Source: a candidate division FCPU426 bacterium (GTDB lineage: Bacteria; Oederibacteriota; PGYV01; Palsa-1178). From it: DNA of 64,000 nt. The first letter of the stretch is position 1. The number at the start of each line of letters is the position of its first letter. Shown piece by piece: positions 1 through 64,000 of the stretch. The stretch spans positions 352,001 to 416,000 of the forward strand of contig CAWIXE010000003.1 of assembly GCA_963840035.1 (NCBI GenBank), given 5' to 3'. The position numbers were made by a program, and so were the translations under genes. The notes beneath the pieces are model-generated. The model made no database searches, was not told the DNA's origin, and saw nothing but the letters and a program-made list of their open reading frames with translations.

Positions 1-95
1 GTAAAACCGGGAATGGCTGATATGGCATCACAGGATATAAGTTTTAGTCTGCCTTTATGTATGAGTGAAAAACCTTTTGGTATTTTAGTTTTCAT
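1..95 (-). CDS. 5' end of a gene running off the window (MKTKIPKGFSLIHKGRLKLISCDAISAIPGF...); possibly PgeF/YfiH-like N-terminus
   Basis: ATG at 95 on minus strand with open frame to the window edge; only 31 codons visible, so the product guess is weak. Confidence 0.4.
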   Translation of the reverse strand, partial: MKTKIPKGFSLIHKGRLKLISCDAISAIPGF

Positions 96-130
96 GGAAT
101 GTATTATAACATAAAAAGGATTTAGATTTT

Positions 131-190
131 GCAGCGGGCGGATTAAATCCGCCCGTTCCGACGGCGGGACGCATATAATGCGTCCGTTAC
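131..190. repeat. REP doublet (REPIN-like), family B
   Basis: GCAG-CGGGCGGAT-TAA-ATCCGCCCG followed by inverted GGACGCAT-ATA-ATGCGTCC-GTTAC; same layout recurs at 8700-8759. Confidence 0.7.
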
Positions 191-217
191 GAAACCATGT
201 GGTTTGATTTTCCGGGA

Positions 218-850
218 TTAAAAGCTGTACCGTACTCCGGCCCTCATGATGGGCAGCGGGTCGTTGGTTATAAGGCCGCTGTCTGTGTCGGGTTTGTTCG
301 TAAATTTGAATAACAAGACAGTGGTTTCTATGAAAAATTTAAACTGCGGGAATATCTCTGATGTCAGGCCTACAGTCGGGTTGCCTATGCCGAAGAGCAT
401 GGAGGCATCCTCGTCAAGAGCCGCGGAAAAGCCAAGGCCGGCGTAAAAATTTTCTGTAAACATATAACAGCCGTTAGCCATTATAAGAGCCATGAATATA
501 TCGCCGTCGTACATGATGCCGGCGAAAACAGTCGTAAAGACATTCTTATCCACAACCCTGCTGTATGAAATGCCGGGTATGATCCTTCCGGGTATGCCGA
601 CGTCTATGCCAATGGAGTTCTTATAATCCGCGGGTTTCGCAGCAACAGACGCGCTTTCAGGGCCGACTAAAGTTATGCCTTCCGCAGTGTCAGAAGCGGC
701 GGAAAGCGTCACTGACTGGGCTGCTTCCTGAGCCTTTGCGTCCGCGGCAGCCGCGATGTTTTCCGCGGTTAAGTTGTCTGTTTCTTCATCGGCAGAAAGG
801 GCAAATACCGGCAATAACAGCGCAAGAAACAAAATAAGTGTTTTTTTCAT
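218..850 (-). CDS. Exported protein, probable small outer-membrane beta-barrel
   Basis: ATG at 850 with GGCGG RBS; signal peptide MKKTLILFLALLLPVFALSA; amphipathic strands; C-terminal ...AGVRYSF beta-signal-like end. Confidence 0.65.
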   Translation of the reverse strand: MKKTLILFLALLLPVFALSADEETDNLTAENIAAAADAKAQEAAQSVTLSAASDTAEGITLVGPESASVAAKPADYKNSIGIDVGIPGRIIPGISYSRVVDKNVFTTVFAGIMYDGDIFMALIMANGCYMFTENFYAGLGFSAALDEDASMLFGIGNPTVGLTSEIFPQFKFFIETTVLLFKFTNKPDTDSGLITNDPLPIMRAGVRYSF

Positions 851-911
851 AAAGACCGCCTTTATTTGATTTTTATTATGATAATGGGAAAATGACTCAA
901 TGTCAAGAGTA

Positions 912-990
912 GAGAGGGGGATGGGTGAGGGGTGAGGTGAAAACAATTGCCTTATTCCCCTCACCCTACCCTATCCCAAATGGGAGAGGG
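912..990. repeat. BoxC-like purine/pyrimidine imperfect palindromic element
   Basis: GAGAGGGGGATGGGTGAGGGGTGAGG ... CCCCTCACCCTACCCTATCCC-AAAT-GGGAGAGGG. Confidence 0.5.
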
Positions 991-1142
991 ATAAAAGAGC
1001 AAATCAAATTACACACAATTAATAACAGTATCGAGGTGAGTGTTTACATGGTGAAGTATTCAATAAGGACTGTTGAGGCCATTGTGACCATTGAGATTAT
1101 TGAGACTCAAGGTCTGCTGTTTTTATGTTATAATTACCTACC

Positions 1143-2075
1143 ATGAAAAAACTGAATATTATATTACTGTATATTCTCACAGCCGTGTCAGCCCAGGGGT
1201 TCGTAAATGACGGGTTCCCCAGGGAGTACAACTATAACTATGACAGCTGGTCTAACCGTATTTATATTTCGGATAACGGCAAATACCTTGAAACGGCTTA
1301 TGGCATAAAGGTTTTCCTGCGGCTTGATGAGTCAAAAACAGAGATTCCCGTAAACGTGGCTGCACAGGCGTACTATGCCATGATAAAAAAAGAACCGGAG
1401 GATAAGCTCCTGCTTATATGGTTCTCGAGGAAAAGCAATCAGGGCGCGATTATATTAAGCGATAACATCAAGACCCTTTTCCCGGAAAAGTATGTCCTAT
1501 CCCTTCAAAATGACGTGTTAAACGGGCTTATGGGCAATAAATGGTACGCGCCGGAGCAAAACATTTTGGCCAAGATACTGGGCGGATTTATTTACATGCT
1601 TGAAAAAACCACCATGTCAAAAGCGCAGCTGGAAAATTCACGGGACCGCATGATAATCGTGGATGACCCGCTTTACAGGATGTCGCTTGTCCCCATGGTC
1701 GATGACGCCATAAGGATGTGTTACGCCGAGCCTATTTCATTCATCTTTTACTTTCCTTTTGTTATGTACTTCCTGATGGTCAGGTGGATAGGCATGCAGT
1801 TTGGCCGTAAGGGTTTTTATATTTCCACAGCTGCCTGGGCAGGGTGCATGTTTTTAATGGCAATACTCATAATGGGAAGGATAAACATATATTTTCCGTA
1901 TTATTTAAGCGTGTTTTTTCTCGTGTCGGCGATTAACATGCCGCTTTACACTGCGGCCTATGTGTTTTACAGGGACAGGATAGAAAATGCCGCGTTTAAA
2001 TACCTGGAAGAAATAAGCGGCGGAGGCTTTGATAAACTCAATTCTTTTGAGGGAAAAAAGTGGGAGTCAAAATAA
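1143..2075 (+). CDS. Membrane protein with N-terminal TPM-like exported domain and 3 TM helices
   Basis: Signal peptide; LLLIWFSRKSNQGAIILSDNIKTLFPE resembles the TPM-domain core; three hydrophobic C-terminal segments. Confidence 0.5.
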   Translation: MKKLNIILLYILTAVSAQGFVNDGFPREYNYNYDSWSNRIYISDNGKYLETAYGIKVFLRLDESKTEIPVNVAAQAYYAMIKKEPEDKLLLIWFSRKSNQGAIILSDNIKTLFPEKYVLSLQNDVLNGLMGNKWYAPEQNILAKILGGFIYMLEKTTMSKAQLENSRDRMIIVDDPLYRMSLVPMVDDAIRMCYAEPISFIFYFPFVMYFLMVRWIGMQFGRKGFYISTAAWAGCMFLMAILIMGRINIYFPYYLSVFFLVSAINMPLYTAAYVFYRDRIENAAFKYLEEISGGGFDKLNSFEGKKWESK

Positions 2076-4271
2076 GTGGCATATTATAGGACAGCGGTAT
2101 TTTCAAATGTGAACACCCTGCTTACATATAAGGCTGAGGGCGCCGGCGCTGAAAAGATAGGCTGCCGCGCCGCGGTTAAGATAGGCAATAAAACGGCTAC
2201 AGCGCTGGTGCTGGAGCATCTCAAAGAGCCGGATATAGACCCGTCTAAAATAAAGGCTGTCATGGAATTCCTCGATGAAACGCCGGTCATGGACAAATAC
2301 CTGATGAAACTCGGGCTCTGGATGGCCGAATATTACCTGTGTCCGCCGGGTCTGGTGTTCCAGACCATGCTTGCACCGCTTTTTAAGGTGACTTCAAAAA
2401 GGATAGTCAGGCTTTTAAACGAGGAACTGGAATTAAAGGGAAGGCAGTGCGATGTCGCGGAGTATTTAAAGGATAAGGACGGGCTTGAAGCCACGGTTAA
2501 AGAGATGGAAAAAGCGCTGAGGTTCAAAGGCCTTTCAGCGGTATTAAACGCGATGCGGGAAAAAGGCATTATAGAAATAGAGGAAAAAGACAGTTCTAAG
2601 GGAATTAGGAAGAAGAAACTTAAACCCGGCACAGGCTCGGATTCCGAAGACCCTAATATAATTTTAACGCCCGAACAGCAGGCGGCTTTTGACGCTTTGG
2701 CAGGGAACATAGACACGGGAAAGTACAAGACTTATTTGTTATTCGGCGCGACAGGTTCGGGAAAGACCGAGGTGTATGTGCGCGCGTCGCTGCACGCCGT
2801 AAATGCCGGCAAGAAAGCCATAGTGCTGGTGCCTGAAATATTTTTAACCCCCCAGGTGACCGCGAGGTTTAAAGGCTGCTTTAAGGACAGGATCGCCATA
2901 TTCCACAGCGCGCTGAAACCTGCCGAGCGTTACCACGAGTGGGACAGGATGAAGAACGGGGAGATAGACGTGGTCGTGGGCACGCGCTCAGCCATATTCG
3001 CGCCGTTTGATAATTTGGGGCTTATAATTGTAGATGAGGAATTTGACTCCTCATATAAGCAGGACAGCGAGCCAAGGTATAACGCCAGGGACACGGCAGT
3101 GTACAGGGCGTCACTGTGTGGGGCCACGGTAGTCCTCGGCAGCGCCACGCCGTCGGCTGAATCATATTTAAACGCGGTTACGGGAAAATACGGGATGCTG
3201 AAACTGCCGCACAGGGTAATGTCCCGGCCAATGCCGGAAATTAAAGTTGTGGATTTAAAAATTGACGCCAATAAGAACAAGGACCTTTTTCTCTCGGATG
3301 ACCTGATAAGGCCCATGCAGGAAGCGGTGGAAGCGGGCGGGCAGGCAGTGCTTTTCATAAACCGCCGCGGGTTTTCAAGCTATAATTTCTGCATGGAATG
3401 CGGCCACATAGAAAAATGCGTCAACTGCGACATACCGCTGGTATACCATAAGTCAGGCAGCACCTTAAGGTGCCATTACTGCGGTTATGAGAAAAAGCCC
3501 GAGGTGTTCTGCCCCAAATGCTCCAAACCCATATCATATAAAGGCGCCGGCACGCAGAGGGTGGAGGATGTTATCACAAAATTCTTTCCCGATAAAAGGA
3601 TAGAGCGCGTGGACATAGACGCCATGAAGGAAAAAGCGGGTTACTTTGACCTCTATGACAGGATTAAAAGGAAAGAGATAGACATAATAATCGGCACGCA
3701 GATGATATCCAAGGGATTTGATTTTCCGGAGGTGACATTCGTGGGCGTGGTTTCCATAGACGCGGTGCTTAACATGCCCGACTTCAGGGCTGAGGAGCGC
3801 GTTTTTCAGCTGCTCATGCAGGTGGCAGGCAGGGCAGGCAGGGGCGATAAGCCCGGCAAGGTCGTGATACAGACATTTAACCCGCTAAACCCGGCCATTG
3901 AAAACGTGAGGAAATATGAGACGGAGAAGTTCTATGAAGAGATGCTGTCCATCCGCAAAGACATGGGTTACCCGCCCTATAGCAGGATAATTCAGGTCAT
4001 AATACAGGACGAATCCATGGAAAAGGCCTTTAAGGACGCGGATGACGCGGCCGCGGTGATATATGAAGTGATGAGGAAGAATAATCTGAAAAATGTGGAT
4101 GTTTTAGGGCCGGCAGAGGCGCCGCTGTTTAGGATAAGGAACAAGTACAGGATGAGTATAATAATAAAGAGCAAAGATATTAAAGCTTTGAATATGATAG
4201 GCAGGGAATTAAAGAAAGGGACAAAGGCGATGGATGTGACTGTCGTTGTTGATCCCGGTAACATACTGTAG
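2076..4271 (+). CDS. priA: Primosomal protein N' (replication restart helicase)
   Basis: GATGSGKTEVY Walker A, VLVPEI, IIVDEE, GSATPS, four CxxC zinc motifs, GTQMISKGFDFP, QVAGRAGR. Confidence 0.97.
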   Translation: MAYYRTAVFSNVNTLLTYKAEGAGAEKIGCRAAVKIGNKTATALVLEHLKEPDIDPSKIKAVMEFLDETPVMDKYLMKLGLWMAEYYLCPPGLVFQTMLAPLFKVTSKRIVRLLNEELELKGRQCDVAEYLKDKDGLEATVKEMEKALRFKGLSAVLNAMREKGIIEIEEKDSSKGIRKKKLKPGTGSDSEDPNIILTPEQQAAFDALAGNIDTGKYKTYLLFGATGSGKTEVYVRASLHAVNAGKKAIVLVPEIFLTPQVTARFKGCFKDRIAIFHSALKPAERYHEWDRMKNGEIDVVVGTRSAIFAPFDNLGLIIVDEEFDSSYKQDSEPRYNARDTAVYRASLCGATVVLGSATPSAESYLNAVTGKYGMLKLPHRVMSRPMPEIKVVDLKIDANKNKDLFLSDDLIRPMQEAVEAGGQAVLFINRRGFSSYNFCMECGHIEKCVNCDIPLVYHKSGSTLRCHYCGYEKKPEVFCPKCSKPISYKGAGTQRVEDVITKFFPDKRIERVDIDAMKEKAGYFDLYDRIKRKEIDIIIGTQMISKGFDFPEVTFVGVVSIDAVLNMPDFRAEERVFQLLMQVAGRAGRGDKPGKVVIQTFNPLNPAIENVRKYETEKFYEEMLSIRKDMGYPPYSRIIQVIIQDESMEKAFKDADDAAAVIYEVMRKNNLKNVDVLGPAEAPLFRIRNKYRMSIIIKSKDIKALNMIGRELKKGTKAMDVTVVVDPGNIL

Positions 4272-4281
4272 GACCTAATGC

Positions 4282-4585
4282 GAGACACAGCAAGCTGTGT
4301 CTCTACGAGGGACTAAACCTGAAGGCGTTAGTTCTTTGTAGAGACGCAGCTTGCCTGCGTCTCAGACGTAGGAATTCAAGGCAGGGCAAAGGCGAGACAC
4401 AGCAAGCTGTGTCTCTACGAAGTGCTGAACCGTTACTGTTCTTGATATTTGTAGAGACGCAGCTTGCTGCGTCTCAGACGCGGGCTTAAAACAGGGCAAA
4501 TGCGAGACACAGCAAGCTGTGTCTCTACGAAAGGCGATGCCGTTATTGTTGTTGGTTTTTGTAGAGACGCAGCTTGCTGCGTCTC
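4282..4585. repeat. REP array left of RAYT (6 REPs, alternating orientation)
   Basis: GAGACACAGCAAGCTGTGTCTCTAC at 4282, 4394, 4504 alternating with GTAGAGACGCAGCTTGCTGCGTCTC at 4338, 4451, 4561. Confidence 0.92.
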
Positions 4586-4613
4586 AGACGTTGAAAACCA
4601 TAAGGGGGGATGG

Positions 4614-5132
4614 ATGACGTTATTTCGAAATAAATACAGGATAGAGACAACAAGATTGAAGGACTTTGATTACTCTCAGGTTGCTGATTATTATGTGACG
4701 ATTTGCGTCGATGACAGGATAAAGGTTTTTGGTACAATTGAAAATGGCAAAATACAATTGAACAGCAGCGGCGAATTGGCCGCTAAAATATGGAAAAACC
4801 TGGAAACCGATTATAAATTTATCAAGCTTGAAGACTATGTGATAATGCCGGAACACATGCATGGCACAATAAGAATCGGCAAAAAAACGGGCATTACGTT
4901 ATCAAGAATCATTCAGGCTTATAAATCGAAAAGCACTATCGCAATTAATAAGTCAAACCCGAAAAATACAACATTTAAATGGCAAAAAGGTTTTTTTGAC
5001 AGGGTAATACGGGATGATAAAGAGTTTTACTTTGTAACGGAGTATATTAAAAATAACCCTATAATGACCGACCCCGCCAATTATTATAAAGAGTGGTGGG
5101 AATTGCAGCAAATGCGCGAAGACGAGGCGTAA
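4614..5132 (+). mobile_element. REP-associated tyrosine transposase (RAYT, Y1/HUH family), 172 aa
   Basis: RLKDFDY, YYVTIC, VIMPEHMHG (HUH), WQKGFFDRVIRD, EYIKNNP catalytic Tyr; ATG 4614 after AAGGGGG; flanked on both sides by GTAG-REPs. Confidence 0.93.
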
Positions 5133-5136
5133 AGGC

Positions 5137-5934
5137 GAGACACAGCAAGCTGTGTCTCTACGAAGGGCTAAACATGAAGGTATTAGTTCTTTGTAGAGAC
5201 GCAGACTTGCTGCGTCTCAGACGCCGGGCTTAAAACAGGGCAAAGGCGAGACACAGCAAGCTGTGTCTCTACGAAGGACTAAACCTGAAGGCGTTAGATC
5301 TTTGTAGAGACGCAGCTTGCTGCGTCTAAGACATTGGGCTTAAAACAGGACAAATGCGAGACACAGCAAGCTGTGTCTCTACGAAGGACTAAACCTGAAG
5401 GCATTAGTTCTTTGTAGAGACGCAGCTTGCTGCGTCTCAGACATTGGGCTTAAAACAGGGCAAAGGCGAGACACAGCAAGCTGTGTCTCTACGAAGGACT
5501 AAACCTGAAGGCGTTAGATCTTTGTAGAGACGCAGCTTGCTGCGTCTCGGACGTTGGGCTTAAAACAGGGCAAAGGCGAGACACAGCAAGCTGTGTCTCT
5601 ACGAAGGACTAAACCTGAAGGCGTTAGATCTTTGCAGAGACGCAGCTTGCCTGCGTCTCGGACGTTGGGCTTAAAACAGGGCAAAGGCGAGACACAGCAA
5701 ACTGTGTCTCTACGAAGGACTAAACCTGAAGGCGTTAGATCTTTGTAGAGACGCAGCTTGCTGCGTCTCAGACATTGGGCTTAAAACAGGAAAAATGCGA
5801 GACACAGCAAGCTGTGTCTCTACGAAGGACTAAACCTGAAGGCGTTAGATCTTTGTAGAGACGCAGCTTGCTGCGTCTCAGACGTTGGAACTTAAGGCAG
5901 GACAAATGCAAGACACAGCAAGCTGTGTCTCTAC
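5137..5934. repeat. REP array right of RAYT (15 REPs, ~110-bp period, BIME-like)
   Basis: 8 CTAC-ending and 7 GTAG-starting copies with near-constant linkers GAAGGACTAAACCTGAAGGCGTTAGATCTTT and AGACATTGGGCTTAAAACAGGGCAAAGGC. Confidence 0.93.
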
Positions 5935-5997
5935 GAAGACAATGCGGGTTTGTTGTGGTATAATAACAAAACTAAAACGAACATACGAGGTGTTATC

Positions 5998-6387
5998 ATG
6001 GCTAAGGCTGAAGGCAGGACTTACGGGTTTGAAACGGAATCACGGATAGATACAAAGGCGCTGGAAACCATAAAATATACGGGCGAAAAGCAGCTTGTCG
6101 AGTATAAGACACGCGAATTCTCAGCTGTCTGCCCGTTTTCAGGGCTTCCTGATTACGCGGAAGTAATTATCAGGTATGTGCCTAAATCTGCAATAGTTGA
6201 ACTTAAATCCCTTAAATATTACTTTGTATCATTTCGAAACGTGGGTATTTACCAGGAAAAGGCTACGGACAGGATCTTCAAGGATATAAAAAAGCTTTTA
6301 AAACCCGGATACCTTTATGTTGAGACGGTTTATAATACCAGGGGCGGGATAGATTCGAAATGTATTATGGAAGCCGGCAAAAAATAG
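5998..6387 (+). CDS. queF: NADPH-dependent preQ0 reductase (7-cyano-7-deazaguanine reductase)
   Basis: EFSAVCPFSGLPDY catalytic Cys/Asp, VELKSLKYY QueF motif, RGGI; ATG 5998 after GAGGTG. Confidence 0.92.
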   Translation: MAKAEGRTYGFETESRIDTKALETIKYTGEKQLVEYKTREFSAVCPFSGLPDYAEVIIRYVPKSAIVELKSLKYYFVSFRNVGIYQEKATDRIFKDIKKLLKPGYLYVETVYNTRGGIDSKCIMEAGKK

Positions 6388-6454
6388 GGTGCCGGCGTAC
6401 GCAGCCTTAAGGCCGCTGCCGCAAAAGATCCGAACCAGACCAACGGAGGATGCC

Positions 6455-8080
6455 ATTAATATCAAATCAAAAATATTGAATACTAAATACGCTGTTGTTT
6501 TCATTTTACTTTTCCTGGTTTCCTGCACCAAACCGTTTTCCAAGCCGCTCACTTTTGAGGAACGGATAACATCCCACTCCCCGCAGATAGTTTTTGGGGC
6601 GCTTGCCGAACTGTGGCGCATTAAGGACAGCACAAACATTGTTCCTGTCATATCGCTGCTGAACGACCCGGTATTTATGGAATACGCGGCACAGGCATTA
6701 AACCTTCTCAATGACCAGTCTGTAGACAAAATTGTTCTGAGCGGGCTGGGGACCGGTGAAGGAAGCGAAGGCCTCCTTTTCTATGCATACCTGGCTGCCC
6801 GCGACAGGTATGTCAGCGGAGAGACCGCGGATTTCATAATGAAGAACATGGATAAGTTCAGCGGGCCCGGCAAGGTTTACGGGTGCATGCTGCTTTCCTT
6901 CGTGGATAAAAAGTACATATCAAAAGCCATTGACATAATGAAAAAAGAAAAAGCCGGGGGAGGGATATATGCGCTCCCGGAGTTATTGAGGCTTATCGGC
7001 GATAAAAGATACGCGCCTGGTTATGAATTTGCAGCGGGGATATACAATGAATGGGTGAGCGGGGAAATTCCAATGTTAAAGGAAATGGCGGCATGGGCCA
7101 TGCACAGGATAAGGCCTGTGGCTGGGTTTAAGCGCGATACAAAGGATAAAGTCATCATATCAAACCCGTACTTGATAAAGTACGGAGACAATCCGGTTTG
7201 GCCCGCTGTTCCGAACTCGTTTAAATCATGGCATACGGCAAATCCGGATATTTTTGCGGACAAAAACACCGTGTACATGTACTACAGGGCCGGTAACGGC
7301 ACCGACAGGATAGCGCTTGCCACGGTGCCCTACAACATTTTTAACGGAAAAAACTTCATGGACGCGCCAAATAATCCGATAGTCGACACTTCGACAAACG
7401 GGTTTGACAGCGGAGCCGTACTTGACCCTTCGGTGATACTTTTTAAAGGTAAAATGTTCCTGTATTATAGCGGCCTGGGCAAAGGCGAAGACTCCATAGG
7501 GCTTGCAACATCAAAAGATTTCTATAATTTCACAAAAGCTGAAAAGCCGGTGCTGATTGGCAGGGCGCCGGAAGTTGTAAACAAGGACGGGATTCTTTAT
7601 ATGTTTTACGTGCTTATGAACGGAGCGGGCGGGTATGAGATTCACCTTGCCACTTCCGATAACGGTTATGATTTTATGCCTTACGGTAAAGGGCCCATCT
7701 TTGAAAAAGAGGGGGAAGGGGCATGGGATTCCATGACAGTCACCACGCCGAGGATCTTTTTTTATGACGGTATGTATTATATGCTGTATGCCGGCGATGA
7801 CAAGTACAGGGACTACCCGCCTTATTTGGGACTGGCTTTCTCATACGACCTCATACACTGGATAAGATCCACGCAAAACCCCATATTTTCAAGGGGAAAA
7901 CAGGGAACATGGGAAGACGGCGCCATATGGTACGGAGACCTCTTTAATTATAAGGAAAAGTGGTATTTATACTACGAAGGCTGGGGCGGCGGGGACAGCC
8001 ATACTGCCGAGTACGGGCGTGGAGGCAGGTCGCAGGTGGGGGTTGCTACGGGGGATTTTGATATTAAAGACTTGCTATAA
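6455..8080 (+). CDS. Lipoprotein with helical N-terminal region and five-bladed beta-propeller glycosidase-like domain (GH130/GH32/GH43 clan-like)
   Basis: Lipobox LVSC; repeated NP[IV], DPSV, IGLATS.D, W.R...NPI motifs; start placed at in-frame ATT 6455 behind GGAGG (ORF track start 6389 lacks an RBS). Confidence 0.7.
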   Translation: MNIKSKILNTKYAVVFILLFLVSCTKPFSKPLTFEERITSHSPQIVFGALAELWRIKDSTNIVPVISLLNDPVFMEYAAQALNLLNDQSVDKIVLSGLGTGEGSEGLLFYAYLAARDRYVSGETADFIMKNMDKFSGPGKVYGCMLLSFVDKKYISKAIDIMKKEKAGGGIYALPELLRLIGDKRYAPGYEFAAGIYNEWVSGEIPMLKEMAAWAMHRIRPVAGFKRDTKDKVIISNPYLIKYGDNPVWPAVPNSFKSWHTANPDIFADKNTVYMYYRAGNGTDRIALATVPYNIFNGKNFMDAPNNPIVDTSTNGFDSGAVLDPSVILFKGKMFLYYSGLGKGEDSIGLATSKDFYNFTKAEKPVLIGRAPEVVNKDGILYMFYVLMNGAGGYEIHLATSDNGYDFMPYGKGPIFEKEGEGAWDSMTVTTPRIFFYDGMYYMLYAGDDKYRDYPPYLGLAFSYDLIHWIRSTQNPIFSRGKQGTWEDGAIWYGDLFNYKEKWYLYYEGWGGGDSHTAEYGRGGRSQVGVATGDFDIKDLL

Positions 8081-8174
8081 TTTTCAATTCTAAATTTTCA
8101 ATTTTCAATTAACGGCAAGTCTGGTACTATGTATGGGTAAGTAATTTAAAATTTAAAATTTATCGGAGGGATAC

Positions 8175-8609
8175 ATGGATCACAAATTTCTATTCGAAGA
8201 AAAGACATGGAAAGCGAAAGGGACTTACCTTGACGAGCGCGGGAAGAAGATAACTGTTACCGGCACTACGAAAGTCACTCACAAGTTCGGGAAATGGGTG
8301 GTTGAGGGCGATATACTTGTGCCAATGAACGGCGATAAGACGCTGGAGCTGCGCAATGTGTACAGCGTGAAACCCTTAAAGGCAAACCAGACCGAAACAA
8401 CCTGGGAATGCGCGAATAAAATCGTGGGCAAGTTCACGGGCAGGTTCTTTATTTCCGGCAATGTAATAATCTCAACATACGCCACGAAAGACGGCAAGTA
8501 CCGCGGGTATGAGATATTCAAGCTGCTCGGGGCTGGCAGGTATGAGAACCTGGGCGAGGATTGTTTTGAAGGCAAGAGGATCTCGTCATGGAATTTGAGT
8601 TTAGTGTAA
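8175..8609 (+). CDS. Hypothetical all-beta protein (lipocalin/calycin-like barrel possible)
   Basis: GGAGG RBS, 144 aa, W-x-x-x-G near N-terminus, alternating beta-strand pattern. Confidence 0.6.
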   Translation: MDHKFLFEEKTWKAKGTYLDERGKKITVTGTTKVTHKFGKWVVEGDILVPMNGDKTLELRNVYSVKPLKANQTETTWECANKIVGKFTGRFFISGNVIISTYATKDGKYRGYEIFKLLGAGRYENLGEDCFEGKRISSWNLSLV

Positions 8610-8699
8610 TAATTTTATTTGAGTGAAAGAGACAAGAGAATGGAGACAGGAGTAAGGCCGGCCGTATAGGACGAAAGGCTTGTGTTTTATGTTGTTGTT

Positions 8700-8759
8700 G
8701 TAGCGGGAGGATATTATCCGCCCGACGCTAAGGCCGGGCGCATGATATGCGCCCGCTAC
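8700..8759. repeat. REP doublet, family B
   Basis: GTAGCGGGAGGATATTATCCGCCCG ... CGGGCGCATGATATGCGCCCGCTAC. Confidence 0.75.
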
Positions 8760-8776
8760 AAAAACGGGGAATTACC

Positions 8777-9628
8777 ATTAAAAAATTCAAAAAAACCTAC
8801 ATAGAGATAACAAACGCCTGTAATATGGCGTGTAAGTTCTGCCCTAAGACCAAGCGCAAACCCGCGTTCATGGATATTAAGATGTTTGAGTCCATCCTTA
8901 AAAAAATATCCGGGCATTCGCACTTTCTTTACTTCCATGTCATGGGCGAGCCCCTCATGCATCCTGATATCGCAAAATTTCTTGACTTGTGCGACAAATA
9001 CGGGTTTGAGGTGAACTTGACCACTAACGGAACACTGGTGAATGTCCTGGAAAAAATCGCCGGCAAACCTGCTTTACGGCAGGTGAATTTTTCATTGCAT
9101 AGCCACAAGAATGATAAAGAATACCTGGACAGGATATTTAAATTCGTTGACGACACCCGCGACACGGGATTGCTCATAGCGCTGCGGCTATGGAACCATG
9201 AAGAAGGTAAAGAAGGCGGGAACAGGGAAATGTTGGAACGCATAAGCGCAAGATTTTTTAACGGAAAGGAACTGCAGGACAAACCCACGCACGTACGAGG
9301 CATAAAGATAAGCCACAACATATTTTTAAACCAGTCAATGGAGTTTGAATGGCCTTCGCTGTCAAATAAGGAAATTGGCGGCAGGGGCGCATGCAACGGA
9401 TTGCGCGACCAGGCGGCCATACTCGTTGACGGCACTGTGGTGCCGTGCTGCCTGGACGCGGAAGGCGTCATTAACCTGGGGAACATAATGGACGGGGATT
9501 TGAATTCCATAATAAAATCAAAACGCGGCAGGGATTTTTATAATAACTTCGGGCGCGGGATAGTGGTTGAGGAACTTTGCAGGAAGTGCAGTTACAGGCA
9601 GCGGTTTGATAAAAGAATAACCTTGTAA
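8777..9628 (+). CDS. Radical SAM / SPASM domain protein
   Basis: YIEITNACNMACKFC (CxxxCxxC), GEPLMHP, TTNGT, C-terminal GTVVPCC...CRKC; probable ATT start at 8777 (ORF-track ATG 8747 lies inside a REP). Confidence 0.88.
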   Translation: MKKFKKTYIEITNACNMACKFCPKTKRKPAFMDIKMFESILKKISGHSHFLYFHVMGEPLMHPDIAKFLDLCDKYGFEVNLTTNGTLVNVLEKIAGKPALRQVNFSLHSHKNDKEYLDRIFKFVDDTRDTGLLIALRLWNHEEGKEGGNREMLERISARFFNGKELQDKPTHVRGIKISHNIFLNQSMEFEWPSLSNKEIGGRGACNGLRDQAAILVDGTVVPCCLDAEGVINLGNIMDGDLNSIIKSKRGRDFYNNFGRGIVVEELCRKCSYRQRFDKRITL

Positions 9629-9670
9629 TTTATACACTGTGTTTGTTTGTGTAAAAAGGCAAAGGCAAAG

Positions 9671-9773
9671 GCCGGGCGAGCCGCCGGCTCGCCCCTACGA
9701 AAACAATGCAGAAAAACAAAGCGTATCATGATTTGTTTTGTCTTCGTAGGGGCGAGCCGGTGGCTCGCCCGGC
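9671..9773. repeat. REP doublet, family C
   Basis: GCCGGGCGAGCCGCCGGCTCGCCCCTACGA ... TCGTAGGGGCGAGCCGGTGGCTCGCCCGGC inverted pair between convergent genes. Confidence 0.8.
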
Positions 9774-9800
9774 TTTTGTTTTGTTTGTTGCATTAAACCG

Positions 9801-11804
9801 TTATTTTAACAGCAATAATACACACTTCTTTTCTATACTCTGGTTCCTGTTGCTCAATATCAGGCAATAATAATAAGTTCCGGCAGCCAGCCCTGAAGTA
9901 ACTGCCGGTCCAACCTGAAATGAATTTGTCCCGGGGCCATATTTTTCGTTCAGCGTTATTTTTCTTATTAACCTTCCCGATACCGTATATAACTTTAATT
10001 CCGTTTTTTCAGCGGTGCCGCTTATGCGAAATCCTATGGTAATGCCGGAACTTTTTACGGATGGATTCGGGTAGCAGTAAACCGGCCTGGTTCCTACAAA
10101 GGCAAGTCCTTCATTTAATACAACCGTAACAGTTGATGTGGCAGTGGCGGAAGCTGCCGGGACTGCCGTGACAGTCGATGATGGCGGCGGGGTGATGGTA
10201 AAAGTAGGCGTATTTAAAGGCAAAACAGTGCGCGTGCTGGTTGACGTGGCCGTGGAAGTAAAGCTGAAAGTGGGTGTAAATGACGGGCTGTTTTGGGCGG
10301 TTGGCGTCTCTGTGACGGTATGAGTTCCTGTAATTAACGCTGTTATTGTATTAGACGGTGAAACGGAGATTACAGGGGAGCATACCGCTGTAACTGAAGG
10401 TGTGGCTGTAAAGCAGGCGGTACTTACTGAGGTTAAAGTTTGCGCAGCTGTCGCTGTGGCGGTTTGTGAGGCTGTTATTTCAACGGTTAAGGTATAAGTC
10501 GCTGAAGCAGTGGCGGTTTTTGTGCGCGATGATGTAAATGTAGCGGAGGGTACAGGCGTTGCTGTCTTTGTGGCTGTAAGCGTGGAAGTATTTGCGGCGG
10601 TTGAGGTCAGGGTGTTTGTGGGCGTTGGCGTATAAGTCGCTGTCACAACCGTTGTAAATGTTTTTGTCTGTGTGCGCGTAAAAGTTTTTGTGGCCGCCGG
10701 TGTGTGGGTCTTTGTCACAACCTGCGTAAATGTTTTTGTCGCGGCAGCGGTAAATGTCTTGGTGGAGATTGGGGTAAAAGTCCTTGTGGCAGCCGGCGTG
10801 AATGTTTTTGTTGACGCAGGCGTATTTGTCTTGGTGGGGACCGGGATGCTGCACGCGCCGCCGTTTAACACAAGCGCGGCCGGAAGAATGGAGGCGTCAA
10901 TGGCGGCGTTGAAATTATTGCCGCTCTGCACCAGGCCTGTGCAGCACGGACAATTGTACCAGCCGTTTAATACGCCATCCTTACGGAACCACTTGACCTT
11001 ATTATTTATAACTGAAATTGATGAGCCTTCGCAGGGAAAGCCGGCCGCGATCTCGCTGGCTAAGCCTACGTACAGCCCTACGTTCGTCCATGCCTGCCTG
11101 GCCCCGTATATCTGGTTGTTTTTTATCGTAATGTTATATCCCGCGGGGCAGCCTATGCCGTACTGGCCCACATCGACCAATATATTGTCCTCCACGCGCA
11201 GGTCATGGCCGCCGTTATCCCCGAGCATGATGCCTCCGCCCGAAGTGCTCGGCCCGCCGCCGCGCAGTTTATTGCCGATTATCTGGATAGGGTCGGCTGA
11301 TGTGCCAGCTGAGGCGTACATGTTTATGAGGTCTTCCGGCGAACCCGTGCCGAAGGTATGGTCCAGGATGTTGTAATTGACCCGGTTGCCCGTGCCTGAG
11401 CAGGTGTTGAACTGGACCATCTGACCGCGCGGCTTGGCGCCCGCTATGTTTTTAAAACTGTTGCATGAAACGTCAATGCCGCCCGTGCAATTGACGGCAT
11501 AAACGCCGCTGCGGAAATTCTCGAAATAGCCTCCTGAAATCTTCACGTTCGAGCAGTTCATCAGCTGCACGCCGATGATGTCCTTGGTAAGGTAAAAGCC
11601 GCAGTTAATAATCTCGACGTTTGTGCAGTTGGTAAGGTATATGGCCGCGCCATTCACGCCCGCGGTAAAACTTTTACCGCTTATTATGATATTTGACTGG
11701 CCGCTTAAGGTAATGGGGGATGACGCGGTATAAGCGGAAACAAAGCAGGGGTATAAACCGCAAAAGAATATCAACAGCAGTTTTATATAATGTAGTTTCC
11801 TCAT
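9801..11804 (-). CDS. Secreted protein: right-handed parallel beta-helix domain, Thr/Pro-rich linker, T9SS type-A-like C-terminal domain
   Basis: Signal peptide; beta-helix repeats (IYLTNCTNVEI, VQLMNCSNVKI); C-terminal CYPNP...LYTVSGRLIR...LAAGTYYY...LLLLK. Confidence 0.8.
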   Translation of the reverse strand: MRKLHYIKLLLIFFCGLYPCFVSAYTASSPITLSGQSNIIISGKSFTAGVNGAAIYLTNCTNVEIINCGFYLTKDIIGVQLMNCSNVKISGGYFENFRSGVYAVNCTGGIDVSCNSFKNIAGAKPRGQMVQFNTCSGTGNRVNYNILDHTFGTGSPEDLINMYASAGTSADPIQIIGNKLRGGGPSTSGGGIMLGDNGGHDLRVEDNILVDVGQYGIGCPAGYNITIKNNQIYGARQAWTNVGLYVGLASEIAAGFPCEGSSISVINNKVKWFRKDGVLNGWYNCPCCTGLVQSGNNFNAAIDASILPAALVLNGGACSIPVPTKTNTPASTKTFTPAATRTFTPISTKTFTAAATKTFTQVVTKTHTPAATKTFTRTQTKTFTTVVTATYTPTPTNTLTSTAANTSTLTATKTATPVPSATFTSSRTKTATASATYTLTVEITASQTATATAAQTLTSVSTACFTATPSVTAVCSPVISVSPSNTITALITGTHTVTETPTAQNSPSFTPTFSFTSTATSTSTRTVLPLNTPTFTITPPPSSTVTAVPAASATATSTVTVVLNEGLAFVGTRPVYCYPNPSVKSSGITIGFRISGTAEKTELKLYTVSGRLIRKITLNEKYGPGTNSFQVGPAVTSGLAAGTYYYCLILSNRNQSIEKKCVLLLLK

Positions 11805-12227
11805 TGCTCCTCCTTAAGATTAACCGGTTAAGCAGAAGTATAACTTATTCCGGCTGTAAAAGTCAAGAAAAAGCATGATTTAATTTTAAGGCAGGATATC
11901 TTTACAGCCATACATGCCGAATATTACCACAAAAGCAGTCGGGTTTAACCAGCCCTAAAAGCGTAATTTTAGGGAAACTATTTCATGCCTGATGCTGTCT
12001 AATTATTATAGTAAAAAAAGGTTTTTACGGGCAAATAACATAATTGCCTTTATAAATAAAGAAAAAACAGTAAAATCGTCAAAAACGCGAAAATGCGATA
12101 TTTTGCGTTTTGTATCTTAAATCACTTGATTTTAGGGGTGTTTATTATACAATTGTTATTGCGTCTTCACTATTATATGCGCATTTTATTTTAATGCCCA
12201 TGTGAAGGCGAAAAAAGGGGTTATATT

Positions 12228-15200
12228 TTGGCGGCAAGGAAACTACATAGTTTCCAGAGATTGATTCTATTGCTATCTTTATTTACGGCTATTTTTCTGC
12301 CTGCTTACCTGAACGCGGGCGTTTTAGTCATGGAAAAATCGAGCACAAAGTTTATCGCCGCCATGGGCGAGACGGTAAATTACTGCATCACCATAAACCC
12401 CCAGTACGTCACCCCCAAAGCGGATATAATCTGGGTCATAGACCGCAGCGGGTCCATGTCGTACGGCATAGACAACATCCTTGCCAACATGCGCTATTTT
12501 ACCGAACAGTTAACCGGAAGGAAGATAGACTACAGGCAGGGGCTTGTAACTTTTGTCGACGGTTTTTATGACAATTACGGTTTTGCGGACAATGATGACA
12601 AATTTAAAAGCTGGCTCGCGGACATACCCGTGGGAGGCGGCATAGAGCCTGATCTTGAAGCGCTATATGAGGCAAATAATGTGCCGTGGAGGCCGGACGC
12701 TTCAAAGACCATGATACTTATCACTGACGAAGGCATTCCCTGCGCTGAGGCTGGCGGCGACCCGCTTTATGTCAGCCTAACCGCCAGCGACCTTTATTCG
12801 CAGGGTGTCATCATACACGCCATAACTTACAACCCTTCAATCGCCGGTTATGAGTCCTATAAGTGCAACCCGAAATTCCTGCCTCCTTTAGCGGGCGGCG
12901 TCTGGCTGGACTATAACACTCCGCCGTCCGGATGGAATGTATTCCTGCAGATATTAGGCGAAGCCATAGCCACGATGAATGACGTGAAAATAACGGACCC
13001 TGTGCCGCCGGATTTAATACCCGTGCCGGGAAGCGCGGGTACCGGGGTAATAACCGGCAATGAAATCGTATGGAACTTCACGCAGGTTGACAGGGGCGCG
13101 CCTTTCCAGGTGTGTTTTGACGCAGTGGTAAATACGCCTTTCTACAACACTGTCTCAAACACGGCTTACGGACAGGCCTCAGGCATAAGCAGGACAGCTT
13201 CAAACTCGGTTTTCATAAACATGGCGACATTTACCTCGACACCGACTTATACATGCACGCCGACATTTACTGCCACGCGCACATATTCAAATACTAAGAC
13301 GGCAACATCCACCAGGACGCCGAGCATGACCCGCACGCACACGCATACTCCGAGCGCGACAAAAACAATCACGGATACGGCCACACCGAGCGCTACAAGA
13401 ACCGGGACTAAGACCGTTACTGAAACGTGCTCGCCTTCTGATACGAGCACTGCCACGCCGACTGCCACCCAAAGCGCTACACAGACAATCACAAAGACAG
13501 CCACGCCGACATGTACTGATACTCCAACAGTGTCGCCCACATACACGGGGACAATAACGCGCACAGCAACACCGACTTCCACGCCGACTTATACACGGAC
13601 TGCTACAGGCACCTATACCATAACGGCTACGGGCACGCAGCAGGCGACATATACTGACACACCAACACCTACAGCCACGGCGACTAAGGATGTGGATCAT
13701 TACATTATCGGGGCGCCGGCAAGCGTTCCCGCGGGCGTGCCTTTTTACATAACAGTCACGGCAATTACAAGCACATGGTACGGCAGCCTCGTCGCGGATA
13801 ATTACGCGGGGACCGCTTTCTTCGCGACAAGTTCGCCGCTTTATTCGCTGCCTGCGAATTACACATATATACCGGCTTCTGATTATGGTTCGCATATTTT
13901 TCAGGTGACGCTGATGACGCCGGGGATGCAGTCGGTTACCGCCACTGATACAGTGGACGCGTCTGTCACGGGGCTGGCAAACATACTTGTGACATCGGGC
14001 AATGCCGCGTATTTCACCATAGACGCGCCGGCAACCGCGGTAGCGGGCGATGTCTTCTACATAACAGTCACGGCGAAGGACGCGTATAATAACGTAGTTA
14101 CCGGCTATACCGGCACCGCCGGGTTTGAATCCACGGACGCGCAGTGGGTATCCCCGGGAGACGTGCCGTTTTACGCCGCGGATCAGGGAAAAAAGATACT
14201 TGCGGTCACTATGAAGACTTCGGGCATACAAAAAATATACTGCGAAGACATCATGAACAGCGCCATAAACGGGACCAGCAACGATATCATAATAACGCAC
14301 TCGGTTATCTCGGGCTTTACAGTGTCGGCGCCGACCATAGTCAATACCGGCACGCAGTTTACCTATGTGGTAACCGCGCGCGACGCTTATAACAACGTAA
14401 TAGAAGACTATACAGGCACTGTTCACTTCACATCCACTGACGGCGGCGCAACACTTCCCGCAAATTATACATTCCTGCCGTCCGACTCGGGCTCCAGGAT
14501 ATTCACAGGCGCGCTTGCCGCAAACGGGACACAGTACATATCGGTTAATGACACCCTGCAGCCTTTAAGCGCCGGCACCAGCAACGCGATTAACGCTGTC
14601 ACGCCGCCCACGCAGTACAACAGGCCGCTGCTTTTAACTTCGTACCTTACGCAGCCAAACCACTACGAGTTCTGTTACATAAGGATTGACGACAGAAACT
14701 TTACATTTACCTCAACCGCCAACTATCTGGAGTATGATGTTTACGTCCCTGATTACAGTTCCAACTTCTACTGTTCCACGGAATTTCAGGATGGCGTTTA
14801 CCCGGGCGACGGTAATGACATGAGGGATTATGGACAGACAACTCAGGATTACATAAAGGACCAGAACGGCATAAGGATACACCCGTCCATGGACATATCC
14901 ATATTTGCCAAGGGAAAATGGTACCACAGGAAATTTGACGTAAGTTCGCTGCAGCCGACGGGATATTACAGCAACGGCTTCCTCTCGCAGGACACGGGTA
15001 ATATAGGATACAATGGTGCGCCTTCAAATAACGCGGGTACTTTCAACGCTTTTTTTAACAACATTGCCGTAAAAACATCCGGGGGAACTGTTGTGCATAA
15101 TGTCTTTTCCAACGACACCACGATGAAAATTGGCGGCGGCGTGGTGTACAGCGGCATGACAAACCCTTCCTGGCGGACAGACGCAACTTATCCGCTTGAT

Positions 15201-18200
15201 AATTACGTGTGGATCATAGACGGCTGGAGGGGCTGGGTTACCCCGGCCGCCGCAATTACCGCGGACGGATACCAGTGCGCCACTATAACGGCTTATGTGT
15301 GGGCTCCTAACAGCGGGGCAAATACAAAAGTAGCCTACGCCATGATAGATTTCAAATCAGACAGGCCCGAGGATGTCATCGAGCCCATAACAGTCAGCTT
15401 AAACACCAGGGCTATCACGGACTGGAACGGCAACGCTTTTGCCAGGATAAAATCCACAAAACCCGGCGCCGCTAACGTAACCCTTTCCATGGGGCCGTAT
15501 ACAAGGATAGTCACGGTAAACTTCACGGCTGCTCCGGCAAATAAGGTGGTCATTTCACCGGCTAATGTAAATACGCAGACGGGAGTTTCAAGCACTCTTG
15601 GCATAAAAATAACGGATGTAAACGGCAACTTCATATCCGATGGCAGGACTATTAATATAAGCTCTTCTTCAGCGACCATGGTATTTTCTGCGGACAACGG
15701 GTCCACCTGGACTTCCACGGTTTCCGTGACAGGCACGCTCTCCAGGTCCATACTTGTCAGGGACAGCGCGTCAGGCACGGCCACGGTTACAGCGTCCGCA
15801 ACAGGTTTGGCCCCGGGCACAGCGACCATAAACGTAAATAACAGCCCGGCTGTGAAACTCGTGATAGTGCCTCAAAACAGCGCCTCAACAGCAGGGGCTT
15901 CAGTGGCCTTCACAGTGCAGGCAAAGGACGTTTCAAATAATAACGCGAATTCAAACGCCGCCGTGCATTTAAGTTCGGCGTCTACGACCATGTATTTTTC
16001 ATCCGACGCCGCGAACTGGTACCAGACGCTGGATGTAAATTTAATATCAGGTTCGCTGCCCGTGTATTACAGGGAAACAAAAGCCGGGGCAAACGTGACC
16101 ATAACCGCGCATGACAACGCCGCGCTTTTATCCGACGGCAAAGGCTACGCGACGACCGCGGTGGGAGCAGCCGCGTTCCTGGACGCCACCGCGAACATTT
16201 ACGCGGTAACAGCCGGCAGGTGGGTGACCATCACGGCATCGGTCACGGACGCTTATGGAAATCCGGTGGCAAACAGGACAATAACATTCACCCCCATGGT
16301 GCAGGGCGGCAAGACGCAGGATGCCAGGTTAAATAACGCGGCTGACATGATTTCCGTTTCCGGAACAACTGACGCGCAGGGAAAATTAATAGCGTGGTTT
16401 AAGACAAGCACTGACGTCGACGGCTCCATGAACTATTGCGTAGTAAATACCGCCGGGCTCCTCGGAAAGACCGTTACAATCTCAGCCTCGGACACGGCGG
16501 GCAGGCTTTCATTCCTGCCCAACCCCATGTCGCTCGGCGCCGATAAGATAGGCGTGCTTAACATAAACGCGAAGGACGCGAACGGATATAACGCCCCGGC
16601 GCCGGCCGGACATGAACCCACGCATATTTACGCGAATGTCACAAGCGTCCTGTTTTCAATTGACAACGGCCTTAACTGGTATGTGTCGGTCACGCCCACG
16701 CTTAACTCAAGCGGCGCGGCCACAGTAAACGTAAAAACCCATAACACCGGGACTTATTACATAATGGCCAGGGATTTAAACGCGGGCGCGGGGCATCTCT
16801 CAGACGGCGCCAATACGCTTAATGTTTCAACGGGATACTTTGTGTCGGTTGCGCCTTCGGCTGCTGCAACAGCAGCCGCTGGTTCGGGCGTTACTGTTAC
16901 GGCAAGGATAGTGGACCAGAACGGCGCGTTCGTGGCCATGCAGGGAGTGCGCGTGCAGTTTACAACGGACAACGGATTTATAAACCCGGCGGAAGCATAC
17001 ACTGACGCAGCGGGTATGGCGCAGTCGCTGCTCACGCTTTCCATATTATCGAACATACAGCACAAAGTTAGCGTAACCATATCAAATCCTGACGACACAA
17101 AGACATCCGGAACAATAACATCCCTGCCTGTCGTCTCATACTCGATCACATCGCCTTCGCAGGTTTACAGGGGCGAGCCTTTCTGGGTAACGCTCAGGGC
17201 AAAGGACGCCAACGGGATAAAAGTGGACAACTACGCGGGAGAAGTCACATTTACATCCAATGACCCGCTCGCGGCGCTGCCGTCAAATTACATTTACCAG
17301 ATTGGGGACGCCGGCGTAAAATTATTCCAGGTGAGCTTAAATACAAACGGCGTAAAAAATATATCGGCAATACAGGCTGACAGCTCGTCGGTATCCGGGA
17401 CCAGCCAGAACATACTGGTGCTTGACCCGCCTACGGCGACATATACCTCCACGCCGACATACACGCCTACATTTACGTCAACGGCGACAAAGACCATAAC
17501 ACAGACCATAACACAGACAGCCACGCCGTCCGTTACGCCGTCAGTAACGCAGACAGTTACAGGGACTGTAACCCAGACCATAACAGCCACAATAACACAG
17601 ACAGCCACACAAACAGTGACGCCAACTATTACGCAGACGCACAGCGTATCGCCCACCATAACCGCAACGCCGACATTCACATTTACGGCGACGGAGACGA
17701 TAACTCAGACAATGACAGGGACATTTACCAATACTCCGACATTTACATGGACGCCGACTGCCACGCAGACAGCAACCGATGAGGATACAGCCACATTTAC
17801 AGTGACGCAGACCATAACGCAAACGCAGACACCTTATGAATCGCCGACAGATACATGGTCACAGACCGCGACGCCGACTGAGACTTACACGGACACTCCG
17901 GATTATTCGGCCACGCCGACACAAGAAGACACACTGGAGCCGACTCAGACATGGACGGAAACTGAAGTGGTCACCGACACTGTCACACACACATCCACGC
18001 CGACATTCACGGCCACAAAAACAAACAGCCCCGACTGGACCGCTACGCCTTCATATACAATTACTGATTCTCCGACAATGACCGCGACTCCGACCGTGAC
18101 CGTCACGCCCATACCGCAGGATATTTATGAAAATGACGACACTTACTTAAATGCCAAACCCATATACAGCTACATAAGGCAGACGCATAACATTGTTCCG

Positions 18201-21200
18201 GCAAATGACGTGGACTGGATGGTATTTACGCTTTCCTCATTCGCGCAGGTTATCATAGAAACATCAGGCGTGCCGGCTGATACGCAGATGTGGCTCTACA
18301 GCGCGGCGGGTGTGCCGTTGACATATTTAAATTACGACGATGACAGCGGAAGCGGCGCGTATTCAAAGATAGAAGCCATGCTTGACGCGGGGACTTACTA
18401 TATAAAGGTGCAGGAGTTCGGGCAAAATGACATCGTTACCCAGTATTTTGTTGACTTAACCGTAATAGGCACGGACGTTTATGAAAATGATAATGTTTAT
18501 ACATCGGCCTCAACAATTACCAACGGGGAAACGCAGAATCACAGCATATACCCGGCAAACGACACTGACTGGGTGAAGTTTGATGTGGCTGTGACTTCCG
18601 TCGTGACTTTACAGACATCAGGCGACGGCTACGGCGACACTGTCATGTACCTGTATAATTCGGCGGGAGTGCCGGCTTCATACATGACATACGACGACAA
18701 CAACGGCGGAGTGCTCTGGTCGAAGATAACCGCCACGCTCGGGCCGGGGACTTACTATGTGAAGATAAACGAGAACGGCATGAACAGCCAGATAGGCCTG
18801 TATCATTTGACCCTTAATATGACGCAGTCTACTCCTACACCAACCTTTACCCCGCTTGTCGGGGATTCTTATGAAAATGACGACACATACACAAACGCTT
18901 CGGAAATATTAAGCGGGGTACAGCAGCAGCACTCCATACATACAGCTTCGGATGTGGACTGGGTCAAGTTTACCATCGACGCGAATTCGGTTGTGACTAT
19001 ATCCACTTCAGGGTTATCCGGCGACACGCAAATATACCTTTATAACTCGGCGGGCGTGCCGGGCACATACTACGCATACGACGATAATGGCGGCATAGGT
19101 TTCTTTTCGGGAATGACCAGGACTTTAACGCCCGGGGTTTATTACCTCAAGATACAGGAAAACGGGCAGAACGCGGTGATATCCTCATACTATGTCAGCG
19201 TGGATATCGGCGTAATCACGCCCACATACACTCCCACGGTTGTTTTAGGCGACTCTTACGAGGTGGACAATACATTTAACAACGCGAAGGTCATAGACTT
19301 AGGAACCACTCAGGCGCATTCCATACACGCCATGGGCGATGCTGACTGGGTAAAATTCACCGTGACGCAGGAATCAATAATCACCATTGAAACGTCAGGC
19401 TCGCTTTCAGACACTGAAATGTGGCTGTATGACAATCTCATGGTGCCAACGACACAGCTGGCTTATGACAATGACAGCGGCTCAGGGCTCTTCTCGGCGA
19501 TTACGCGGCAACTCGTGCCCGGTATATACTACATAAAAGTGGGCGAGTACGGCAATAACGCCACAATAGATAATTATAATATTTCCGTCAGCGCGCTGGT
19601 CATAACGCCGACACTCACGCCGACGCCGGCCATGGCTGACGCGTATGAAACAGACGACCTCTACACATCCGCGACATGGCTATATGAAGGCGCTGATCAG
19701 GAGCACAGCATACACACAAATACTGACACTGACTGGGTCAAGTTTACCATTGGCACCGGCGCTACAGTTGTCATTGAAACGTACGGAACGGCAGGGGATA
19801 CGATAATGAGCCTTTATAATTCCACAGACGTCCCGTCAACACCGATAATAACTTCAGACGGCGGAGGCACGGGGCAGTTCGCGAAAATATCATACGTGCT
19901 CCCGGCAGGAACATATTATGTTAAGGTACAGGAAAGCGGGCAGAACGCGGTGGTAGGGCAGTATTTCATAAAACTTTATGTGTCCCAGGACACGCCGACA
20001 GCTACTGCCACTAATACACCGGCATCCGGGGACGCGTATGAATACGACGGTACTTATCTCACGGCAAAAACAATTACAAGCGGAATATCGCAGATACACT
20101 CCATATTCCCGTCAGGGGACTCTGACTGGGTAAAGTTTGACGTAACAGGGCCTTCCACTGTCACGCTTGAAACCTCCGGAACCACAGGCGGAGACACGGT
20201 GCTTTACCTTTATAATGCGGCAGGGGCGGCGTCAGGCACATCCCTTGCGGTTAATGACGACGGAGGCACAGGTTACTGGTCAAAAATAACATACGCTATC
20301 ACAACGCCTGGTACGTATTACGCGCGCGTGGTGGAATACTCAAATTACTACACCATATCAAGCTACTACCTGTCGCTCACAATAGTCCCGCAGATGTCGC
20401 CGACGCAAACGCCGTATTACTCGCCGACGTCTACTGTGACGCCTTCATCCACTTCGACTGAGACTGAAGTTTACACCCCGACCGCGACTTCCACTGTTAC
20501 CATCACCATAAATGAAGCGGTTGATAACAGCGCGCTGGTATTTACAACCGCGGGCAACGCAGTGTGGGCCGGCATAACCGGGTTTGGCTATTCGGATAAT
20601 GATTCGGCAAAGAGCGGGGCCATAGGCGACAACATGCAGTCATACGTTCAGACAACAGTTGCCGGCCCTGGGTTGATAACATTCTGGTGGAAAGTTTCAA
20701 GTGATGCCGCTGATACGCTTACGCTTTATGACGGGAAAAATGTGATACAGTCCATAAGCGGCGATGTTGACTGGGAGCAGGTTTCTTACGCGGTACCTTC
20801 AGGTACGCATGCCATAAAATGGGAATATTCAAAGGACGCGTCTGTCTCCGGCGGGCTTGATACGGCCTGGCTGGATATGGTTGAATTTACTTACATGACT
20901 CCCACGGATACTCCGGAGATGACAGCTACTGCTACGCCGACATTTACAGTTACGCCTGCGCCCACAATAAGCATTCCCGAGGCGGTGGATAATTTCACCC
21001 TCACATATGATACCTATGGCGCGGCCCGGTGGTTCGGGGAGTCCGCGGTATCATATTACGGCGGGGACGCGGCCCAAAGCGGCGCGGCGGGCAACAGCCA
21101 GTATTCATATATGGAAACTAACGTAACCGGCCCTGGCGTATTCAGTTTCTACTGGAAAGTATCCTCGCAGTCAGGCGGGGATTACCTGCTGCTCTACATA

Positions 21201-22640
21201 GACGGAACCGCCATAGTATCAATCTCCGGCGAGGTTGACTGGAGTTACAGGACTTATACGCTCGGCACGGGCTCGCATTTGATAAGGTGGATGTATTCTA
21301 AGAACGCGTCAATTACCGCGGGAAGCGACTGCGGCTGGGTGGACCAGGTTGTTTATAACAGGTACACGCCGACCGTAACAAATACGGTAACGAACTCGCC
21401 GACAATAACGGCGACATGGAGCCAGTCCGCCACGTTTACCTCAACCAGGACAGCATCACCAACAAGGACCGCGACTTCAACATTCACGGAAAGCCCGTTT
21501 GTAACCGCTACCCCGACATTCACAATTACGAATACGCATACTGTGACCCTCACGCCGCCGGGAACCGGCATGCTCTGGCAGCTTGCGGCAGCGGCGCCGT
21601 TTACGGGCAGGTTCGGCCACACCAGCGTGGTATTCAACAATAAGATGTGGGTTATTGGCGGTATTAACGGGTCTACTGTTTTAAATGATGTATATTCTTC
21701 AGCGGACGGGGCAACATGGACGCTTGTAACGGCATCAGCCCCTTTCCCGGCGCGTTACCTGCATACAAGCGTGGTATTCAATAATAAAATATGGGTCATC
21801 GGCGGCTACACCAATACAGTGCTTTTAAATGACGTGTGGTCATCGCCGGACGGCCTCAACTGGACGCTGGAAAATCCCGCGGCATCCTTCGCGGGCAGGT
21901 ACTGGCACTCGAGTTTTGTGCTGAACGGGAAAATGTGGGTAACCGGCGGCACAGGCGCAACAAATTACGGCGATGTGTGGTCATCTCCGGACGGCCTCAA
22001 CTGGACGCAGGAGACAGCGATGGCGTCTTTCGGACAGAGGTACGCGCACGCGTGCGTGGTCCATGAAGGAAAAGTCTTCCTTACAAACGGAACATCAGGT
22101 CTTTCATATAATGACGTATGGTCATCAAATGACGGAATAAACTGGACGCCGCTGACATCGGGTGCGCCTTATCCGGCAAGGTACGGGCATACGGTTATTT
22201 CTTTCGGCGGATATTTGTGGATGATCGGGGGCTACTCAACATCCGGTTTTGCAAATGATGTGTGGTCCTCGCAGGACGGGATTTCCTGGACTCAGGCGAC
22301 AGCGGCGGCGCCGTTCGCCATAAGGGCGTCGCATACGAGCCTTGTATTTGCCGGCAGGATATGGGCGCTGGGCGGTTACAGCGGATCAGCTTATCTGGGA
22401 GATGTGTGGCGCTCTCCTCCGGATACAAACCCTACAGCCACATTTACGCGCACTTATACGGCAACGCGTACATTTACGCCCACGTGCACATTTACAAGGA
22501 CCGATACACCCACGCCGGCGTCGCCCACAAATACCGGCACGGCCACAAGGACATCCACGGCCACTGAGTCTTCATCCGCCACGGAGCAGCCCCACATTTA
22601 CGGTTACGCAAACAGCTACAGCGACAGCTACGGCGACTAA
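12228..22640 (+). CDS. Giant secreted adhesin-like protein, N-terminal part (DUF11 with inserted VWA, Ig/invasin-like repeats, 6 PPC/DVUA0089-like repeats, 2 jelly-roll repeats, Kelch-like propeller, Thr linkers)
   Basis: Signal peptide; MIDAS DRSGS; D-x-YE-x-D...DxDWVxF...GTYYxKV x6; W-SS-x-DG-x-x-W propeller blades; last ~16 codons are out-of-register text after a frameshift near 22590. Confidence 0.85.
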   Translation: MAARKLHSFQRLILLLSLFTAIFLPAYLNAGVLVMEKSSTKFIAAMGETVNYCITINPQYVTPKADIIWVIDRSGSMSYGIDNILANMRYFTEQLTGRKIDYRQGLVTFVDGFYDNYGFADNDDKFKSWLADIPVGGGIEPDLEALYEANNVPWRPDASKTMILITDEGIPCAEAGGDPLYVSLTASDLYSQGVIIHAITYNPSIAGYESYKCNPKFLPPLAGGVWLDYNTPPSGWNVFLQILGEAIATMNDVKITDPVPPDLIPVPGSAGTGVITGNEIVWNFTQVDRGAPFQVCFDAVVNTPFYNTVSNTAYGQASGISRTASNSVFINMATFTSTPTYTCTPTFTATRTYSNTKTATSTRTPSMTRTHTHTPSATKTITDTATPSATRTGTKTVTETCSPSDTSTATPTATQSATQTITKTATPTCTDTPTVSPTYTGTITRTATPTSTPTYTRTATGTYTITATGTQQATYTDTPTPTATATKDVDHYIIGAPASVPAGVPFYITVTAITSTWYGSLVADNYAGTAFFATSSPLYSLPANYTYIPASDYGSHIFQVTLMTPGMQSVTATDTVDASVTGLANILVTSGNAAYFTIDAPATAVAGDVFYITVTAKDAYNNVVTGYTGTAGFESTDAQWVSPGDVPFYAADQGKKILAVTMKTSGIQKIYCEDIMNSAINGTSNDIIITHSVISGFTVSAPTIVNTGTQFTYVVTARDAYNNVIEDYTGTVHFTSTDGGATLPANYTFLPSDSGSRIFTGALAANGTQYISVNDTLQPLSAGTSNAINAVTPPTQYNRPLLLTSYLTQPNHYEFCYIRIDDRNFTFTSTANYLEYDVYVPDYSSNFYCSTEFQDGVYPGDGNDMRDYGQTTQDYIKDQNGIRIHPSMDISIFAKGKWYHRKFDVSSLQPTGYYSNGFLSQDTGNIGYNGAPSNNAGTFNAFFNNIAVKTSGGTVVHNVFSNDTTMKIGGGVVYSGMTNPSWRTDATYPLDNYVWIIDGWRGWVTPAAAITADGYQCATITAYVWAPNSGANTKVAYAMIDFKSDRPEDVIEPITVSLNTRAITDWNGNAFARIKSTKPGAANVTLSMGPYTRIVTVNFTAAPANKVVISPANVNTQTGVSSTLGIKITDVNGNFISDGRTINISSSSATMVFSADNGSTWTSTVSVTGTLSRSILVRDSASGTATVTASATGLAPGTATINVNNSPAVKLVIVPQNSASTAGASVAFTVQAKDVSNNNANSNAAVHLSSASTTMYFSSDAANWYQTLDVNLISGSLPVYYRETKAGANVTITAHDNAALLSDGKGYATTAVGAAAFLDATANIYAVTAGRWVTITASVTDAYGNPVANRTITFTPMVQGGKTQDARLNNAADMISVSGTTDAQGKLIAWFKTSTDVDGSMNYCVVNTAGLLGKTVTISASDTAGRLSFLPNPMSLGADKIGVLNINAKDANGYNAPAPAGHEPTHIYANVTSVLFSIDNGLNWYVSVTPTLNSSGAATVNVKTHNTGTYYIMARDLNAGAGHLSDGANTLNVSTGYFVSVAPSAAATAAAGSGVTVTARIVDQNGAFVAMQGVRVQFTTDNGFINPAEAYTDAAGMAQSLLTLSILSNIQHKVSVTISNPDDTKTSGTITSLPVVSYSITSPSQVYRGEPFWVTLRAKDANGIKVDNYAGEVTFTSNDPLAALPSNYIYQIGDAGVKLFQVSLNTNGVKNISAIQADSSSVSGTSQNILVLDPPTATYTSTPTYTPTFTSTATKTITQTITQTATPSVTPSVTQTVTGTVTQTITATITQTATQTVTPTITQTHSVSPTITATPTFTFTATETITQTMTGTFTNTPTFTWTPTATQTATDEDTATFTVTQTITQTQTPYESPTDTWSQTATPTETYTDTPDYSATPTQEDTLEPTQTWTETEVVTDTVTHTSTPTFTATKTNSPDWTATPSYTITDSPTMTATPTVTVTPIPQDIYENDDTYLNAKPIYSYIRQTHNIVPANDVDWMVFTLSSFAQVIIETSGVPADTQMWLYSAAGVPLTYLNYDDDSGSGAYSKIEAMLDAGTYYIKVQEFGQNDIVTQYFVDLTVIGTDVYENDNVYTSASTITNGETQNHSIYPANDTDWVKFDVAVTSVVTLQTSGDGYGDTVMYLYNSAGVPASYMTYDDNNGGVLWSKITATLGPGTYYVKINENGMNSQIGLYHLTLNMTQSTPTPTFTPLVGDSYENDDTYTNASEILSGVQQQHSIHTASDVDWVKFTIDANSVVTISTSGLSGDTQIYLYNSAGVPGTYYAYDDNGGIGFFSGMTRTLTPGVYYLKIQENGQNAVISSYYVSVDIGVITPTYTPTVVLGDSYEVDNTFNNAKVIDLGTTQAHSIHAMGDADWVKFTVTQESIITIETSGSLSDTEMWLYDNLMVPTTQLAYDNDSGSGLFSAITRQLVPGIYYIKVGEYGNNATIDNYNISVSALVITPTLTPTPAMADAYETDDLYTSATWLYEGADQEHSIHTNTDTDWVKFTIGTGATVVIETYGTAGDTIMSLYNSTDVPSTPIITSDGGGTGQFAKISYVLPAGTYYVKVQESGQNAVVGQYFIKLYVSQDTPTATATNTPASGDAYEYDGTYLTAKTITSGISQIHSIFPSGDSDWVKFDVTGPSTVTLETSGTTGGDTVLYLYNAAGAASGTSLAVNDDGGTGYWSKITYAITTPGTYYARVVEYSNYYTISSYYLSLTIVPQMSPTQTPYYSPTSTVTPSSTSTETEVYTPTATSTVTITINEAVDNSALVFTTAGNAVWAGITGFGYSDNDSAKSGAIGDNMQSYVQTTVAGPGLITFWWKVSSDAADTLTLYDGKNVIQSISGDVDWEQVSYAVPSGTHAIKWEYSKDASVSGGLDTAWLDMVEFTYMTPTDTPEMTATATPTFTVTPAPTISIPEAVDNFTLTYDTYGAARWFGESAVSYYGGDAAQSGAAGNSQYSYMETNVTGPGVFSFYWKVSSQSGGDYLLLYIDGTAIVSISGEVDWSYRTYTLGTGSHLIRWMYSKNASITAGSDCGWVDQVVYNRYTPTVTNTVTNSPTITATWSQSATFTSTRTASPTRTATSTFTESPFVTATPTFTITNTHTVTLTPPGTGMLWQLAAAAPFTGRFGHTSVVFNNKMWVIGGINGSTVLNDVYSSADGATWTLVTASAPFPARYLHTSVVFNNKIWVIGGYTNTVLLNDVWSSPDGLNWTLENPAASFAGRYWHSSFVLNGKMWVTGGTGATNYGDVWSSPDGLNWTQETAMASFGQRYAHACVVHEGKVFLTNGTSGLSYNDVWSSNDGINWTPLTSGAPYPARYGHTVISFGGYLWMIGGYSTSGFANDVWSSQDGISWTQATAAAPFAIRASHTSLVFAGRIWALGGYSGSAYLGDVWRSPPDTNPTATFTRTYTATRTFTPTCTFTRTDTPTPASPTNTGTATRTSTATESSSATEQPHIYGYANSYSDSYGD

Positions 22641-24324
22641 TACGCCTGAAGTTGGATTATGGCACCAGGTGGCTGACGCGGCAGCGCCTCCGGGCAGCGG
22701 TTCGGCAAGCCCTTACGCGTGGTACTACGGTATAGACGGGGCTAATAATTACAATACCGGCGCGAGGACTTATGGCAGCATGGTTACGGGGAATTTCAGC
22801 GGGATTATGTCAGGTTCAACGCTGTCATTTTTAAGCTGGGCACAGACTGAGAATTCCATGTCAGTTGATCTAAGGCGGCTTTATGTGTCAACGGATGGCG
22901 GCGGAAGCTGGGGACTGCTCACTGACCTGCTGGGCAATGAGGAAATATGGTATCCGGTCAGTATAGACCTTTCAGCGTACTCGGGACAAAGCGTCATGTT
23001 CAGGTTTGAATTTGACTCGGTGGATGATTTTGCGAATGATTTCGTGGGCTGGTACGTGGATGATATCAGGGTAGTGATGCCGACCCCGACTGTTACAAAT
23101 ACGGTAATATTGCCGACCGCTACAGATACGCCGGTTTACAGCCCGACAGGTACAGCGACAAATACGCCGGTTTATAGCCCGACAGAAACATCGACTTACA
23201 CTCCTGTGGTCAGCCCAACATTTACAGAAACAAATACGCCTTTCCATAGCCCTACGGAAACATTTACACATACGCCTACAGCAAGCGCGACAGAGACGCC
23301 GGATGTAAGCCCCGCGTTTACGGAAACTGACACGCCTGTATGCAGCCCTACGGAAACACCGACAGATACTCCCGTGTGCAGTCCTACACAGACACCGACG
23401 ATTACGCCTGTGTTAAGCGCGACAAATACACCGGCATTAAGCCCCACAAACACGCCTGTTTACAGCCCGACAAATACGGCTACGGACACGCCTGTTTATA
23501 GTCCGACAAGCACGTCCACTAATACACCGGTATACAGCCCGACACAATCAGAAACTAATACACCGGTATACAGCCCGACACAATCAGAAACTAATACACC
23601 GGTATACAGCCCGACAGAATCAGAAACTAATACACCCGTATACAGCCCGACACATACAGCGACCGTACCAAGCGCTACAGTTACGCCTGTTGTCAGCGCT
23701 ACCGCTACAGGGACAAAGACAACCATAGCGAGCAGGACATTTACTCCGACAAAAACGGGGACGCCGACTATTTCCGCCACATATACGGCGACGGCTACTA
23801 TTACATCGACCGGTACAATGACAAACAGCCCGACACGTACATATACAGCGACTCCTTCCGCCACTCAGAGTAACACGACGACATCAACGGGTACGCACAC
23901 CAGGACTGCGACACTTACGGCAACACCGTCCCCGACATTTACGCCGACGGTCACAGCTACGCATAAGCCGCTATTTACCCAGACCGCTACATCAACGCCG
24001 GTTATGCCGACATTTACGCCGACACCTCAGCCCACGGCGCCTAACGCGGGCCGTTTAAGCTCATATGTTTATCCGCAGCCGGCGTCAAAACACCTGACTT
24101 TCGTTTACAGCCTGAAAAAATCGGCAGAGGTAAAAATAGTCATATATAACGTGGCAGGTATGGATGTTGCCGTGCTTTCAGTCATAGGGCAGGCGGTTGA
24201 TAATAATAAAGCATATTTAGACCTTGCCGGATTCGCGCCGGGGACATATTACTACACCATAAAAATAGACTACAGGACACAGCAGGAGACATATAAGCCC
24301 GCGAAGTTCCTGGTAGTAAAGTAG
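22591..24324 (+). CDS. +1-frame continuation of the giant protein: MAM-like jelly-roll domain, TNTPVYSPT repeats, T9SS type-A-like CTD
   Basis: Reads PTFTVTQTATATATATNTPEV directly from the junction; no signal peptide or RBS of its own; ends YVYPQP...IYNVAG...GTYYY...KFLVVK. Confidence 0.75.
   Translation, partial: PTFTVTQTATATATATNTPEVGLWHQVADAAAPPGSGSASPYAWYYGIDGANNYNTGARTYGSMVTGNFSGIMSGSTLSFLSWAQTENSMSVDLRRLYVSTDGGGSWGLLTDLLGNEEIWYPVSIDLSAYSGQSVMFRFEFDSVDDFANDFVGWYVDDIRVVMPTPTVTNTVILPTATDTPVYSPTGTATNTPVYSPTETSTYTPVVSPTFTETNTPFHSPTETFTHTPTASATETPDVSPAFTETDTPVCSPTETPTDTPVCSPTQTPTITPVLSATNTPALSPTNTPVYSPTNTATDTPVYSPTSTSTNTPVYSPTQSETNTPVYSPTQSETNTPVYSPTESETNTPVYSPTHTATVPSATVTPVVSATATGTKTTIASRTFTPTKTGTPTISATYTATATITSTGTMTNSPTRTYTATPSATQSNTTTSTGTHTRTATLTATPSPTFTPTVTATHKPLFTQTATSTPVMPTFTPTPQPTAPNAGRLSSYVYPQPASKHLTFVYSLKKSAEVKIVIYNVAGMDVAVLSVIGQAVDNNKAYLDLAGFAPGTYYYTIKIDYRTQQETYKPAKFLVVK
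23518..23654 (+). repeat. 36-bp coding tandem repeat (TNTPVYSPTQSE), ~3.8 near-perfect copies within a longer degenerate tract
   Basis: ACTAATACACCGGTATACAGCCCGACACAATCAGAA repeated. Confidence 0.85.
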
Positions 24325-24331
24325 GGCCGCC

Positions 24332-25504
24332 ATGAGAAGAATAATGACGGCGGCGGCAATAAGCGTGATGTTTTTTTCAATGATAAGCGGCTACACAAAC
24401 AGCAGCGCGAAAATAATATACCCGTTCGTGGACATAGCGCCGTGCGCGAGGGCCGCGGCGCTGGCCGACTCGGTGTGCGGAATGAACGTGGAGGAGTCGG
24501 GATATTATTTTTCAAACCCGTCGGTGCTGGCTTCATTGAAAAACCCGCAGCTTAACCTGACATACGGCAGGTGGTTCGTGGACACGAGCTACCAGAACCT
24601 GACAGGGGCGTCGAACTTTAATTTCGGGGCCATGGGGTTCCAGCTGTTATACGTAAACCACGGTTCCTTTGACCGCAGGGATGATTTCGGGGCGCTGTTA
24701 AACGGCACGGTTGAGTCGTATAACGTGGCGGTGTCAGCGGCGTACGCGATGAAACCAATGGCAAAACTTTCAGCTGGAATAGCGGTAAAGACGATTATAG
24801 AGTCAGACGCCTCGGATGTGAGAGGCACGGCGTGCGCGGATATCGGGGCGATGTATGAATTTGAAAAGATGACGCTGGGGATGGCGTTAAACAACATAGG
24901 GGCGGACGCGGTCTACGGGCTGCCGTTTACGATAAGGGCGGGAGTATCAGCGCCGTATACGATAACACAAGAGCACAAGCTTATGATGGGACTTGACACG
25001 AAATACATATTAAACGACGAGATGACGATATCAGCCGGGATAGAGTACGGTTACGCGGAGACGGCATTCGCGAGGCTGGGGTACAAGTTAAGGACAGGGG
25101 CAAGTTCATTTGACGCCATATCAGGGTTCACCTTTGGAACAGGCGTAAAAGCGGCAGGGCTTGCTTTTGATTACGCGCTTGTTCCGTTTACAGACCTGGG
25201 GTTTACGCACAGGGTGACGGTGTCGTATGTTTTCGGCGCGGCCGTAAAAAAACCCGCGGCCAAAAAAGCGGCAGGCAAAGATGAGGACGAATCAAAAACA
25301 ATAATGCAGTATTTTGACGCGGTGACCGCGGATAAGAACGACATAAAGGCGTGGAAAAAACTCGCCCGCGCCCATGACCTTTTCGGGAACATTGAGATGG
25401 CGTTAAAGACGGTAAACGAAGCGCTGACAGTCGCGCCGAATGATAAGGAACTCATAAAGATGAAGGGCGATTACGGGAAGATATTAAATAAGAGTGGAAA
25501 GTAG
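24332..25504 (+). CDS. PorV/PorQ (UPF0164)-family outer-membrane barrel with C-terminal TPR
   Basis: ARAAALADS...NPSVLA N-terminus, LNNIG, ARLGY, FDYALVPFTDLGFTHRVTVSYVF barrel end, then TPR-like AWKKLARAHDLFG. Confidence 0.8.
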   Translation: MRRIMTAAAISVMFFSMISGYTNSSAKIIYPFVDIAPCARAAALADSVCGMNVEESGYYFSNPSVLASLKNPQLNLTYGRWFVDTSYQNLTGASNFNFGAMGFQLLYVNHGSFDRRDDFGALLNGTVESYNVAVSAAYAMKPMAKLSAGIAVKTIIESDASDVRGTACADIGAMYEFEKMTLGMALNNIGADAVYGLPFTIRAGVSAPYTITQEHKLMMGLDTKYILNDEMTISAGIEYGYAETAFARLGYKLRTGASSFDAISGFTFGTGVKAAGLAFDYALVPFTDLGFTHRVTVSYVFGAAVKKPAAKKAAGKDEDESKTIMQYFDAVTADKNDIKAWKKLARAHDLFGNIEMALKTVNEALTVAPNDKELIKMKGDYGKILNKSGK

Positions 25505-25554
25505 ACAGGAGACTGGAGACAAGAGTAATACTCCTGTCTCCGGTCTTTTGTCTC
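25502..25554. repeat. Heptamer inverted-repeat element (GAGACAA/GAGACAG family)
   Basis: TAGACAG GAGACTG GAGACAA GAGTA / TACTC CTGTCTC CGGTCTT TTGTCTC; related arms at 8629, 34575, 52399. Confidence 0.7.
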
Positions 25555-25645
25555 TCTTTTACTCTCGTGAAGTATACTGAAAGTTATATGAAAATGTAAA
25601 ACAGGTTAATAAAAAGAAGAAAGATAATATAAAAGCTTACTTTTG

Positions 25646-25674
25646 TTGACAAAAATGGGGCAAAAACTTATAAT
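25646..25674 (+). promoter_or_regulatory. Sigma70-type promoter
   Basis: TTGACA-17 nt-TATAAT upstream of GGAGG and TTG 25701. Confidence 0.8.
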
Positions 25675-25700
25675 AGTCCAAGTATTTTGGGAGGAAGGGA

Positions 25701-28700
25701 TTGCGAATTTCAACTAAAAAGTTATTTTCTGCTATAGCTATCACTATTTTATCTATTTTCCCTTCATTATTATACTCATCAGGTTTGTGGCATACCATAG
25801 GCGATGAATATTCCCCCGGGCAGCGGACATTTTCGAGCGTTTCCCCGGACACGTACTGGTATGGGCAGGAGTCGACGGGGAGCTACAATACCGGATCAAA
25901 CAATAACGGAAGCCAGGTCTTCGGGCCTTTTTACGCGCAGGAAAATACGGGCATTTCATTTTGGAGCTGGGAAGAAACCGAAAATTTTCAGTTCCCTGAC
26001 GCGGTTGATACGAGAAAGATTTATATTTCAGCTGATTCCGGAACCACATGGGAACTTGTCAGGGAAATGTTTGGGATTGAAAGGGAATGGCATAATGTGC
26101 TTATTGACCTCACCGCATATTCGGGGCAGACAATCCTGATTAAAGCCGTTTTTGACACGATGGACAGGTTTAACAATAACTTCCGCGGATGGTTTATTGA
26201 CGATGTTTTATTTTCCGGGATAACACAACAGGACCGGCTATCCGACGCCCTTGACAATAAAACCATGACTTTTACAACCGGAGGCGCAGCTGACTGGATT
26301 TCACAGACCATTGACGCGAAATACGGAGGTACGGCGCTACGGAGCGGGGTTATCGGAGACAGCCAGTTGACATACGTTGAGACTATAGTGGCCGGACCGG
26401 GGTACATAAGTTTTTATTATAAAGCCTCATCCGAATATGGTTTTGACTACCTCGACTTTTTCATAGACGGTGTGCTGGCCACAGACTCATATTACAGGTG
26501 CACCGGCACTCAGAATGAATTTTACTGGACAAAAATTACTTTATATGTGGCGCCGGGAAGCCATGTGATGAGATGGCAGTATAAAAAAGACGAGAGCAAC
26601 TCGGCAGGCAGGGACTGTGGATGGCTTGACAGGGTGAACTTTTCACCCGGCGGGATGCCGCCTGACTTACCGCCTGCGGATTTGTCCACGCTGACACCGG
26701 CCGGCACAGCAACAACGACAAGGACACGCACTGTAAGCCCCACAAAAACGCCGAGCTTCTCTGTTACGCCGACACTAACACCGGCTTCTGTATCCTTAAA
26801 TGACGCGCTTGATAACGCGGCGCTCTCTTTAAGCCAGCAGCAGGTGCCGGCCTGGAGAGGGCAGGAGTCAGTCTTTTATTTTGGCGGGAGTTCCGCGCAG
26901 TGCTCCGGCCTGGCTGACACGCAGGCATCGAGGCTTACGGCCAATATTTCCGGGCCCTGCACCGTATATTTTGAATGGAAAGTCTCATGCGAAGAAGATT
27001 ACGACTACCTTACCCTGTATGTCGACGGCGAAGAGACGGATTATATTACCGGCGAAACAGACTGGAAGCAAGCATCGGTTGACCTGCCTGCCGGAGAGCA
27101 CAGCTTATCGTGGGAGTATTCAAAGGACATCGATACGTCCGCGGGATTGGATTCCGCATGGGTAGACAAAGTGGAAATCATAAGCACCACGCCGACAACA
27201 ACCATGACCGTTTCGGGAACTCCGACGGAGACATTATCCATGACATATACACCGGCCTTTACGGCGACACATACACCCACGGCGACCATGTCAAAGACAC
27301 AGCAGGCGGTTATGCCTACACCGGCGCTTCAGGAAGCCCTTGATAACTTTACTATTGTATTCAGCGCCTCAGGCACTGTGCCATGGAAAGGACAGGGTGA
27401 TAAGTTCTTCTACGGGGGCGATTCCGCCCAGGCGGGCTCCATGGCGGACAGTTCCTCTACAACGCTGCAGGCAAGCGTGACCGGAGCCGGTACAATAAGT
27501 TTTTACTGGAAATCAGACACGGAATGGGGCGATTACCTCTATTTTTACGTAGACGGCGCGCCGGTGGCGGACATTTACGCCCAGCAGGACTGGGGAGGCT
27601 TCAGCTTTAATATCAGCGGGGCTGGAAGTCATCTGCTTGAGTGGGTATATGCTAAAGATGATTACCGTAATTATGAATCCTATGGATATGTACATGACAG
27701 GGTATGGGTAGATAAAGTGGAATATACGTCGGGAACGCGGACCATAACGCCGACACTGACCGTCACCGGCACCGCAACAGTAAAACCAACGCTGTCATTT
27801 ACAGCAACAGCCGCGACAGGCACTGAGACGCCAATTTATACTCCCACTAACACCAGGACGCTTTATCCCACTGCGTCCATGACGCCGACTGTGGCAGCAA
27901 GCGTGAGTATTAACCAGGCGGTAGATAATTATACTATTACGTTCACGTCCGGCGGAGCGGCCCCTTGGCGCGGCGAGATAAACCAGGGAGCGTATTTTGA
28001 CGGGGATGACGCAAGGAGCGGCCCCATAGGGGATAATGAGTATTCATACCTGGAAGCAAGGATAAACGGCCCCGGCATACTGAGTTTCTACGCCTCGGTA
28101 TCCGCTGACGGCGGTGACGGTTTTTACCTTGAGGTCGATGGCGCATTCGGCAGTTCCCATGGAAGCTACGGTATGGGTTCTGAATGGAATAATATAACAG
28201 AATACATTTATCCGGGAGTAAATGTCGTAAGATGGGTTTACAGAAAAGACTCGAGCACAAGCGCCTTCGACGACTGCCTGCGTATTGACAGGATAACATT
28301 TAACCCGGCGGCAACTCCGTCGCCGTGGCCCACTGATACTCCGGTTTACACACCTACCGTCACGCTGACAATTACCGCAGTCATTTATCAGCCTATTACG
28401 GTTGTGCCTGAGAGCGTTTGGTATAAGGCAACTGAAAACTCGGGGCTGGGATGCAGGTACGGGCATAAGTGCGTTGTGCTCAATAACAAGATGTGGCTCA
28501 CGGGAGGTTATAACGGCGGAGGCGCCGGCGATGTTTGGTCTTCAGCTGACGGCGTTGGCTGGAACAGGGAAAATCCTTCAGCTTTTCCTTACAGGGTTTT
28601 CCATGGTTCGGTATCATGGAAAGGCAGGATATGGGTCATCGGCGGCATGGGACAAAGCAGCAGCACAGTATACAATGACGTATGGTCGTCGGCTGACGGG

Positions 28701-31454
28701 GCGTCGTGGAAACTGGAAAATGGCAATGCGCCATTCCACAAAAGGTACGGCAGCGCGTGTCTTGTGTATAATGGCAGGATATGGGTCATCGGAGGCGCTT
28801 ATTACGACGGCATAGGCGCGACGGTTTATTATAATGACGTATGGTCATCGGCGGACGGCGTAAGCTGGATAAAGGAAAAGGATAACGCCGCGTTCAGCCC
28901 CAGGGCACTGGCCGCAGCCGCTGTATTTAATAACAGGATGTGGCTCTCAGGTGGTTCGGACAACACTTCAATGGTCGTCGGTATAGACAGCAAAGTGTGG
29001 TCTTCCGCGGACGGAAAGAACTGGACGCTGGCTACAGCAAATCCCGGTTTCGGGGTAAAATCCATGTCTAATATGCTGCAGCATGACGGAAAGTTGTGGA
29101 TGATTGGGGGAATGCAAGGGCAGGACGCGGGCGGGAATATCGTCTTCGGCAATGACCTGTGGTTCACTGAAGACGGGATAAAATGGATGAAGGCAAGCGA
29201 TGATGTAGATTACGGGGGACGCGCGGCGCATGAAAGCGTGGAGTTTGACGGCAGGATGTGGCTGATAGGCGGAATAGCAGGCAATTATATATCCAATTGC
29301 AAGACAGATGTATGGTACACACCGTTTAAGGGGACGCCGACCATAACCCCGTCACATACCGTATCACCGACCATATCGCCGACACATACCATATCAAAGA
29401 CATTTACTATATCGCCGACACACAGCGTATCACCGACCATATCGGCAACGCCGACTATAACGGAAACCGCGACAATATCGGCTACTTTCACGGCAAGTCC
29501 GGATGTTACGGACACCCCGACAGCGACTATAACCATATCGCCGGTTATCGGGCCGCCTCCGGACGCGGGTATGACCTGGCAGCTGGCAACAGCGGCCGCG
29601 TCTTTTTCCGAAAGGAGTGGGCCTTCATCGGTGGTGTTTGATGGAAAAATGTGGGTGATAGGAGGTTTAAACCCGGCAGGCGCTTATAACGATGTGTTCT
29701 CATCTGTTGACGGAGCCAACTGGGTGACTGAAACAGCTTCAGCTGCGTTTGGCCCGAGAGGTTTCCATACAAGTGTTGTAATGAACAACCGTATCTGGAT
29801 TATAGGCGGCGGGCCCAGTTACGGCTCAAATTACAGCGATGTATGGTCGTCGGCTGACGGGATAAACTGGGATCTTGAAACTACTACCACTCCTTTTAAC
29901 CGGTGTTTGCATGCAAGTGTTGTATTCGGCGGAAGAATGTGGGTTATAGGCGGTATGGATAATACTTTTGGTTTACATAATGATGTCTGGTCTTCAGCTG
30001 ACGGAGTGAACTGGACGCAGGAGACGGTAAACGCTGGATTCTCAAAAAGGTTTTCGCAAAGTGCTATTGTTTTTAACGGAAAGATATGGGTCTTAAACGG
30101 GAATGATTTCGTTAGCGACTACAATGACATATGGTCTTCATCCGACGGTGTAAATTGGGCCAATGAAACAGTGTCAGCAGCTTTTGTACCGTCTTACGGC
30201 AACGGCCTTGTAGAATTTGGCGGTAAAGTCTGGCTTATAAGCGGCTATGATGCTTCAGGTCCGTTAAAAGGGGTGTGGTCATCGGACAACTGCGTGGACT
30301 GGTCTGCGGTAACGCTTAATGCGGAATTCACACCAAGGGGGGCTTTTGGCTGTGTCACGTATGACAATAAGTTATGGGCCATTGGTGGAGCTGGTTTCTC
30401 CAGTTCATTGAATGATGTATGGTTCTCGCCACCGGATCTTATAGTTACCCCGACGTTTACATATACTGCCGGGACAGGTACTGAGACGCCGACGGCTACA
30501 CCGACTTTAACATGGACCGCGGAGGTCAATACTTTTACAAGGACAGCAACATCGACGCCAACAGAAACCGGGACGTTCACTGCAACACAGACAGGTACAA
30601 TAGCGACCGGAACAATAACCGGAACCGCGACACAGACCATAACGGGGACGCCGCCCACGGAAACAATAACGCCAACTGACACTATTACATCAACGCCGCA
30701 CACTGAAACGATAACGGCAACATTCACGCAGACCGGCACCGTCACATTAACATTGACTTCAACGGTTACTGTAAGCGTTACTTATACCACTGAAATCAGC
30801 GCGACTATGACGTCATCACCAACAAATACGGCAACAGCCACAAGCACGAATACGGTTGCGTTTACCTCGACCTTTACGGCAACCGGGACGATTACTGCGT
30901 CTAACACGGCGACTGCTTCGGCTACCGGCACGCCCTCAAATACAGCATCCAATACAGCCACTGTCACTGCCACTGATACTGTGACTGCGACACGCACGGT
31001 CAGCGCGACATCATCTGTTACCATAACGCCATCAAGGACAGCGACGCGTACCCGCACGCAGACCCCCACATTTACCCGCACGCCGGGAAATACCGCGACC
31101 GTTACATCGACGCCTTCCCCGACTGCTGTGGCTACCGAGGGGACATTCGGCATTACGGGCGGCATGACATTTCCAAACCCGTACGATCCCGGGACAGGCG
31201 CCGGCCTGTCTGTAAGATACAGGGTTTCACAGGATATAAAGTCGGCCCTGTTTTGTGTGTACTCAAATTCTTTCAGGCTGATAAGAAGGTCCGAGTTAAG
31301 CGGGCAGGATTCAGCCGGATTAAAGGTAAAGATCATTCCGGACAATGTTTTCTCTGATTTCGGCAACGGGACTTATTTTTACTGCATAGAGGGAGTAAGC
31401 TCTTCAGGGGATAAGGTCAGGTCAAAAGCCGGTGTTGTAATAATAATAAAATAG
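25701..31454 (+). CDS. Large secreted protein: MAM-like domain, 4 jelly-roll repeats, 2 Kelch-like propellers, Thr-rich stalk, T9SS type-A-like CTD
   Basis: Signal peptide; [DEQ]A[LV]DN...GPG/GAG...YVDG...W.Y.KD repeats; WSSADG..W blades; TFPNP...VYSNSFRLIR...NGTYFY...IIIK. Confidence 0.85.
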   Translation: MRISTKKLFSAIAITILSIFPSLLYSSGLWHTIGDEYSPGQRTFSSVSPDTYWYGQESTGSYNTGSNNNGSQVFGPFYAQENTGISFWSWEETENFQFPDAVDTRKIYISADSGTTWELVREMFGIEREWHNVLIDLTAYSGQTILIKAVFDTMDRFNNNFRGWFIDDVLFSGITQQDRLSDALDNKTMTFTTGGAADWISQTIDAKYGGTALRSGVIGDSQLTYVETIVAGPGYISFYYKASSEYGFDYLDFFIDGVLATDSYYRCTGTQNEFYWTKITLYVAPGSHVMRWQYKKDESNSAGRDCGWLDRVNFSPGGMPPDLPPADLSTLTPAGTATTTRTRTVSPTKTPSFSVTPTLTPASVSLNDALDNAALSLSQQQVPAWRGQESVFYFGGSSAQCSGLADTQASRLTANISGPCTVYFEWKVSCEEDYDYLTLYVDGEETDYITGETDWKQASVDLPAGEHSLSWEYSKDIDTSAGLDSAWVDKVEIISTTPTTTMTVSGTPTETLSMTYTPAFTATHTPTATMSKTQQAVMPTPALQEALDNFTIVFSASGTVPWKGQGDKFFYGGDSAQAGSMADSSSTTLQASVTGAGTISFYWKSDTEWGDYLYFYVDGAPVADIYAQQDWGGFSFNISGAGSHLLEWVYAKDDYRNYESYGYVHDRVWVDKVEYTSGTRTITPTLTVTGTATVKPTLSFTATAATGTETPIYTPTNTRTLYPTASMTPTVAASVSINQAVDNYTITFTSGGAAPWRGEINQGAYFDGDDARSGPIGDNEYSYLEARINGPGILSFYASVSADGGDGFYLEVDGAFGSSHGSYGMGSEWNNITEYIYPGVNVVRWVYRKDSSTSAFDDCLRIDRITFNPAATPSPWPTDTPVYTPTVTLTITAVIYQPITVVPESVWYKATENSGLGCRYGHKCVVLNNKMWLTGGYNGGGAGDVWSSADGVGWNRENPSAFPYRVFHGSVSWKGRIWVIGGMGQSSSTVYNDVWSSADGASWKLENGNAPFHKRYGSACLVYNGRIWVIGGAYYDGIGATVYYNDVWSSADGVSWIKEKDNAAFSPRALAAAAVFNNRMWLSGGSDNTSMVVGIDSKVWSSADGKNWTLATANPGFGVKSMSNMLQHDGKLWMIGGMQGQDAGGNIVFGNDLWFTEDGIKWMKASDDVDYGGRAAHESVEFDGRMWLIGGIAGNYISNCKTDVWYTPFKGTPTITPSHTVSPTISPTHTISKTFTISPTHSVSPTISATPTITETATISATFTASPDVTDTPTATITISPVIGPPPDAGMTWQLATAAASFSERSGPSSVVFDGKMWVIGGLNPAGAYNDVFSSVDGANWVTETASAAFGPRGFHTSVVMNNRIWIIGGGPSYGSNYSDVWSSADGINWDLETTTTPFNRCLHASVVFGGRMWVIGGMDNTFGLHNDVWSSADGVNWTQETVNAGFSKRFSQSAIVFNGKIWVLNGNDFVSDYNDIWSSSDGVNWANETVSAAFVPSYGNGLVEFGGKVWLISGYDASGPLKGVWSSDNCVDWSAVTLNAEFTPRGAFGCVTYDNKLWAIGGAGFSSSLNDVWFSPPDLIVTPTFTYTAGTGTETPTATPTLTWTAEVNTFTRTATSTPTETGTFTATQTGTIATGTITGTATQTITGTPPTETITPTDTITSTPHTETITATFTQTGTVTLTLTSTVTVSVTYTTEISATMTSSPTNTATATSTNTVAFTSTFTATGTITASNTATASATGTPSNTASNTATVTATDTVTATRTVSATSSVTITPSRTATRTRTQTPTFTRTPGNTATVTSTPSPTAVATEGTFGITGGMTFPNPYDPGTGAGLSVRYRVSQDIKSALFCVYSNSFRLIRRSELSGQDSAGLKVKIIPDNVFSDFGNGTYFYCIEGVSSSGDKVRSKAGVVIIIK

Positions 31455-31470
31455 GCCCGGTGGATGTTTT

Positions 31471-32181
31471 TTACCAGGCCAGGATTTTTCTTTCCCTGTA
31501 TAAAAACCCGGGTTGAAGTTTCGTAATGTCCTCAGTGGCCAGCCATACCGGCGTATCTATCCCGTCTTTTATCTCAAGCCAGGCGTCAGGCCCTCCCATA
31601 TCTGTTTTAACCCAGCCCGGATCAACGCAGAATATCTTTACGTTAGTCCCTTTTAAATGATCCGCGAATGTCCATGTGAGCTGGTTTACGGCTGTTTTGG
31701 ATATTGAATAAGTAATCTGCGGGCCGGTCTTTGGCATGGAAAGCTGTGAAAGGCCCGATGAAAAGTTGATTATCCTGGCTTCCTTTGATTTCTTCAGCAG
31801 CGGCAATAGCTTTGAGATAGTCCACAAAGTGCCCCGCACATTAACGTCCATTATTACCTGGTAACAATTAAGGTCAAGTGTTTCTATGGTGGTGGACATG
31901 GGTTCGGAGTTTATTCCGGCGTTATTTATTAAAATGTCAATTACAGGATGCTTCGCGGCCACGTTCTTTGCCATATCGTTTATTGAGTCAACATCCGCAA
32001 AGTCGCATATAAACAGCTCAACGTCCAGGCCTTTTGCCTGCAGGTTTTTTACCGGGGTTTCAGCGGTTACTTTTGACCTGCATGCCATTAAGACCTTTAT
32101 TCCGAGGCTTGCGAGTTTTTCAGACACGGCAAACCCGAGGCCGCGCGTCGCGCCGGTAACCAGCGCTGTTTTTTTATCCAT
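31471..32181 (-). CDS. SDR family oxidoreductase (carbonyl reductase-like)
   Basis: TGATRGLG, INNAGI, YSISK (YxxxK), DPGWVKTDMGG. Confidence 0.93.
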   Translation of the reverse strand: MDKKTALVTGATRGLGFAVSEKLASLGIKVLMACRSKVTAETPVKNLQAKGLDVELFICDFADVDSINDMAKNVAAKHPVIDILINNAGINSEPMSTTIETLDLNCYQVIMDVNVRGTLWTISKLLPLLKKSKEARIINFSSGLSQLSMPKTGPQITYSISKTAVNQLTWTFADHLKGTNVKIFCVDPGWVKTDMGGPDAWLEIKDGIDTPVWLATEDITKLQPGFLYRERKILAW

Positions 32182-32200
32182 GGAATTCTCCTGTTTAGTT

Positions 32201-32431
32201 GTAGATACGCACTGAGTGCGTTTTGTTTTTACCCGTTAAAGTCTAATATTTAAAAGGATTTCTGTCAATGTCCTGTTTTTATGTGAAACATAACAGGCCG
32301 GATTTGTTAAAATAGTAATTGCAAATGCAGGCAAGTGTATTAAAATATATTGATATTTTACGGTGCCAAAAAACGGCTTGTAAGTCACGCCGAAAAAACG
32401 CAAAGGCGGGACGCACACAGTGTGTCTCTAC
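32201..32431. repeat. Degenerate dispersed copies of the RAYT-associated REP
   Basis: GTAGATACGCACTGAGTGCGT at 32201 and CAAAGGCGGGACGCACACAGTGTGTCTCTAC ending 32431 (keeps the array's CAAAGGCG linker). Confidence 0.6.
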
Positions 32432-32442
32432 GGGTGGACAAC

Positions 32443-33000
32443 ATGGGAGTGATGTCGGACAATTGGATAGTGAAAATGGCGAAAAAAGGGATGATTGAGC
32501 CTTTTGAATCAAGCCAGGTGGGGAAAGGCGTGATATCTTACGGCGTGTCCTGCTACGGTTATGACATGAGGATATCCAATGAATTTAAGATATTCAAACC
32601 CGAGACAACGCAGTTCGCGGACCCCAAGGACTTTAACGACAGCCATTTTGACGAGTTTAAGGGCGATGTGTGCATAATACCGCCCAATTCATACGTTCTC
32701 GCGCGCAGCGTGGAGTATTTCCGCATACCAAGGAACATACTTACCATTACATTTGGAAAGTCCACCTACGCCAGGAGCGGGGTCATAGTAAACGTAACCC
32801 CGTTTGAACCGGAGTGGGAAGGTTTTGTCACCATATCAATAGCAAACTTAACCGGCAGGCCGGCAAAACTATACGCCAACGAAGGCATAGCGCAGGTCAT
32901 ATTCTTAAAGGCGGAACAGGTCTGCAAGACCTCATACGCCGACAAGAAAGGCAAGTATCAGGGGCAGAAGAAGATAACGATGGCGAGGATTAAAAAATAA
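32443..33000 (+). CDS. dcd: dCTP deaminase
   Basis: [50 protein letters not shown]. Confidence 0.95.
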
Positions 33001-33085
33001 TTCTAGATTCTGGATTCTGGATTAAAAAAACAAACAAATCGGTTTTTGATTTTAATCCAGAATCCAGAATTCAGAATTCAGAATC
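32999..33085. repeat. Heptamer inverted-repeat element (ATTCTGG/CCAGAAT family)
   Basis: TTCTAGA TTCTGGA TTCTGGA ... AATCCAG AATCCAG AATTCAG AATTCAG. Confidence 0.8.
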
Positions 33086-33094
33086 GGGGTTTAT

Positions 33095-33934
33095 ATGGGT
33101 TTATTCGGCATTCACGGCTCCATCAGCGGCGGGTTGTTTAACGCCATAGAGGAAGGGCAGGCTCTGGGATGTGAGGCTCTGCAGATATTTACAGCCAACC
33201 AGCGCATGTGGTCTGTAAAGACACCTTCATCGGATGACATGTCGGCTTTTGCCGCGGCGTGGAAAAAAAGCGGAATTAAAAAGGTGGTATCCCATAATTC
33301 ATACCTGGTAAACCTTGCCAGTGTAAATCCGGGGCTGCTGGGCAAATCGCGTCTGGCTTTCATGGCTGAAATGGAACGCGTGAGGGATTTAAACATTGAC
33401 GGCCTTGTTTTTCATCCGGGAAGCTTCACAGGCGGTACTTATGAAGAAGGCATTAAGAATATAATCGATTCCATAAACAGGGCGCTTTCCGAAGTGAAAG
33501 GTTTTGCTTCGCGGGTGCTTTTGGAGACTACGGCAGGATCGGGCAGCTCAATAGGCGGGAAGTTTGAGGACCTTGCATATATAATAGGAAAGGTAAAGAA
33601 AAAGGAAAATATAGGCGTGTGTTTTGATACGGCCCATGTTTTTGAGGCGGGATATAATACTAAGGATGACTATGAGGGTGTTTTTAAGGCGTTTGACAGG
33701 ATAATAGGCCTTGAAAATCTGCGCTGTTTCCACATAAATGACTCAAAGACTGAGTTCGAAAGCCACAGCGACAGGCACGAACATATAGGCAGGGGATTTT
33801 TGGGCGCTGATTTTTTTAAGAAACTTGTTAATGACAAGCGGTTTAAGGATGTCCCCATGATACTTGAGACGCCAAAAGACGGCGATATGGATAAGGTTAA
33901 TTTAAAGCTGCTAAGGGGATTTAGAAAGAAATAA
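33095..33934 (+). CDS. nfo: Endonuclease IV
   Basis: HGSISGG, QIFT, HNSYLVNL, FHPGS, LETTAG, CFDTAH, HINDSK, DRHEHIG, ILETP. Confidence 0.96.
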   Translation: MGLFGIHGSISGGLFNAIEEGQALGCEALQIFTANQRMWSVKTPSSDDMSAFAAAWKKSGIKKVVSHNSYLVNLASVNPGLLGKSRLAFMAEMERVRDLNIDGLVFHPGSFTGGTYEEGIKNIIDSINRALSEVKGFASRVLLETTAGSGSSIGGKFEDLAYIIGKVKKKENIGVCFDTAHVFEAGYNTKDDYEGVFKAFDRIIGLENLRCFHINDSKTEFESHSDRHEHIGRGFLGADFFKKLVNDKRFKDVPMILETPKDGDMDKVNLKLLRGFRKK

Positions 33935-33996
33935 TAAGAACCTTACCTGTCCCGCCTTGGGAGAACGGGTTTTTCGGCGCATACTTGTGTGTTGTT

Positions 33997-34074
33997 GTGG
34001 CTGCTACAGGCCGGTTTTCTTTATGGATTGCACAGTAGCGCAGGCCATAAAGAAAACCGGCCTGCAGCAGCCAC
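33997..34074. repeat. 30-bp near-perfect inverted repeat with 18-nt loop
   Basis: GTGGCTGCTACAGGCCGGTTTTCTTTATGG ... CCATAAAGAAAACCGGCCTGCAGCAGCCAC, one mismatch. Confidence 0.85.
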
Positions 34075-34143
34075 GGGTTATGCCCCGTCAACCTGCTGTA
34101 GTGCGGTTTGTTGATTATATATTAAAATACTTGAGGAGGTTTT

Positions 34144-34566
34144 ATGAAGGCATTCTGGCTGGCTGTGATTACCGCGTGTATTTGGGGAGGCGTTCCCATA
34201 ATAGAAAAGTTTGCGTTGACCAGGGGCATGCATCCGGTAATGGGGGTTGTTATCAGGAACTTCGGATCGGTAGCCGCGGGAATAATACTGTGGATGTTTG
34301 TGGCGAAGAACCCGCAGATGGTTAAGACCGGAGGCATGCTGCCGATAGTGCTCATGCTTGCCGCAGGAGCGCTTGCCGCGGTCGTGGGCCAGACTTTTTT
34401 CTATTCGTCCCTTCAACTCGGGGATGTATCAAAGGTCATGCCGATTGCCGGAAGTTTTCCGCTGATTTCATTCGTACTGGGCATCCTGATATTTGGCGAA
34501 GCGGTTACGGCATCAAAAATTGCGGGAGTGCTGTGCGTGGTGGCAGGGGTGTTTTTACTTAAGTAA
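34144..34566 (+). CDS. EamA/DMT family small transporter
   Basis: Hydrophobic helices, FYSSLQLGDVSKVMPI, IFGEAVT. Confidence 0.85.
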   Translation: MKAFWLAVITACIWGGVPIIEKFALTRGMHPVMGVVIRNFGSVAAGIILWMFVAKNPQMVKTGGMLPIVLMLAAGALAAVVGQTFFYSSLQLGDVSKVMPIAGSFPLISFVLGILIFGEAVTASKIAGVLCVVAGVFLLK

Positions 34567-34607
34567 ATAGTTAAGAGGCAGGAGACAAAAGTAAGGCCGG
34601 AGGAAAA

Positions 34608-34802
34608 ATGAACTGCGAGAATATCAATAAAAACATGAAAGGCTGCAACTGCACATATGAACCCTGTTCCCGCAAGGGCAAGTGCTGCGAATGCGTGGCT
34701 TACCACAGGGCGTCGGACGAACTTCCGGCGTGTTTCTTTTCAACGGCAGCTGAAAGCACATATGACAGAAGCTTTAGCAGGTTCATAAAAGACAGGGGTT
34801 AA
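34608..34802 (+). CDS. Small Cys-rich protein (DUF6485-like)
   Basis: [21 protein letters not shown]...LPACFF...TYDRS; GGAGG RBS. Confidence 0.7.
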
Positions 34803-34929
34803 TGGCAGAAATTAGAAATATACATATATGCCTGATTAGGTTCATATCTAATATCCGATATCAAATATAGAGGAGTGAAATGCAATTCTCCTCCAGTGTA
34901 TACCATACTTTCAAAGGACGTGTAAGAAC

Positions 34930-36261
34930 ATGCGTGAGTTTCATAAAGGCGATATAAAATCCCATATAATACATCTGTCGTGGCCTATGGTTCTGGCTAA
35001 TATAATACAGAACCTGGCTTCGGCTTTTGAGTTGTTCCTGCTTGGCAGGATCGGCATAGACGCGCTTGCGGCGATAGCCATTGTTCTCACCAGCGTTTAC
35101 GGCCTGAACTTATCAGTTCACGGTGGCCTTATAAACGGCGCCATCGCCATACTGTCCAGGTATGCCGGGGCTAAAAGGCATGATGACCTCAATAAAGCCC
35201 TGGGACAGATATTCATCTTCGCTGTCCTGGTCTTCGGGGTCTTCAGCTTCCTTATATATATCTTTCTGGACCCCATACTCGTGTTTTTCGGCGCAAAAGG
35301 CGATGTTCTTATTATGGCTTCAGGTTACATAAAAATAATGCTGTTGGGCTTCCTTCCGTTTTCAGTGTATACGATAGGAATGGTGGCTCTCCGCAGCCTG
35401 GGCGACTCGGTTACACCGCTAAAGGTCATAATCGTAATGATGGTTTTCAATATAATCTTAAACCCCATTTTCATCGTGGCCATGAACTTAGGGGTCAAAG
35501 GCGCGGCCCTTTCAGGCCTGGTTATGAATATTGCCGCGGCTGTCTATTACATAATTATATTCACCAATGGCATACACCTTTTCAGGCTTAAGTGGAGCGA
35601 TTTTAAGCCTGATTTTACCCTTTTAAAGATGTATGCCGGGTTGTCGCTTAAAAGCATTGGACAGGGTTTCATAGGAGACGCCGGAAACCTCGCCATGCTC
35701 AAAATAATATCGGCTTTTGGCAACCCCATGATAGCGGGGTACGGCATCGGCGGCAGGTTGTTTTTTTATATCCTGATGTTCGGCTGGCCCATTGGCAACT
35801 CAGGCGCCCTGATAGTGGGGCAGAACCTCGGCATGAAAATTAAGGAAAGGGTCAGGCAGACTGTGGTGGAAACCATAAAGGTATTTGGGTATATAACAGT
35901 ACCGGCCGCACTGATTTTTATTGTTTTCGCAAGGCCCATAGTGCAACTATTTACCCACGATGACGTTGTAATTAAATACGGCGTATATTACCTGCGGGTT
36001 ATTTCTGTTTTTATGCCATTTTTCGGCGCCGGGCTGAATATACAGTCCATATTTAACGGCGCGGGAGCTACAGGCACGCCTACGGTAGTGACCTTTGTTT
36101 CGTCCATACTTGTCAGGGTACCGCTGGCAATGGCGCTTCCTCTCATACCGGCGCTGGCGGAATACGGTATTTTCTGGGCTGTGGGCATATCAATGGCTGT
36201 GTATTCTGTGATTTACGTGGTGCTTTATAATAGAGGAAGATGGATGAACAAGGAGATCTAG
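34930..36261 (+). CDS. MATE family efflux transporter
   Basis: LSWP, RSLGDSVTPL, NIILNPIFI, GVKGAALS, GQNLG; ~12 TM. Confidence 0.92.
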   Translation: MREFHKGDIKSHIIHLSWPMVLANIIQNLASAFELFLLGRIGIDALAAIAIVLTSVYGLNLSVHGGLINGAIAILSRYAGAKRHDDLNKALGQIFIFAVLVFGVFSFLIYIFLDPILVFFGAKGDVLIMASGYIKIMLLGFLPFSVYTIGMVALRSLGDSVTPLKVIIVMMVFNIILNPIFIVAMNLGVKGAALSGLVMNIAAAVYYIIIFTNGIHLFRLKWSDFKPDFTLLKMYAGLSLKSIGQGFIGDAGNLAMLKIISAFGNPMIAGYGIGGRLFFYILMFGWPIGNSGALIVGQNLGMKIKERVRQTVVETIKVFGYITVPAALIFIVFARPIVQLFTHDDVVIKYGVYYLRVISVFMPFFGAGLNIQSIFNGAGATGTPTVVTFVSSILVRVPLAMALPLIPALAEYGIFWAVGISMAVYSVIYVVLYNRGRWMNKEI

Positions 36262-36263
36262 AA

Positions 36264-37616
36264 ATGGCTGACGGATTAAGGGAACTCGAAAAGGGAGACA
36301 TATCCAAACACCTCTTATACCTGTCTGTGCCCCTGCTTATAACCAATCTCATGCAGAACTTTTTTTCCATATTCGACATGTTCCTGCTGGGAAAGATTGG
36401 CGTGCAGGCGCAGTCGGCCATATCAGTTATCGGTTTCATACTGGCTACATTCTGGGCCATGGTAGGCGGGCTCCAGGCCGGGGCTGTGGCTTTCGCGTCA
36501 AGGTACTGCGGACGCAGGGATTACAGCCTCCTGAAAAAAACCATAGTTAATACCATGTTCGCGGCTTACGCGCTTGCGGTTATCTACGTGGTTTTGCACT
36601 GGATCTTCAGGGTCCAGATACTTACTTTTTTCGGCGCGGCAGGCGAGACGCTCCGCCTGTCCGAATCCATATTCTTAACCTGCCTGATATCCATATTAAA
36701 TGACAGCGGCCTTTTTATATTCTTTGCCATACTCAGGGCCACCGGTTATATAAGGAGGCACTTTTACATCCTCTTTATTTCCGTGTTGTTAAATACCGTC
36801 TTTGAACCCATATTCATATATGGATGGCTGGGCTTCCCAAAAATGGGGATATTGGGGGCGCCCATGGCCAGGTTCATGTCGTACTTCATAATAACTTTCC
36901 TTATGATATCCATACTGACTAGGACAAAAGGCATCCTGCGCATAGAAAAAAAGGACCTGAAGCTGGATCCGAAGTTCCTTTTAAGCTATATAGTTATTTC
37001 ACTGCCGGCGTGGGGACAGGGGCTGGTGGCCAACATAACCGGGCTGGTCATGTTGAAACTCGCGGCGCCTTTCGGAGATTCCATGCTGGCTGTGATGGGG
37101 ATAGGTTCCAGGCTTGACGTCTTTGTCATGATGCTCGGCTGGGCCATAGGCGGCTCCACGGCGGTAATGGTGGGGCATAACCTGGGGGCAAAGCACCCGG
37201 ATAGGGCGGAAGCCAGCGTTATTACCGGGCTGAAAATGTTCACTATGATTACGCTCACCTGTTTCCTCATATATTTTAATTTTCCAGGATGGGTCATGAA
37301 AGTATTCACCGGAGACGCGACAGTCATCCATTACGGCATGGATTATTTAAAGATAATATCGCCGATGTACCTTTTAATGGGCGTGGGCATACTCACGGGC
37401 GCTGCCTTTAACGGCTCAGGAGCGACAAGGACGCCCATGGTGATAAATTTAATAGCGTCCATCATGATACAGATACCGATAGCAGTATTCCTGTCGCGGG
37501 TGCCGGGCATAGGATATAAAGCCATATTCATAAGCATCGCGTCGGTCTTCGCGTTCCAGGGCATAGCGGGATGGTTCATGTATAAGCGCGGGCACTGGAA
37601 ACACAAGGAGATCTGA
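36264..37616 (+). CDS. MATE family efflux transporter (tandem paralog)
   Basis: LSVP, RATG, GFPKMGILGA, GHNLGA, NGSGATRTPM; ends WKHKEI like the upstream paralog's WMNKEI. Confidence 0.92.
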   Translation: MADGLRELEKGDISKHLLYLSVPLLITNLMQNFFSIFDMFLLGKIGVQAQSAISVIGFILATFWAMVGGLQAGAVAFASRYCGRRDYSLLKKTIVNTMFAAYALAVIYVVLHWIFRVQILTFFGAAGETLRLSESIFLTCLISILNDSGLFIFFAILRATGYIRRHFYILFISVLLNTVFEPIFIYGWLGFPKMGILGAPMARFMSYFIITFLMISILTRTKGILRIEKKDLKLDPKFLLSYIVISLPAWGQGLVANITGLVMLKLAAPFGDSMLAVMGIGSRLDVFVMMLGWAIGGSTAVMVGHNLGAKHPDRAEASVITGLKMFTMITLTCFLIYFNFPGWVMKVFTGDATVIHYGMDYLKIISPMYLLMGVGILTGAAFNGSGATRTPMVINLIASIMIQIPIAVFLSRVPGIGYKAIFISIASVFAFQGIAGWFMYKRGHWKHKEI

Positions 37617-37621
37617 TTTAC

Positions 37622-37725
37622 AATTCTGAATTCAAGATTCTGAATTCTGGATTGTAGAGCGTTTGTTCTTGAAGTATCCGATTTTATCCATTTAATCCAA
37701 AATCTAGAATTCAGAATCTGGAATC
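37622..37725. repeat. Heptamer inverted-repeat element (ATTCTGG family)
   Basis: AATTCTG AATTCAA GATTCTG AATTCTG ... AATCCAA AATCTAG AATTCAG AATCTGG. Confidence 0.8.
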
Positions 37726-37813
37726 AAACCATTGAAAATCCCTTATTTTATGGTAAAATTATAGTAACTTACCTGCGCAGTGTTTGTCTTATATCCATAT
37801 GAAAAGAGGGTAC

Positions 37814-40711
37814 ATGAAAAGACTGATTGCGGCTTTCCTTATTATAATGGCATTCTTTTCCTCTGTTTACGGCATTAATAAGATACGCGTGAAGGATAAG
37901 AACTGGCAGATATATAAAACCGAGCATTTCCGCATATATTACTATAACGGGGACGAGTTCCTCGCGAAACTTACCGCGGTTTACGCTGAAGAAGCTTATG
38001 ACCATGACTCGGCGATTGTAAACTTTAAACCCAAGAATGCTATTCCCTTATTTATCTATGAAAACCATGATGATTTTACTTCCACAAATATAACCCTGTC
38101 GCCGCTATCCGAAGGTACGGGCGGTTTTACAGAGCCCTACAAGAACAGGGTAGTGCTGCCGAACTCCGGGTCCATTAAGCAGTTGAAGCAGGTGATAACC
38201 CATGAAGTCGCCCACGCCATACAGTTCGCCATTATTTACGGCGAAGGTATGAGGAATTATAATGTCTTATACAAGGACTTATTCATGCCTGTATGGGTCA
38301 TGGAGGGGCTTGCCGAATACAGCGCGGATGACCTGGACTCTAAAGGTGAGATGGTGCTGCGCGACGCCGTGATAAATAACAGGCTCATGCCCATAGACCA
38401 GCTTGACGGTTTCTCATTCCTGGAGGAGATGTACCTGGGTTATAAGGAAGCGCAGTCCATTATCACATACATAGCCGCGAATTACGGCAAGGACTTCATA
38501 CCGCAGTTCATACAGAGTGTGGGCGAGGAATTCGCGGTGGACAATGTTTTCAGGAAGGTCGCAAAAAAAGACTACAACGCTTTTAAAAAAGAATGGGAAT
38601 ATTTTATAAAGAAAAAATACTGGGCGCAGGCGCAGGGCAGGGATAACCCCGACAAATACGGGCCGCAGCTTACCAAGTCGCAGCATGAAAGCCCGGTATA
38701 TGACCAGGGCCCGGCGTTTTCACCGGACGGTTCCTTAATTGCGTTCATATCGTCCAGGGGCGGCCACAGGGCCGTGTGGCTGATGAGGCCTGACGGAAAG
38801 GAAGCGCGCGAAGTCTTTAACGGGTTTGATACCATTTCCACGGAAGGCTTCCCAATTTCGTGGGGGACCGATAATAAGACAATTTACTTTGCCGTAAGCG
38901 ACAGGGGAAGAAGGTACATAGTAAAAGCAAACATTGAAACCATGGCGCAGGAAAAACTTCCCATACCGGGCATGTATGACATATATTCCCCGGCTGTATC
39001 GCCTGATGACAGGTATGTCGCCTTTACCGGGTCAAATGAGGGTTTTACAGACGTGTATGTTTTTGACACGGCAACCGGCGCGCTGGATAACATAACCAAT
39101 AATGTCTTTGATAATAACAGCCCAAACTGGTCGCCGCGCGGCAATTACCTTGTTTTCACCGAGGAACGCAATGGGCAGGGGCGGCTGGCGCTATACGATT
39201 TAAAACTTGGCAAAAAGAAATTTCTGACTGAAGAGGCTTCATATGACTGCGCCTATCCGAGGTTCACGGACGAGGATACAATAATTTTCACATCGGATAA
39301 GAACGGGATCTATAACCTTTATTCTATGAAGCTTAAGGACAAAAGTGAAAAACAGCTGACAAACATCACGACAGGGATATCCGCGCCGTCATATTCGCCC
39401 GATGGCTTTGTCGTGTACTCCTACTACGAAGACGCCTGCTATAACCTTTATAAATACCTGCTCGACAGGGAAAGGGCCTTTGAGAAGCTTCCCCTTGTTT
39501 ATGACGAAAGCCTCATAGCTAAGAAAAGTGAAAAGTCGGGAGAAGCTGAAAAGAAGCCGAAACCGGAAGTGGTAATAAAGGCTGAGAATAGCAACGATGA
39601 CGCGGCTTTTAAAGCCATCACGGAAGAAAAGGCCGCGAAAGTTATATCGGGAAGCGAACAATACGGGACAATGCTTTCGCCGGATTTGTTATTTGCCCTC
39701 TTCGGGTATGAGTCAACTACAGGCCTGGTAGGGGGCGGTTACGCGACGCTCTCCGACATGACAGGCGATAATAACCTGGCGCTGCTTGTAAACTACGTCC
39801 CGGATTACTATTCACAGTTCCAGCTGTCGTACATGTACCTGGGGCTGCCTTTTGACCTCAGCTTCGACTGTTATTATGACCAGAACGTATACCAGCTGTA
39901 TGATACCGAACAGAACGTATTTTTCTCCCAGCTTGAGTCAAAGCAGTACGGCGGTGGGATAACCATGACATATCCGCTGAACATGTACACCGGAGTATCG
40001 CTTTTTTTCCAGACAAAGCGCGTCTCCGACAGGTACAAGAATCTTGACACCGGATCCACGGTTTATTTTGACACCACGGACAGGGATGACCTGCTGAATA
40101 TCGCGGGCGTTTCCATTCAGTATGACCATTCATCATGGCGGGACCTTGCGCCCTACTCCGGCGAAGAGATAATGATTTATGCCGAGTCAGCTGACAGGAT
40201 ATTCGGCGGCACAAAGACATATTCCATATATGAGGCTGATATCCGCAAGTATTTTGACCTGGGTTTTTTCCCGGGGAAGAACCTAAGCGCGTCTTTCAGG
40301 GTGTTATTAGCGATGACTGAAGGCCCGGACAGGCCCTACTTCCTTTTTGGAGGCATCAATTCTGTCAGGGGGCTTGATTATGGGGAAATGTCCGGCGACA
40401 GGCTGGCCCTGCTTAACGCCGAGTTGCGCTATACGCTGGTCAGGAACATGGATTTTAAACTGTGGCCGCTCACCTTCATAATGGTAAAAAATATAAAGAC
40501 AGTATTTTTTGACGACGCCGGCATTATAAAAGACGGGCCCGTGAACTCTGTTTCAAACAGCGACATTGTAAACGGCCTGGGTTTTTCGCTTTTATTTGAC
40601 ACATTCCTTTTCCAGAACCAGTACATGCCGCTGAGACTTGAAGTCGCCAGAAGGACGGACAACGCCGACGGGGACTGGAAGTTTTATTTCTCGATAAATA
40701 CGGGGTTTTAA
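37814..40711 (+). CDS. Outer-membrane protein: peptidase-MA-like HExxH domain, PD40/TolB-like propeller, Omp85/BamA-type barrel
   Basis: Signal peptide; HEVAH...WVMEGLAEY; P.[FVW]SPDG repeats; GGINSVRG lid loop, NAELRY, terminal FYFSINTGF. Confidence 0.8.
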   Translation: MKRLIAAFLIIMAFFSSVYGINKIRVKDKNWQIYKTEHFRIYYYNGDEFLAKLTAVYAEEAYDHDSAIVNFKPKNAIPLFIYENHDDFTSTNITLSPLSEGTGGFTEPYKNRVVLPNSGSIKQLKQVITHEVAHAIQFAIIYGEGMRNYNVLYKDLFMPVWVMEGLAEYSADDLDSKGEMVLRDAVINNRLMPIDQLDGFSFLEEMYLGYKEAQSIITYIAANYGKDFIPQFIQSVGEEFAVDNVFRKVAKKDYNAFKKEWEYFIKKKYWAQAQGRDNPDKYGPQLTKSQHESPVYDQGPAFSPDGSLIAFISSRGGHRAVWLMRPDGKEAREVFNGFDTISTEGFPISWGTDNKTIYFAVSDRGRRYIVKANIETMAQEKLPIPGMYDIYSPAVSPDDRYVAFTGSNEGFTDVYVFDTATGALDNITNNVFDNNSPNWSPRGNYLVFTEERNGQGRLALYDLKLGKKKFLTEEASYDCAYPRFTDEDTIIFTSDKNGIYNLYSMKLKDKSEKQLTNITTGISAPSYSPDGFVVYSYYEDACYNLYKYLLDRERAFEKLPLVYDESLIAKKSEKSGEAEKKPKPEVVIKAENSNDDAAFKAITEEKAAKVISGSEQYGTMLSPDLLFALFGYESTTGLVGGGYATLSDMTGDNNLALLVNYVPDYYSQFQLSYMYLGLPFDLSFDCYYDQNVYQLYDTEQNVFFSQLESKQYGGGITMTYPLNMYTGVSLFFQTKRVSDRYKNLDTGSTVYFDTTDRDDLLNIAGVSIQYDHSSWRDLAPYSGEEIMIYAESADRIFGGTKTYSIYEADIRKYFDLGFFPGKNLSASFRVLLAMTEGPDRPYFLFGGINSVRGLDYGEMSGDRLALLNAELRYTLVRNMDFKLWPLTFIMVKNIKTVFFDDAGIIKDGPVNSVSNSDIVNGLGFSLLFDTFLFQNQYMPLRLEVARRTDNADGDWKFYFSINTGF

Positions 40712-40716
40712 AATGG

Positions 40717-40791
40717 AAGTTCGGAGGCTGGAGTTCGGGGTTCGGAGTTGTAAGTCCGTAACCTACACTCCGAACCCCGAACTCCGAACTC
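40717..40791. repeat. Heptamer inverted-repeat element (GAGTTCG family)
   Basis: AAGTTCG GAGGCTG GAGTTCG GGGTTCG ... ACTCCGA ACCCCGA ACTCCGA. Confidence 0.8.
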
Positions 40792-40813
40792 AAAACTTAG
40801 CAGGAGGTTTACA

Positions 40814-41626
40814 TTGGATTACGTACACGCTTTAATCATGGGCATTATACAGGGCTTAACCGAGTTCCTTCCCGTATCTTCCAGCGCGCACCTTGTTATA
40901 TATCCGAAGATATTCAGCGCGGGAAATATGCTTTTGAATTCGCTTTCTTTTGATGTGGCGCTGCATGGAGGCACTCTGGTGGCGTTGCTGGTATTTTTCA
41001 GAAAAAAGGTATCAAACCTGCTCGGCTCCTTTTTTAAGGGGCTTACTTCCTCGAAAACAAGGAAGTCTGCTGATTTTAAAATGGGGCTATTCATCATAGC
41101 GGCCACAATACCGGCTGTTATTGTCGGATATTTCTGGGGCGACGTACTGGAAGATAATTTCAGGGATCCGGTAAGAATAGGGCTGGTGTTAATTATTTTT
41201 GGCGGCGTCCTCTGGCTTGCGGACAGGCTTGGAAGGAAAAGGAAGGAAACAGGGTCGATGAATTTTTTTGATTCCATTATTATCGGTTTGGCGCAGGCAG
41301 CGGCGTTAATACCCGGGGTTTCAAGGTCGGGTGTGACCATATCGGCCGGATTATTGCTCGGGTATAAAAGGCAGGACGCGGCAGAGTTCTCATTTGTGAT
41401 GTCTATTCCGGCCGTTGCCGGGGCGTTTGTCATGCAGTTAAAGCACCTTGCGGATAACGGAAGCGCCATGGCGGGCCCGGCAATACTTGGATTCATCGCA
41501 GCTTCCATATCAGGCATGCTTGCCATAAAATTTCTCCTTGATTTTGTTCAAAAGAAGAGTTTTACCCCTTTTGTCATTTACAGGATTGCGCTGGGCATAC
41601 TGATACTTGCGATGTTTCCCAGGTAA
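40814..41626 (+). CDS. uppP: Undecaprenyl-diphosphate phosphatase
   Basis: QGLTEFLPVSSSAH, PGVSRSGVTI, AEFSF; TTG start after AGGAGG. Confidence 0.96.
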   Translation: MDYVHALIMGIIQGLTEFLPVSSSAHLVIYPKIFSAGNMLLNSLSFDVALHGGTLVALLVFFRKKVSNLLGSFFKGLTSSKTRKSADFKMGLFIIAATIPAVIVGYFWGDVLEDNFRDPVRIGLVLIIFGGVLWLADRLGRKRKETGSMNFFDSIIIGLAQAAALIPGVSRSGVTISAGLLLGYKRQDAAEFSFVMSIPAVAGAFVMQLKHLADNGSAMAGPAILGFIAASISGMLAIKFLLDFVQKKSFTPFVIYRIALGILILAMFPR

Positions 41627-41628
41627 CC

Positions 41629-42396
41629 ATGAAAATAAAATTCATAGGAACCGGCACTTCTCACGGGGTGCCTGTGATCGGATGCAGCTGCGCGGCTTGT
41701 TCCTCAAAAGACCCGCGAAACACCAGATACAGGTCGTCTGTCTGGATAGAGGACGGCGGAACTTCCATCGTTATAGATACGCCGGCTGAGTTCAGGGTGC
41801 GCACGCTGGAGTACGCCATTAAAAATATAAACGCCGTGCTTTTTACGCATGCCCACGCTGACCACGCAGCAGGCCTTGACGATGTCAGGGTCTATAACGA
41901 AATACAGGGTATGGATATGCCGGTTTACGGCGATGGCGCCACGCTCGCCGAGATAAAGCAGCGGTATTCCTATATATTTACCCAAACGCAGGAAGGCGGG
42001 GGAAAACCCAGGCTTGACTTAAGGGAAGCCCTGCCTTTTAAGGAATTTAAAATAAAAAATACGGTGATCAAACCGCTGAAGGTCAGCCACGGGGAAATGG
42101 AAATACTCGGGTTTAAAATAAATAATGACTTCGCGTATATAACAGACTGCTCTTTCATACCTGAAGAAACATTTGATGAAATAAAAAATATTAAAGTCCT
42201 CGTGCTGGATGCTTTAAGGCATAAACCCCACCCGACACATTTCAGCCTTGGGCAGGCAATTGACGCGGCAAAAAAATCCGGCGCAGCCATGACATATTTT
42301 ACACATATCTCCCACGGGCTGGAGCATGTTTCTACAGAAGAAAATATGTTGCAGAATACACGGATTGCGTATGACGGATTAACGTTAATCTTATAG
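41629..42396 (+). CDS. MBL-fold metallo-hydrolase (PhnP-like phosphodiesterase)
   Basis: GTGTSHGVPVIGCSCAAC, THAHADH, AYITDCS, HPTH, THISH, AYDG. Confidence 0.9.
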   Translation: MKIKFIGTGTSHGVPVIGCSCAACSSKDPRNTRYRSSVWIEDGGTSIVIDTPAEFRVRTLEYAIKNINAVLFTHAHADHAAGLDDVRVYNEIQGMDMPVYGDGATLAEIKQRYSYIFTQTQEGGGKPRLDLREALPFKEFKIKNTVIKPLKVSHGEMEILGFKINNDFAYITDCSFIPEETFDEIKNIKVLVLDALRHKPHPTHFSLGQAIDAAKKSGAAMTYFTHISHGLEHVSTEENMLQNTRIAYDGLTLIL

Positions 42397-42501
42397 GTTA
42401 TACAATTGAAATACGTGAAAATTTAATAAAATATAGCAAAAACGCGAAAAAATGAAATAAAAACATCTTTGAAAATACATCAATAAAATAAGGCGTTTTT
42501 C

Positions 42502-42529
42502 TTGACTTTGAATAAACCTGTGCTATAAT
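42502..42529 (+). promoter_or_regulatory. Sigma70-type promoter (extended -10)
   Basis: TTGACT-16 nt-TATAAT with TGn preceding -10. Confidence 0.7.
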
Positions 42530-42563
42530 TTCATTAATAAAACTAAAAACAGGAGCTCAGTCG

Positions 42564-42737
42564 ATGGAAAACATGGATGAAAAAAGCGGTAATGAAGGCA
42601 CTAGTTACGTAAAGGAATTATGGGCTACGTTTGAAAAGACAGGTTCGATTGGCGCGTATTTGCTGTATAATACCGTAAAAGATAAAACGAAATCAGGCGT
42701 AAAAGGCAGGGAAAAAAATAATACTTTACAAAAGTAA
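42564..42737 (+). CDS. 57-aa YqzL-like small protein (not in ORF track)
   Basis: AGGAG RBS; MENMDEKSGNEGTSYVKELWATFEKTGSIGAYLLYNTVKDK...; own promoter and terminator. Confidence 0.7.
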   Translation: MENMDEKSGNEGTSYVKELWATFEKTGSIGAYLLYNTVKDKTKSGVKGREKNNTLQK

Positions 42738-42763
42738 TGCCTTAACGTATCATAGATTTGAAT

Positions 42764-42793
42764 AAAAATCCAGGTGGATAACCTGGATTTTTT
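42764..42793 (+). terminator. Intrinsic terminator
   Basis: AAAAATCCAGGT-GGATA-ACCTGGATTTTTT. Confidence 0.75.
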
Positions 42794-42817
42794 CTTTGCT
42801 GAAAAGGGGATTCAAAA

Positions 42818-43819
42818 ATGGAAGAGTTAAAAAAACAGATAACAGCAGACGCCGCCGCGGTAAAAGACACGGTGGAGCTCGCCCAGTTCAAAGCCAAATA
42901 CCTGGGTAAAAAAGGCGTCATAACCCTGATGTTCGGGTCCATGAAAGATGTGGCGCCGGAAAACAGAAAAGCAAAGGGCGCTGAGATAAACGAGCTTAAA
43001 AATTTCGCCGAGGCCGCCCATGACGAAAGGGAGCGCTCGCTTTTAAACAGCAAAAAAGCCGAGGAATTAAAGGGCATAGACCTGACCCTTCCCGCATATG
43101 AAGCGGCCCGCGGCACTCTTCACCCCATCACAAAAGTCATGGAAGAGGTAAAATCCATATTTGCCCGCATGGGTTTCTCCATTGAGGAAGGCCCGGAGAT
43201 TGAATCGGATTATTATAACTTTACCGCCCTTAATTTCGCGCCGGAACACCCGGCACGCGATATGCATGATACTTTTCACATAGACGACGAGTTCCTTTTA
43301 AGGACGCATACGTCCGGTATTCAGATAAGGACCATGGAAAAATACCCGCTTCCGCTTAAAGTCATCGGGCCGGGGCGCGTGTACCGCATGGACGCCATGG
43401 ACGCGTCTCATTCAACGGTCTTTCACCAGGTAGAAGGCTTCATAGTAGATACAGACATTAAATTCAGCCATTTGAAGGGTGTGCTGGATTTATTTCTTAA
43501 GGAAATGTTCGGCTCAGACCTGAAAACCAGGTTCAGGCCGAGTTATTTCCCGTTTACGGAACCATCGGCTGAAGTGGATGTCCAGTGCGCGAACTGCAGA
43601 GGCAAGGGCTGCAATGTTTGCAAGCACACGGGCTGGCTGGAAATACTGGGTTCCGGAATGATCCATCCTAACGTCTTGAGGGCCGTTAAGATCGATCCCG
43701 AGAAGTACACGGGTTTTGCTTTCGGGATGGGAGTTGAGAGGATAGCCATGCTTAAATACGGGATAGACGACATGAGGCTTTTCTTCGAAAACGACGTGCG
43801 GTTCCTTAAACAATTCTGA
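42818..43819 (+). CDS. pheS: Phenylalanine--tRNA ligase alpha subunit
   Basis: HPARDMHDTF, LRTHTS, FHQVEG, RPSYFPFTEPS, GFAFGMGVER. Confidence 0.98.
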   Translation: MEELKKQITADAAAVKDTVELAQFKAKYLGKKGVITLMFGSMKDVAPENRKAKGAEINELKNFAEAAHDERERSLLNSKKAEELKGIDLTLPAYEAARGTLHPITKVMEEVKSIFARMGFSIEEGPEIESDYYNFTALNFAPEHPARDMHDTFHIDDEFLLRTHTSGIQIRTMEKYPLPLKVIGPGRVYRMDAMDASHSTVFHQVEGFIVDTDIKFSHLKGVLDLFLKEMFGSDLKTRFRPSYFPFTEPSAEVDVQCANCRGKGCNVCKHTGWLEILGSGMIHPNVLRAVKIDPEKYTGFAFGMGVERIAMLKYGIDDMRLFFENDVRFLKQF

Positions 43820-43838
43820 CCTGAAAATAATCCTTTCC

Positions 43839-44657
43839 TTGCTGCTATTTGCCTTTATGGCAATCACAGTATATTTATTCCCGTCAATTAAAACCTTTTT
43901 GGCCGGGGCTTACGGCTCATACAGGAATTCCATAAAAAAAATATCGCGTATGAGCATGGCGGCAATCAGGGAAAGCGCGATTGTAAGGTTCGAAACAGCC
44001 ATTGCCGTTTTTGCCATAGCCGCAGCACTGCTCGCGGGAAACGGCTGGATCATCGCCGCCGCGATCCCCCTCATGATATTCTTCCCTAAAATGTATGTCA
44101 CGAATGAGCTAAAAAAATATTCCTCCGCCTATAATGACGGGCTTTCCGGTTTTCTTGAATCCGTTATTTCAAACTTAAGGTCAGGCATGTCGCTATCCGC
44201 CGCGTTTAAGGCTGTTGCTGAAAGGGATAAAACACCGGTAGGGCTGGAGTTTGTACTTGTCCTTAAAAAAACCGCGCTTGGAATGTCCTTGCAGGAGGCT
44301 TTAGACGGGCTTGCCGCGAAGATGCCGTCAAAGGAAAACGAGATAATCATTTCAGCAATGAATACTTCCCTGGAAACAGGCGGGAACATTACCGAAGCAC
44401 TTTCCAATATCCTCGGGACCATACGCAAGAGGGATGAAATTGAAAGGGAAGTAAAAACGCTTACATCGCAGGGAGTGTTATCAGGTGTAATAGTCGGCTG
44501 CCTGCCGGCGCTCATGCTGGGGATAATATCGGTCTTTGACCCCGGTTTCATCGCGCCGTTATTTACCACGGCAGCCGGGGTTGCGATGCTGGTTGTTGCC
44601 ATATTAATGGAAATCACAGGTGCTTTTATAATAAGCAGGATTGTGGATATAAAATGA
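43839..44657 (+). CDS. tadB: TadB-like type II secretion system F family protein
   Basis: LRSGMSL...EF...GMSLQEAL...ETGGNITEAL...TLTSQG; start may be CTG 43821. Confidence 0.8.
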   Translation: MLLFAFMAITVYLFPSIKTFLAGAYGSYRNSIKKISRMSMAAIRESAIVRFETAIAVFAIAAALLAGNGWIIAAAIPLMIFFPKMYVTNELKKYSSAYNDGLSGFLESVISNLRSGMSLSAAFKAVAERDKTPVGLEFVLVLKKTALGMSLQEALDGLAAKMPSKENEIIISAMNTSLETGGNITEALSNILGTIRKRDEIEREVKTLTSQGVLSGVIVGCLPALMLGIISVFDPGFIAPLFTTAAGVAMLVVAILMEITGAFIISRIVDIK

Positions 44658-44709
44658 AAAATATATTCCGGATTATGGATTCTAAATTTTGGATTGAAAG
44701 AAGGCTTGC

Positions 44710-45567
44710 ATGAAGTTTCTTTTCAGCGTCATCGTATTTATAGGAGTGGCTTCGTTATGCGGCGGGATAGCCGTCATTGTTTACAGGCGCAGGACCATCG
44801 AAGTGCTGCGCGGGTTTGCTGCTGAAAAGCTCACAGGGAAGGTTAAAGAGGCGGCTTCATATATAAAGGACCACCTGGTTATGCTCAATAAGAAGTTTAC
44901 CGGGATGAAAAGGTATGGGGAAGTAAATAACAACCTTTCAATACTTAATCTGGACATAAGGGTATCTAAGGAGTATTTTGTCCTGATTGAAGAATGCTCC
45001 ATTACCGGAGTTTTGCTGATATGCCTTCTGCTTACCGGCGATTTAGCCATAAGCCTTTGCTTTGCGGCTGCCTCCTTTTTCGCGCCGTATTACCTTTTAA
45101 AGTCCCGGGTGATGAGAAAAAAGGAGGCCATAGTCAGGGAACTGCCGGATGCTTTTGACATAATTGGCGCGAATATTGAAGGCGGGCTGTCACTTTCCGC
45201 TTCGCTCAGGCGTTATGCCGCAAAGGCGGGGTCGGATTTCGGAGCGGAACTTTACGCGGCCATTAAAAAAATGGAACTCGGCAGCGGCTTTGAAGACGCT
45301 ATGCGCTCCATGGACACCAAGCTTGGCATCAGGGAACTTAATTCCTTTATAAACGCTTTTGTCCAGGCTGAAAAGTCCGGGGGAAGCATAAAGGAAATAA
45401 TAAAGGGCCATGCGGCCGAAATTAGGAATAAAAGGTTTCAGTATTTAAAGAAAAAAGCGCATGAGGCGCCGGTAAAACTCCTTATACCCCTGCTGCTTTT
45501 CATATTCCCGGTTATTTTTATCGTGCTTTTCGGCCCGGTTGTGATAAAATTACTTAACGGCATCTGA
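44710..45567 (+). CDS. tadC: TadC-like type II secretion system F family protein
   Basis: ELPDAFD...EGGLSL...QAEKSGGSI...APVKLLIPLLLFIFPVIFIVLFGP. Confidence 0.85.
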   Translation: MKFLFSVIVFIGVASLCGGIAVIVYRRRTIEVLRGFAAEKLTGKVKEAASYIKDHLVMLNKKFTGMKRYGEVNNNLSILNLDIRVSKEYFVLIEECSITGVLLICLLLTGDLAISLCFAAASFFAPYYLLKSRVMRKKEAIVRELPDAFDIIGANIEGGLSLSASLRRYAAKAGSDFGAELYAAIKKMELGSGFEDAMRSMDTKLGIRELNSFINAFVQAEKSGGSIKEIIKGHAAEIRNKRFQYLKKKAHEAPVKLLIPLLLFIFPVIFIVLFGPVVIKLLNGI

Positions 45568-45605
45568 AAACTTAAAATTTAAAGCTGAAAAGTCGGGCGA
45601 AAAGC

Positions 45606-45929
45606 ATGAAAAATGTTAAGCTTAAAAAAATCAGGATAGATGACGCGGATACATTCATTAAGCGCGCCATTGGGCTTATCGGGCAATATTCAATTCCATC
45701 AGGATATGCCATGAGGTTTAAAAACTGCAATTCCATACATACCTTCTTTATGAAAATCCCCATTGATGTTATAATGTATGATGATAAAGGCGCTGCGCGG
45801 GCTGTGTTTCACGGGCTTAAGCCATGGAAACTGGCCGGGTGCCCACAGGCAAAGCACACCGTGGAGATGAAAAGCGGCATGGCCGCCAGGATGAAAATAG
45901 AAATAGGCTCGCGTTTGGCTTTCAAATAA
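45606..45929 (+). CDS. DUF192 domain protein
   Basis: ADTFIKRAIGL, CNSIHTFFMKIPIDV, LKPW, VEM. Confidence 0.88.
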   Translation: MKNVKLKKIRIDDADTFIKRAIGLIGQYSIPSGYAMRFKNCNSIHTFFMKIPIDVIMYDDKGAARAVFHGLKPWKLAGCPQAKHTVEMKSGMAARMKIEIGSRLAFK

Positions 45930-45963
45930 CGCCCGTTTATTAGCGGCGTAAAAAGGCGGAAAT

Positions 45964-48366
45964 GTGGCTGGCATAAATTTATACCCTAAAAAACTGGATC
46001 TCGCGTTTTATCATAAAAATTCCGAAGTTAATTACGACCCCACCAATAAATTCTACCAGGCCGCTTTTGAAATGCAGTTTGAAAAAGAAACGCATGATTT
46101 CATAGCCGGATTTGTCTCCTGTGCCGTAAATGACGATAAATTCAAGGACTTCGGGGCCCTTCCGCAGGATAAAAATATGACAACGCTTTATTTTGACCTG
46201 CTTTCCGATTTTAATAACGCCCAGTGGCCCAGGTATAACGCCTGGTACTACGGTGACAGGGTAAAAATGTACGGCAGGCTCAGAAAGATAATCATGAACG
46301 CGATACGCCAGCAAAAGGAGCAGAAGATAGACGACCTGGAATTTTTTGTGTGGGTTTCCGCAGCCACTGCCATAGCGCTCATAACAGAGGAGTACTTCCA
46401 GAAACATTTTGATACGCTTAAGATAATGAAGGACGCCCTGCTCCTGCGCCTGGGCTCCGCGTTTGAGGCAATGTTCGCGGAACTCTTCAGGGATGAGGAA
46501 ATTGACAGGCTCAGGACGGAAAAGACAGGCGTGGACAGAAAAAAGCTGGAACCGCTGGTAAACAGGTACATCATGATGTACTCCGATACCGCGGACATGT
46601 CGCATGTGGAGCGCATACTTTTTTCCAGGGACCGCTCGTTTTTTGTGGACCGGGTCCTGGCCGGAAAACTTACCTCCATGTTTGAGGCCGTGATAGAGGC
46701 TTCAAAACGGCTGAAAAAGAATGACAACATAAAAAACATCATATCGGACATGGGGGCCGTGCGCCTTATTTTATCCGACAGGCGCGACAGGGGCAACCTG
46801 CTGAAAATGATAGCCAAAGACAGGGAGTTCAAGGAAAAACTTGTAATAAAGCATGAAAAGTCCGTGATAAGGAAGGCTATACGCGACGTGGTGGCCGATA
46901 CCGGCTCAAGCGAACTCGTGAATTTTTTAAAACATGACGATGTCATAGACGATATCTTCCATGATAAAAAAGTGCGCAATTACATGGTAAAAACGTTAAA
47001 AACTGTGGGAAGCAAGAAGGCAAAGGATACGGCAAAATATGTGGAACTCGCCGCGGACAGAACCGCAAGAAGTATAAAATCTTTTTTTGGCGGGCTGCAC
47101 CCCAAGGAAATGGAGAAGCTTCTTAACGCGGCCATTGAGAATTTTTCCGCGTGCCAGCGGGCAATGAACAATTTTTACGCGGTCAGGCAGAAATACGGCA
47201 AGAAGTCGGCATACAGCGAGGAAATGCTCGGCGTGAAAATATTAAGACAGAGCAGGCTGACTACCGAAGCAAACCCTGAGACCGGCAGGGACTGCATAAA
47301 CTGCGGGGCCGTGCCCTCAGACCAGAAGACAAGGATTGAGAACCTGTATGAAGAAGGGAATCTATTTTATATACGAGAGGACGGGCCGGTATACCCGGGA
47401 CAGGCCGGGGTTGCCAGGGGTAAGAAACTTTTCATGTTCGCCGACCTGCGAAACTCCACGGAAACCACCATGAAGCTCACCAAGGACACGGCCGGGTTTT
47501 TAACCCCGTACTTAAACGCGGTTTTTCAGACTTCGGTGAAAAACTCCGGCAATGAGATATATTTCGCGGGAGACGGTTTCGCGGCGCATTATGCCAGGGT
47601 TACCGACTGCCTGCGTTCCGCATACCTGATACACAAGGAATTCGCGCAGTTAAGGAAGGAAGCTGAGGAGAAGATAAAGGCAAAGGAAAAGTCGCTCTTT
47701 AAGGAGCTTGTAAAGATAGGCGCCGTAAATACCGAGATGAAAGCGCAGAATTTAATGTCAATAGAGCATAATTCCCAGCCGGACGACATAAGGGATTTCC
47801 TGAATCTCATGATAAAAAAACCCCAGACAAAAGTGGAAGAGGCCCTGCATATGGTGGCGGGCGAATACTCCATGCCGCGTGTGGAGATAGGGATTGGCAT
47901 CACTGAAGGAGACCTTTTCTTCGCGGTAATCGGCGAGGAAAATAACGTCAGGTTCAACATTGTTTTATCCCCGAGCTTAACACAGGCAGCCAGGCTCTCA
48001 GGCTCGGCCGCGGAGGTAAAGGAATACCTGGAGAAATTATACGGTATAAAAAATATACCCCGAAAAGCTTACACACAGAATAAAAAGCTTTTTAACCAGG
48101 GCATAGTCATAACCCAGGAAGTATTCAAGACGTTAAGGAACGAGGTGGAAGTCTCCATGATAGAGGGAAACAAGATGGATCTGTCATATAACGTTTACTA
48201 CTACTTCGACACAGTGCTAGACAGGCACGTCACCTTATCCAAACTGGAACAGCCTATTGCTTTAAAGGGGATAGAAGGCGACGTGGAGGTCTTTGAGGTC
48301 TTCACGCCCGTAACCCAGGTGGATGCGTATGTGAATAATTATATAAAGAAGGAAAAGGGCGGGTAG
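45964..48366 (+). CDS. Large cytoplasmic protein with C-terminal divergent class III nucleotidyl cyclase-like domain
   Basis: MFADLRNST, YFAGDG, IGIGITEG, QAARL, LKGI...VEVFEV. Confidence 0.65.
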   Translation: MAGINLYPKKLDLAFYHKNSEVNYDPTNKFYQAAFEMQFEKETHDFIAGFVSCAVNDDKFKDFGALPQDKNMTTLYFDLLSDFNNAQWPRYNAWYYGDRVKMYGRLRKIIMNAIRQQKEQKIDDLEFFVWVSAATAIALITEEYFQKHFDTLKIMKDALLLRLGSAFEAMFAELFRDEEIDRLRTEKTGVDRKKLEPLVNRYIMMYSDTADMSHVERILFSRDRSFFVDRVLAGKLTSMFEAVIEASKRLKKNDNIKNIISDMGAVRLILSDRRDRGNLLKMIAKDREFKEKLVIKHEKSVIRKAIRDVVADTGSSELVNFLKHDDVIDDIFHDKKVRNYMVKTLKTVGSKKAKDTAKYVELAADRTARSIKSFFGGLHPKEMEKLLNAAIENFSACQRAMNNFYAVRQKYGKKSAYSEEMLGVKILRQSRLTTEANPETGRDCINCGAVPSDQKTRIENLYEEGNLFYIREDGPVYPGQAGVARGKKLFMFADLRNSTETTMKLTKDTAGFLTPYLNAVFQTSVKNSGNEIYFAGDGFAAHYARVTDCLRSAYLIHKEFAQLRKEAEEKIKAKEKSLFKELVKIGAVNTEMKAQNLMSIEHNSQPDDIRDFLNLMIKKPQTKVEEALHMVAGEYSMPRVEIGIGITEGDLFFAVIGEENNVRFNIVLSPSLTQAARLSGSAAEVKEYLEKLYGIKNIPRKAYTQNKKLFNQGIVITQEVFKTLRNEVEVSMIEGNKMDLSYNVYYYFDTVLDRHVTLSKLEQPIALKGIEGDVEVFEVFTPVTQVDAYVNNYIKKEKGG

Positions 48367-48401
48367 TGGGTGGTGAGTAGTGGGTGGCGGGAAACATAAA
48401 T

Positions 48402-48429
48402 AAAAAAAGCGGCTTGCGCCGCTTTTTTT
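48402..48429. terminator. Bidirectional intrinsic terminator
   Basis: A7-GCGGC-TTGC-GCCGC-T7 between convergent genes. Confidence 0.85.
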
Positions 48430-48445
48430 ATTTATGTGACGGTTG

Positions 48446-49123
48446 TTATTTGCGTTTTTTGCCTGATTTTGCCTTTACTGCCTTTTTCTTAAAGTACTTT
48501 TCCTTTATGTACATAATCACCGGCGGCAGGATGGAAATAAAGATTATTGCCATGATGACCATGGTAAAGTTTTTCTTTACCATCGGGACATTGCCGAAGA
48601 AAAAACCAGCGCCTAAGAACAACGCGACCCAGGTAATACCGCCCACTATGTTATATGAAATAAAGCGCCAGTAACTCATTTCTCCGATGCCGGCCACGAA
48701 CGGGGCGAAAGTCCTTATGATAGGTATGAACCTGGCGAAAATAATGGTCATGCCGCCGTATTTTTCATAGAATTCATGGGTTTTGATGAGGTGTTCGCGT
48801 TTTATCAGCCATAACTTTTTGGCCTTATAAATGCCAACGCCGATGTATTTTCCTATGGCGTAATTCACTGTATCGCCGAGTATCGCGGCTGTCATAAGAA
48901 GGCCGGCGATATAGAATATGTTCAGGTCGCCTAATGCTGCTATGGCTCCGACCGCGAATAAAAGCGAGTCGCCGGGAAGTATCGGGGTTACAACAAGCCC
49001 TGTTTCGCAAAAAATAATAAGGAAAAGTATCAGGTAAGTCCACGTGCCGTAGTTTTGAACCAACTCGACTAAGTGCTTGTCAAGATGAAGGATAAAGTCG
49101 ATGAAAAAGTGTATTATTTCCAT
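48446..49123 (-). CDS. dedA: DedA family membrane protein
   Basis: [44 protein letters not shown] 49123 after GGAGG. Confidence 0.93.
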
Positions 49124-49283
49124 GTCGCCTCCGCAAAATGTATTTGTACCGCAAGTTTGTATTATATAATAAAAAAAGGCGAAAGCAAGTATTAAAAAAG
49201 CCGGGAAATTGATATTTTTTAGTTGCTTTAACAAAGGGGATAATGTAAAATTGTTTTGCTTTGAAAATTTCCAGATTAACTGT

Positions 49284-49359
49284 GGGGCAGTAGCTCAGCT
49301 GGGAGAGCATCAGGCTGGCAGTCTGAGGGTCGTCGGTTCAATCCCGATCTGCTCCACCA
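49284..49359 (+). tRNA. tRNA-Ala(GGC)
   Basis: Cloverleaf with GGGGCAG/CTGCTCC acceptor stem carrying G3:U70, anticodon loop CT-GGC-AG, GTTCAATC T-loop, encoded CCA. Confidence 0.96.
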
Positions 49360-49450
49360 GGACTCATAGAAAGATGGTTTACAGGGACGCCTGAGAGCGT
49401 CCCGAACTCTTAATTTAAATCCTGCATGTAAACAAACCGGAGGAAAAACC

Positions 49451-50305
49451 TTGCATTTTCAGGACCTTATATTCACCCTTCAGGACTATTGGAAAAAGAA
49501 AGGCTGTATTATAGCTCAGCCATATGACATGGAAAAGGGGGCGGCTACTTTCTCACATTCCACCTTCTTCCGCTCGCTCGGGAAGAAACCATGGAACGCC
49601 GCGTACATAGAGCCGTGCAGGAGGCCCAAGGACGGCCGCTACGGGGAAAACCCCAACAGGTTCCAGCATTATTACCAGTACCAGGTGATAATGAAACCCG
49701 CCCCGTCCGACATACAGCGGCTATACCTCGAAAGCCTTGAGGCTATAGGCATAAAGATAAAGGAACACGACATAAAGTTCAACGAGGATGACTGGGAATC
49801 GCCGACGCTGGGCGCGTCAGGGCTGGGATGGCAGGTATGGCTCGACGGCATGGAAATAACGCAGTTTACATTTTTTCAGCAGATGGCGGGTATTACCTTA
49901 AACCCGATATCAGTGGAGCTTACATACGGCCTGGAAAGGCTCGCCATGTACATACAGGGAAAGAACAGCGCTTTTGACGTGACATGGAATGACAAAGTCA
50001 CCTACGGCGATGTCTTCCTGGAAAACGAGCGCGAATTTTCCGCGTATAACTTCGAACACGCGGACACGGCCATGCTTTTAACGACCCTGAATAATTTTTA
50101 TAAGGAAGGCGAGAGGATTGCGGGTTTAAACCTGCCGATTCCGGCGTATGATTATGTCCTTAAAATTTCCCACATGTTTAACCTCCTTGACGCGAGAAAG
50201 GCCATATCCATCGCTGACAGGCCATCGTTCATAAAAAAAATACGCGACCTGGCAAAGCTGTGCGCTGACGGATATATGAAAGTGACGGGTGAGACAAATG
50301 AGTAA
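49451..50305 (+). CDS. glyQ: Glycine--tRNA ligase alpha subunit
   Basis: [40 protein letters not shown]. Confidence 0.97.
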
Positions 50306-52376
50306 ACTGATACTTGAGATAGGCGTTGAGGAAATACCCGCGGATTACCTGGAACCGGCCTCAAACCAGCTGAAGGACGACATTAAAAAAATGCTTGAGG
50401 CGAAACTTATCGAGCATAAGGAAGTAAAGATATTTTATACGGTGCGCAGGTTCGTAGCCGTAGTCGAGGGCATAGCCGCGAAGCAGAAAGACCTTTCATT
50501 TGAGAAAAAAGGGCCGAGGCATGATATTGCTTTTAAGGATAACGCCCTAACCGAAATAGGCAGGAAATTCCTTGAAGGCTGCGGAAAGACCGAAAAAGAC
50601 CTGAAAATAAAGGAAGAAAAGGGACAAAAGTTCCTGTTTGTTGACATATTTGAAAAGGGACAGCCCGCAAAAAAAGTGTTATCTGAGAATCTTCCCGGGA
50701 TAATCAAAGGTTTAAGGTTCCCTAAGTCCATGGTGTGGGATGACAGCGGCGTTACTTTTGCAAGGCCTATCCGGTGGATACTTTGCCTGCTGGATAAGGA
50801 TACAGTCCACATGCACTACGGCAGGGTGAGCTCCGGCACAAAGACCAGGCTGCACAAATTCCTCCACAACAACAAAGAAATTGTCATAAAGGACGCGGAC
50901 GATTATTTCAGGCAGATGAAAAAGCACGGCATACTCTTAAGCCAGGACGAGCGCAAAGCCGAGATTTTAAAGCAGTCAAACGCGCACCTGCACAGGAAAA
51001 AACTTCAGATTATGGAAGATGAGACGCTTTTAGAGAGGCTCGCAAGCTCGGTCGAGGCGGTTACTTCCATGACGGGCTATTTTGACGAGAAGTTTCTCTT
51101 CCTCCCCGAGGAAGTCATCATCACGGCCATGAGGGAGCACCAGAGGTATTTTGCCACGCTTAAGGAGTGCGGCGGTTTTACCAACTGTTTTGTAAACATC
51201 AGGGATGGCGGGGATTTAAACAACCACTTCATCTCAAACCAGCACGCCAAGGTGCTTTTTTCCAGGTTAAAGGACGCGGAATTTTTTTATAACGAGGACC
51301 TGAAAATTCCCCTTGAAAAGAACAATGACAAATTAAAGGACGCCATATTTATAACGGGCCTGGGCACCATGTATGAAAAAATGGAGAGGTTAAAAGCCAT
51401 GGCCTCCCGCGCTAAGGAGATCTTCGGACATGAGGATACCGCGGCCATACAGGAAGCGGCGTTCCTTTCAAAGGCTGACCTGATGACAAATATGGTCGGC
51501 GAAAAGGAATACGTCGGCCTGCGCGGGTTCATGGGCGGCGTTTACCTGGAAAAACAGGGTAAGCCTGAGAAGCTTTGGAAGGCAGTGGCGGAGCATTATT
51601 ACCCTAACATGGTGGGCGACAGGCTGCCTTCGACCAAGGAAGGGCTCCTTTTGAGCATGATTGACAAGATGGACAATATTACGGGATTTTACATCGCCGG
51701 TTTTAAGCCCACCGGGAGCAAAGACCCCTACGCGGTGCGCAGGCAGGCCCTGAACATCATTTACATGATACTTGAAAAAGAACTCGACATGGACCTGGCG
51801 TTCTTTATTTATGAAAACGCGCTCGCTTATAAAAAACAGCTCGGCAAGGATACTGACACAGCCGAGATCATAGAGTTCTTCAGGCAGAGGGAAATAAATT
51901 ACCTTAAGGACAAGGGCGTGGATTACGACATCATAAGCGCCTGCGCCTTCGGGAAAGTATTGAACGTGCTTGATGACTATAAAAAAGCCATGGTTTTTAT
52001 GGGGAAGCGCAAGGAAGAAAAGTCCTTTAACGACATAGCTTTCGCCGTATCCAGGGTGGCCAATATCATACCGCCAAAACACGCGGTTGCAAAGCCTGAC
52101 GCGGCAGCCTTTGAGCTTGCCGAGGAAAAGGCGCTTTATGAAAAGTTCTCGGCTGAAAAAACAGCTGTAGAAAACATGTGCAGGGATAAAAAACACGCGG
52201 AGGCGTTCGGGGCGGTTGCGGCTTTCAAGCCGCTCATAGACGCGTACTTTGAAAAAGTCACTGTCATGTCAAAGGATGAAAAAATTAAAAACAACAGGCT
52301 TAACACTCTCGCGGAGATAAGGGACGTGTTTTATAAGCTGGCGGATTTTTCAAAGCTGGTAATAGACAGGAAATAA
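50298..52376 (+). CDS. glyS: Glycine--tRNA ligase beta subunit
   Basis: [40 protein letters not shown]. Confidence 0.96.
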
Positions 52377-52398
52377 GAGGGTGGCAATGAAGATTTAA

Positions 52399-52463
52399 GA
52401 GACAAAAGATTGGAGACAAGAGTAAGGCTTAAGGAAAATCTCCTGTCTCCAGTCTCTTGTCTC
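52399..52463. repeat. Heptamer inverted-repeat element (GAGACAA family)
   Basis: GAGACAA AAGATTG GAGACAA GAGTAAGG ... CTC CTGTCTC CAGTCTC TTGTCTC. Confidence 0.75.
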
Positions 52464-52516
52464 GTGAACTCTAACGAACTTCACAATTAAATAAAATGAT
52501 TTAATGGAGGCTGCTC

Positions 52517-52846
52517 ATGGGAACAAACACAATCGACGTTACAGACGCAACTTTTGAAGCTGAAGTGATAAAATCAGAAATCCCGGTTCTTGTGGATTTT
52601 TGGGCAAACTGGTGCGGGCCGTGCAAGATGCTCGTGCCCATGCTCGAGAGGCTCGCCATAGCATACGCGGGTAAGTTCAAGATAACAAAGATGGATGTGG
52701 ACGCGAACTCCAACACCACGGGAAATTTGGGCGTGCGCTCGCTGCCGACGCTGCTTATTTTTAAAGGCGGCAAGCAGGTGGAGCAGATAGTGGGAGTGAC
52801 GTCGGAGGCGCAGTTAAAAAAGGTAATAGATAAGGTGATTGCGTAA
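52517..52846 (+). CDS. trxA: Thioredoxin
   Basis: VDFWANWCGPCKM. Confidence 0.95.
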   Translation: MGTNTIDVTDATFEAEVIKSEIPVLVDFWANWCGPCKMLVPMLERLAIAYAGKFKITKMDVDANSNTTGNLGVRSLPTLLIFKGGKQVEQIVGVTSEAQLKKVIDKVIA

Positions 52847-52850
52847 AAAT

Positions 52851-53105
52851 AATTCTGGATTCAAGATTCTGGATTTTGAATTGTATTTGTGAGAATTATA
52901 AAACATACCGTATATACAGGTTTTTTTGACGTCTGCATGCAAAATCCAAAATTTAGAATCCGGAATTGAGAATCAGCCCCCTATTAAAAGTTGACAAAAA
53001 ACTTCACGCCAGTTATAATGGTTAATAAGGACAATTCTAGATTCTGGATTCTAAATTCTAGATTGGTTGTATTAAGTACTTAATTTAGAATCCAGAATCT
53101 AGATT
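52851..53105. repeat. Two heptamer inverted-repeat elements (ATTCTGG family) bracketing a promoter
   Basis: Arms at 52851-52882/52943-52974 and 53033-53064/53082-53105. Confidence 0.75.
52991..53019 (+). promoter_or_regulatory. Sigma70-type promoter
   Basis: TTGACA-17 nt-TATAAT. Confidence 0.8.
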
Positions 53106-53120
53106 AAAACCGAGGTATAT

Positions 53121-55022
53121 TTGATGGCGAAGTTTTTACGTAAACTCAGCCTGGCTTTCATCATGTGCGTTATATTCTTTTCTGCGGCGCAGAACTTAAA
53201 CGCGGCTTGCAATCCTGTTATGGTAACATTGTGCGCGGCTGTGGATGACACCGCGATCATCTGGGTTAACTCCATGCAGGTAGGCTCCTTTACTTACGTA
53301 AACTGGAACCAGGCCGGTTATCCTAAATGTATTACATTTGCTGTTGACGATCCTAATTCAGCCCCGCCTGCGGATCCATGGGATGTCCCCATGTATGACG
53401 CGCCCTATGGCGCGAACATAGTCGCTATACAGGTGCAGAACACCAACTGCTGTGAGGTTTGGGGATCATGGTCCATGGACATACTCTGCGACACAGGCGC
53501 GCACGCTTACATGTCGTCTGACGACGGGGAAAACAGGATGTATAATAATTACGCCACGCCGGGACCGGCAAATACTCCGCCATACTGCCCTGAATTCTGC
53601 CTGACGCCGCCGCCAAATGACGGCGCTCTGACATGGTGGCATCATGACTATACACTGGCTAATCCATGGCCGACGCCCATTAAAGATACCGGGACCATAT
53701 GGGGAAAGCAGATATATCACCCGGGGACAGGGGCTCTGCTCAGGCCGCTTTCATACGATAGCAGCGGCACAGGGGAGCATCCTCCGGCGTACCTATACAT
53801 GAGGCAGGCGTATTACCTGACGCCGGCGCCGACACCATTGCCGCCGTTTTTTACCATTACAAAATCAGTCGTGGGCGATCCGCTTACTGTAAATACATCG
53901 AGCCAGGATATTACCTACATATTGCAGGTATGCAATACAGGGCAGCAGCCGGAATTGGGTAAATTGGTCGTAACAGACAGGCTTGATCCGGCTCTTGGTT
54001 TCGCAGGGTTGGTGGATGGAACGGGCAGCTGCGGCGAGGACTGGAAATTTGGGCCGAATTCTTGTGATAATAATCCAGCCCCGGGGTATATCAGGATTGA
54101 ATATCCAAGGGGTTTCCCAGGAGGCACTTGTTTAAATGTCACAATACGGGCACGCGACTGGTGGATCGGTCCGGACGATTTCTGCAAGGTAAGGTATAAT
54201 TACGCCGGCGTGCACTGGCCTTCAGGGGACTTTACGCCGAATATAACGCCGGATGCGGCTTCAAACACCGTGAACGTCACCATGTACTGCCCGGGGACGC
54301 CGACATTTACCCTGACTGTTTCGGAAACATGGACGCAGTCATATACGCGCACCATTACCATGACAAAAACGGCTACGCCGACAGTTACAATGACATCAAC
54401 CAGGACCAGGATACCTACATGGACTAACAGCCCGACAGAAGTTCCTACAGGCAGCACAATTACGGTTACTTTGACCAGGACTCTTTCAGCGACCCTTACA
54501 CCGACTATGTCATGGACCCCATCCGCAACGCCGACAGTTACCGTTACATACGTAAATATCATAGCGCTTGCCAAGTCCGAAGACTGCTGGGATATAAATT
54601 GTGAAGTGCCTCTGGGGGATACGGTTATATACTGCATAACATTTACGAACCTGCTTGACCAGCAGGCGTCTTTTACAATATGGGATACCATACCTGACGC
54701 CATGAATTTTGTTTCAGCGTCGGACGGAGGCCAGTTAATAACCTGGAACGCGGCCATAGTGCCGCCGAGGACCGCGCCGCTGAGGGGAATAGTATGGTCA
54801 TTGAAGGATGTGCCTCCCGTGTCGCAGGCGCCATATAACTGGGGCACAGTATGTTTTACTGTATGGGTGGCAAGGATAAGTTATGCGGGGCTTGATGAAA
54901 ACAGCTATAAATACGCCTATTATGATGATAAAAAGGAAAAAGTCACGGCGCAAAAATATTTTTCGCCGGCAAGGGATGAGGGATTGATCCGAGGCCCCGG
55001 AGGCGGAAGGGCAACCCCATAA
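53121..55022 (+). CDS. Secreted Cys-rich protein: N-terminal beta domain, one complete DUF11, Thr linker, C-terminal truncated DUF11
   Basis: Signal peptide; TITKS...VTDRL...YNYAG...ASNTVNV (complete); ALAKS...GDTVIYCITFTN...WDTIP...VCFTVWV (no final strands); start TTG 53121 or ATG 53124. Confidence 0.8.
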   Translation: MMAKFLRKLSLAFIMCVIFFSAAQNLNAACNPVMVTLCAAVDDTAIIWVNSMQVGSFTYVNWNQAGYPKCITFAVDDPNSAPPADPWDVPMYDAPYGANIVAIQVQNTNCCEVWGSWSMDILCDTGAHAYMSSDDGENRMYNNYATPGPANTPPYCPEFCLTPPPNDGALTWWHHDYTLANPWPTPIKDTGTIWGKQIYHPGTGALLRPLSYDSSGTGEHPPAYLYMRQAYYLTPAPTPLPPFFTITKSVVGDPLTVNTSSQDITYILQVCNTGQQPELGKLVVTDRLDPALGFAGLVDGTGSCGEDWKFGPNSCDNNPAPGYIRIEYPRGFPGGTCLNVTIRARDWWIGPDDFCKVRYNYAGVHWPSGDFTPNITPDAASNTVNVTMYCPGTPTFTLTVSETWTQSYTRTITMTKTATPTVTMTSTRTRIPTWTNSPTEVPTGSTITVTLTRTLSATLTPTMSWTPSATPTVTVTYVNIIALAKSEDCWDINCEVPLGDTVIYCITFTNLLDQQASFTIWDTIPDAMNFVSASDGGQLITWNAAIVPPRTAPLRGIVWSLKDVPPVSQAPYNWGTVCFTVWVARISYAGLDENSYKYAYYDDKKEKVTAQKYFSPARDEGLIRGPGGGRATP

Positions 55023-55025
55023 AAT

Positions 55026-55056
55026 AAAAAGGCGCGGCATAAAGCCGCGCCTTTTT
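55026..55056 (+). terminator. Intrinsic terminator
   Basis: A5-GGCGCGGC-ATAAA-GCCGCGCC-T5. Confidence 0.85.
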
Positions 55057-55399
55057 GTTTTATGGGGTTTGAAATAATTATTGCAGTATCCGACAGGATG
55101 CAGTCCTGGTACCATAAAAGCCGTAGTATAGTTTTCTTGCAGAGGCCGGATCATATCCGGCCAACAACCATTTTTATAATTGAAAATTGAAAATACTGAA
55201 TTGAAAATTTGTCTTTTAGTCCAATTCAGAACATACCTCTCCCAATAGCCGCCTTATAGTATAGAAAAACCAAAAATAAATCAATTTTCACTTGAATCAG
55301 TTCAAATTATTTTTCTAATATTCCATAAAAAGCAATAAAACGCTATAAAAATAAGGATAAAATACCGTATAAAATACTCGAAATAAGCCTGTTTCCGAA

Positions 55400-55428
55400 T
55401 TGACAAAATAGCTATCTGTTTGTATAAT
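55400..55428 (+). promoter_or_regulatory. Sigma70-type promoter for the 55590-64000 operon
   Basis: TTGACA-17 nt-TATAAT. Confidence 0.75.
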
Positions 55429-55589
55429 TAGTACTGGGAAATAGCTTAATTATATAGAGTTTTTTAGAATGAGGCAGAGGTCTCTAAATTATTATATCTC
55501 TGTCCTCGGAGTAGTGTAAGCATTTTTGATTTTATGTATTTTGTCAGTATCGAAGATAAGTAAAAAATTAAGTGAGGAGATGAGTTGAA

Positions 55590-56921
55590 ATGGAAAAGTT
55601 TTCCGCGAAATATAGTGTAATTCTGACAACAGTTTTAATAATATTTTTCGCGTCCGCGAATGTTTTTGCGGCAACTCTTTCCGTCTGCCAACCGTCGGGT
55701 TGCACATATAGCACAATAGCGGCAGCTTTAAACGCGGCTGCCGCGAGCGGAGATACGATCGTTATTTCCAGTAATATTTCTGAGGACTGCGCGATACCGA
55801 ACAATTTAAACAAAACTGTGGCGATTACATCCGATGGGACCAGAAGGACCTGGACAAACGCAGGCGGTTCGAATGTATCAATATCAAATATTGGCACATC
55901 GTGCAACCTGTCATTTTCAAACCTCGACATAGTAAATACCACTGGAAGCACAATGATGAACTTTACGAATTTCCAGCCCGGAACCACATTTAGTTTTATT
56001 AACTGTACCCTGAAGAATACAACACAGAGCGGAAGGCTTGTCGACCTGCAAAATGGAGGGTTCCTGAATTTTTACGAGTGCGAGCTTGTCGGAAACAACC
56101 TGACTTCGGAGGGGATACTGCTTGAATCCGGCGTGGGTTCGGGCAAAGGGCTGTATATGCAAAATTCCATAATAAGGGGCATATCAAACGGCAAAGCCCT
56201 GAATGACCAGTATGCCAGCGGCGCCAACGCGACACTCAGGAACTGCACCTTTGAGGGAAACAGCATCGCGATAGAAACCCAGGGCGCGCTTACGGTCCGA
56301 AACACACTTTTTATAAACAACACAAATGACTTAAATCTCACGAATATTAACGCCTGGGCTACCGCGGCGATGAACAGCGCGTACCAGTACTGCAGTTTCC
56401 ACGAACAGACCACAACGATATCGGACGGAGGAGCGCACGCCTGGACCGGTTATACGGGGAATATATTCGGCACTCCGAACACGATAGTACAGGATTATGT
56501 GAACCACAACCTGCACCTTGACTGCGGCGACACCGTCTATGCTGTGGATAAAGGCGCTAACATGTCCGCGTACTATACGGTGGACAAAGACTACATGCAG
56601 AGGCCGCAGGGAACCGCGTATGATATCGGAGCGTATGAGTGCCCGTCGCTTCAGATATCGAAGTCGGCAAATGTGTCCGCCGCGTACCTCGGTGATACGG
56701 TGACATACTGCATAACTTACACGAACAATTCCACGGATGACAAGGATACGGATATCTGGGACACGGTCCCGGGGAACATGGTGTTTTCTGGATGCGATAA
56801 TTCCTGCGACACGCAGGCGTACGGCATTTATAACGTGGTGCACTGGTACATAGCGCTCCCGCCGGGAGCGTATGGCACAGTGTGTTTTTACGCGAGGATA
56901 ACGGATTACGTAAGGCCTTAA
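55590..56921 (+). CDS. Secreted parallel beta-helix protein with choice-of-anchor-Q-like motif and C-terminal truncated DUF11
   Basis: YSTIAAALNAA..GDTIVI; AVDKG...RPQGTAYDIGAYE; QISKS...GDTVTYCITYTN...WDTVP...VCFYARITDYVRP*. Confidence 0.85.
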   Translation: MEKFSAKYSVILTTVLIIFFASANVFAATLSVCQPSGCTYSTIAAALNAAAASGDTIVISSNISEDCAIPNNLNKTVAITSDGTRRTWTNAGGSNVSISNIGTSCNLSFSNLDIVNTTGSTMMNFTNFQPGTTFSFINCTLKNTTQSGRLVDLQNGGFLNFYECELVGNNLTSEGILLESGVGSGKGLYMQNSIIRGISNGKALNDQYASGANATLRNCTFEGNSIAIETQGALTVRNTLFINNTNDLNLTNINAWATAAMNSAYQYCSFHEQTTTISDGGAHAWTGYTGNIFGTPNTIVQDYVNHNLHLDCGDTVYAVDKGANMSAYYTVDKDYMQRPQGTAYDIGAYECPSLQISKSANVSAAYLGDTVTYCITYTNNSTDDKDTDIWDTVPGNMVFSGCDNSCDTQAYGIYNVVHWYIALPPGAYGTVCFYARITDYVRP

Positions 56922-56951
56922 GGGCTAAATTTTTTTAAAAGGAGAACGCAT

Positions 56952-57683
56952 GTGAATGCAAGATGGGCGGCGGCAGTAAAAATCAAAACACATATTTATG
57001 TATTTATAATCATTCTGGCGATGCATTCTATTTCTTATGCTACTGCTTCGATTGTTAGTGTCACAACGAGCCCGAGCCCCGCGTGTGGGGCCGCTACGCA
57101 GACGATTAGTGTGACCGTTGTTTTTTCTGAAAATTCTGCGTGGCAGGCTGTTTATGGAGCGGTTGTTTTTTCTGCAGATGCTTCTTGGACTAGCTCAGAT
57201 ACTTGGGCGGTAGGAGGTACAGGATGCGACCCGTGCTGCGACGGGGCGCTTTGGGGAACTGCGGGGGGCACTGTTCCGCAGACTTTTACCTGGGCAGGTA
57301 ATGTAACAATACCCAGCGGGTCATTTACACGTATGCTTATAGCAACACATACTGGGACACAATACAATTGCGGCAGTGATGGTTCCGCCATGACGTGGAT
57401 TGTATTTTCGCCTTCATGCAGCCCCATCACATCAGTAAATAAATCAGCGGATAAAACATCCATGTATGTGGGAGATACTGTGTCGTTCTGTCTTACCACG
57501 ACAAATACCGGCGGGTCAAATTATACTTTCAATATGTGGGACACGGTGCCGGCAGGACTGACTTATCTGGACTGCAGCGATTCTTGCACGTATTCGGGAG
57601 GAGTCGTGTCCTGGACGATTACAAATCTCGCCGGCAGCAGTGCGGTGACAAGGTGTTTTCGGGCAACGGCTAATACCCCGTAG
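56952..57683 (+). CDS. Small secreted protein: Cys-containing N-terminal domain plus C-terminal truncated DUF11
   Basis: AGGAG RBS, signal peptide; SVNKS...GDTVSFCLTTTN...WDTVP...RCFRATANTP*. Confidence 0.85.
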   Translation: MNARWAAAVKIKTHIYVFIIILAMHSISYATASIVSVTTSPSPACGAATQTISVTVVFSENSAWQAVYGAVVFSADASWTSSDTWAVGGTGCDPCCDGALWGTAGGTVPQTFTWAGNVTIPSGSFTRMLIATHTGTQYNCGSDGSAMTWIVFSPSCSPITSVNKSADKTSMYVGDTVSFCLTTTNTGGSNYTFNMWDTVPAGLTYLDCSDSCTYSGGVVSWTITNLAGSSAVTRCFRATANTP

Positions 57684-57749
57684 TTTTATTTCTGGTTCGG
57701 ATTCTTTAATTGTAATGACGGCTGAATAAAATAAAAAAGGAGAGAGCTG

Positions 57750-60700
57750 ATGAATACAAACAGGCTAACCGCGGTAAAGAGCGGGATAATGCTGTTTGTA
57801 TTATTGTTTCTGATGCTGTTTCATGGCAGCGCGCTTTTTGGAGCGACCCTTGTTAGCTTCACATCAAACCCTTCTCCGGCGTGCGGCGCTGCAGGACAGA
57901 CTATCTCGCTTACCACGGTTGCAATAAGCGGTACATATACTACTATTTCGTACACTATAATGTTCTCGGCTGATACTACAGCGGGAAACGCAGGAGATGT
58001 ATATGTTGTTGGAACTAATTGCGCAAACGGCAATGCAGCTCTTGGAACTGAAAACGCTCCGGCGGTAAATATTACAAAAGTAGATACTGTGACTATACCT
58101 GCAGGAACATTTAATTACATAATAGTAACTTTAACTGATAATAATGGCAATGGCTGTTCCAATAAAGGGCAGATTGCGTTTACCACCGCATGCGGGCCGA
58201 CAAATACAACGACGGTTTCTCCTACTATCACACCTACGCCTACACCTACAAGGATATTTATCAGCAATACCGGATACGCGGACGGAAAAGCATCCAACAG
58301 CGTCAGTGTCGAGATCCTGCTTGTCGCCGGGCCGCCGACGAACACGCCTTCGATCACGCCGACGTATACCATAACGCAGACAGTGACGCCGACCGTCACG
58401 AGGACCATCACGCCGACCATCACGCTGACCGCGACAGATACATTTACCAGGACTATCACGCAGACTATTACGCAGACCAGCACGCAGACCGTTACACAGA
58501 CTACTACCCCGGTATTTTCCCTCACCATGACCATGACCGTTACCCAGACAGCCACGCAGACGGTGACCAGGACAATAACGCAGACGATAACGCAGACGAT
58601 AACACAGACGATAACACAGACGATAACGCAGACAATAACCGAGACTGTGACGCGGACCATATCTCCGACGTGGACCAACTCGCCGGATAACAGCATGACA
58701 TTTACACCGACGGCCACGCCGACTTCGTTCCCGGCATGTATTTTTTCGGATTATTTTAATAACGCATCATTTGACGCCTCAATATGGAACACCGCGAACG
58801 TCGGTGCCGGGTCCAACGGCAGCCAGGCGGAGTCGGGGAACCTTACCATTACTGCGCAGGGCGGGGACATTGCGGGTACGGCGGATTCGTTCTATTACAT
58901 TTATCAGAAGACCAGTTCGGCAAACCTCGACATAAGGTTCCGTGTCACTGCGATTGGCAGCCAGTGGAACTCAAGGGTAGGTATCATGATCAGGGAGTCA
59001 ACAGCTGCTAATTCGGCTTTTGCTTCCATAAACATCAATAATAACAGCCACGATGACATTTCTCAGCAAAGGGCCTCGACAGGCGCCGGTGTATCATCGA
59101 GCGACCACTATAACGGTGGCAACTACTTAAGGATGGTAAAGACCGGGAATCAGATAATAACCTATGATTCTCCTGACGGTATTACATGGAATATACAGCA
59201 GACATATAATTTCGCATCATTTGCAAGTGATTATACTGTGGGAATTGTTGCAACTTCAAACACGGGCAGCAATAACACCTTCAGCGGGCAGGATTTCCAT
59301 GTTCAGACTGGCGCCTGCGGAACCCCGACGTTTACTGCAACTCCTACAAACTCAAACACATATACAGTCACATATACGCGCACAAACACACCGACTATTA
59401 CCGTGACTTATTCCAGTACATATACAAGGACTATAACACCTTCAATAACCCCCACATTTACGATAACCCCGCGTACCATTGGTAATATCGCAAATACAAG
59501 GTTTGGCCAGTCAAATAACGTGCTTGTGGCGGTATTTACGCCGACAGGCGCAATAGCCACAAATACCTTTACTGCTACGCGCACATCCACACCCACAGGC
59601 ACGCCCACGGCGACAAGGACATATACTGCGTCAGTTACCCCTACAGGGGTGCAGAACGTGGGTAACTGGGATTACGGCCAATCCAACTTTGTTGGCCTCA
59701 TTATAGTAACACCTACATTCACGGCCACCATAACTGTTTCACCAACCGTAACACCCTCATTTACATTTACCTACACAATAACCAGGACACCAACCTTTAC
59801 AGTAACACAATCAGTTACGGTCAATAATACAAACACGGTAACTGTCACGGGGACGCCATCGGTTACTCAGACTTTGACGCCTACATATACAACTACCGTA
59901 ACGCAGACTGTGACCCCGACTATAACGCAGACTATGACCCAGTCTGTAACCAGGACTATAACCATTACTGTGACGCAGAGCGTAACGCAGACTGTAACCA
60001 CGACCATATCGCAGACTGTGACGCAGACGCTCACACAAACAGTGACACAGACAGTGTCGCAGACGGTAACTCAGACAGTGTCGCAGACAGTCACGCAAAC
60101 GGTTACGCCAACTACATCGCCGACTTATACGCGGACTATAACTTTGACCGCGACCCAGACCGTGACGCAGACCATGACCCAGACCGTTACGCAGACGTTG
60201 ACGCAGACTGTTACAACGACAATAACACAGACCGTCACACAGACGGCGACTCAGACTATAACTCAAACAGCGACACAGACGGCAACGCAGACCGTGACAC
60301 AGACCGCGACTCAGTCAATAACGCCTACGACATCGCCTACGTTTACCCAGACCGTCACACAGACAGTAACGCAGACAGTGACGCAGACAGTGACACAGAC
60401 AGTGACACAGACGCTGACGCAGACAGTAACTCAGACTGTGACACAGACGGTAACGCAGACGCTGACGCAGACAATAACACAGACGGTAACGCAGACGCTG
60501 ACGCAGACAATAACACAGACGGTAACGCAGACGCTGACGCAGACTGTGACGCAGACAGTAACGCAGACGCTGACACAGACAGTAACGCAGACGCTGACAC
60601 AGACAGTAACGCAGACTGTAACACAGACACTGACGCAGACGGTAACACAGACACTGACGCAGACGGTAACACAGACAGTGACGCAGACCGTATCGCAGAC

Positions 60701-63700
60701 AGTAACACAGACGCTGACGCAGACAGTAACACAGACAGTGACGCAGACAGTAACGCAGACAGTGACACAGACAGTAACGCAGACTGTGACTCAGACTGTA
60801 ACACAGACGCTGACGCAGACAATAACACAGACGCTGACACAAACAGTGACGCAGACAGTGACACAGACAGTGACACAGACGCTGACGCAGACAGTAACTC
60901 AGACTGTGACACAGACGGTAACGCAGACGCTGACGCAGACAATAACACAGACGGTAACGCAGACGCTGACGCAGACTGTGACGCAGACAGTAACGCAGAC
61001 GCTGACACAGACAGTAACGCAGACGCTGACACAGACAGTAACGCAGACTGTAACACAGACACTGACGCAGACGGTAACACAGACACTGACGCAGACGGTA
61101 ACACAGACAGTGACGCAGACCGTATCGCAGACAGTAACACAGACGCTGACGCAGACAGTAACACAGACAGTGACGCAGACAGTAACGCAGACAGTGACAC
61201 AGACAGTAACGCAGACTGTGACTCAGACTGTAACACAGACGCTGACGCAGACAATAACACAGACGCTGACACAAACAGTGACGCAGACAGTAACGCAGAC
61301 AGTGACACAGACAGTATCGCAGACAGTAACGCAGACGCTGACGCAGACAGTGACACAGACAGTGACGCAGACAGTAACACAGACAGTAACGCAGACAGTA
61401 ACTCAGACCGTAACACAGACACTGACACAGACGGTGACACAGACAGTAACGCAGACAGTGACGCAGACAGTATCGCAGACAATAACACAGACGCTGACAC
61501 AAACAGTGACGCAGACAGTAACGCAGACAGTGACACAGACAGTATCGCAGACAGTAACGCAGACGCTGACGCAGACAGTGACACAAACGGTAACGCAGAC
61601 AGTAACGCAAACAGTGACACAGACGGTAACGCAGACGCTGACGCAGACAGTGACGCAGACAGTGACGCAGACAGTATCGCAGACGGTAACACAGACGCTG
61701 ACGCAAACAGTGACACAAACTGTAACACAAACTGTAACGCAGACTGTTACACAAACAATAACACAAACAATAACACAAACAATAACACAAACAATAACAC
61801 AAACAATAACACAAACAATAACACAAACAGTGACTGAGACAGTAACTCAGACAGTGACACAGACAATAACGCAGACTGTATCTCAGACAGTAACACAGAC
61901 GTTGACGCAAACAGTAACACAGACTGTAACACAGACTGTATCGCAGACGGTGACACAGACTGTAACACAGACGCTGACTCAGACAGTGACACAAACTGTA
62001 ACACAAACGATAACGCAGACAGTGACACAGACAGTATCGCAGACGGTAACGCAGACTGTGACTCAAACTGTGACTCAAACTGTTACACAGACAATAACGC
62101 AAACATTGACACAGACTGTCACCCAGACTGTAACGCAAACTGTGACACAAACTGTATCGCAGACTGTAACGCAGACTGTGACTCAAACTGTTACACAGAC
62201 AGTGACACAGACAGTAACGCAAACATTGACCCAGACTGTCACGCAAACTGTATCACAGACAGTAACGCAAACGTTGACACAGACAGTGACGCAAACAATA
62301 ACACAAACAGTGACTGAGACGGTAACACAGACGCAGACACAGACAGTGACACAAACTGTAACACAAACGATAACGCAGACTGTGACACAGACAGTATCGC
62401 AGACGGTAACACAGACTGTGACACAGACAGTATCGCAGACGGTAACACAGACGGTAACACAGACTGTGACTCAAACTGTTACACAGACAGTGACTCAAAC
62501 TGTTACACAGACAGTGACTCAAACTGTTACACAGACAGTGACTCAAACTGTAACTCAAACAGTAACGGAGACAGTAACACAGACAGTGACGCAGACCGTT
62601 ACGCGAACAGTAACTGAGACAGTAACCCAGACTATGACACAGACAGTAACGCAGACAATTACACAAACAGTAACGCAAACGTTGACGCAGACAGTAACTG
62701 AGACAGTAACGCAGACTGTTACACAAACAGTGACACAAACAGTGACACAAACAGTGACACAAACAGTGACACAAACAGTGACGCAGACAGTGACGCAGAC
62801 AGTGACGCAAACAGTAACTGAGACAGTGACACAGACCGTTACGCGAACAGTAACTGAGACAGTAACCCAGACTATGACACAGACAGTAACGCAAACAGTG
62901 ACCCAGACAGTCACCCAGACTGTCACACAAACTGTATCACAGACAGTTACGCAGACGATAACTCAGACAGTAACTGAGACAGTAACACAAACGTTGACGC
63001 AGACAGTAACACAGACAGTGACGCAGACGGTGACGCAGACAGTGACGCAAACAGTAACTGAGACAGTGACACAGACCGTTACGCGAACAGTAACTGAGAC
63101 AGTAACCCAGACTATGACACAGACAGTAACGCAAACAGTGACCCAGACAGTCACCCAGACTGTCACCCAGACTGTCACCCAGACTGTCACCCAGACTGTC
63201 ACCCAGACTGTCACCCAGACTGTCACCCAGACTGTCACCCAGACTGTCACCCAGACTGTCACCCAGACTGTCACACAAACTGTATCACAGACAGTTACGC
63301 AGACGATAACTCAGACAGTAACTGAGACAGTAACACAAACGTTGACGCAGACAGTAACACAGACAGTGACGCAGACGGTGACGCAGACAGTGACGCAGAC
63401 AGTAACGCAGACAGTAACGCAGACAGTGACACAGACAGTGACGCAGACAGTGACACAGACAGTGACGCAGACAGTGACACAGACAGTGACGCAGACAGTA
63501 ACACAGACCGTTACTCAGACTGTAACTGAAACAGTGACACAGACAGTGACTCGGACAGTAACGCAGACAGTAACTGAGACAGTAACGCAGACAGTGACAC
63601 AGACAGTAACGCAGACCGTTACTCAAACAGTAACACAGACAGTGACGCAGACAATCACACTGACGGTGACACAAACAGTAACGCAGACAGTTACTCAAAC

Positions 63701-64000
63701 AGTAACACAGACAGTAACACAGACAGTGACACAAACAGTAACACAAACCGTTACTCAGACAGTAACTGAAACAGTGACACAGACCGTCACACAGACTGTA
63801 ACTGAGACAGTAACACAAACAGTAACGCAAACTGTAACAGAAACTATAACCCAGACCGTAACGCAGACCGTAACGCAGACCGTAACACAGACCGTAACAC
63901 AGACCGTAACTAAAACAGTCACGCAGACTGTAACTGAAACCATAACGCAGACGGTAACGCAGACCGTAACGCAGACAATGACACAGACCGTGACGCAAAC
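57750..64000 (+). CDS. Giant secreted scaffold/stalk protein (>2083 aa, runs off window; missing from ORF track): N-terminal domain, three DUF11-strand peptides, ConA-like lectin domain, QTVT repeat
   Basis: AAGGAG RBS, ATG 57750, signal peptide [31 protein letters not shown]; frame read open to 64000; [18 protein letters not shown]...GIMIRES...SPDGITW domain at ~58730-59320. Confidence 0.88.
59898..64000 (+). repeat. 12-bp coding minisatellite encoding (Q-T-V/L/I-T)n, over 300 units in window
   Basis: CAGACAGTRACR-type unit; nearly pure from ~60350; smaller block at ~58370-58660. Confidence 0.95.

Follow-up and report, generated by a model that had tools for sequence, protein, structure and literature searches.

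A stalk protein likely to clip separately encoded cargo proteins onto the cell surface through split CLIPPER/DUF11 domains

A giant Thr-rich stalk protein of a candidate division FCPU426 bacterium likely clips cargo proteins onto the cell surface, probably via self-made covalent bonds, because truncated domains are paired with stalk peptides in relatives too, at dozens of loci. Three cargo proteins end in CLIPPER/DUF11 domains without the last two strands (catchers), which are likely completed by three hairpins of the stalk protein (tags), with a Lys–Asn isopeptide bond being probable. Judged from sequence comparisons, the probability of this reading is roughly two in three. The docking of cargos on a catcher/tag scaffold is well supported by comparative genomics.

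Cargo proteins, catchers and tags in the window

The window is the whole stretch of 64,000 nucleotides that was analysed. Its relevant features are:

12228..13220, +, complete DUF11 split by an inserted vWA domain (K37, D257, N311)
52991..53019, +, sigma-70 site ahead of cargo 1 that fits the consensus perfectly (12/12; consensus match only)
53121..55022, +, cargo 1, 633 aa: start resembling a signal peptide (by eye), complete DUF11, Thr-rich linker, C-terminal catcher and 46-aa tail; without CTD
53847..54290, +, DUF11/CLIPPER-type domain inside cargo 1, complete (K248, D286, N360)
54558..54881, +, catcher 1: truncated DUF11, K485/D522, seven predicted strands, without the Asn strand
54882..55019, +, C-terminal tail of cargo 1
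55026..55056, either strand (listed on −; flanked by T runs left and right), hairpin resembling a terminator at the end of the cargo 1 unit
55400..55428, +, sigma-70 site ahead of cargo 2, cargo 3 and scaffold that fits the consensus perfectly (consensus match only)
55590..56921, +, cargo 2, 443 aa: N-terminal region without family assignment (beta-helix-like by eye), C-terminal catcher; without CTD
56646..56918, +, catcher 2 (K358/D391)
56952..57683, +, cargo 3, 243 aa: N-terminal domain, then catcher
57426..57680, +, catcher 3 (K164/D197; Pfam DUF11 positions 3-86 of 114)
57750..64000, +, 5' part of the scaffold, a 5,421-aa ORF ending at G000:C3:426015, beyond the window
58251..58322, +, tag 1 (N173), putative partner of cargo 3
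58737..59315, +, DUF1349-like domain, after tag 1 and before tag 2 (match below cut-off, E 1.7e-4)
59472..59537, +, tag 2 (N579), putative partner of cargo 2
59646..59708, +, tag 3 (N636), putative partner of cargo 1
59850..64000, +, start of the Thr-rich stalk, ~4,400 aa in full, QTVT grading to ETAT

An earlier note on this DNA had described three consecutive secreted proteins followed by a giant tagged one. The gene order stands, but cargo 1 forms a transcription unit of its own, delimited by the terminator-like site at 55026-55056 and the sigma-70 sites at 52991 and 55400. All sequence features quoted there for complete domains, truncated domains and peptides are present on re-examination. 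The full pattern of Lys, Asp, Asn and last strand occurs in the complete domains of ORF 12228, in which Pfam VWA covers residues 66-201 and the S-N-x-V strand starts at residue 324, and of cargo 1, with the last strand from residue 380.

The terminal DUF11 of all three cargos keeps Lys and Asp and ends before the Asn-bearing strands. An Asn on the penultimate strand is absent from the same chain, and catcher chains either end or enter a patternless tail; the tail of cargo 1 contains neither N-x-A nor S-N-x-V. The Pfam DUF11 match ends at position 59 of 114 in cargo 2 and 86 of 114 in cargo 3, and cargo 1 gives no Pfam DUF11 match at E<=0.01. TIGR01451 (NCBIfam) is above its cut-off in 3/3 cargos and PF01345 in 1/3. 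A choice-of-anchor Q domain (residues 318-351) lies directly before the catcher of cargo 2. Between its signal-like start and complete DUF11, cargo 1 has an N-terminal domain without a family match, and an Atlas search with this domain gave no match at >=0.9. A PDB sequence search returned nothing under E 0.1.

The three isolated Asn peptides lie within Thr-rich spacers of ORF 57750, ahead of the stalk, as had been described. Thr makes up 44% of the whole scaffold protein. The ORF extends 10 kb past the window and has a FlgD-Ig/T9SS type A-like CTD at its C-terminus (TIGR04183, 30.9 bits, cut-off 23; PF18962, 29.2, cut-off 27). In a test for T9SS type A, this C-terminal sorting domain was present on the scaffold and was not found on any of the three cargos, in agreement with the earlier claim.

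The putative partners are tag 3 for cargo 1, tag 2 for cargo 2 and tag 1 for cargo 3. When cargo 3 is absent from relatives, tag 1 is also absent (loci L041 and L045), and the putative cargo 2–tag 2 pair follows by elimination. Nearest-neighbour assignment directed all three window catchers to tag 3; it is uninformative because the two remaining tag classes are not represented at the 1:1 loci.

Co-occurrence and co-variation in this genome and its relatives

Catchers and tags occur next to each other in matching numbers. Six of the seven truncated C-terminal DUF11 domains of this genome lie upstream of tag carriers, with counts of 3:3, 1:1, 1:1 and 1:1. When relatives are included, a Thr-rich ORF follows 55 of 69 catcher clusters, a tally of loci picked as best catcher matches in genomes that are not independent, from which small or repeat loci duplicating larger ones were excluded. 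Catcher and tag counts are equal at 43 of these 55; 11 clusters have no tag above threshold and one has a surplus tag. A tag is present in 1/61 control Thr-rich CTD proteins. CTDs are seen on carriers and never on catchers (0/81 with a home-made CTD model), a figure limited by sensitivity because the model missed the CTD of the scaffold, which NCBIfam detects.

A regular expression combined with a Thr-flank filter finds exactly six sites in the 11,507 ORFs of this genome, all in genes downstream of catchers, although this search is partly circular because the expression was drawn from the tags themselves. A profile from 35 relatives' tags places the six tags of this genome at ranks 1-6 of 1,651,009 positions. 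Eight of ten tag matches outside the training alignment lie directly behind a catcher gene. A first tag HMM recovered essentially one class, and the "tag" at locus L050 was rejected as a false positive within its own first domain.

The reactive residues are retained on both sides of the putative pair. Lys is kept in 59/60 catchers and Asp in 60/60, and four Cys are nearly invariant. The Lys–Asp spacing is 33-35 in 59/59 catchers, compared with 33 in 9IFR according to the available text of PMC12617251. Asn occupies the reactive position in 12/12 tags that were not used for training, even when this column is left out of the score. Catcher and tag classes co-vary: catcher–tag similarity correlates with r 0.89, as against 0.34 for catcher and carrier CTD, and 0/57 size-matched CTD windows reach the catcher–tag value. 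The survey of related genomes that the earlier note had proposed is therefore clearly positive: catchers and tags are repeatedly adjacent, match in number, are present or absent together and co-vary in class, and they keep their Lys, Asp and Asn.

The tags had also been said to resemble the last strands of complete domains, and this likeness is real but only modest. A last-strand profile from unrelated adhesins ranks the window tags 11, 60 and 450 of 119,756, and it reaches the two Cys-type tags only at 8,459 and 46,029. When an HMM was built on the final two strands of 62 local complete domains, its matches were Thr-rich noise and the tags were not recovered. Among the best 150 unrelated adhesins from a search of 1.84 billion representatives, all of them long tandem adhesins, 1,487 of 1,808 internal domains show N-x-A/G no more than 22 residues past the catcher break point; 7 of 1,815 domains are at a C-terminus, about three being truncated-looking.

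Proposed docking mechanism and its alternatives

From these comparisons we infer catcher–tag binding, a covalent bond and co-export. All partners would be exported by Sec, and the tag hairpin would insert into the open edge of a catcher of its own class. By analogy with K715-N806 of CLIPPER, which is helped by D748, a Lys–Asn isopeptide would form by self-catalysis. The cargos would pass through a T9SS-like machine or be captured afterwards, and the stalk would display proteins without any export or anchoring domain of their own. Tag and catcher occur together on 4/60 catcher proteins, found in four relatives and always encoded by the middle gene of a three-gene locus, and such a protein could build a two-step chain; no tags were found on the window cargos. 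A wider reading is offered tentatively. The half-CLIPPER at the C-terminus might be an anchor signal through which CTD-less enzymes and binding proteins ride on, or are captured by, glycoprotein stalks exported by T9SS. Several catcher/tag classes that do not cross-react would set cargo position, and tag-and-catcher adaptors would allow branching. This would be a natural covalent scaffoldin and sorting system.

The tags may instead complete the catchers non-covalently, as in chaperone-usher systems, with Lys, Asp and Asn kept for packing or by descent. Such complementation accounts for every co-occurrence result equally well. Some DUF11 domains are without the bond, according to the accessible part of PMC12617251, and in the available text on BsaA, bond-less N35A oligomers are SDS-stable until heated (10.1101/2024.11.04.621531). 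However, the three catalytic positions are near-invariant despite sitting on two separate genes, and the Asn in all 12 non-training tags also argues for a covalent bond, so that the non-covalent explanation is considered unlikely. Less probable still is that the truncated domain stands on its own as a module stabilised by disulfides, or that its own tail completes it, with the hairpins being a hinge, a protease site or a third-protein site and adjacency reflecting co-duplicated surface-gene pairs. Because the catcher modelled alone has a pLDDT of 90 and carries the four nearly invariant Cys, it may be stable without a partner. Unrelated genes neighbour 7/69 clusters (orphan catchers). According to the earlier note, docking would be refuted if truncated domains folded stably alone and were common in genomes lacking tags; the confident model of the lone catcher and these seven clusters partly bear this out. 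In an AlphaFold2 model of a natural protein that contains a tag, a 60-aa linker and a catcher (L038), the tag was undocked with pLDDT <50, for a non-cognate pair with the tag in 4/44 rows, and part of the linker folded as a hairpin in its place. A C-terminal tail follows the catcher in 52/60 cases, with an acidic-aromatic-aromatic-Ala motif in 35 of the 52. The two-strand pattern is found in 0/52 tails, and the tail is absent from 8/60 catchers, two of the three window cargos included, which speaks against completion by the tail. A self-sufficient module also leaves unexplained the equal counts at multi-catcher loci, the loss of tag 1 together with cargo 3, the near-confinement of tags to catcher neighbours, and a catcher–tag co-variation far above that of catcher and CTD.

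Gene fission or an assembly error could have broken complete DUF11 domains, so that neighbouring ORFs retain halves that no longer serve a function. One candidate catcher of this genome was in fact dropped as a frameshift-split complete domain (C3:265958/267787), and the N-terminal domain of cargo 3 is paralogous to the first domain of the scaffold (31% identity, E 4e-15). However, the tags lie 170-700 residues inside their carriers, behind signal-like starts and domains of their own, and the same break point recurs with intact frames in 81 proteins across families and orders. This conservation largely refutes relics of fission, which are considered very improbable.

Relation to known systems, significance and export context

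Cellulosome scaffoldin is a long surface protein with several cohesin-dockerin docking sites for separately encoded modules. The scaffold described here is likewise a long putative surface protein with multiple putative sites, and GH5 or CBM3 occurs on some cargos or carriers in relatives (each in 1/32 catcher proteins scanned, at other loci); the window cargos gave no assignment to polysaccharide-active enzymes. In contrast to the cellulosome, it is the cargo that bears the large domain while the scaffold bears the short peptide, there are only 1-3 sites, attachment is probably covalent, and the host is a diderm with T9SS-like export. Neither Pfam nor NCBIfam detected cohesin or dockerin in the proteins scanned, and a Foldseek search with the catcher model places cohesins only as weak fold neighbours. 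SpyTag/SpyCatcher is an engineered pair from a split isopeptide domain. The putative pairs likewise have some reactive residues on a large catcher and the others on a short tag. They differ in that a CnaA-type domain is split naturally, in at least six sequence classes, whereas engineered pairs are laboratory splits; those in the accessible text of PMC5487036 come from CnaB domains.

The catchers agree with CLIPPER/DUF11 (PF01345, 9IFR) in family, Lys–Asp spacing and model alignment. The predicted catcher aligns to 9IFR with Z 8.4 and rmsd 2.3 over 89 positions, stopping short of the 9IFR end, and this score is tied with integrin and adaptin domains; Foldseek gives E 0.03. CLIPPER/DUF11 is described as complete intramolecular stalk repeats, and "truncated" is absent from the main text of the article (PMC12617251); here, the Asn strand and the last strand are carried by another protein. 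In BsaA of Clostridium perfringens (10.1101/2024.11.04.621531) and the Sulfolobus thread Saci_0406 (PMC11607397), a strand completes the sheet of a neighbour and is locked by an autocatalytic isopeptide, as far as the available text of each source describes. A strand of one chain would complete another chain here as well, with a putative covalent lock. However, those two are described in the same texts as homopolymers with one N-terminal donor strand and other folds, whereas here the putative donor is a two-strand hairpin inside its chain, unlike proteins are paired and a carrier can have several tags. No subunit type for an open-ended fibre was seen here, and donor and acceptor are not on the same repeating subunit. 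Chaperone-usher and CPR Pam pili have a truncated Ig-like acceptor completed in trans, and "isopeptide" is absent from the available text on Pam pili (PMC13278184). Chaperone-usher and Pam pili, as described there, use a single donor strand, chaperones and filaments, as opposed to hairpin tags. The arrangement differs from each family considered in a defining feature. Domain and chemistry are already known; the novelty is the heteromeric multi-site arrangement, of which no account was found in open-access full text, as the earlier note had supposed.

If the docking reading is correct, the split-isopeptide trick of protein engineers also arose by evolution in bacteria, which use it to build defined multi-protein surface complexes without sortase, chaperone or cohesin-dockerin. 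These loci would also provide a ready collection of candidate orthogonal pairs, in which the catchers measure 85-110 aa and the tags, naturally placed inside a chain, ~20 aa. The lineage has been tied to cellulose degradation in the available text of PMC7031533. Docking would furthermore be an added route by which CTD-less proteins get to the surface of T9SS-like bacteria or are kept there. This genome has a SprA-like frame of 2,177 aa (E 5e-21, under cut-off) and 39 PorV/PorQ-family matches, 27 of them over the cut-off.

Anatomy of the split-domain locus

Three consecutive ORFs of the window (cargos 1 to 3) precede a giant Thr-rich ORF (the scaffold, or carrier).

ORF 53121 (cargo 1): 633 aa, ends in a DUF11-type domain (K485/D522)
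ORF 55590 (cargo 2): 443 aa, ends in a DUF11-type domain (K358/D391)
ORF 56952 (cargo 3): 243 aa, ends in a DUF11-type domain (K164/D197)
ORF 57750 (scaffold): 5,421 aa, 44% Thr, with a T9SS type A-like C-terminal sorting domain (CTD)

The earlier note had read the three cargos as ending in a DUF11 domain that keeps Lys and Asp and lacks the N-x-A and S-N-x-V strands, and this is confirmed: each terminal domain, hereafter the catcher, ends after the strand that precedes these motifs in complete domains. The isolated peptides resembling the missing strands, claimed for the next gene, are also present; the scaffold carries three N-x-A/G-x6-S-N-x-V peptides at N173, N579 and N636 (tags 1 to 3), each within a Thr-rich spacer. 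Cargo 1 has promoter-like and terminator-like sites of its own, and a second perfect promoter consensus stands ahead of the other three ORFs. The stalk units of the scaffold grade from QTVT to ETAT over about 4,400 residues (window 59850-64000 and G000:C3:416000-425000, G000 being the source genome, C1 to C3 its contigs and the window C3:352001-416000), becoming strongly acidic near the CTD.

The solved DUF11 domain CLIPPER (9IFR) has a Lys715-Asn806 bond, Asp748 as presumed catalyst and one further strand after the bond (PMC12617251). The Lys-Asp spacing is 33-35 in 59/59 catchers and 33 in CLIPPER. An AlphaFold2 model of catcher 1 has seven strands (pLDDT 90) and matches residues 21-114 of the 123-residue 9IFR chain (Z 8.4, rmsd 2.3, 89 aligned), a match that other Ig-like folds tie. 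Residue 114 is presumably residue 802, four before Asn806, if the entry numbering starts at the 19-residue tag of the vector. In 150 unrelated tandem adhesins, N-x-A/G occurs at most 22 residues past the catcher end point in 1,487 of 1,808 internal domains. Catchers also have nearly invariant cysteines. In three long tandem DUF11 adhesins (P0067, P0013 and P0109) the last domain appears truncated at the catcher break point.

A short C-terminal tail of up to about 55 aa is present on 52 of 60 catchers, 35 of them with an acidic-aromatic-aromatic-Ala motif. It is absent from five of the seven source-genome catchers; that of cargo 1 lies at window 54882-55019. The tail could be a placeholder, a pro-piece or a quality-control signal. 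In frame past the cargo 3 stop (57684-57722), a short aromatic-rich stretch starts like the tail of the orthologue in the relative G002 and is possibly the remnant of a recently lost tail.

Catchers and tags in the source genome and its relatives

The source genome (3.46 Mb, three contigs, 98% complete) probably belongs to the Goldbacteria lineage: the nearest sequences to its GlyQ carry the labels uncultured Spirochaetia or bacterium (74-94% identity) and Ca. Goldbacteria/Goldiibacteriota (74-78%), and all further ones fall to 60% or less. It has 57 DUF11-like stretches by iterated HMM, seven of which are truncated and C-terminal: three in the window, three on C2 and one on C1, an orphan that is paralogous to cargo 2. 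On C2, 37-62 bp separate each catcher from a downstream Thr-rich CTD protein with one tag. Short islands occur in 18 of 122 Thr-linker ORFs, and the tag pattern is confined to four, every one a catcher neighbour. With a profile from 35 relatives' tags, the six source-genome tags rank first of 1,651,009 positions (scores 49.0-17.3; next 15.3). An eighth truncated candidate (G000:C3:265958-268767) was rejected as a complete domain frameshifted between its last two strands, which mimics a catcher. In the Thr linker of a 1,858-aa CTD protein with no nearby catcher (G000:C1:573593-579169) lie two islands (aa 355-373 and 573-594) that resemble each other and are not tags.

The catcher profile, which matched complete domains as well, found matches in 36 of 41 genomes. 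Sixty regions, mostly round the best matches, gave 81 catchers in 69 clusters, the source genome included. The next gene was a Thr-rich ORF at 55 clusters and an unrelated gene at 7, and 7 had no neighbour in the available sequence. At the 55, tags equalled catchers in 43, exceeded them by one in 1 and were below threshold in 11, a count that is partly circular because some of these loci supplied training sequences for the tag profile. The co-occurrence of truncated DUF11 genes with tag genes, proposed as a check, is thus borne out. The genome with the surplus-tag cluster encodes a cargo 2 homologue at another site (L069). Inspection of the 11 by eye shows an island with Asn where one is expected in 9, a doubtful one in 1 and an assembly gap in 1. 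The carrier CTD was detected at 33 of the 55, unsequenced or gapped at 20 and missed at 2; none of the 81 catchers matched the CTD model, as claimed for the three cargos.

A tag was present in only 1 of the 61 Thr-rich CTD proteins used as controls, and no unrelated, mostly cyanobacterial locus scored above threshold with the tag profile. The reverse search with the tag alignment gave 56 matches in 20 of 41 genomes. Of the ten outside the alignment, 8 come immediately after a catcher gene, 1 follows an unrelated gene and 1 lies at a contig edge. Four genomes of the same order (G015, G019, G022 and G023) have catchers and no tag-alignment matches; two show a divergent island by eye (L161, L173), and in the others the best loci are at contig edges or have a doubtful island. 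One tagged CTD carrier (L156:2920-5922) has no adjoining catcher; the same tag class stands beside a catcher elsewhere in that genome (G013, L165), which suggests pairing in trans.

Catcher and tag numbers match where they vary: three and three in G002, two and two in G012, and two and two in G011, where cargo 3 and tag 1 are both absent. In G003, G005, G006 and G007, with two catchers, one tag is on the scaffold and another on the second cargo, so that the middle protein bears both tag and catcher (L036:3957-5333, L037:7200-8429, L038:1732-2916 and L042:1340-2611); this arrangement predicts a cargo-adaptor-scaffold chain. Tag classes correspond to catcher clades, on few columns and with many open forks. 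Catcher and tag similarities correlate over 29 unambiguous pairs (r 0.83); among the 21 pairs whose CTD is sequenced, catcher similarity tracks that of the tag at r 0.89 and that of the carrier CTD at r 0.34, and none of 57 CTD windows of tag size exceeds 0.43. This suggests rather than proves co-evolution, because the gap between tag and CTD can be widened by kinship, by physical closeness and by shuffling of CTDs.

Nature of the pairing and proposed mechanism

The split-domain pairing is real and lineage-wide, and a natural catcher/tag scaffold is its best explanation; the linkage would likely be covalent, by analogy. Published accounts describe BsaA (10.1101/2024.11.04.621531) and an archaeal thread (PMC11607397) as homopolymers in which donor-strand completion is locked by an intermolecular isopeptide bond, CLIPPER solely as an intramolecular domain (PMC12617251), and split isopeptide pairs as engineered tools (PMC5487036). 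Neither a natural split DUF11 nor a tag-bearing scaffold was found in open-access full text, in line with the earlier note, which knew of no description of such an arrangement.

Several results weigh against pairing. In an AlphaFold2 fold of a natural tag-linker-catcher protein the tag was unstructured; this model gives pairing no support and is weak evidence, because its tag and catcher are not cognate and few aligned sequences cover the tag. A local independent profile of the missing strands recognised the tags poorly, and another ranked them 11, 60, 450 and 501 of 119,756, with Cys-class tags at 8,459 and 46,029. Stable folding of the truncated domain alone, which had been held to count against pairing, stands in part: at its modelled confidence the catcher looks foldable without a partner, and orphan catchers exist. 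The probability that tags bind catchers is estimated at about 85%; given binding, a covalent bond would, by analogy, be the strongly favoured outcome.

In the proposed mechanism, Sec would take all partners across the inner membrane (signal peptides assigned by eye). The open edge of the catcher would receive the tag hairpin, which would place the first Asn of the tag beside the catcher Lys and Asp, and the isopeptide bond would form unaided. The complex would leave via the carrier CTD, or the cargo would exit by another route and be captured outside, and the stalk would keep the cargo at a distance from the cell. A T9SS-like export route is plausible because the source genome, from a host outside Bacteroidota, contains 39 matches to the PorV/PorQ family, together with a SprA-like frame scoring under cut-off (C2:376275-379652). 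Database searches gave no assignment for the window cargos. At relatives' loci, one GH5 cargo, one CBM3-bearing cargo and CBM3-like carriers point to a role in polysaccharide binding or breakdown.

Cargo and domain variants

One GH5 cellulase-family protein with a terminal catcher (L067:3298-4941, E 9e-32) adjoins a tagged CTD carrier, and a protein with a Vps10-like propeller (L051:1557-4235) has a catcher of the same class. The complete DUF11 at window 12228-13220 carries an inserted vWA domain in one of its loops, between Lys and Asp, and similar insertions occur in other DUF11 domains of the source genome. ORFs 12228 (3,470 aa, lacking a CTD) and 22342 (660 aa, with a CTD) overlap in different frames at 22262-22640 and look like one frameshift-split gene.

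Follow-up and report, generated by a model that had tools for sequence, protein, structure and literature searches.

The window analysed here is a stretch of 64,000 nucleotides from a candidate division FCPU426 bacterium (assembly GCA_963840035.1, contig CAWIXE010000003.1, positions 352,001 to 416,000 of the forward strand). Four neighbouring genes, designated A to D, lie on its plus strand. The term catcher is used below for a truncated CLIPPER (DUF11) domain, and the term tag for an isolated hairpin between linkers.

52991..53019, plus strand: putative promoter before gene A, a perfect sigma-70 consensus (12/12 match; consensus only)
53121..55022, plus strand: gene A, 633 aa, with a signal-peptide-like start (by eye), a domain of unknown function of about 200 aa, a full-length CLIPPER-like domain, a Thr/Pro linker and a C-terminal catcher
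53850..54290, plus strand: internal full-length CLIPPER-like domain of A, Lys at 53862 and Asp at 53976, its own last two strands kept (by eye)
54555..54878, plus strand: catcher A (truncated CLIPPER), Lys at 54573, Asp at 54684, Cys pair at 54633/54852
55026..55056, no strand assigned (minus strand in the search output): hairpin of 13 bp with A/T runs, behind gene A
55400..55428, plus strand: putative promoter before B-C-D, a perfect sigma-70 consensus (12/12 match)
55590..56921, plus strand: gene B, 443 aa, with a signal-peptide-like start, a payload of about 325 aa ending in a choice-of-anchor Q motif, and a C-terminal catcher; no export domain
56646..56918, plus strand: catcher B, Lys at 56661, Asp at 56760, Cys pairs at 56709/56883 and 56793/56805
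56952..57683, plus strand: gene C, 243 aa, with a signal-peptide-like start, a domain of about 125 aa and a C-terminal catcher; no export domain
57426..57680, plus strand: catcher C, Lys at 57441, Asp at 57540, Cys pairs at 57489/57654 and 57573/57585; predicted seven-strand sandwich
57750..64000 and on to G000:C3:426015, plus strand: gene D (scaffold), 5,421 aa, with a signal-peptide-like start, two small domains, three hairpin tags, a stalk and an export end
58257..58322, plus strand: tag 1, a hairpin isolated by Thr/Pro linkers on both sides, with its Asn at 58266 (residue 173 of D)
59475..59540, plus strand: tag 2, Asn at 59484 (D residue 579)
59646..59708, plus strand: tag 3, Asn at 59655 (D residue 636)

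Judging from its sequence, the hairpin after gene A is likely a terminator dividing A from B-C-D. The internal CLIPPER-like domain of A gave a weak TIGR04226 match (E 4.9e-5, below the cut-off), and the 125-aa domain of C shared 34% identity with the first domain of D. The stalk of D, which is long and likely exposed at the cell surface, consists of Thr-rich tetrapeptide repeats, with two FlgD_ig matches and a Por_Secre_tail domain at its end. No Pfam family was found for the payloads of A, B and C, with just sub-threshold lectin-like leads for A.

An earlier note on this DNA had described three terminal domains truncated at the same strand, and its coordinates, Lys codons and common signature for A, B and C were reproduced. 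It had placed two of the stops 8–10 residues past the CF of the signature, which is correct for B (10 residues) and incorrect for C (7 residues); gene A, which lacks an export C-terminal domain, runs on for 54 residues. All three domains passed the TIGR01451 cut-off. With the Pfam DUF11 profile, C passed at 35.6 bits over positions 3–86 of 114, positions 87–114 being absent, B was borderline (21 bits in one search and 24.7 in another), and the terminal domain of A gave no match. The common endpoint is not due to chance, because it recurs in 7 genes of the source genome and in 68 genes of 22 relatives. The tail of A had been considered unrelated; tails of 15–57 residues were found in 67 of the 75 truncated domains, 36 of the 75 with a common acidic-aromatic motif, and B and C are among the tail-less exceptions.

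Decay, frameshifts or assembly errors might be suspected from the highly repetitive adjoining gene, at which the contigs of many relatives break. Against these stand the same endpoint in 75 genes of 23 genomes and the signature of purifying selection (pS 0.71 versus pN 0.18, 16 pairs), which agrees with the selected subfamily proposed earlier. The missing strands, which the earlier note would have taken as a sign of pseudogenisation, were not seen by eye in any frame behind the three stops. C and D are in frame but parted by three stops and a new signal peptide, which also rules out read-through of C into D. Conservation across independent assemblies had already refuted decay and assembly error, and next to no credence is given to this explanation.

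The solved CLIPPER structure 9IFR is a nine-strand domain (residues 708–828) with a Lys715–Asn806 bond and an Asp nearby, according to PMC12617251. Its reactive Asn lies beyond the endpoint of the truncated domains, so this structure does not end at the same strand. The catcher profile matched 9IFR at E 1e-4, with the invariant Lys on the 9IFR Lys and the Asp on the Asp of the same strand. These correspond to residues 10 and 44 of the aligned chain, the latter being Asp749 by offset from Lys715/Cys818 and Asp-748 in PMC12617251. Lys and Asp are 33 residues apart in B and C and 37 apart in A, compared with 34 in the aligned 9IFR chain. A phmmer search of the PDB with C alone returned nothing under E 0.14. 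The predicted model of catcher C contained seven strands (pLDDT 94.9) rather than a nine-strand CnaA-like sandwich in one chain, and A, B and C stop or become tail before the strand of the reactive Asn. Foldseek superposed this model on 9IFR with a TM score of 0.83 by query and 0.60 by target and an rmsd of 2.0 Å; no Foldseek match fell under E 0.001. Given the high AlphaFold confidence for the catcher alone, the domain may be stable unpartnered.

In all 75 truncated domains of the 23 genomes, selected with a profile favouring Lys and Asp, both the Lys and the Asp were present (75/75 each). Among 41 intact domains of the lineage, the Lys was kept in 35, the Asp in 39 and the Asn in 34. The Cys pair was complete in 52 truncated domains, absent from 23 and never represented by a single Cys (n = 75); its first Cys was seen in none of the 41 intact domains. 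The pair is not essential to truncation, because 23 of the 75 domains lack it. In a quick tree, the 52 Cys-pair domains formed one branch (SH-aLRT 93), as the clade anticipated by the earlier note would; the truncated domains as a whole required three label changes, and a single origin of all catchers was not supported there.

Stretches resembling the segment missing from the catchers were recognised on gene D. Catchers span columns 2–87 of the intact profile, and tag cores align to columns 93–118, Asn on Asn, with a score of 19.0 (P 2e-4) that none of 60 column shuffles matched (maximum 10.6). The match to a first, small intact set was weak (P 0.011), and a generic CLIPPER profile of greater depth gave no match to the tags (P 0.65 and 0.46), although lineage-specific profiles did match. 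The tag profile also picked up the own hairpin of one intact domain (G006:C181). A motif-free scan of 96 Thr-rich ORFs of the source genome yielded 13 islands in 11 ORFs, among which 6 were Asn hairpins, all located in the 4 genes that follow catcher genes; the tag profile gave exactly 6 matches over this genome. The first Asn was present in 37/37 aligned tags, an invariance partly built in by a seed pattern that demanded Asn, and in 16/16 further divergent tags read by eye, of which 1/16 kept the later S-N. Tag cores showed a pS of 0.73 (saturated) and a pN of 0.14. Judged from these rates and those of the truncated domains, both halves, catchers and tags, are under purifying selection. The reactive residues are thus split over two genes, with Lys and Asp on A, B and C and the Asn hairpins on D.

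Gene order pointed to the same partnership. The loci collected held 71 truncated domains, 10 of them at contig ends or gaps; in the 61 informative cases, the gene behind the truncated domain bore a tag in 53 and no tag in 8. When the 8 loci collected through a tag match were left out, a tag gene followed in 45 of 53. Catcher and tag numbers were equal here and in L005 (3:3) and in L009 and L023 (2:2); L009 has neither a C-like gene nor tag 1, and in L007 tag 2 is present while the B-type catcher belonging to it lies on a different contig. Chains were short, of two steps at most (L012, L017, L028, L029). Catcher and tag distances were correlated (mirror r 0.73, reached by 0/5000 within-genome shuffles), as a common operon history would also predict. 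In 7 of the 8 loci with several partners the assumed pairing came out on top, by a narrow margin in two of them; in L023 it was beaten. The likely pairs are C with tag 1, B and its paralog on contig C1 with tag 2, and A with tag 3. A contig scan with three sequences found 7 loci. A search of protein representatives returned 50,199 matches dominated by long multi-CLIPPER proteins and was uninformative on the spread of the truncated form; among the long proteins listed, at least 645 matched domains were internal and at least 2 lay near a C-terminus.

The truncated domain might instead be a stand-alone seven-strand module, braced by disulfides and binding carbohydrate or another surface partner, the hairpins being relics of a gene split or serving another job. 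The high-confidence seven-strand model is compatible with this, as are the CBM2 cellulose-binding domain (TM 0.69) that Foldseek ranked first by E-value, the 8 of 61 catchers without a tag gene behind, and the seven to nine strands reported for DUF11 models (PMC12617251). An AlphaFold2 single-chain model of a natural tag-linker-catcher-tail segment left the tag undocked (pLDDT under 50); this tag lies upstream of the catcher and is probably non-cognate, and 4 of 57 alignment rows spanned both parts. However, 9IFR fits the model of C better than CBM2 does, and relics would not retain a low pN where pS is saturated, an unvarying Asn or copy numbers following those of the catchers. Some tags occur with no catcher next to them (L056, L059), and lone catchers share sequence types with paired ones; both fit pairing at a distance. 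The stand-alone module is considered quite unlikely.

Open beta edges often self-associate, and the edge could be closed by the C-terminal tail described above, widespread and partly conserved in motif, or by a second catcher, rather than by gene D. This arrangement appears very improbable, given that 8 of the 75 catchers are tail-less, that an N-x-small motif occurs in 13/75 catcher tails against 38/41 intact domains, and that the tags would be left unexplained. The one tail modelled, in the AlphaFold2 segment, was a low-confidence helix (pLDDT 50–62) and no strand; a tail acting as a placeholder strand found no support.

The sequence itself shows the truncation, three residues divided between two genes, the order of the genes and equal numbers of catchers and tags, and together these led us to propose split-CLIPPER docking. 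In this proposal, which we consider probable, a naturally split CLIPPER docks the passengers A, B and C on the scaffold D through an enzyme-free Lys–Asn bond. Sec would export all four proteins, as judged from signal peptides recognised by eye. A hairpin of D would then fill the open edge of a catcher, thereby completing the fold, and the reassembled Lys-Asp-Asn triad would react as it does inside an intact CLIPPER, with an isopeptide bond as the probable outcome. Disulfides would likely brace the incomplete domain until capture. The undocked tag of the AlphaFold2 segment and the lack of a match between tags and the generic CLIPPER profile count against this proposal, as do artificially split domains, of which two of four reacted (PMC5487036). 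The earlier reading is partly supported: truncated domains do sit on different payloads, in line with its dockerin-like handle, and it lacked both the partner on the next gene and the isopeptide chemistry.

In chaperone-usher pili, strand complementation is non-covalent, and catchers and tags could likewise pair without a bond, leaving passengers exchangeable. The genomic pairing evidence fits this equally well, the bond is absent from some DUF11 domains (PMC12617251), and split isopeptide pairs made by design can combine tight binding with a slow reaction (bioRxiv 10.64898/2026.08.13.744004). Nevertheless, the three residues are kept more strictly in the split form, the Asn in 53/53 tags, than in intact domains, while the adjacent S-N is freely lost, and selection should not hold a buried Lys that does not react. 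Non-covalent pairing is therefore regarded as unlikely.

Covalent docking would provide passengers with a stalk and surface retention, because A, B and C lack the type IX-like C-terminal domain that D possesses. In the source genome, an export-domain motif ended 0/7 catcher proteins and 4/4 tag proteins, and payload paralogs (59% and 33% identity) were fused to their own stalk and export domain. The C-terminus of D matched Por_Secre_tail (PF18962, 28.7 bits) and TIGR04183 (23.1 bits, at the cut-off). Searches for the type IX machine found an SprA-like frame of 2,177 aa below the cut-off, 39 PorV-family matches and a PorU-model match over the C-terminal ~170 positions only; GldM and GldN searches gave no match, and their controls were equally silent. 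If the link formed in the periplasm, a step about which our judgement is evenly balanced, passengers would also be carried across the outer membrane; a literature search turned up no relevant example of piggy-back export by the type IX route. On a broader and tentative reading, which we consider somewhat improbable, a family of naturally split, mutually selective CLIPPER pairs would build covalent branched or chained surface assemblies in this lineage without a ligase. In the periplasm, passengers lacking an export signal would attach to a mucin-like scaffold with several tags and then ride with it through a type IX-like translocon, with gene-level swapping through separate promoters and lone paralogs. 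Such a system would parallel the cellulosome in covalent form and offer a ready set of orthogonal protein glues.

The closest known relative is the CLIPPER/DUF11 domain itself (PF01345, 9IFR), with the same fold core, Lys and Asp positions and type of Asn-bearing final hairpin. As described in PMC12617251, its bond forms within a single chain and the domain usually occurs as repeats in adhesin stalks, whereas strands 1–7 and strands 8–9 are encoded here by different genes. Split isopeptide domains are widely used as laboratory tools: in SpyTag/SpyCatcher and SnoopTag/SnoopCatcher (PMC5487036), a large part and a short peptide rejoin and cross-link without enzyme. The engineered pairs were cut mostly from CnaB-type or RrgA domains, whereas the predicted pairs are natural and CnaA-like: the catcher supplies Lys and Asp, an internal tag of two strands supplies Asn, and a genome holds several sequence subtypes. 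DogTag/DogCatcher is reportedly another engineered pair of this kind. The literature searches made here found no natural split isopeptide tag-catcher system. Should the pairing hold, bacteria have arrived at this device by evolution and use it to assemble surface complexes from genes under separate regulation. This would account for how proteins without export domains could reach and stay on the cell surface, and would provide dozens of naturally evolved pairs of catchers and short internal tags, whose several subtypes make them candidates for orthogonal ligation. Both parts are small, an 85-residue domain and a 20-residue peptide, which would make a test of the central claim cheap.

In the cellulosome, a long scaffold with several docking sites holds separately encoded passengers through a small terminal docking module (cohesin-dockerin). 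The present locus has the same layout of a long scaffold with several sites and separate passengers with a terminal module. Pfam searches of A, B, C and residues 1–817 of D gave no cohesin or dockerin match. In contrast to the cellulosome, the scaffold carries the small element and the passengers carry the folded domain, the predicted link is covalent, and A, B and C yielded no identified catalytic domain. In donor-strand complementation (chaperone-usher and type V pili, archaeal thread filaments), an incomplete Ig-like domain is completed by another polypeptide through a terminal single strand, and polymers are built, mostly with the help of a chaperone, usher or protease; in the present case a stalk protein offers the donor as a hairpin inside its chain. 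Natural autocatalytic intermolecular isopeptides, in which side chains of different polypeptides are cross-linked without an enzyme, occur in the HK97 capsid and reportedly in A-ENA sporesilk; these are homopolymer lattices or fibres of unrelated folds. In contrast to both, the proposed device is a portable split domain that joins different proteins.

Three genes of the window each end in a truncated DUF11 domain, and a fourth, gene D, carries three isolated asparagine hairpins, hereafter tags 1 to 3.

53121-55022, plus strand: gene A, truncated domain at the gene end
55590-56921, plus strand: gene B, truncated domain at the gene end
56952-57683, plus strand: gene C, truncated domain at the gene end
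From 66 bases past gene C to G000:C3:426015 (contig C3 of this genome, G000): gene D, 5,421 residues, 44% Thr
58266, 59484 and 59655: asparagine positions of the hairpins of gene D

The Lys codons and shared signature of the A, B and C domains agreed with the description in the earlier note. All three domains passed TIGR01451, the DUF11-type repeat model, and the Pfam DUF11 match in C spanned only positions 3-86 of the 114 in the profile. In this genome, intact DUF11 domains go on with an Asn-x-small strand and then a second strand; aligned to a profile of intact domains, the truncated domains occupied columns 2-87. The earlier note had also let two of the domains stop 8-10 residues past the Cys-Phe pair, which was correct for B (10 residues) and not for C (7 residues), with A running on for 54. 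This tail of gene A occupies window 54879-55022. Across 75 truncated domains, 67 carried a C-terminal tail of 15-57 residues after a conserved Pro, and most loci of relatives contained such a tail (for example, L012:6241-6330). A short acidic-aromatic motif occurred in about half of them; among the seven truncated domains of G000, five were without a tail. The tail may act in chaperoning, retention or as a turnover signal.

DUF11 is the CLIPPER domain, for which a structure has been solved (9IFR). Residues 708-828 of this structure form nine strands, and within them a bond joins Lys715 to Asn806, the catalytic Asp being nearby (PMC12617251). When a profile built from 51 truncated domains was aligned to 9IFR, the invariant Lys fell on the bond Lys and the invariant Asp on an Asp in the corresponding strand, residue 749 by offset and 748 in PMC12617251. 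The C domain was modelled by AlphaFold2 with seven strands (pLDDT 94.9), and Foldseek placed this model on 9IFR with an rmsd of 2.0 Å and a TM of 0.83 when scaled to the query or 0.60 when scaled to the target; no row of the search reached an E of 0.001, and a CBM2 domain (TM 0.69) had the lowest E-value. The profile alignment and the model together indicate that, of the three reactive residues, the truncated domains carry two and are without the pair of strands bearing the third. The window domains derive from CLIPPER and are not complete CLIPPERs.

At its end, gene D has two FlgD_ig matches together with a Por_Secre_tail domain, and near its start, amid Thr/Pro linkers, lie the three isolated stretches of approximately 20 residues each. 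The low-complexity stalk of D is unusually long, at its length as assembled; approximately 4,300 residues of Thr-Gln-Thr-Val-type tetrapeptide repeat extend from window ~60000-64000 on to G000:C3:~424800. A motif-free scan of 96 Thr-rich ORFs of the genome yielded 13 such islands, spread over 11 ORFs. Six of the islands were Asn hairpins, located in D and in three genes of contig C2 that sit directly after the genome's other truncated domains, and a tag profile search of the genome gave exactly six matches. On contig C1, a B paralog makes up the seventh truncated domain, which had no adjoining scaffold.

Tag cores aligned with columns 93-118 of a profile of 41 lineage domains, Asn on Asn (P 2e-4), and their score was equalled in 0 of 60 shuffles. 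The match to a profile of 18 intact domains was weak (P 0.011), and a generic profile of 272 domains gave no match (P 0.65 and 0.46). The lineage-profile match and the generic-profile miss thus support a putative homology of the tags to CLIPPER strands 8-9 within the lineage only. A second subtype was also observed, in which the truncated domain is without the Cys pair described in the earlier note and the tag itself carries two Cys, one of them right after the Asn; its loci are L002 (G000:C2:1205855-1220258), L026, L053, L054, L060, L062, L066, L068 and L070. The two tag Cys could lock the hairpin.

Thirty other genomes were searched, and 80 stretches were fetched. Of the 23 genomes that share the family or order of G000, 21 had a terminal truncated domain, as did one of seven from other parts of the phylum; the two of the 23 without one are a genome with 61% completeness and a genome in which a contig ends in a tag gene. 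For 71 truncated domains in loci, a tag-bearing gene was next in 53 (45/53 when eight loci fetched via a tag hit are omitted), none was next in eight, and ten were cut off by contig ends or gaps, with one row of this tally assigned from a separate reading of the locus. L056 and L059 hold tag genes without an adjoining truncated domain. We regard it as improbable that the truncated domain is a stand-alone module, the eight domains without a neighbouring tag gene notwithstanding. Where several genes cluster, catchers, as the truncated domains are termed here, matched tags in number, at 3:3 in L005 and 2:2 in L009 and L023; in L009, both the C-like gene and tag 1 were missing. L007 contains tags 2 and 3 with the A-like gene alone adjoining, and its genome has a B-type domain on a different contig. 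Middle proteins that combine a tag with a truncated domain occurred at L012:4948-6330, L017:7203-8435, L028:1735-2949 and L029:1343-2644, which suggests two-step chains of three proteins.

Lys, Asp and the following Pro were invariant across the 75 truncated domains, and of the 41 intact lineage domains, 35 had the Lys, 39 the Asp and 34 the Asn; this contrast is an upper bound because the selecting profile favours these residues. The first Asn was present in 37/37 aligned tags, a count to which the seed pattern itself contributed. By eye, it was also seen in all 16 additional divergent tags recovered as islands, just one of which kept the later S-N. Docking of catcher on tag by non-covalent contact is thus held to be unlikely. 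Among 16 orthologous pairs, truncated domains had a pS of 0.71 and a pN of 0.18; the corresponding values were 0.73 and 0.14 in tag cores and 0.61 and 0.20 in tag flanks. Past the stops of A, B and C, all frames were read by eye and nothing resembling the missing strands was seen, so that the frameshift raised in the earlier note was not found, and decay of the domains is scarcely credible. An isopeptide domain is split across neighbouring genes, selected and lineage-wide.

The Cys pair, proposed as a signature, proved to be linked and not universal, with both Cys together in 52 of the 75 domains, both gone in 23 and a single one in none; a second Cys pair was present in 56. The expected clade of truncated copies held for the 52 Cys-pair domains, which formed a single branch in a quick tree (SH-aLRT 93); a single origin of all truncated domains did not emerge from that tree, on which they together need three label changes. 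The Cys pair thus represents one gain, not several.

Catcher similarity followed tag similarity (r 0.73; equalled in 0 of 5000 within-genome shuffles), although shared operon history would give the same correlation. In the window, the nested pairing C-1, B-2 and A-3 was the best of six (0.48 vs 0.32), and the assumed pairing came top in seven of eight multi-partner loci, by a small margin in L005 and L017; in L023 it failed. When AlphaFold2 was run on a natural segment in which a tag precedes a truncated domain, the tag, probably non-cognate and with few alignment rows joining both parts, was left unplaced (pLDDT under 50), and the tail formed a weak helix. This model argues against easy docking in that setting. 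Closure of the open edge within the truncated protein itself is very unlikely. On sequence grounds, catchers A, B and C probably dock covalently on the tags of D.

A C-terminal export-domain motif was found in 0/7 truncated proteins and 4/4 tag proteins of G000. Paralogs of the payloads occur in one-protein form, joined to a stalk and an export domain of their own; identity was 59% in one pair and 33% in a second. In L001 (G000:C2:1652726-1657321), the ORF of an unsplit paralog opens inside the first domain and has no in-frame signal peptide; it may be frameshifted or broken near the start. In G000, the PorV family gave 39 matches and the export domain 40, and a SprA-like frame scored below the cut-off; GldM, GldN and the PorU body were not found, the GldM/GldN controls being silent too. 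These matches and misses make a type IX-like, non-canonical export route likely, possibly a reduced or divergent system outside Bacteroidota. Bacteroidota type IX substrates fold in the periplasm ahead of export, according to the available part of PMC10202324. Such folding would leave time for a catcher to capture its tag and for possible co-export of the passenger with D.

Gene A has its own perfect promoter consensus upstream and a hairpin downstream, and B, C and D have another promoter consensus in common; the passengers could therefore be regulated apart. Intergenic gaps at window 52850-53110 and 55170-55215 are full of short imperfect seven-base repeats in inverted arrangement. The payloads of A, B and C matched no Pfam family; that of B has a choice-of-anchor Q motif, and that of A gave lectin-like leads, all sub-threshold. 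The payload domain of C and the first domain of D share 34% identity.

Elsewhere in the window, an 800-aa protein (45964-48366) without a Pfam match at E 0.1 adjoins type II secretion/Tad-like membrane genes, and its C-terminal third resembles, by eye, a class III nucleotide cyclase domain. A 3,470-aa vWA/PPC/Kelch surface protein (12228-22640) overlaps, in another frame, a 660-aa frame (22342-24324) with a Por_Secre_tail domain at its end and a PorV-family gene behind it; the two frames may belong to a single frameshifted gene or form a coupled pair.

No natural split isopeptide domain was found in the literature searched, mostly without subscription journals, and the main text of PMC7031533 on Goldbacteria, as far as available, contains no match to DUF11 or dockerin. 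The layout is like that of the cellulosome, without cohesin or dockerin matches in Pfam for A, B, C or the first 817 residues of D. The arrangement in the window would work like the engineered tag/catcher pairs described in the available parts of PMC5487036 and bioRxiv 10.64898/2026.08.13.744004.

Follow-up and report, generated by a model that had tools for sequence, protein, structure and literature searches.

Introduction

Immunoglobulin-like (Ig) domains closed by an isopeptide bond have been described as intramolecular stabilizers, and the tag/catcher glues as laboratory inventions. SpyTag/SpyCatcher is an engineered pair made from a split isopeptide Ig domain, and DogTag/DogCatcher is reportedly an engineered pair of the loop-friendly kind. 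The cellulosome is built on a scaffoldin with cohesin–dockerin pairs, and in chaperone-usher pili a single N-terminal donor strand yields a linear polymer; A-ENA sporesilk is said to be a natural instance of self-forming intermolecular isopeptide bonds.

The accessible portions of the literature add to this list the tag/catcher pairs engineered after a screen of CnaB domains (PMC5487036), an archaeal thread with an intermolecular isopeptide (PMC9715654), the tat-fimbriae, which are donor-strand fibers (PMC11821415; the "DUF11" matches in its text proved to be DUF1102 and were discarded), and the phage capsid cross-links, natural self-forming intermolecular isopeptides cited in PMC12617251. The latter paper, in its accessible part, renames DUF11 as CLIPPER and describes an intramolecular Lys715–Asn806 bond with Asp748 as the presumed catalyst (structure 9IFR); the terms "truncated", "SpyTag" and "donor" are absent from that part. 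A natural split CLIPPER pair was not found in the literature covered, which was mostly the main text of open-access papers.

Here we describe a locus within a window of 64,000 nucleotides (the whole stretch of DNA analyzed) which, with a probability that we put at roughly 0.72, encodes a natural system of this kind: three tags of one giant Thr-rich protein would slot into the truncated DUF11 domains, here called catchers, of three proteins encoded upstream, and a likely spontaneous Lys–Asn bond would fix three heads on one stalk.

Organization of the locus

The scaffold gene starts at 57750 on the plus strand, fills the window to its end (57750..64000) and continues to C3:426015, encoding 5421 aa of which 44% are Thr. 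From the N terminus, its product consists of a signal-peptide-like start, a small Cys domain, tag 1, a globular domain of ~195 aa and tags 2 and 3, followed by a TQTV-type stalk of ~4400 aa, two FlgD_ig repeats and a type IX-type sorting domain (TIGR04183, 29.4 bits, cut-off 23; PF18962, 27.7 bits, cut-off 27). The stalk, in which Thr occupies nearly every second position over ~4400 residues and the word TQT occurs 586 times, is among the most extreme low-complexity stalks of the genome and, like other Thr-rich stalks, likely O-glycosylated. No cohesin or dockerin match was obtained with Pfam in the three cargo proteins or in the first 717 and last 301 aa of the scaffold, the remainder between these scanned ends being Thr repeat.

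The three cargo genes precede the scaffold on the same strand. Gene A (53121..55022, plus strand, 633 aa) begins with an N-terminal domain belonging to no named family, followed by an intact DUF11-like domain (residues 243–395), a Thr linker, catcher A (54552..54881, plus strand; Lys485 and Asp522; TIGR01451, 29.5 bits, cut-off 24; no Pfam match) and a tail of 49 aa. Gene B (55590..56921, plus strand, 443 aa) has an N-terminal region that closes with a choice-of-anchor Q motif, from whose pattern we take the region to be a beta-helix, and then catcher B (56643..56918, plus strand; Lys358 and Asp391), which scores 21 bits with PF01345, under the cut-off of 24.6, and 25 bits with TIGR01451 (cut-off 24). 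Gene C (56952..57683, plus strand, 243 aa) consists of a small Cys domain, 33% identical to the first domain of the scaffold, and of catcher C (57423..57680, plus strand; Lys164 and Asp197; PF01345, 35.6 bits over positions 3–86 of 114). The catchers span residues 478–587 (A), 352–443 (B) and 158–243 (C), and disulfides are likely in B and C. All three catchers pass TIGR01451, and in all three the chain is truncated at the strand at about position 85 of the 114 positions of the DUF11 profile, the last two strands being gone; B and C meet their stop codon at this point and A runs on into its tail. The heads of the window's proteins have no clear match in the PDB or the Atlas and no enzyme match.

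Two sites with a full sigma-70 consensus (12/12, TTGACA-17-TATAAT; a consensus match only) lie on the plus strand before gene A (52991..53019) and before the run formed by B, C and the scaffold gene (55400..55428). Behind gene A is a terminator-like hairpin (55026..55056, assigned to neither strand), which was scored on the minus strand and is T-rich on both sides.

The tag peptides and their relation to intact DUF11 domains

The first-pass annotation of this DNA had proposed three free-standing hairpin peptides, each flanked by TPT-rich sequence and with Ser nine residues after the first Asn. These particulars hold for tag 1 (58251..58325, plus strand; Asn173 of the scaffold), tag 2 (59472..59537, plus strand; Asn579) and tag 3 (59646..59708, plus strand; Asn636), whose translations are correct and in frame within the open reading frame that starts at 57750. 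When the proposed motif was scanned genome-wide, it yielded four matches in 11507 ORFs as compared with 0–1 in ten local shuffles of the ORFs of at least 150 aa, the four being the three tags and one site in C2:1657782-1662548. A looser pattern fell to background over the whole genome (nine observed, 4–22 in shuffles), so that it is the exact pattern that matters. A profile built from 34 tags reaches at least 14 bits at exactly six genomic sites, all six having been part of its training set, and at one, none and none in three shuffles.

The spacing of nine residues is frequent, not universal, Ser or Thr at +9 together with Asn at +10 being present in 37 of 49 distinct tags. The first Asn is found in 41 of 41 tags, an invariance which is in part a selection effect since the tags were anchored on it, and the Asn of the Ser-Asn (SN) pair varies (35/41). 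In nine of the ten tags having two Cys, the positions of these residues relative to the Asn add up to 12, and such pairs occupy three registers (+1/+11, −1/+13 and −3/+15), as cross-strand disulfides of one hairpin would.

As to the resemblance of tag 1 to the end of an intact DUF11, also put forward at first pass, the terminal hairpin of the intact domain of ORF 12228 (13140..13229, plus strand; a comparison outside the system) is there, but its N-to-SN spacing is 14 and not nine. More generally, the spacing is mostly nine in the tags and mostly 14–19 in the intact domains of relatives. As to the expected alignment of the tags with the terminal strands of DUF11, the tag profile falls on intact terminal strands in the right register, N to N and SN to SN, but the match is weak (hhalign E 0.0027, probability 11%), in an alignment that contains one wrong reference row (L029). 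With a model made only from 31 intact hairpins of relatives, tag 1 comes first among 5111 Asn sites, tag 2 130th and tag 3 635th, and the two Cys-type tags come 1626th and 1910th. A generic public model of the DUF11 end, for which the same wrong row applies, fails to single out the tags (ranks 776, 1092 and 1526 of 5459), its profile being swamped by Thr-rich sequence, and none of 41 tags taken alone gives a PF01345 match in a Pfam scan. The likeness to intact ends is therefore uneven overall and, for tags 2 and 3, appears modest or weak. In 19 of the 20 non-terminal DUF11 domains of the genome, N-x-[AGSV] follows immediately after the core. From sequence, the tags are likely free-standing copies of the last two beta-strands of DUF11/CLIPPER, and since the three tags match the strands that are missing upstream, the giant protein is likely a branched docking scaffold.

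Reactive residues and the nature of the bond

The first-strand Lys and the Asp of the catchers, kept in 56/56 and 57/57 cases, respectively, align in the catcher profile with Lys715 and the Asp of the DT pair of 9IFR; the distance between the two in 9IFR is 34 residues by alignment count and 33 by the numbering in the accessible text of PMC12617251. In the profile of the intact domains, in the alignment that includes the wrong row, the Asn of an N-x-A motif falls on the residue 91 positions after the Lys, that is on Asn806. The correspondence extends to the N/SN motif highlighted at first pass, in which the counterpart of Asn806 is the first Asn rather than that of SN. By these alignments of tags and catchers to 9IFR and to intact domains, the predicted reactive triad is divided between gene products, the upstream proteins providing Lys and Asp and the tags the first Asn.

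It could be argued that the tags complete the domains in trans without any covalent link, by donor-strand complementation, and that Lys, Asp and Asn are structural residues or react too slowly. All the co-occurrence evidence presented below is equally compatible with such a non-covalent completion; some DUF11 domains are without the isopeptide bond, according to the accessible part of PMC12617251, and a tag loop that is shorter than in intact domains (9 vs 14–19) could shift the geometry of the site. On the other hand, the residues required for the bond, namely the Lys, the Asp and the first Asn (the last with the selection effect mentioned above), are kept without exception across two genes, unlike the SN Asn, and we consider this alternative unlikely. 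By analogy with CLIPPER, a covalent Lys–Asn bond from catcher to tag is what we would probably expect.

Fold of the truncated domains

An AlphaFold2 model of the catcher of a relative (L040) shows seven confident strands for the domain alone (pLDDT 87–98), so that the domain may be stable without a tag. The model superimposes on 9IFR with a Z of 9.7 and an rmsd of 1.8 over 85 aligned residues (20–111 of the 123 residues of the chain), a score tied with those of unrelated Ig folds, and its coverage of 9IFR, by our numbering, stops just before the Asn strand. By this model the catchers are CnaA-like Ig sandwiches. A canonical feature of CLIPPER, the reactive Asn in the same chain, is absent from the catchers, whose chains end before the Asn strand; they are truncated members of CLIPPER and not canonical domains. 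In an AlphaFold2 model of a natural protein having both tag and catcher, the tag is unstructured (pLDDT 35–41), a result that rests on an alignment in which only 8 of 48 rows spanned the tag and that was read as a non-cognate combination.

A C-terminal tail of 15–55 aa follows the domain in 49 of 56 catchers and is missing in seven, B and C included. The tails (L003–L073; 54882–55019 in the window) share a loose P-[FY]-x(3-9)-E-[YF]-F-A pattern and often overlap the start of the next gene. The idea that the tail acts as a stand-in strand was rejected, the models giving a low-confidence helix; it is possibly a cleaved or a retention signal.

Occurrence in the genome and in its relatives

The genome holds seven truncated domains and six tags, and all four tagged proteins are encoded immediately behind catcher genes. 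Besides the window's locus, the catcher genes at C2:1208270, 1217937 and 1662610 are each directly followed by a one-tag stalk gene, and paralogues located nearby have intact domains fused to a stalk of their own. The seventh catcher gene (C1:911489) stands alone; its catcher is 84% identical to catcher B and its head only 25%, pointing to a head that may be exchanged on tag 2. The concern raised at first pass that the motif might occur at background frequency in Thr-rich proteins, irrespective of truncated DUF11 neighbors, is not borne out: 4 of 105 such proteins are tagged, all four directly behind a truncated-DUF11 gene, and the remaining 101 have no tag (0/101), only these negatives being independent because the model was trained on tags of the same genome.

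Over all loci, which were picked from DUF11 and tag hits and comprise kin that are not independent, there are 70 distinct catchers. A tag downstream is present in 55 of the 62 cases that can be judged (52 by profile, three by eye), the 70 being made up of 47 with a tag found by script, five with tags found later, three with tag-like islands recognized by eye, seven orphans and eight near a contig end. A sorting domain is present in none of the 70 truncated-domain genes as opposed to 18 of 18 genes whose last DUF11 is intact, and none of these 18 is followed by a tag gene. Among 14 tags held out of the alignment (one of which had previously been seen by eye), a truncated domain immediately precedes 12, another sits at the end of a contig, and the remaining one, with no such domain within 6 kb, is nearly identical to a tag for which its genome encodes a catcher at another site.

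The tag profile, trained on the same order and applied to genomes of which many are incomplete, has hits in 19 of the phylum's 99 genomes: the genome itself, 7/7 of its family, 10/16 others of the order and 1/75 beyond. Against 1.84 billion representatives it gives 11 matches, seven being true tag proteins of the same kind and four unrelated repeats, and none of the 11 is a scaffold carrying more than three tags. A DNA-pattern scan of genome contigs returned 15 loci, of which seven were examined and found to be of the same kind, a result with little bearing on range; the catcher profile run against longer proteins retrieved mostly ordinary multi-DUF11 adhesins. Candidatus Goldiibacteriota, or Goldbacteria, are among the named records encoding truncated-domain catchers. 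The accessible text of a paper on rare cellulose-degrading bacteria (PMC7031533) names the Goldbacteria group 41 times and does not contain DUF11, threonine, FlgD or linker. As far as these sequences go, the pairing of tags and catchers is general in the lineage.

The same data bear on a further possibility, that the truncated domains are self-sufficient seven-stranded units, capped by their tail or directed to another target, the peptides being spacers or cleavage or glycosylation signals of the same operons. The confident folding of the catcher alone, the tail of most catchers, the undocked tag of the tag-plus-catcher model and the existence of both orphan catchers and orphan tags would all suit it, but the tail is missing from seven of 56 catchers, among them B and C, and where modeled is a low-confidence helix and no strand; moreover, no tag occurs in the 101 other Thr-rich proteins or in a gene following any of the 18 intact-domain genes, the number of tags tracks that of the catchers (see below) and their Cys pairs imply a hairpin. 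We regard this possibility as very improbable, and docking of the tags into the catchers, as judged from sequence, as very likely.

A last reading, in which sequencing error or decay accounts for the split, or read-through or frameshifting mends it into one chain, is close to inconceivable and was rejected. Genuine frameshift-like breaks do occur in such genes (C3:265958-268767; L097), but the tags lie 170–640 residues deep in a separate gene that has a signal-peptide-like start, a linear fusion of three catchers to a single chain is impossible, the hairpin pattern is absent from every frame of the three intergenic gaps, the truncation point is identical in 70 distinct sequences and an orthologous locus with three catchers and three tags (L034) contradicts it.

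Architectures and pairing

Locus L034 has the window's layout, with three catchers followed by a stalk whose three tags agree in type and order with those of the window. In L058 there are catchers A and B and only tags 2 and 3, and L055 combines tags 2 and 3 with catcher A and a B remnant, with a B-type catcher on a separate contig; the tag1-type tag and the C-type gene are jointly missing from both. The numbers of catchers and tags often match, as in L034 (3+3), in L058 and L065 (2+2) and in the chains described below.

Across 23 one-to-one pairs, similarity among catchers correlates with similarity among tags (rho 0.83; 0 of 5000 permutations), a correlation that shared descent of linked genes may by itself explain. 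Parallel conservation is seen for three tag types and three catcher clades, and the closest one-to-one catchers accompany the tag3 type. A nearest-neighbor prediction assigned all multi-locus catchers to this type and, being uniform, leaves the assignments of B and C to gain, loss and elimination. On these grounds a pairing of catcher A (gene 53121) with tag 3, of catcher B (gene 55590, together with the distant gene C1:911489-912832) with tag 2, whose partner comes by elimination, and of catcher C (gene 56952) with tag 1 seems somewhat better than an even chance.

Other loci (L041, L047, L060 and L100) form chains whose middle gene has both a tag and a catcher. In these middle genes and in P0124–P0127, the tag and the C-terminal catcher are separated by ~60 Thr-rich residues. 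Such proteins are possible adaptors, or polymer subunits. A circularly permuted domain was considered for the chain proteins and set aside as improbable, since their catchers cluster with those that the scaffold-type tag serves. One relative has a one-to-one locus in which a GH74 xyloglucanase (E 6.6e-133) forms the head of the catcher protein.

Proposed assembly

If the tags do engage the upstream catchers covalently, the four proteins would reach the periplasm through their signal peptides and each tag, as a hairpin, would complete one truncated domain, the Asp then catalyzing, as the CLIPPER structure suggests, formation of the Lys–Asn bond with loss of ammonia. Each tag may prefer its own catcher (A–tag 3, B–tag 2, C–tag 1), and the odds are about even that the heads, which have no sorting domain, are exported or held at the surface via the sorting domain of the scaffold. 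The product would be a long stalk bearing five heads close to its tip, two of them the scaffold's own domains and three attached. Its basis lies in anatomy, residue conservation, co-occurrence and matching numbers, set against which are the 7 of 62 catchers without a tag gene and the one held-out tag without an upstream catcher.

It is conceivable, albeit as a tentative extension that we would sooner doubt than assert, that mutually orthogonal covalent tags serve throughout the lineage as an address code for branched surface assemblies, swapped heads, adaptor chains and type IX-type carriage, which would amount to a covalent counterpart of the cellulosome and a library of ~50 tag/catcher variants. 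Should the assembly exist as proposed, it would be a new way, branched, modular and enzyme-free, of building bacterial surface complexes, and it would suggest piggyback export via a type IX-type system. In practical terms, what is offered are ~50 chain-internal tags of ~20 residues and 70 catchers of ~90, many of them paired by gene order; orthogonal pairs are a present lack in protein engineering.

Type IX-like components and other DUF11 proteins of the genome

The genome encodes an SprA-like frame of 2177 aa scoring under the cut-off (gene at C2:376275-379652), 39 matches to the PorV/PorQ family of which 27 exceed the cut-off, and 98 proteins whose C-terminal domain is type IX-like; no PorU/C25 peptidase was matched in the genome by a search in which the controls were equally silent. 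One PorV-family gene lies within the window (24332–25504). Together these components would make up an unusual type IX-like system outside Bacteroidota. Some 35 probable lipoproteins of the genome are without a sorting domain and have a signal ending in Cys followed by a K-rich and a Thr-rich linker.

The window also encodes (12228–22640) a Thr-rich surface protein of 3470 aa, whose first DUF11 has an insert after the second strand that we take, from an apparent DRSGSM motif, to be a von Willebrand A-like domain. Large domains are inserted after the second strand in several other DUF11 domains (C1:1054832-1074774 and others). The ORF 12228–22640 overlaps the next one (22342–24324), which holds the sorting domain, so that a frameshift or a sequencing error is likely near 22600. 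At C3:265958-268767, the two strands of an intact-type DUF11 hairpin are separated by a change of frame, the probable cause being an assembly indel and not a split system.

Comparison with known systems

With CLIPPER/DUF11 (PF01345, 9IFR; PMC12617251, accessible part) the locus shares family, fold and the equivalent places of Lys, Asp and Asn; the difference is that the bond is intramolecular and stabilizes a stalk in CLIPPER, whereas here the Asn strands belong to another gene product. In the phage capsid cross-links (accessible part of the same paper) and in A-ENA sporesilk, side chains are likewise cross-linked between chains without an enzyme, but the folds are others, the assemblies are homo-assemblies and there is no portable peptide tag. 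Donor-strand fibers (PMC9715654 and PMC11821415, accessible parts) resemble the locus in that strands of another chain fill out an incomplete Ig fold; they use one N-terminal strand and grow linearly, whereas the tags are internal two-strand hairpins (residues 173, 579 and 636) that would give side branches. Among the ORFs neighboring the locus, no chaperone or usher gene is evident.

In SpyTag-type pairs the reactive residues are similarly divided between a domain and a short peptide, which here too would complete and lock the rest, and DogTag is the closest likeness to the internal hairpin tags. Those pairs are laboratory-made, while the present ones are natural, of the CnaA-like CLIPPER type, known in dozens of variants and with several tags per chain. 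The likeness to the scaffoldin of the cellulosome lies in one surface scaffold with several docking sites and heads encoded nearby or far away, with a GH74 head in a relative; here, in contrast, it is the small module that sits on the scaffold, the link is predicted to be covalent and the window's heads are no recognizable enzymes. By analogy, the locus would thus combine a chemistry like that of SpyTag/SpyCatcher with a layout like that of a scaffoldin, as a member of neither group, and its own addition is the three-site scaffold.
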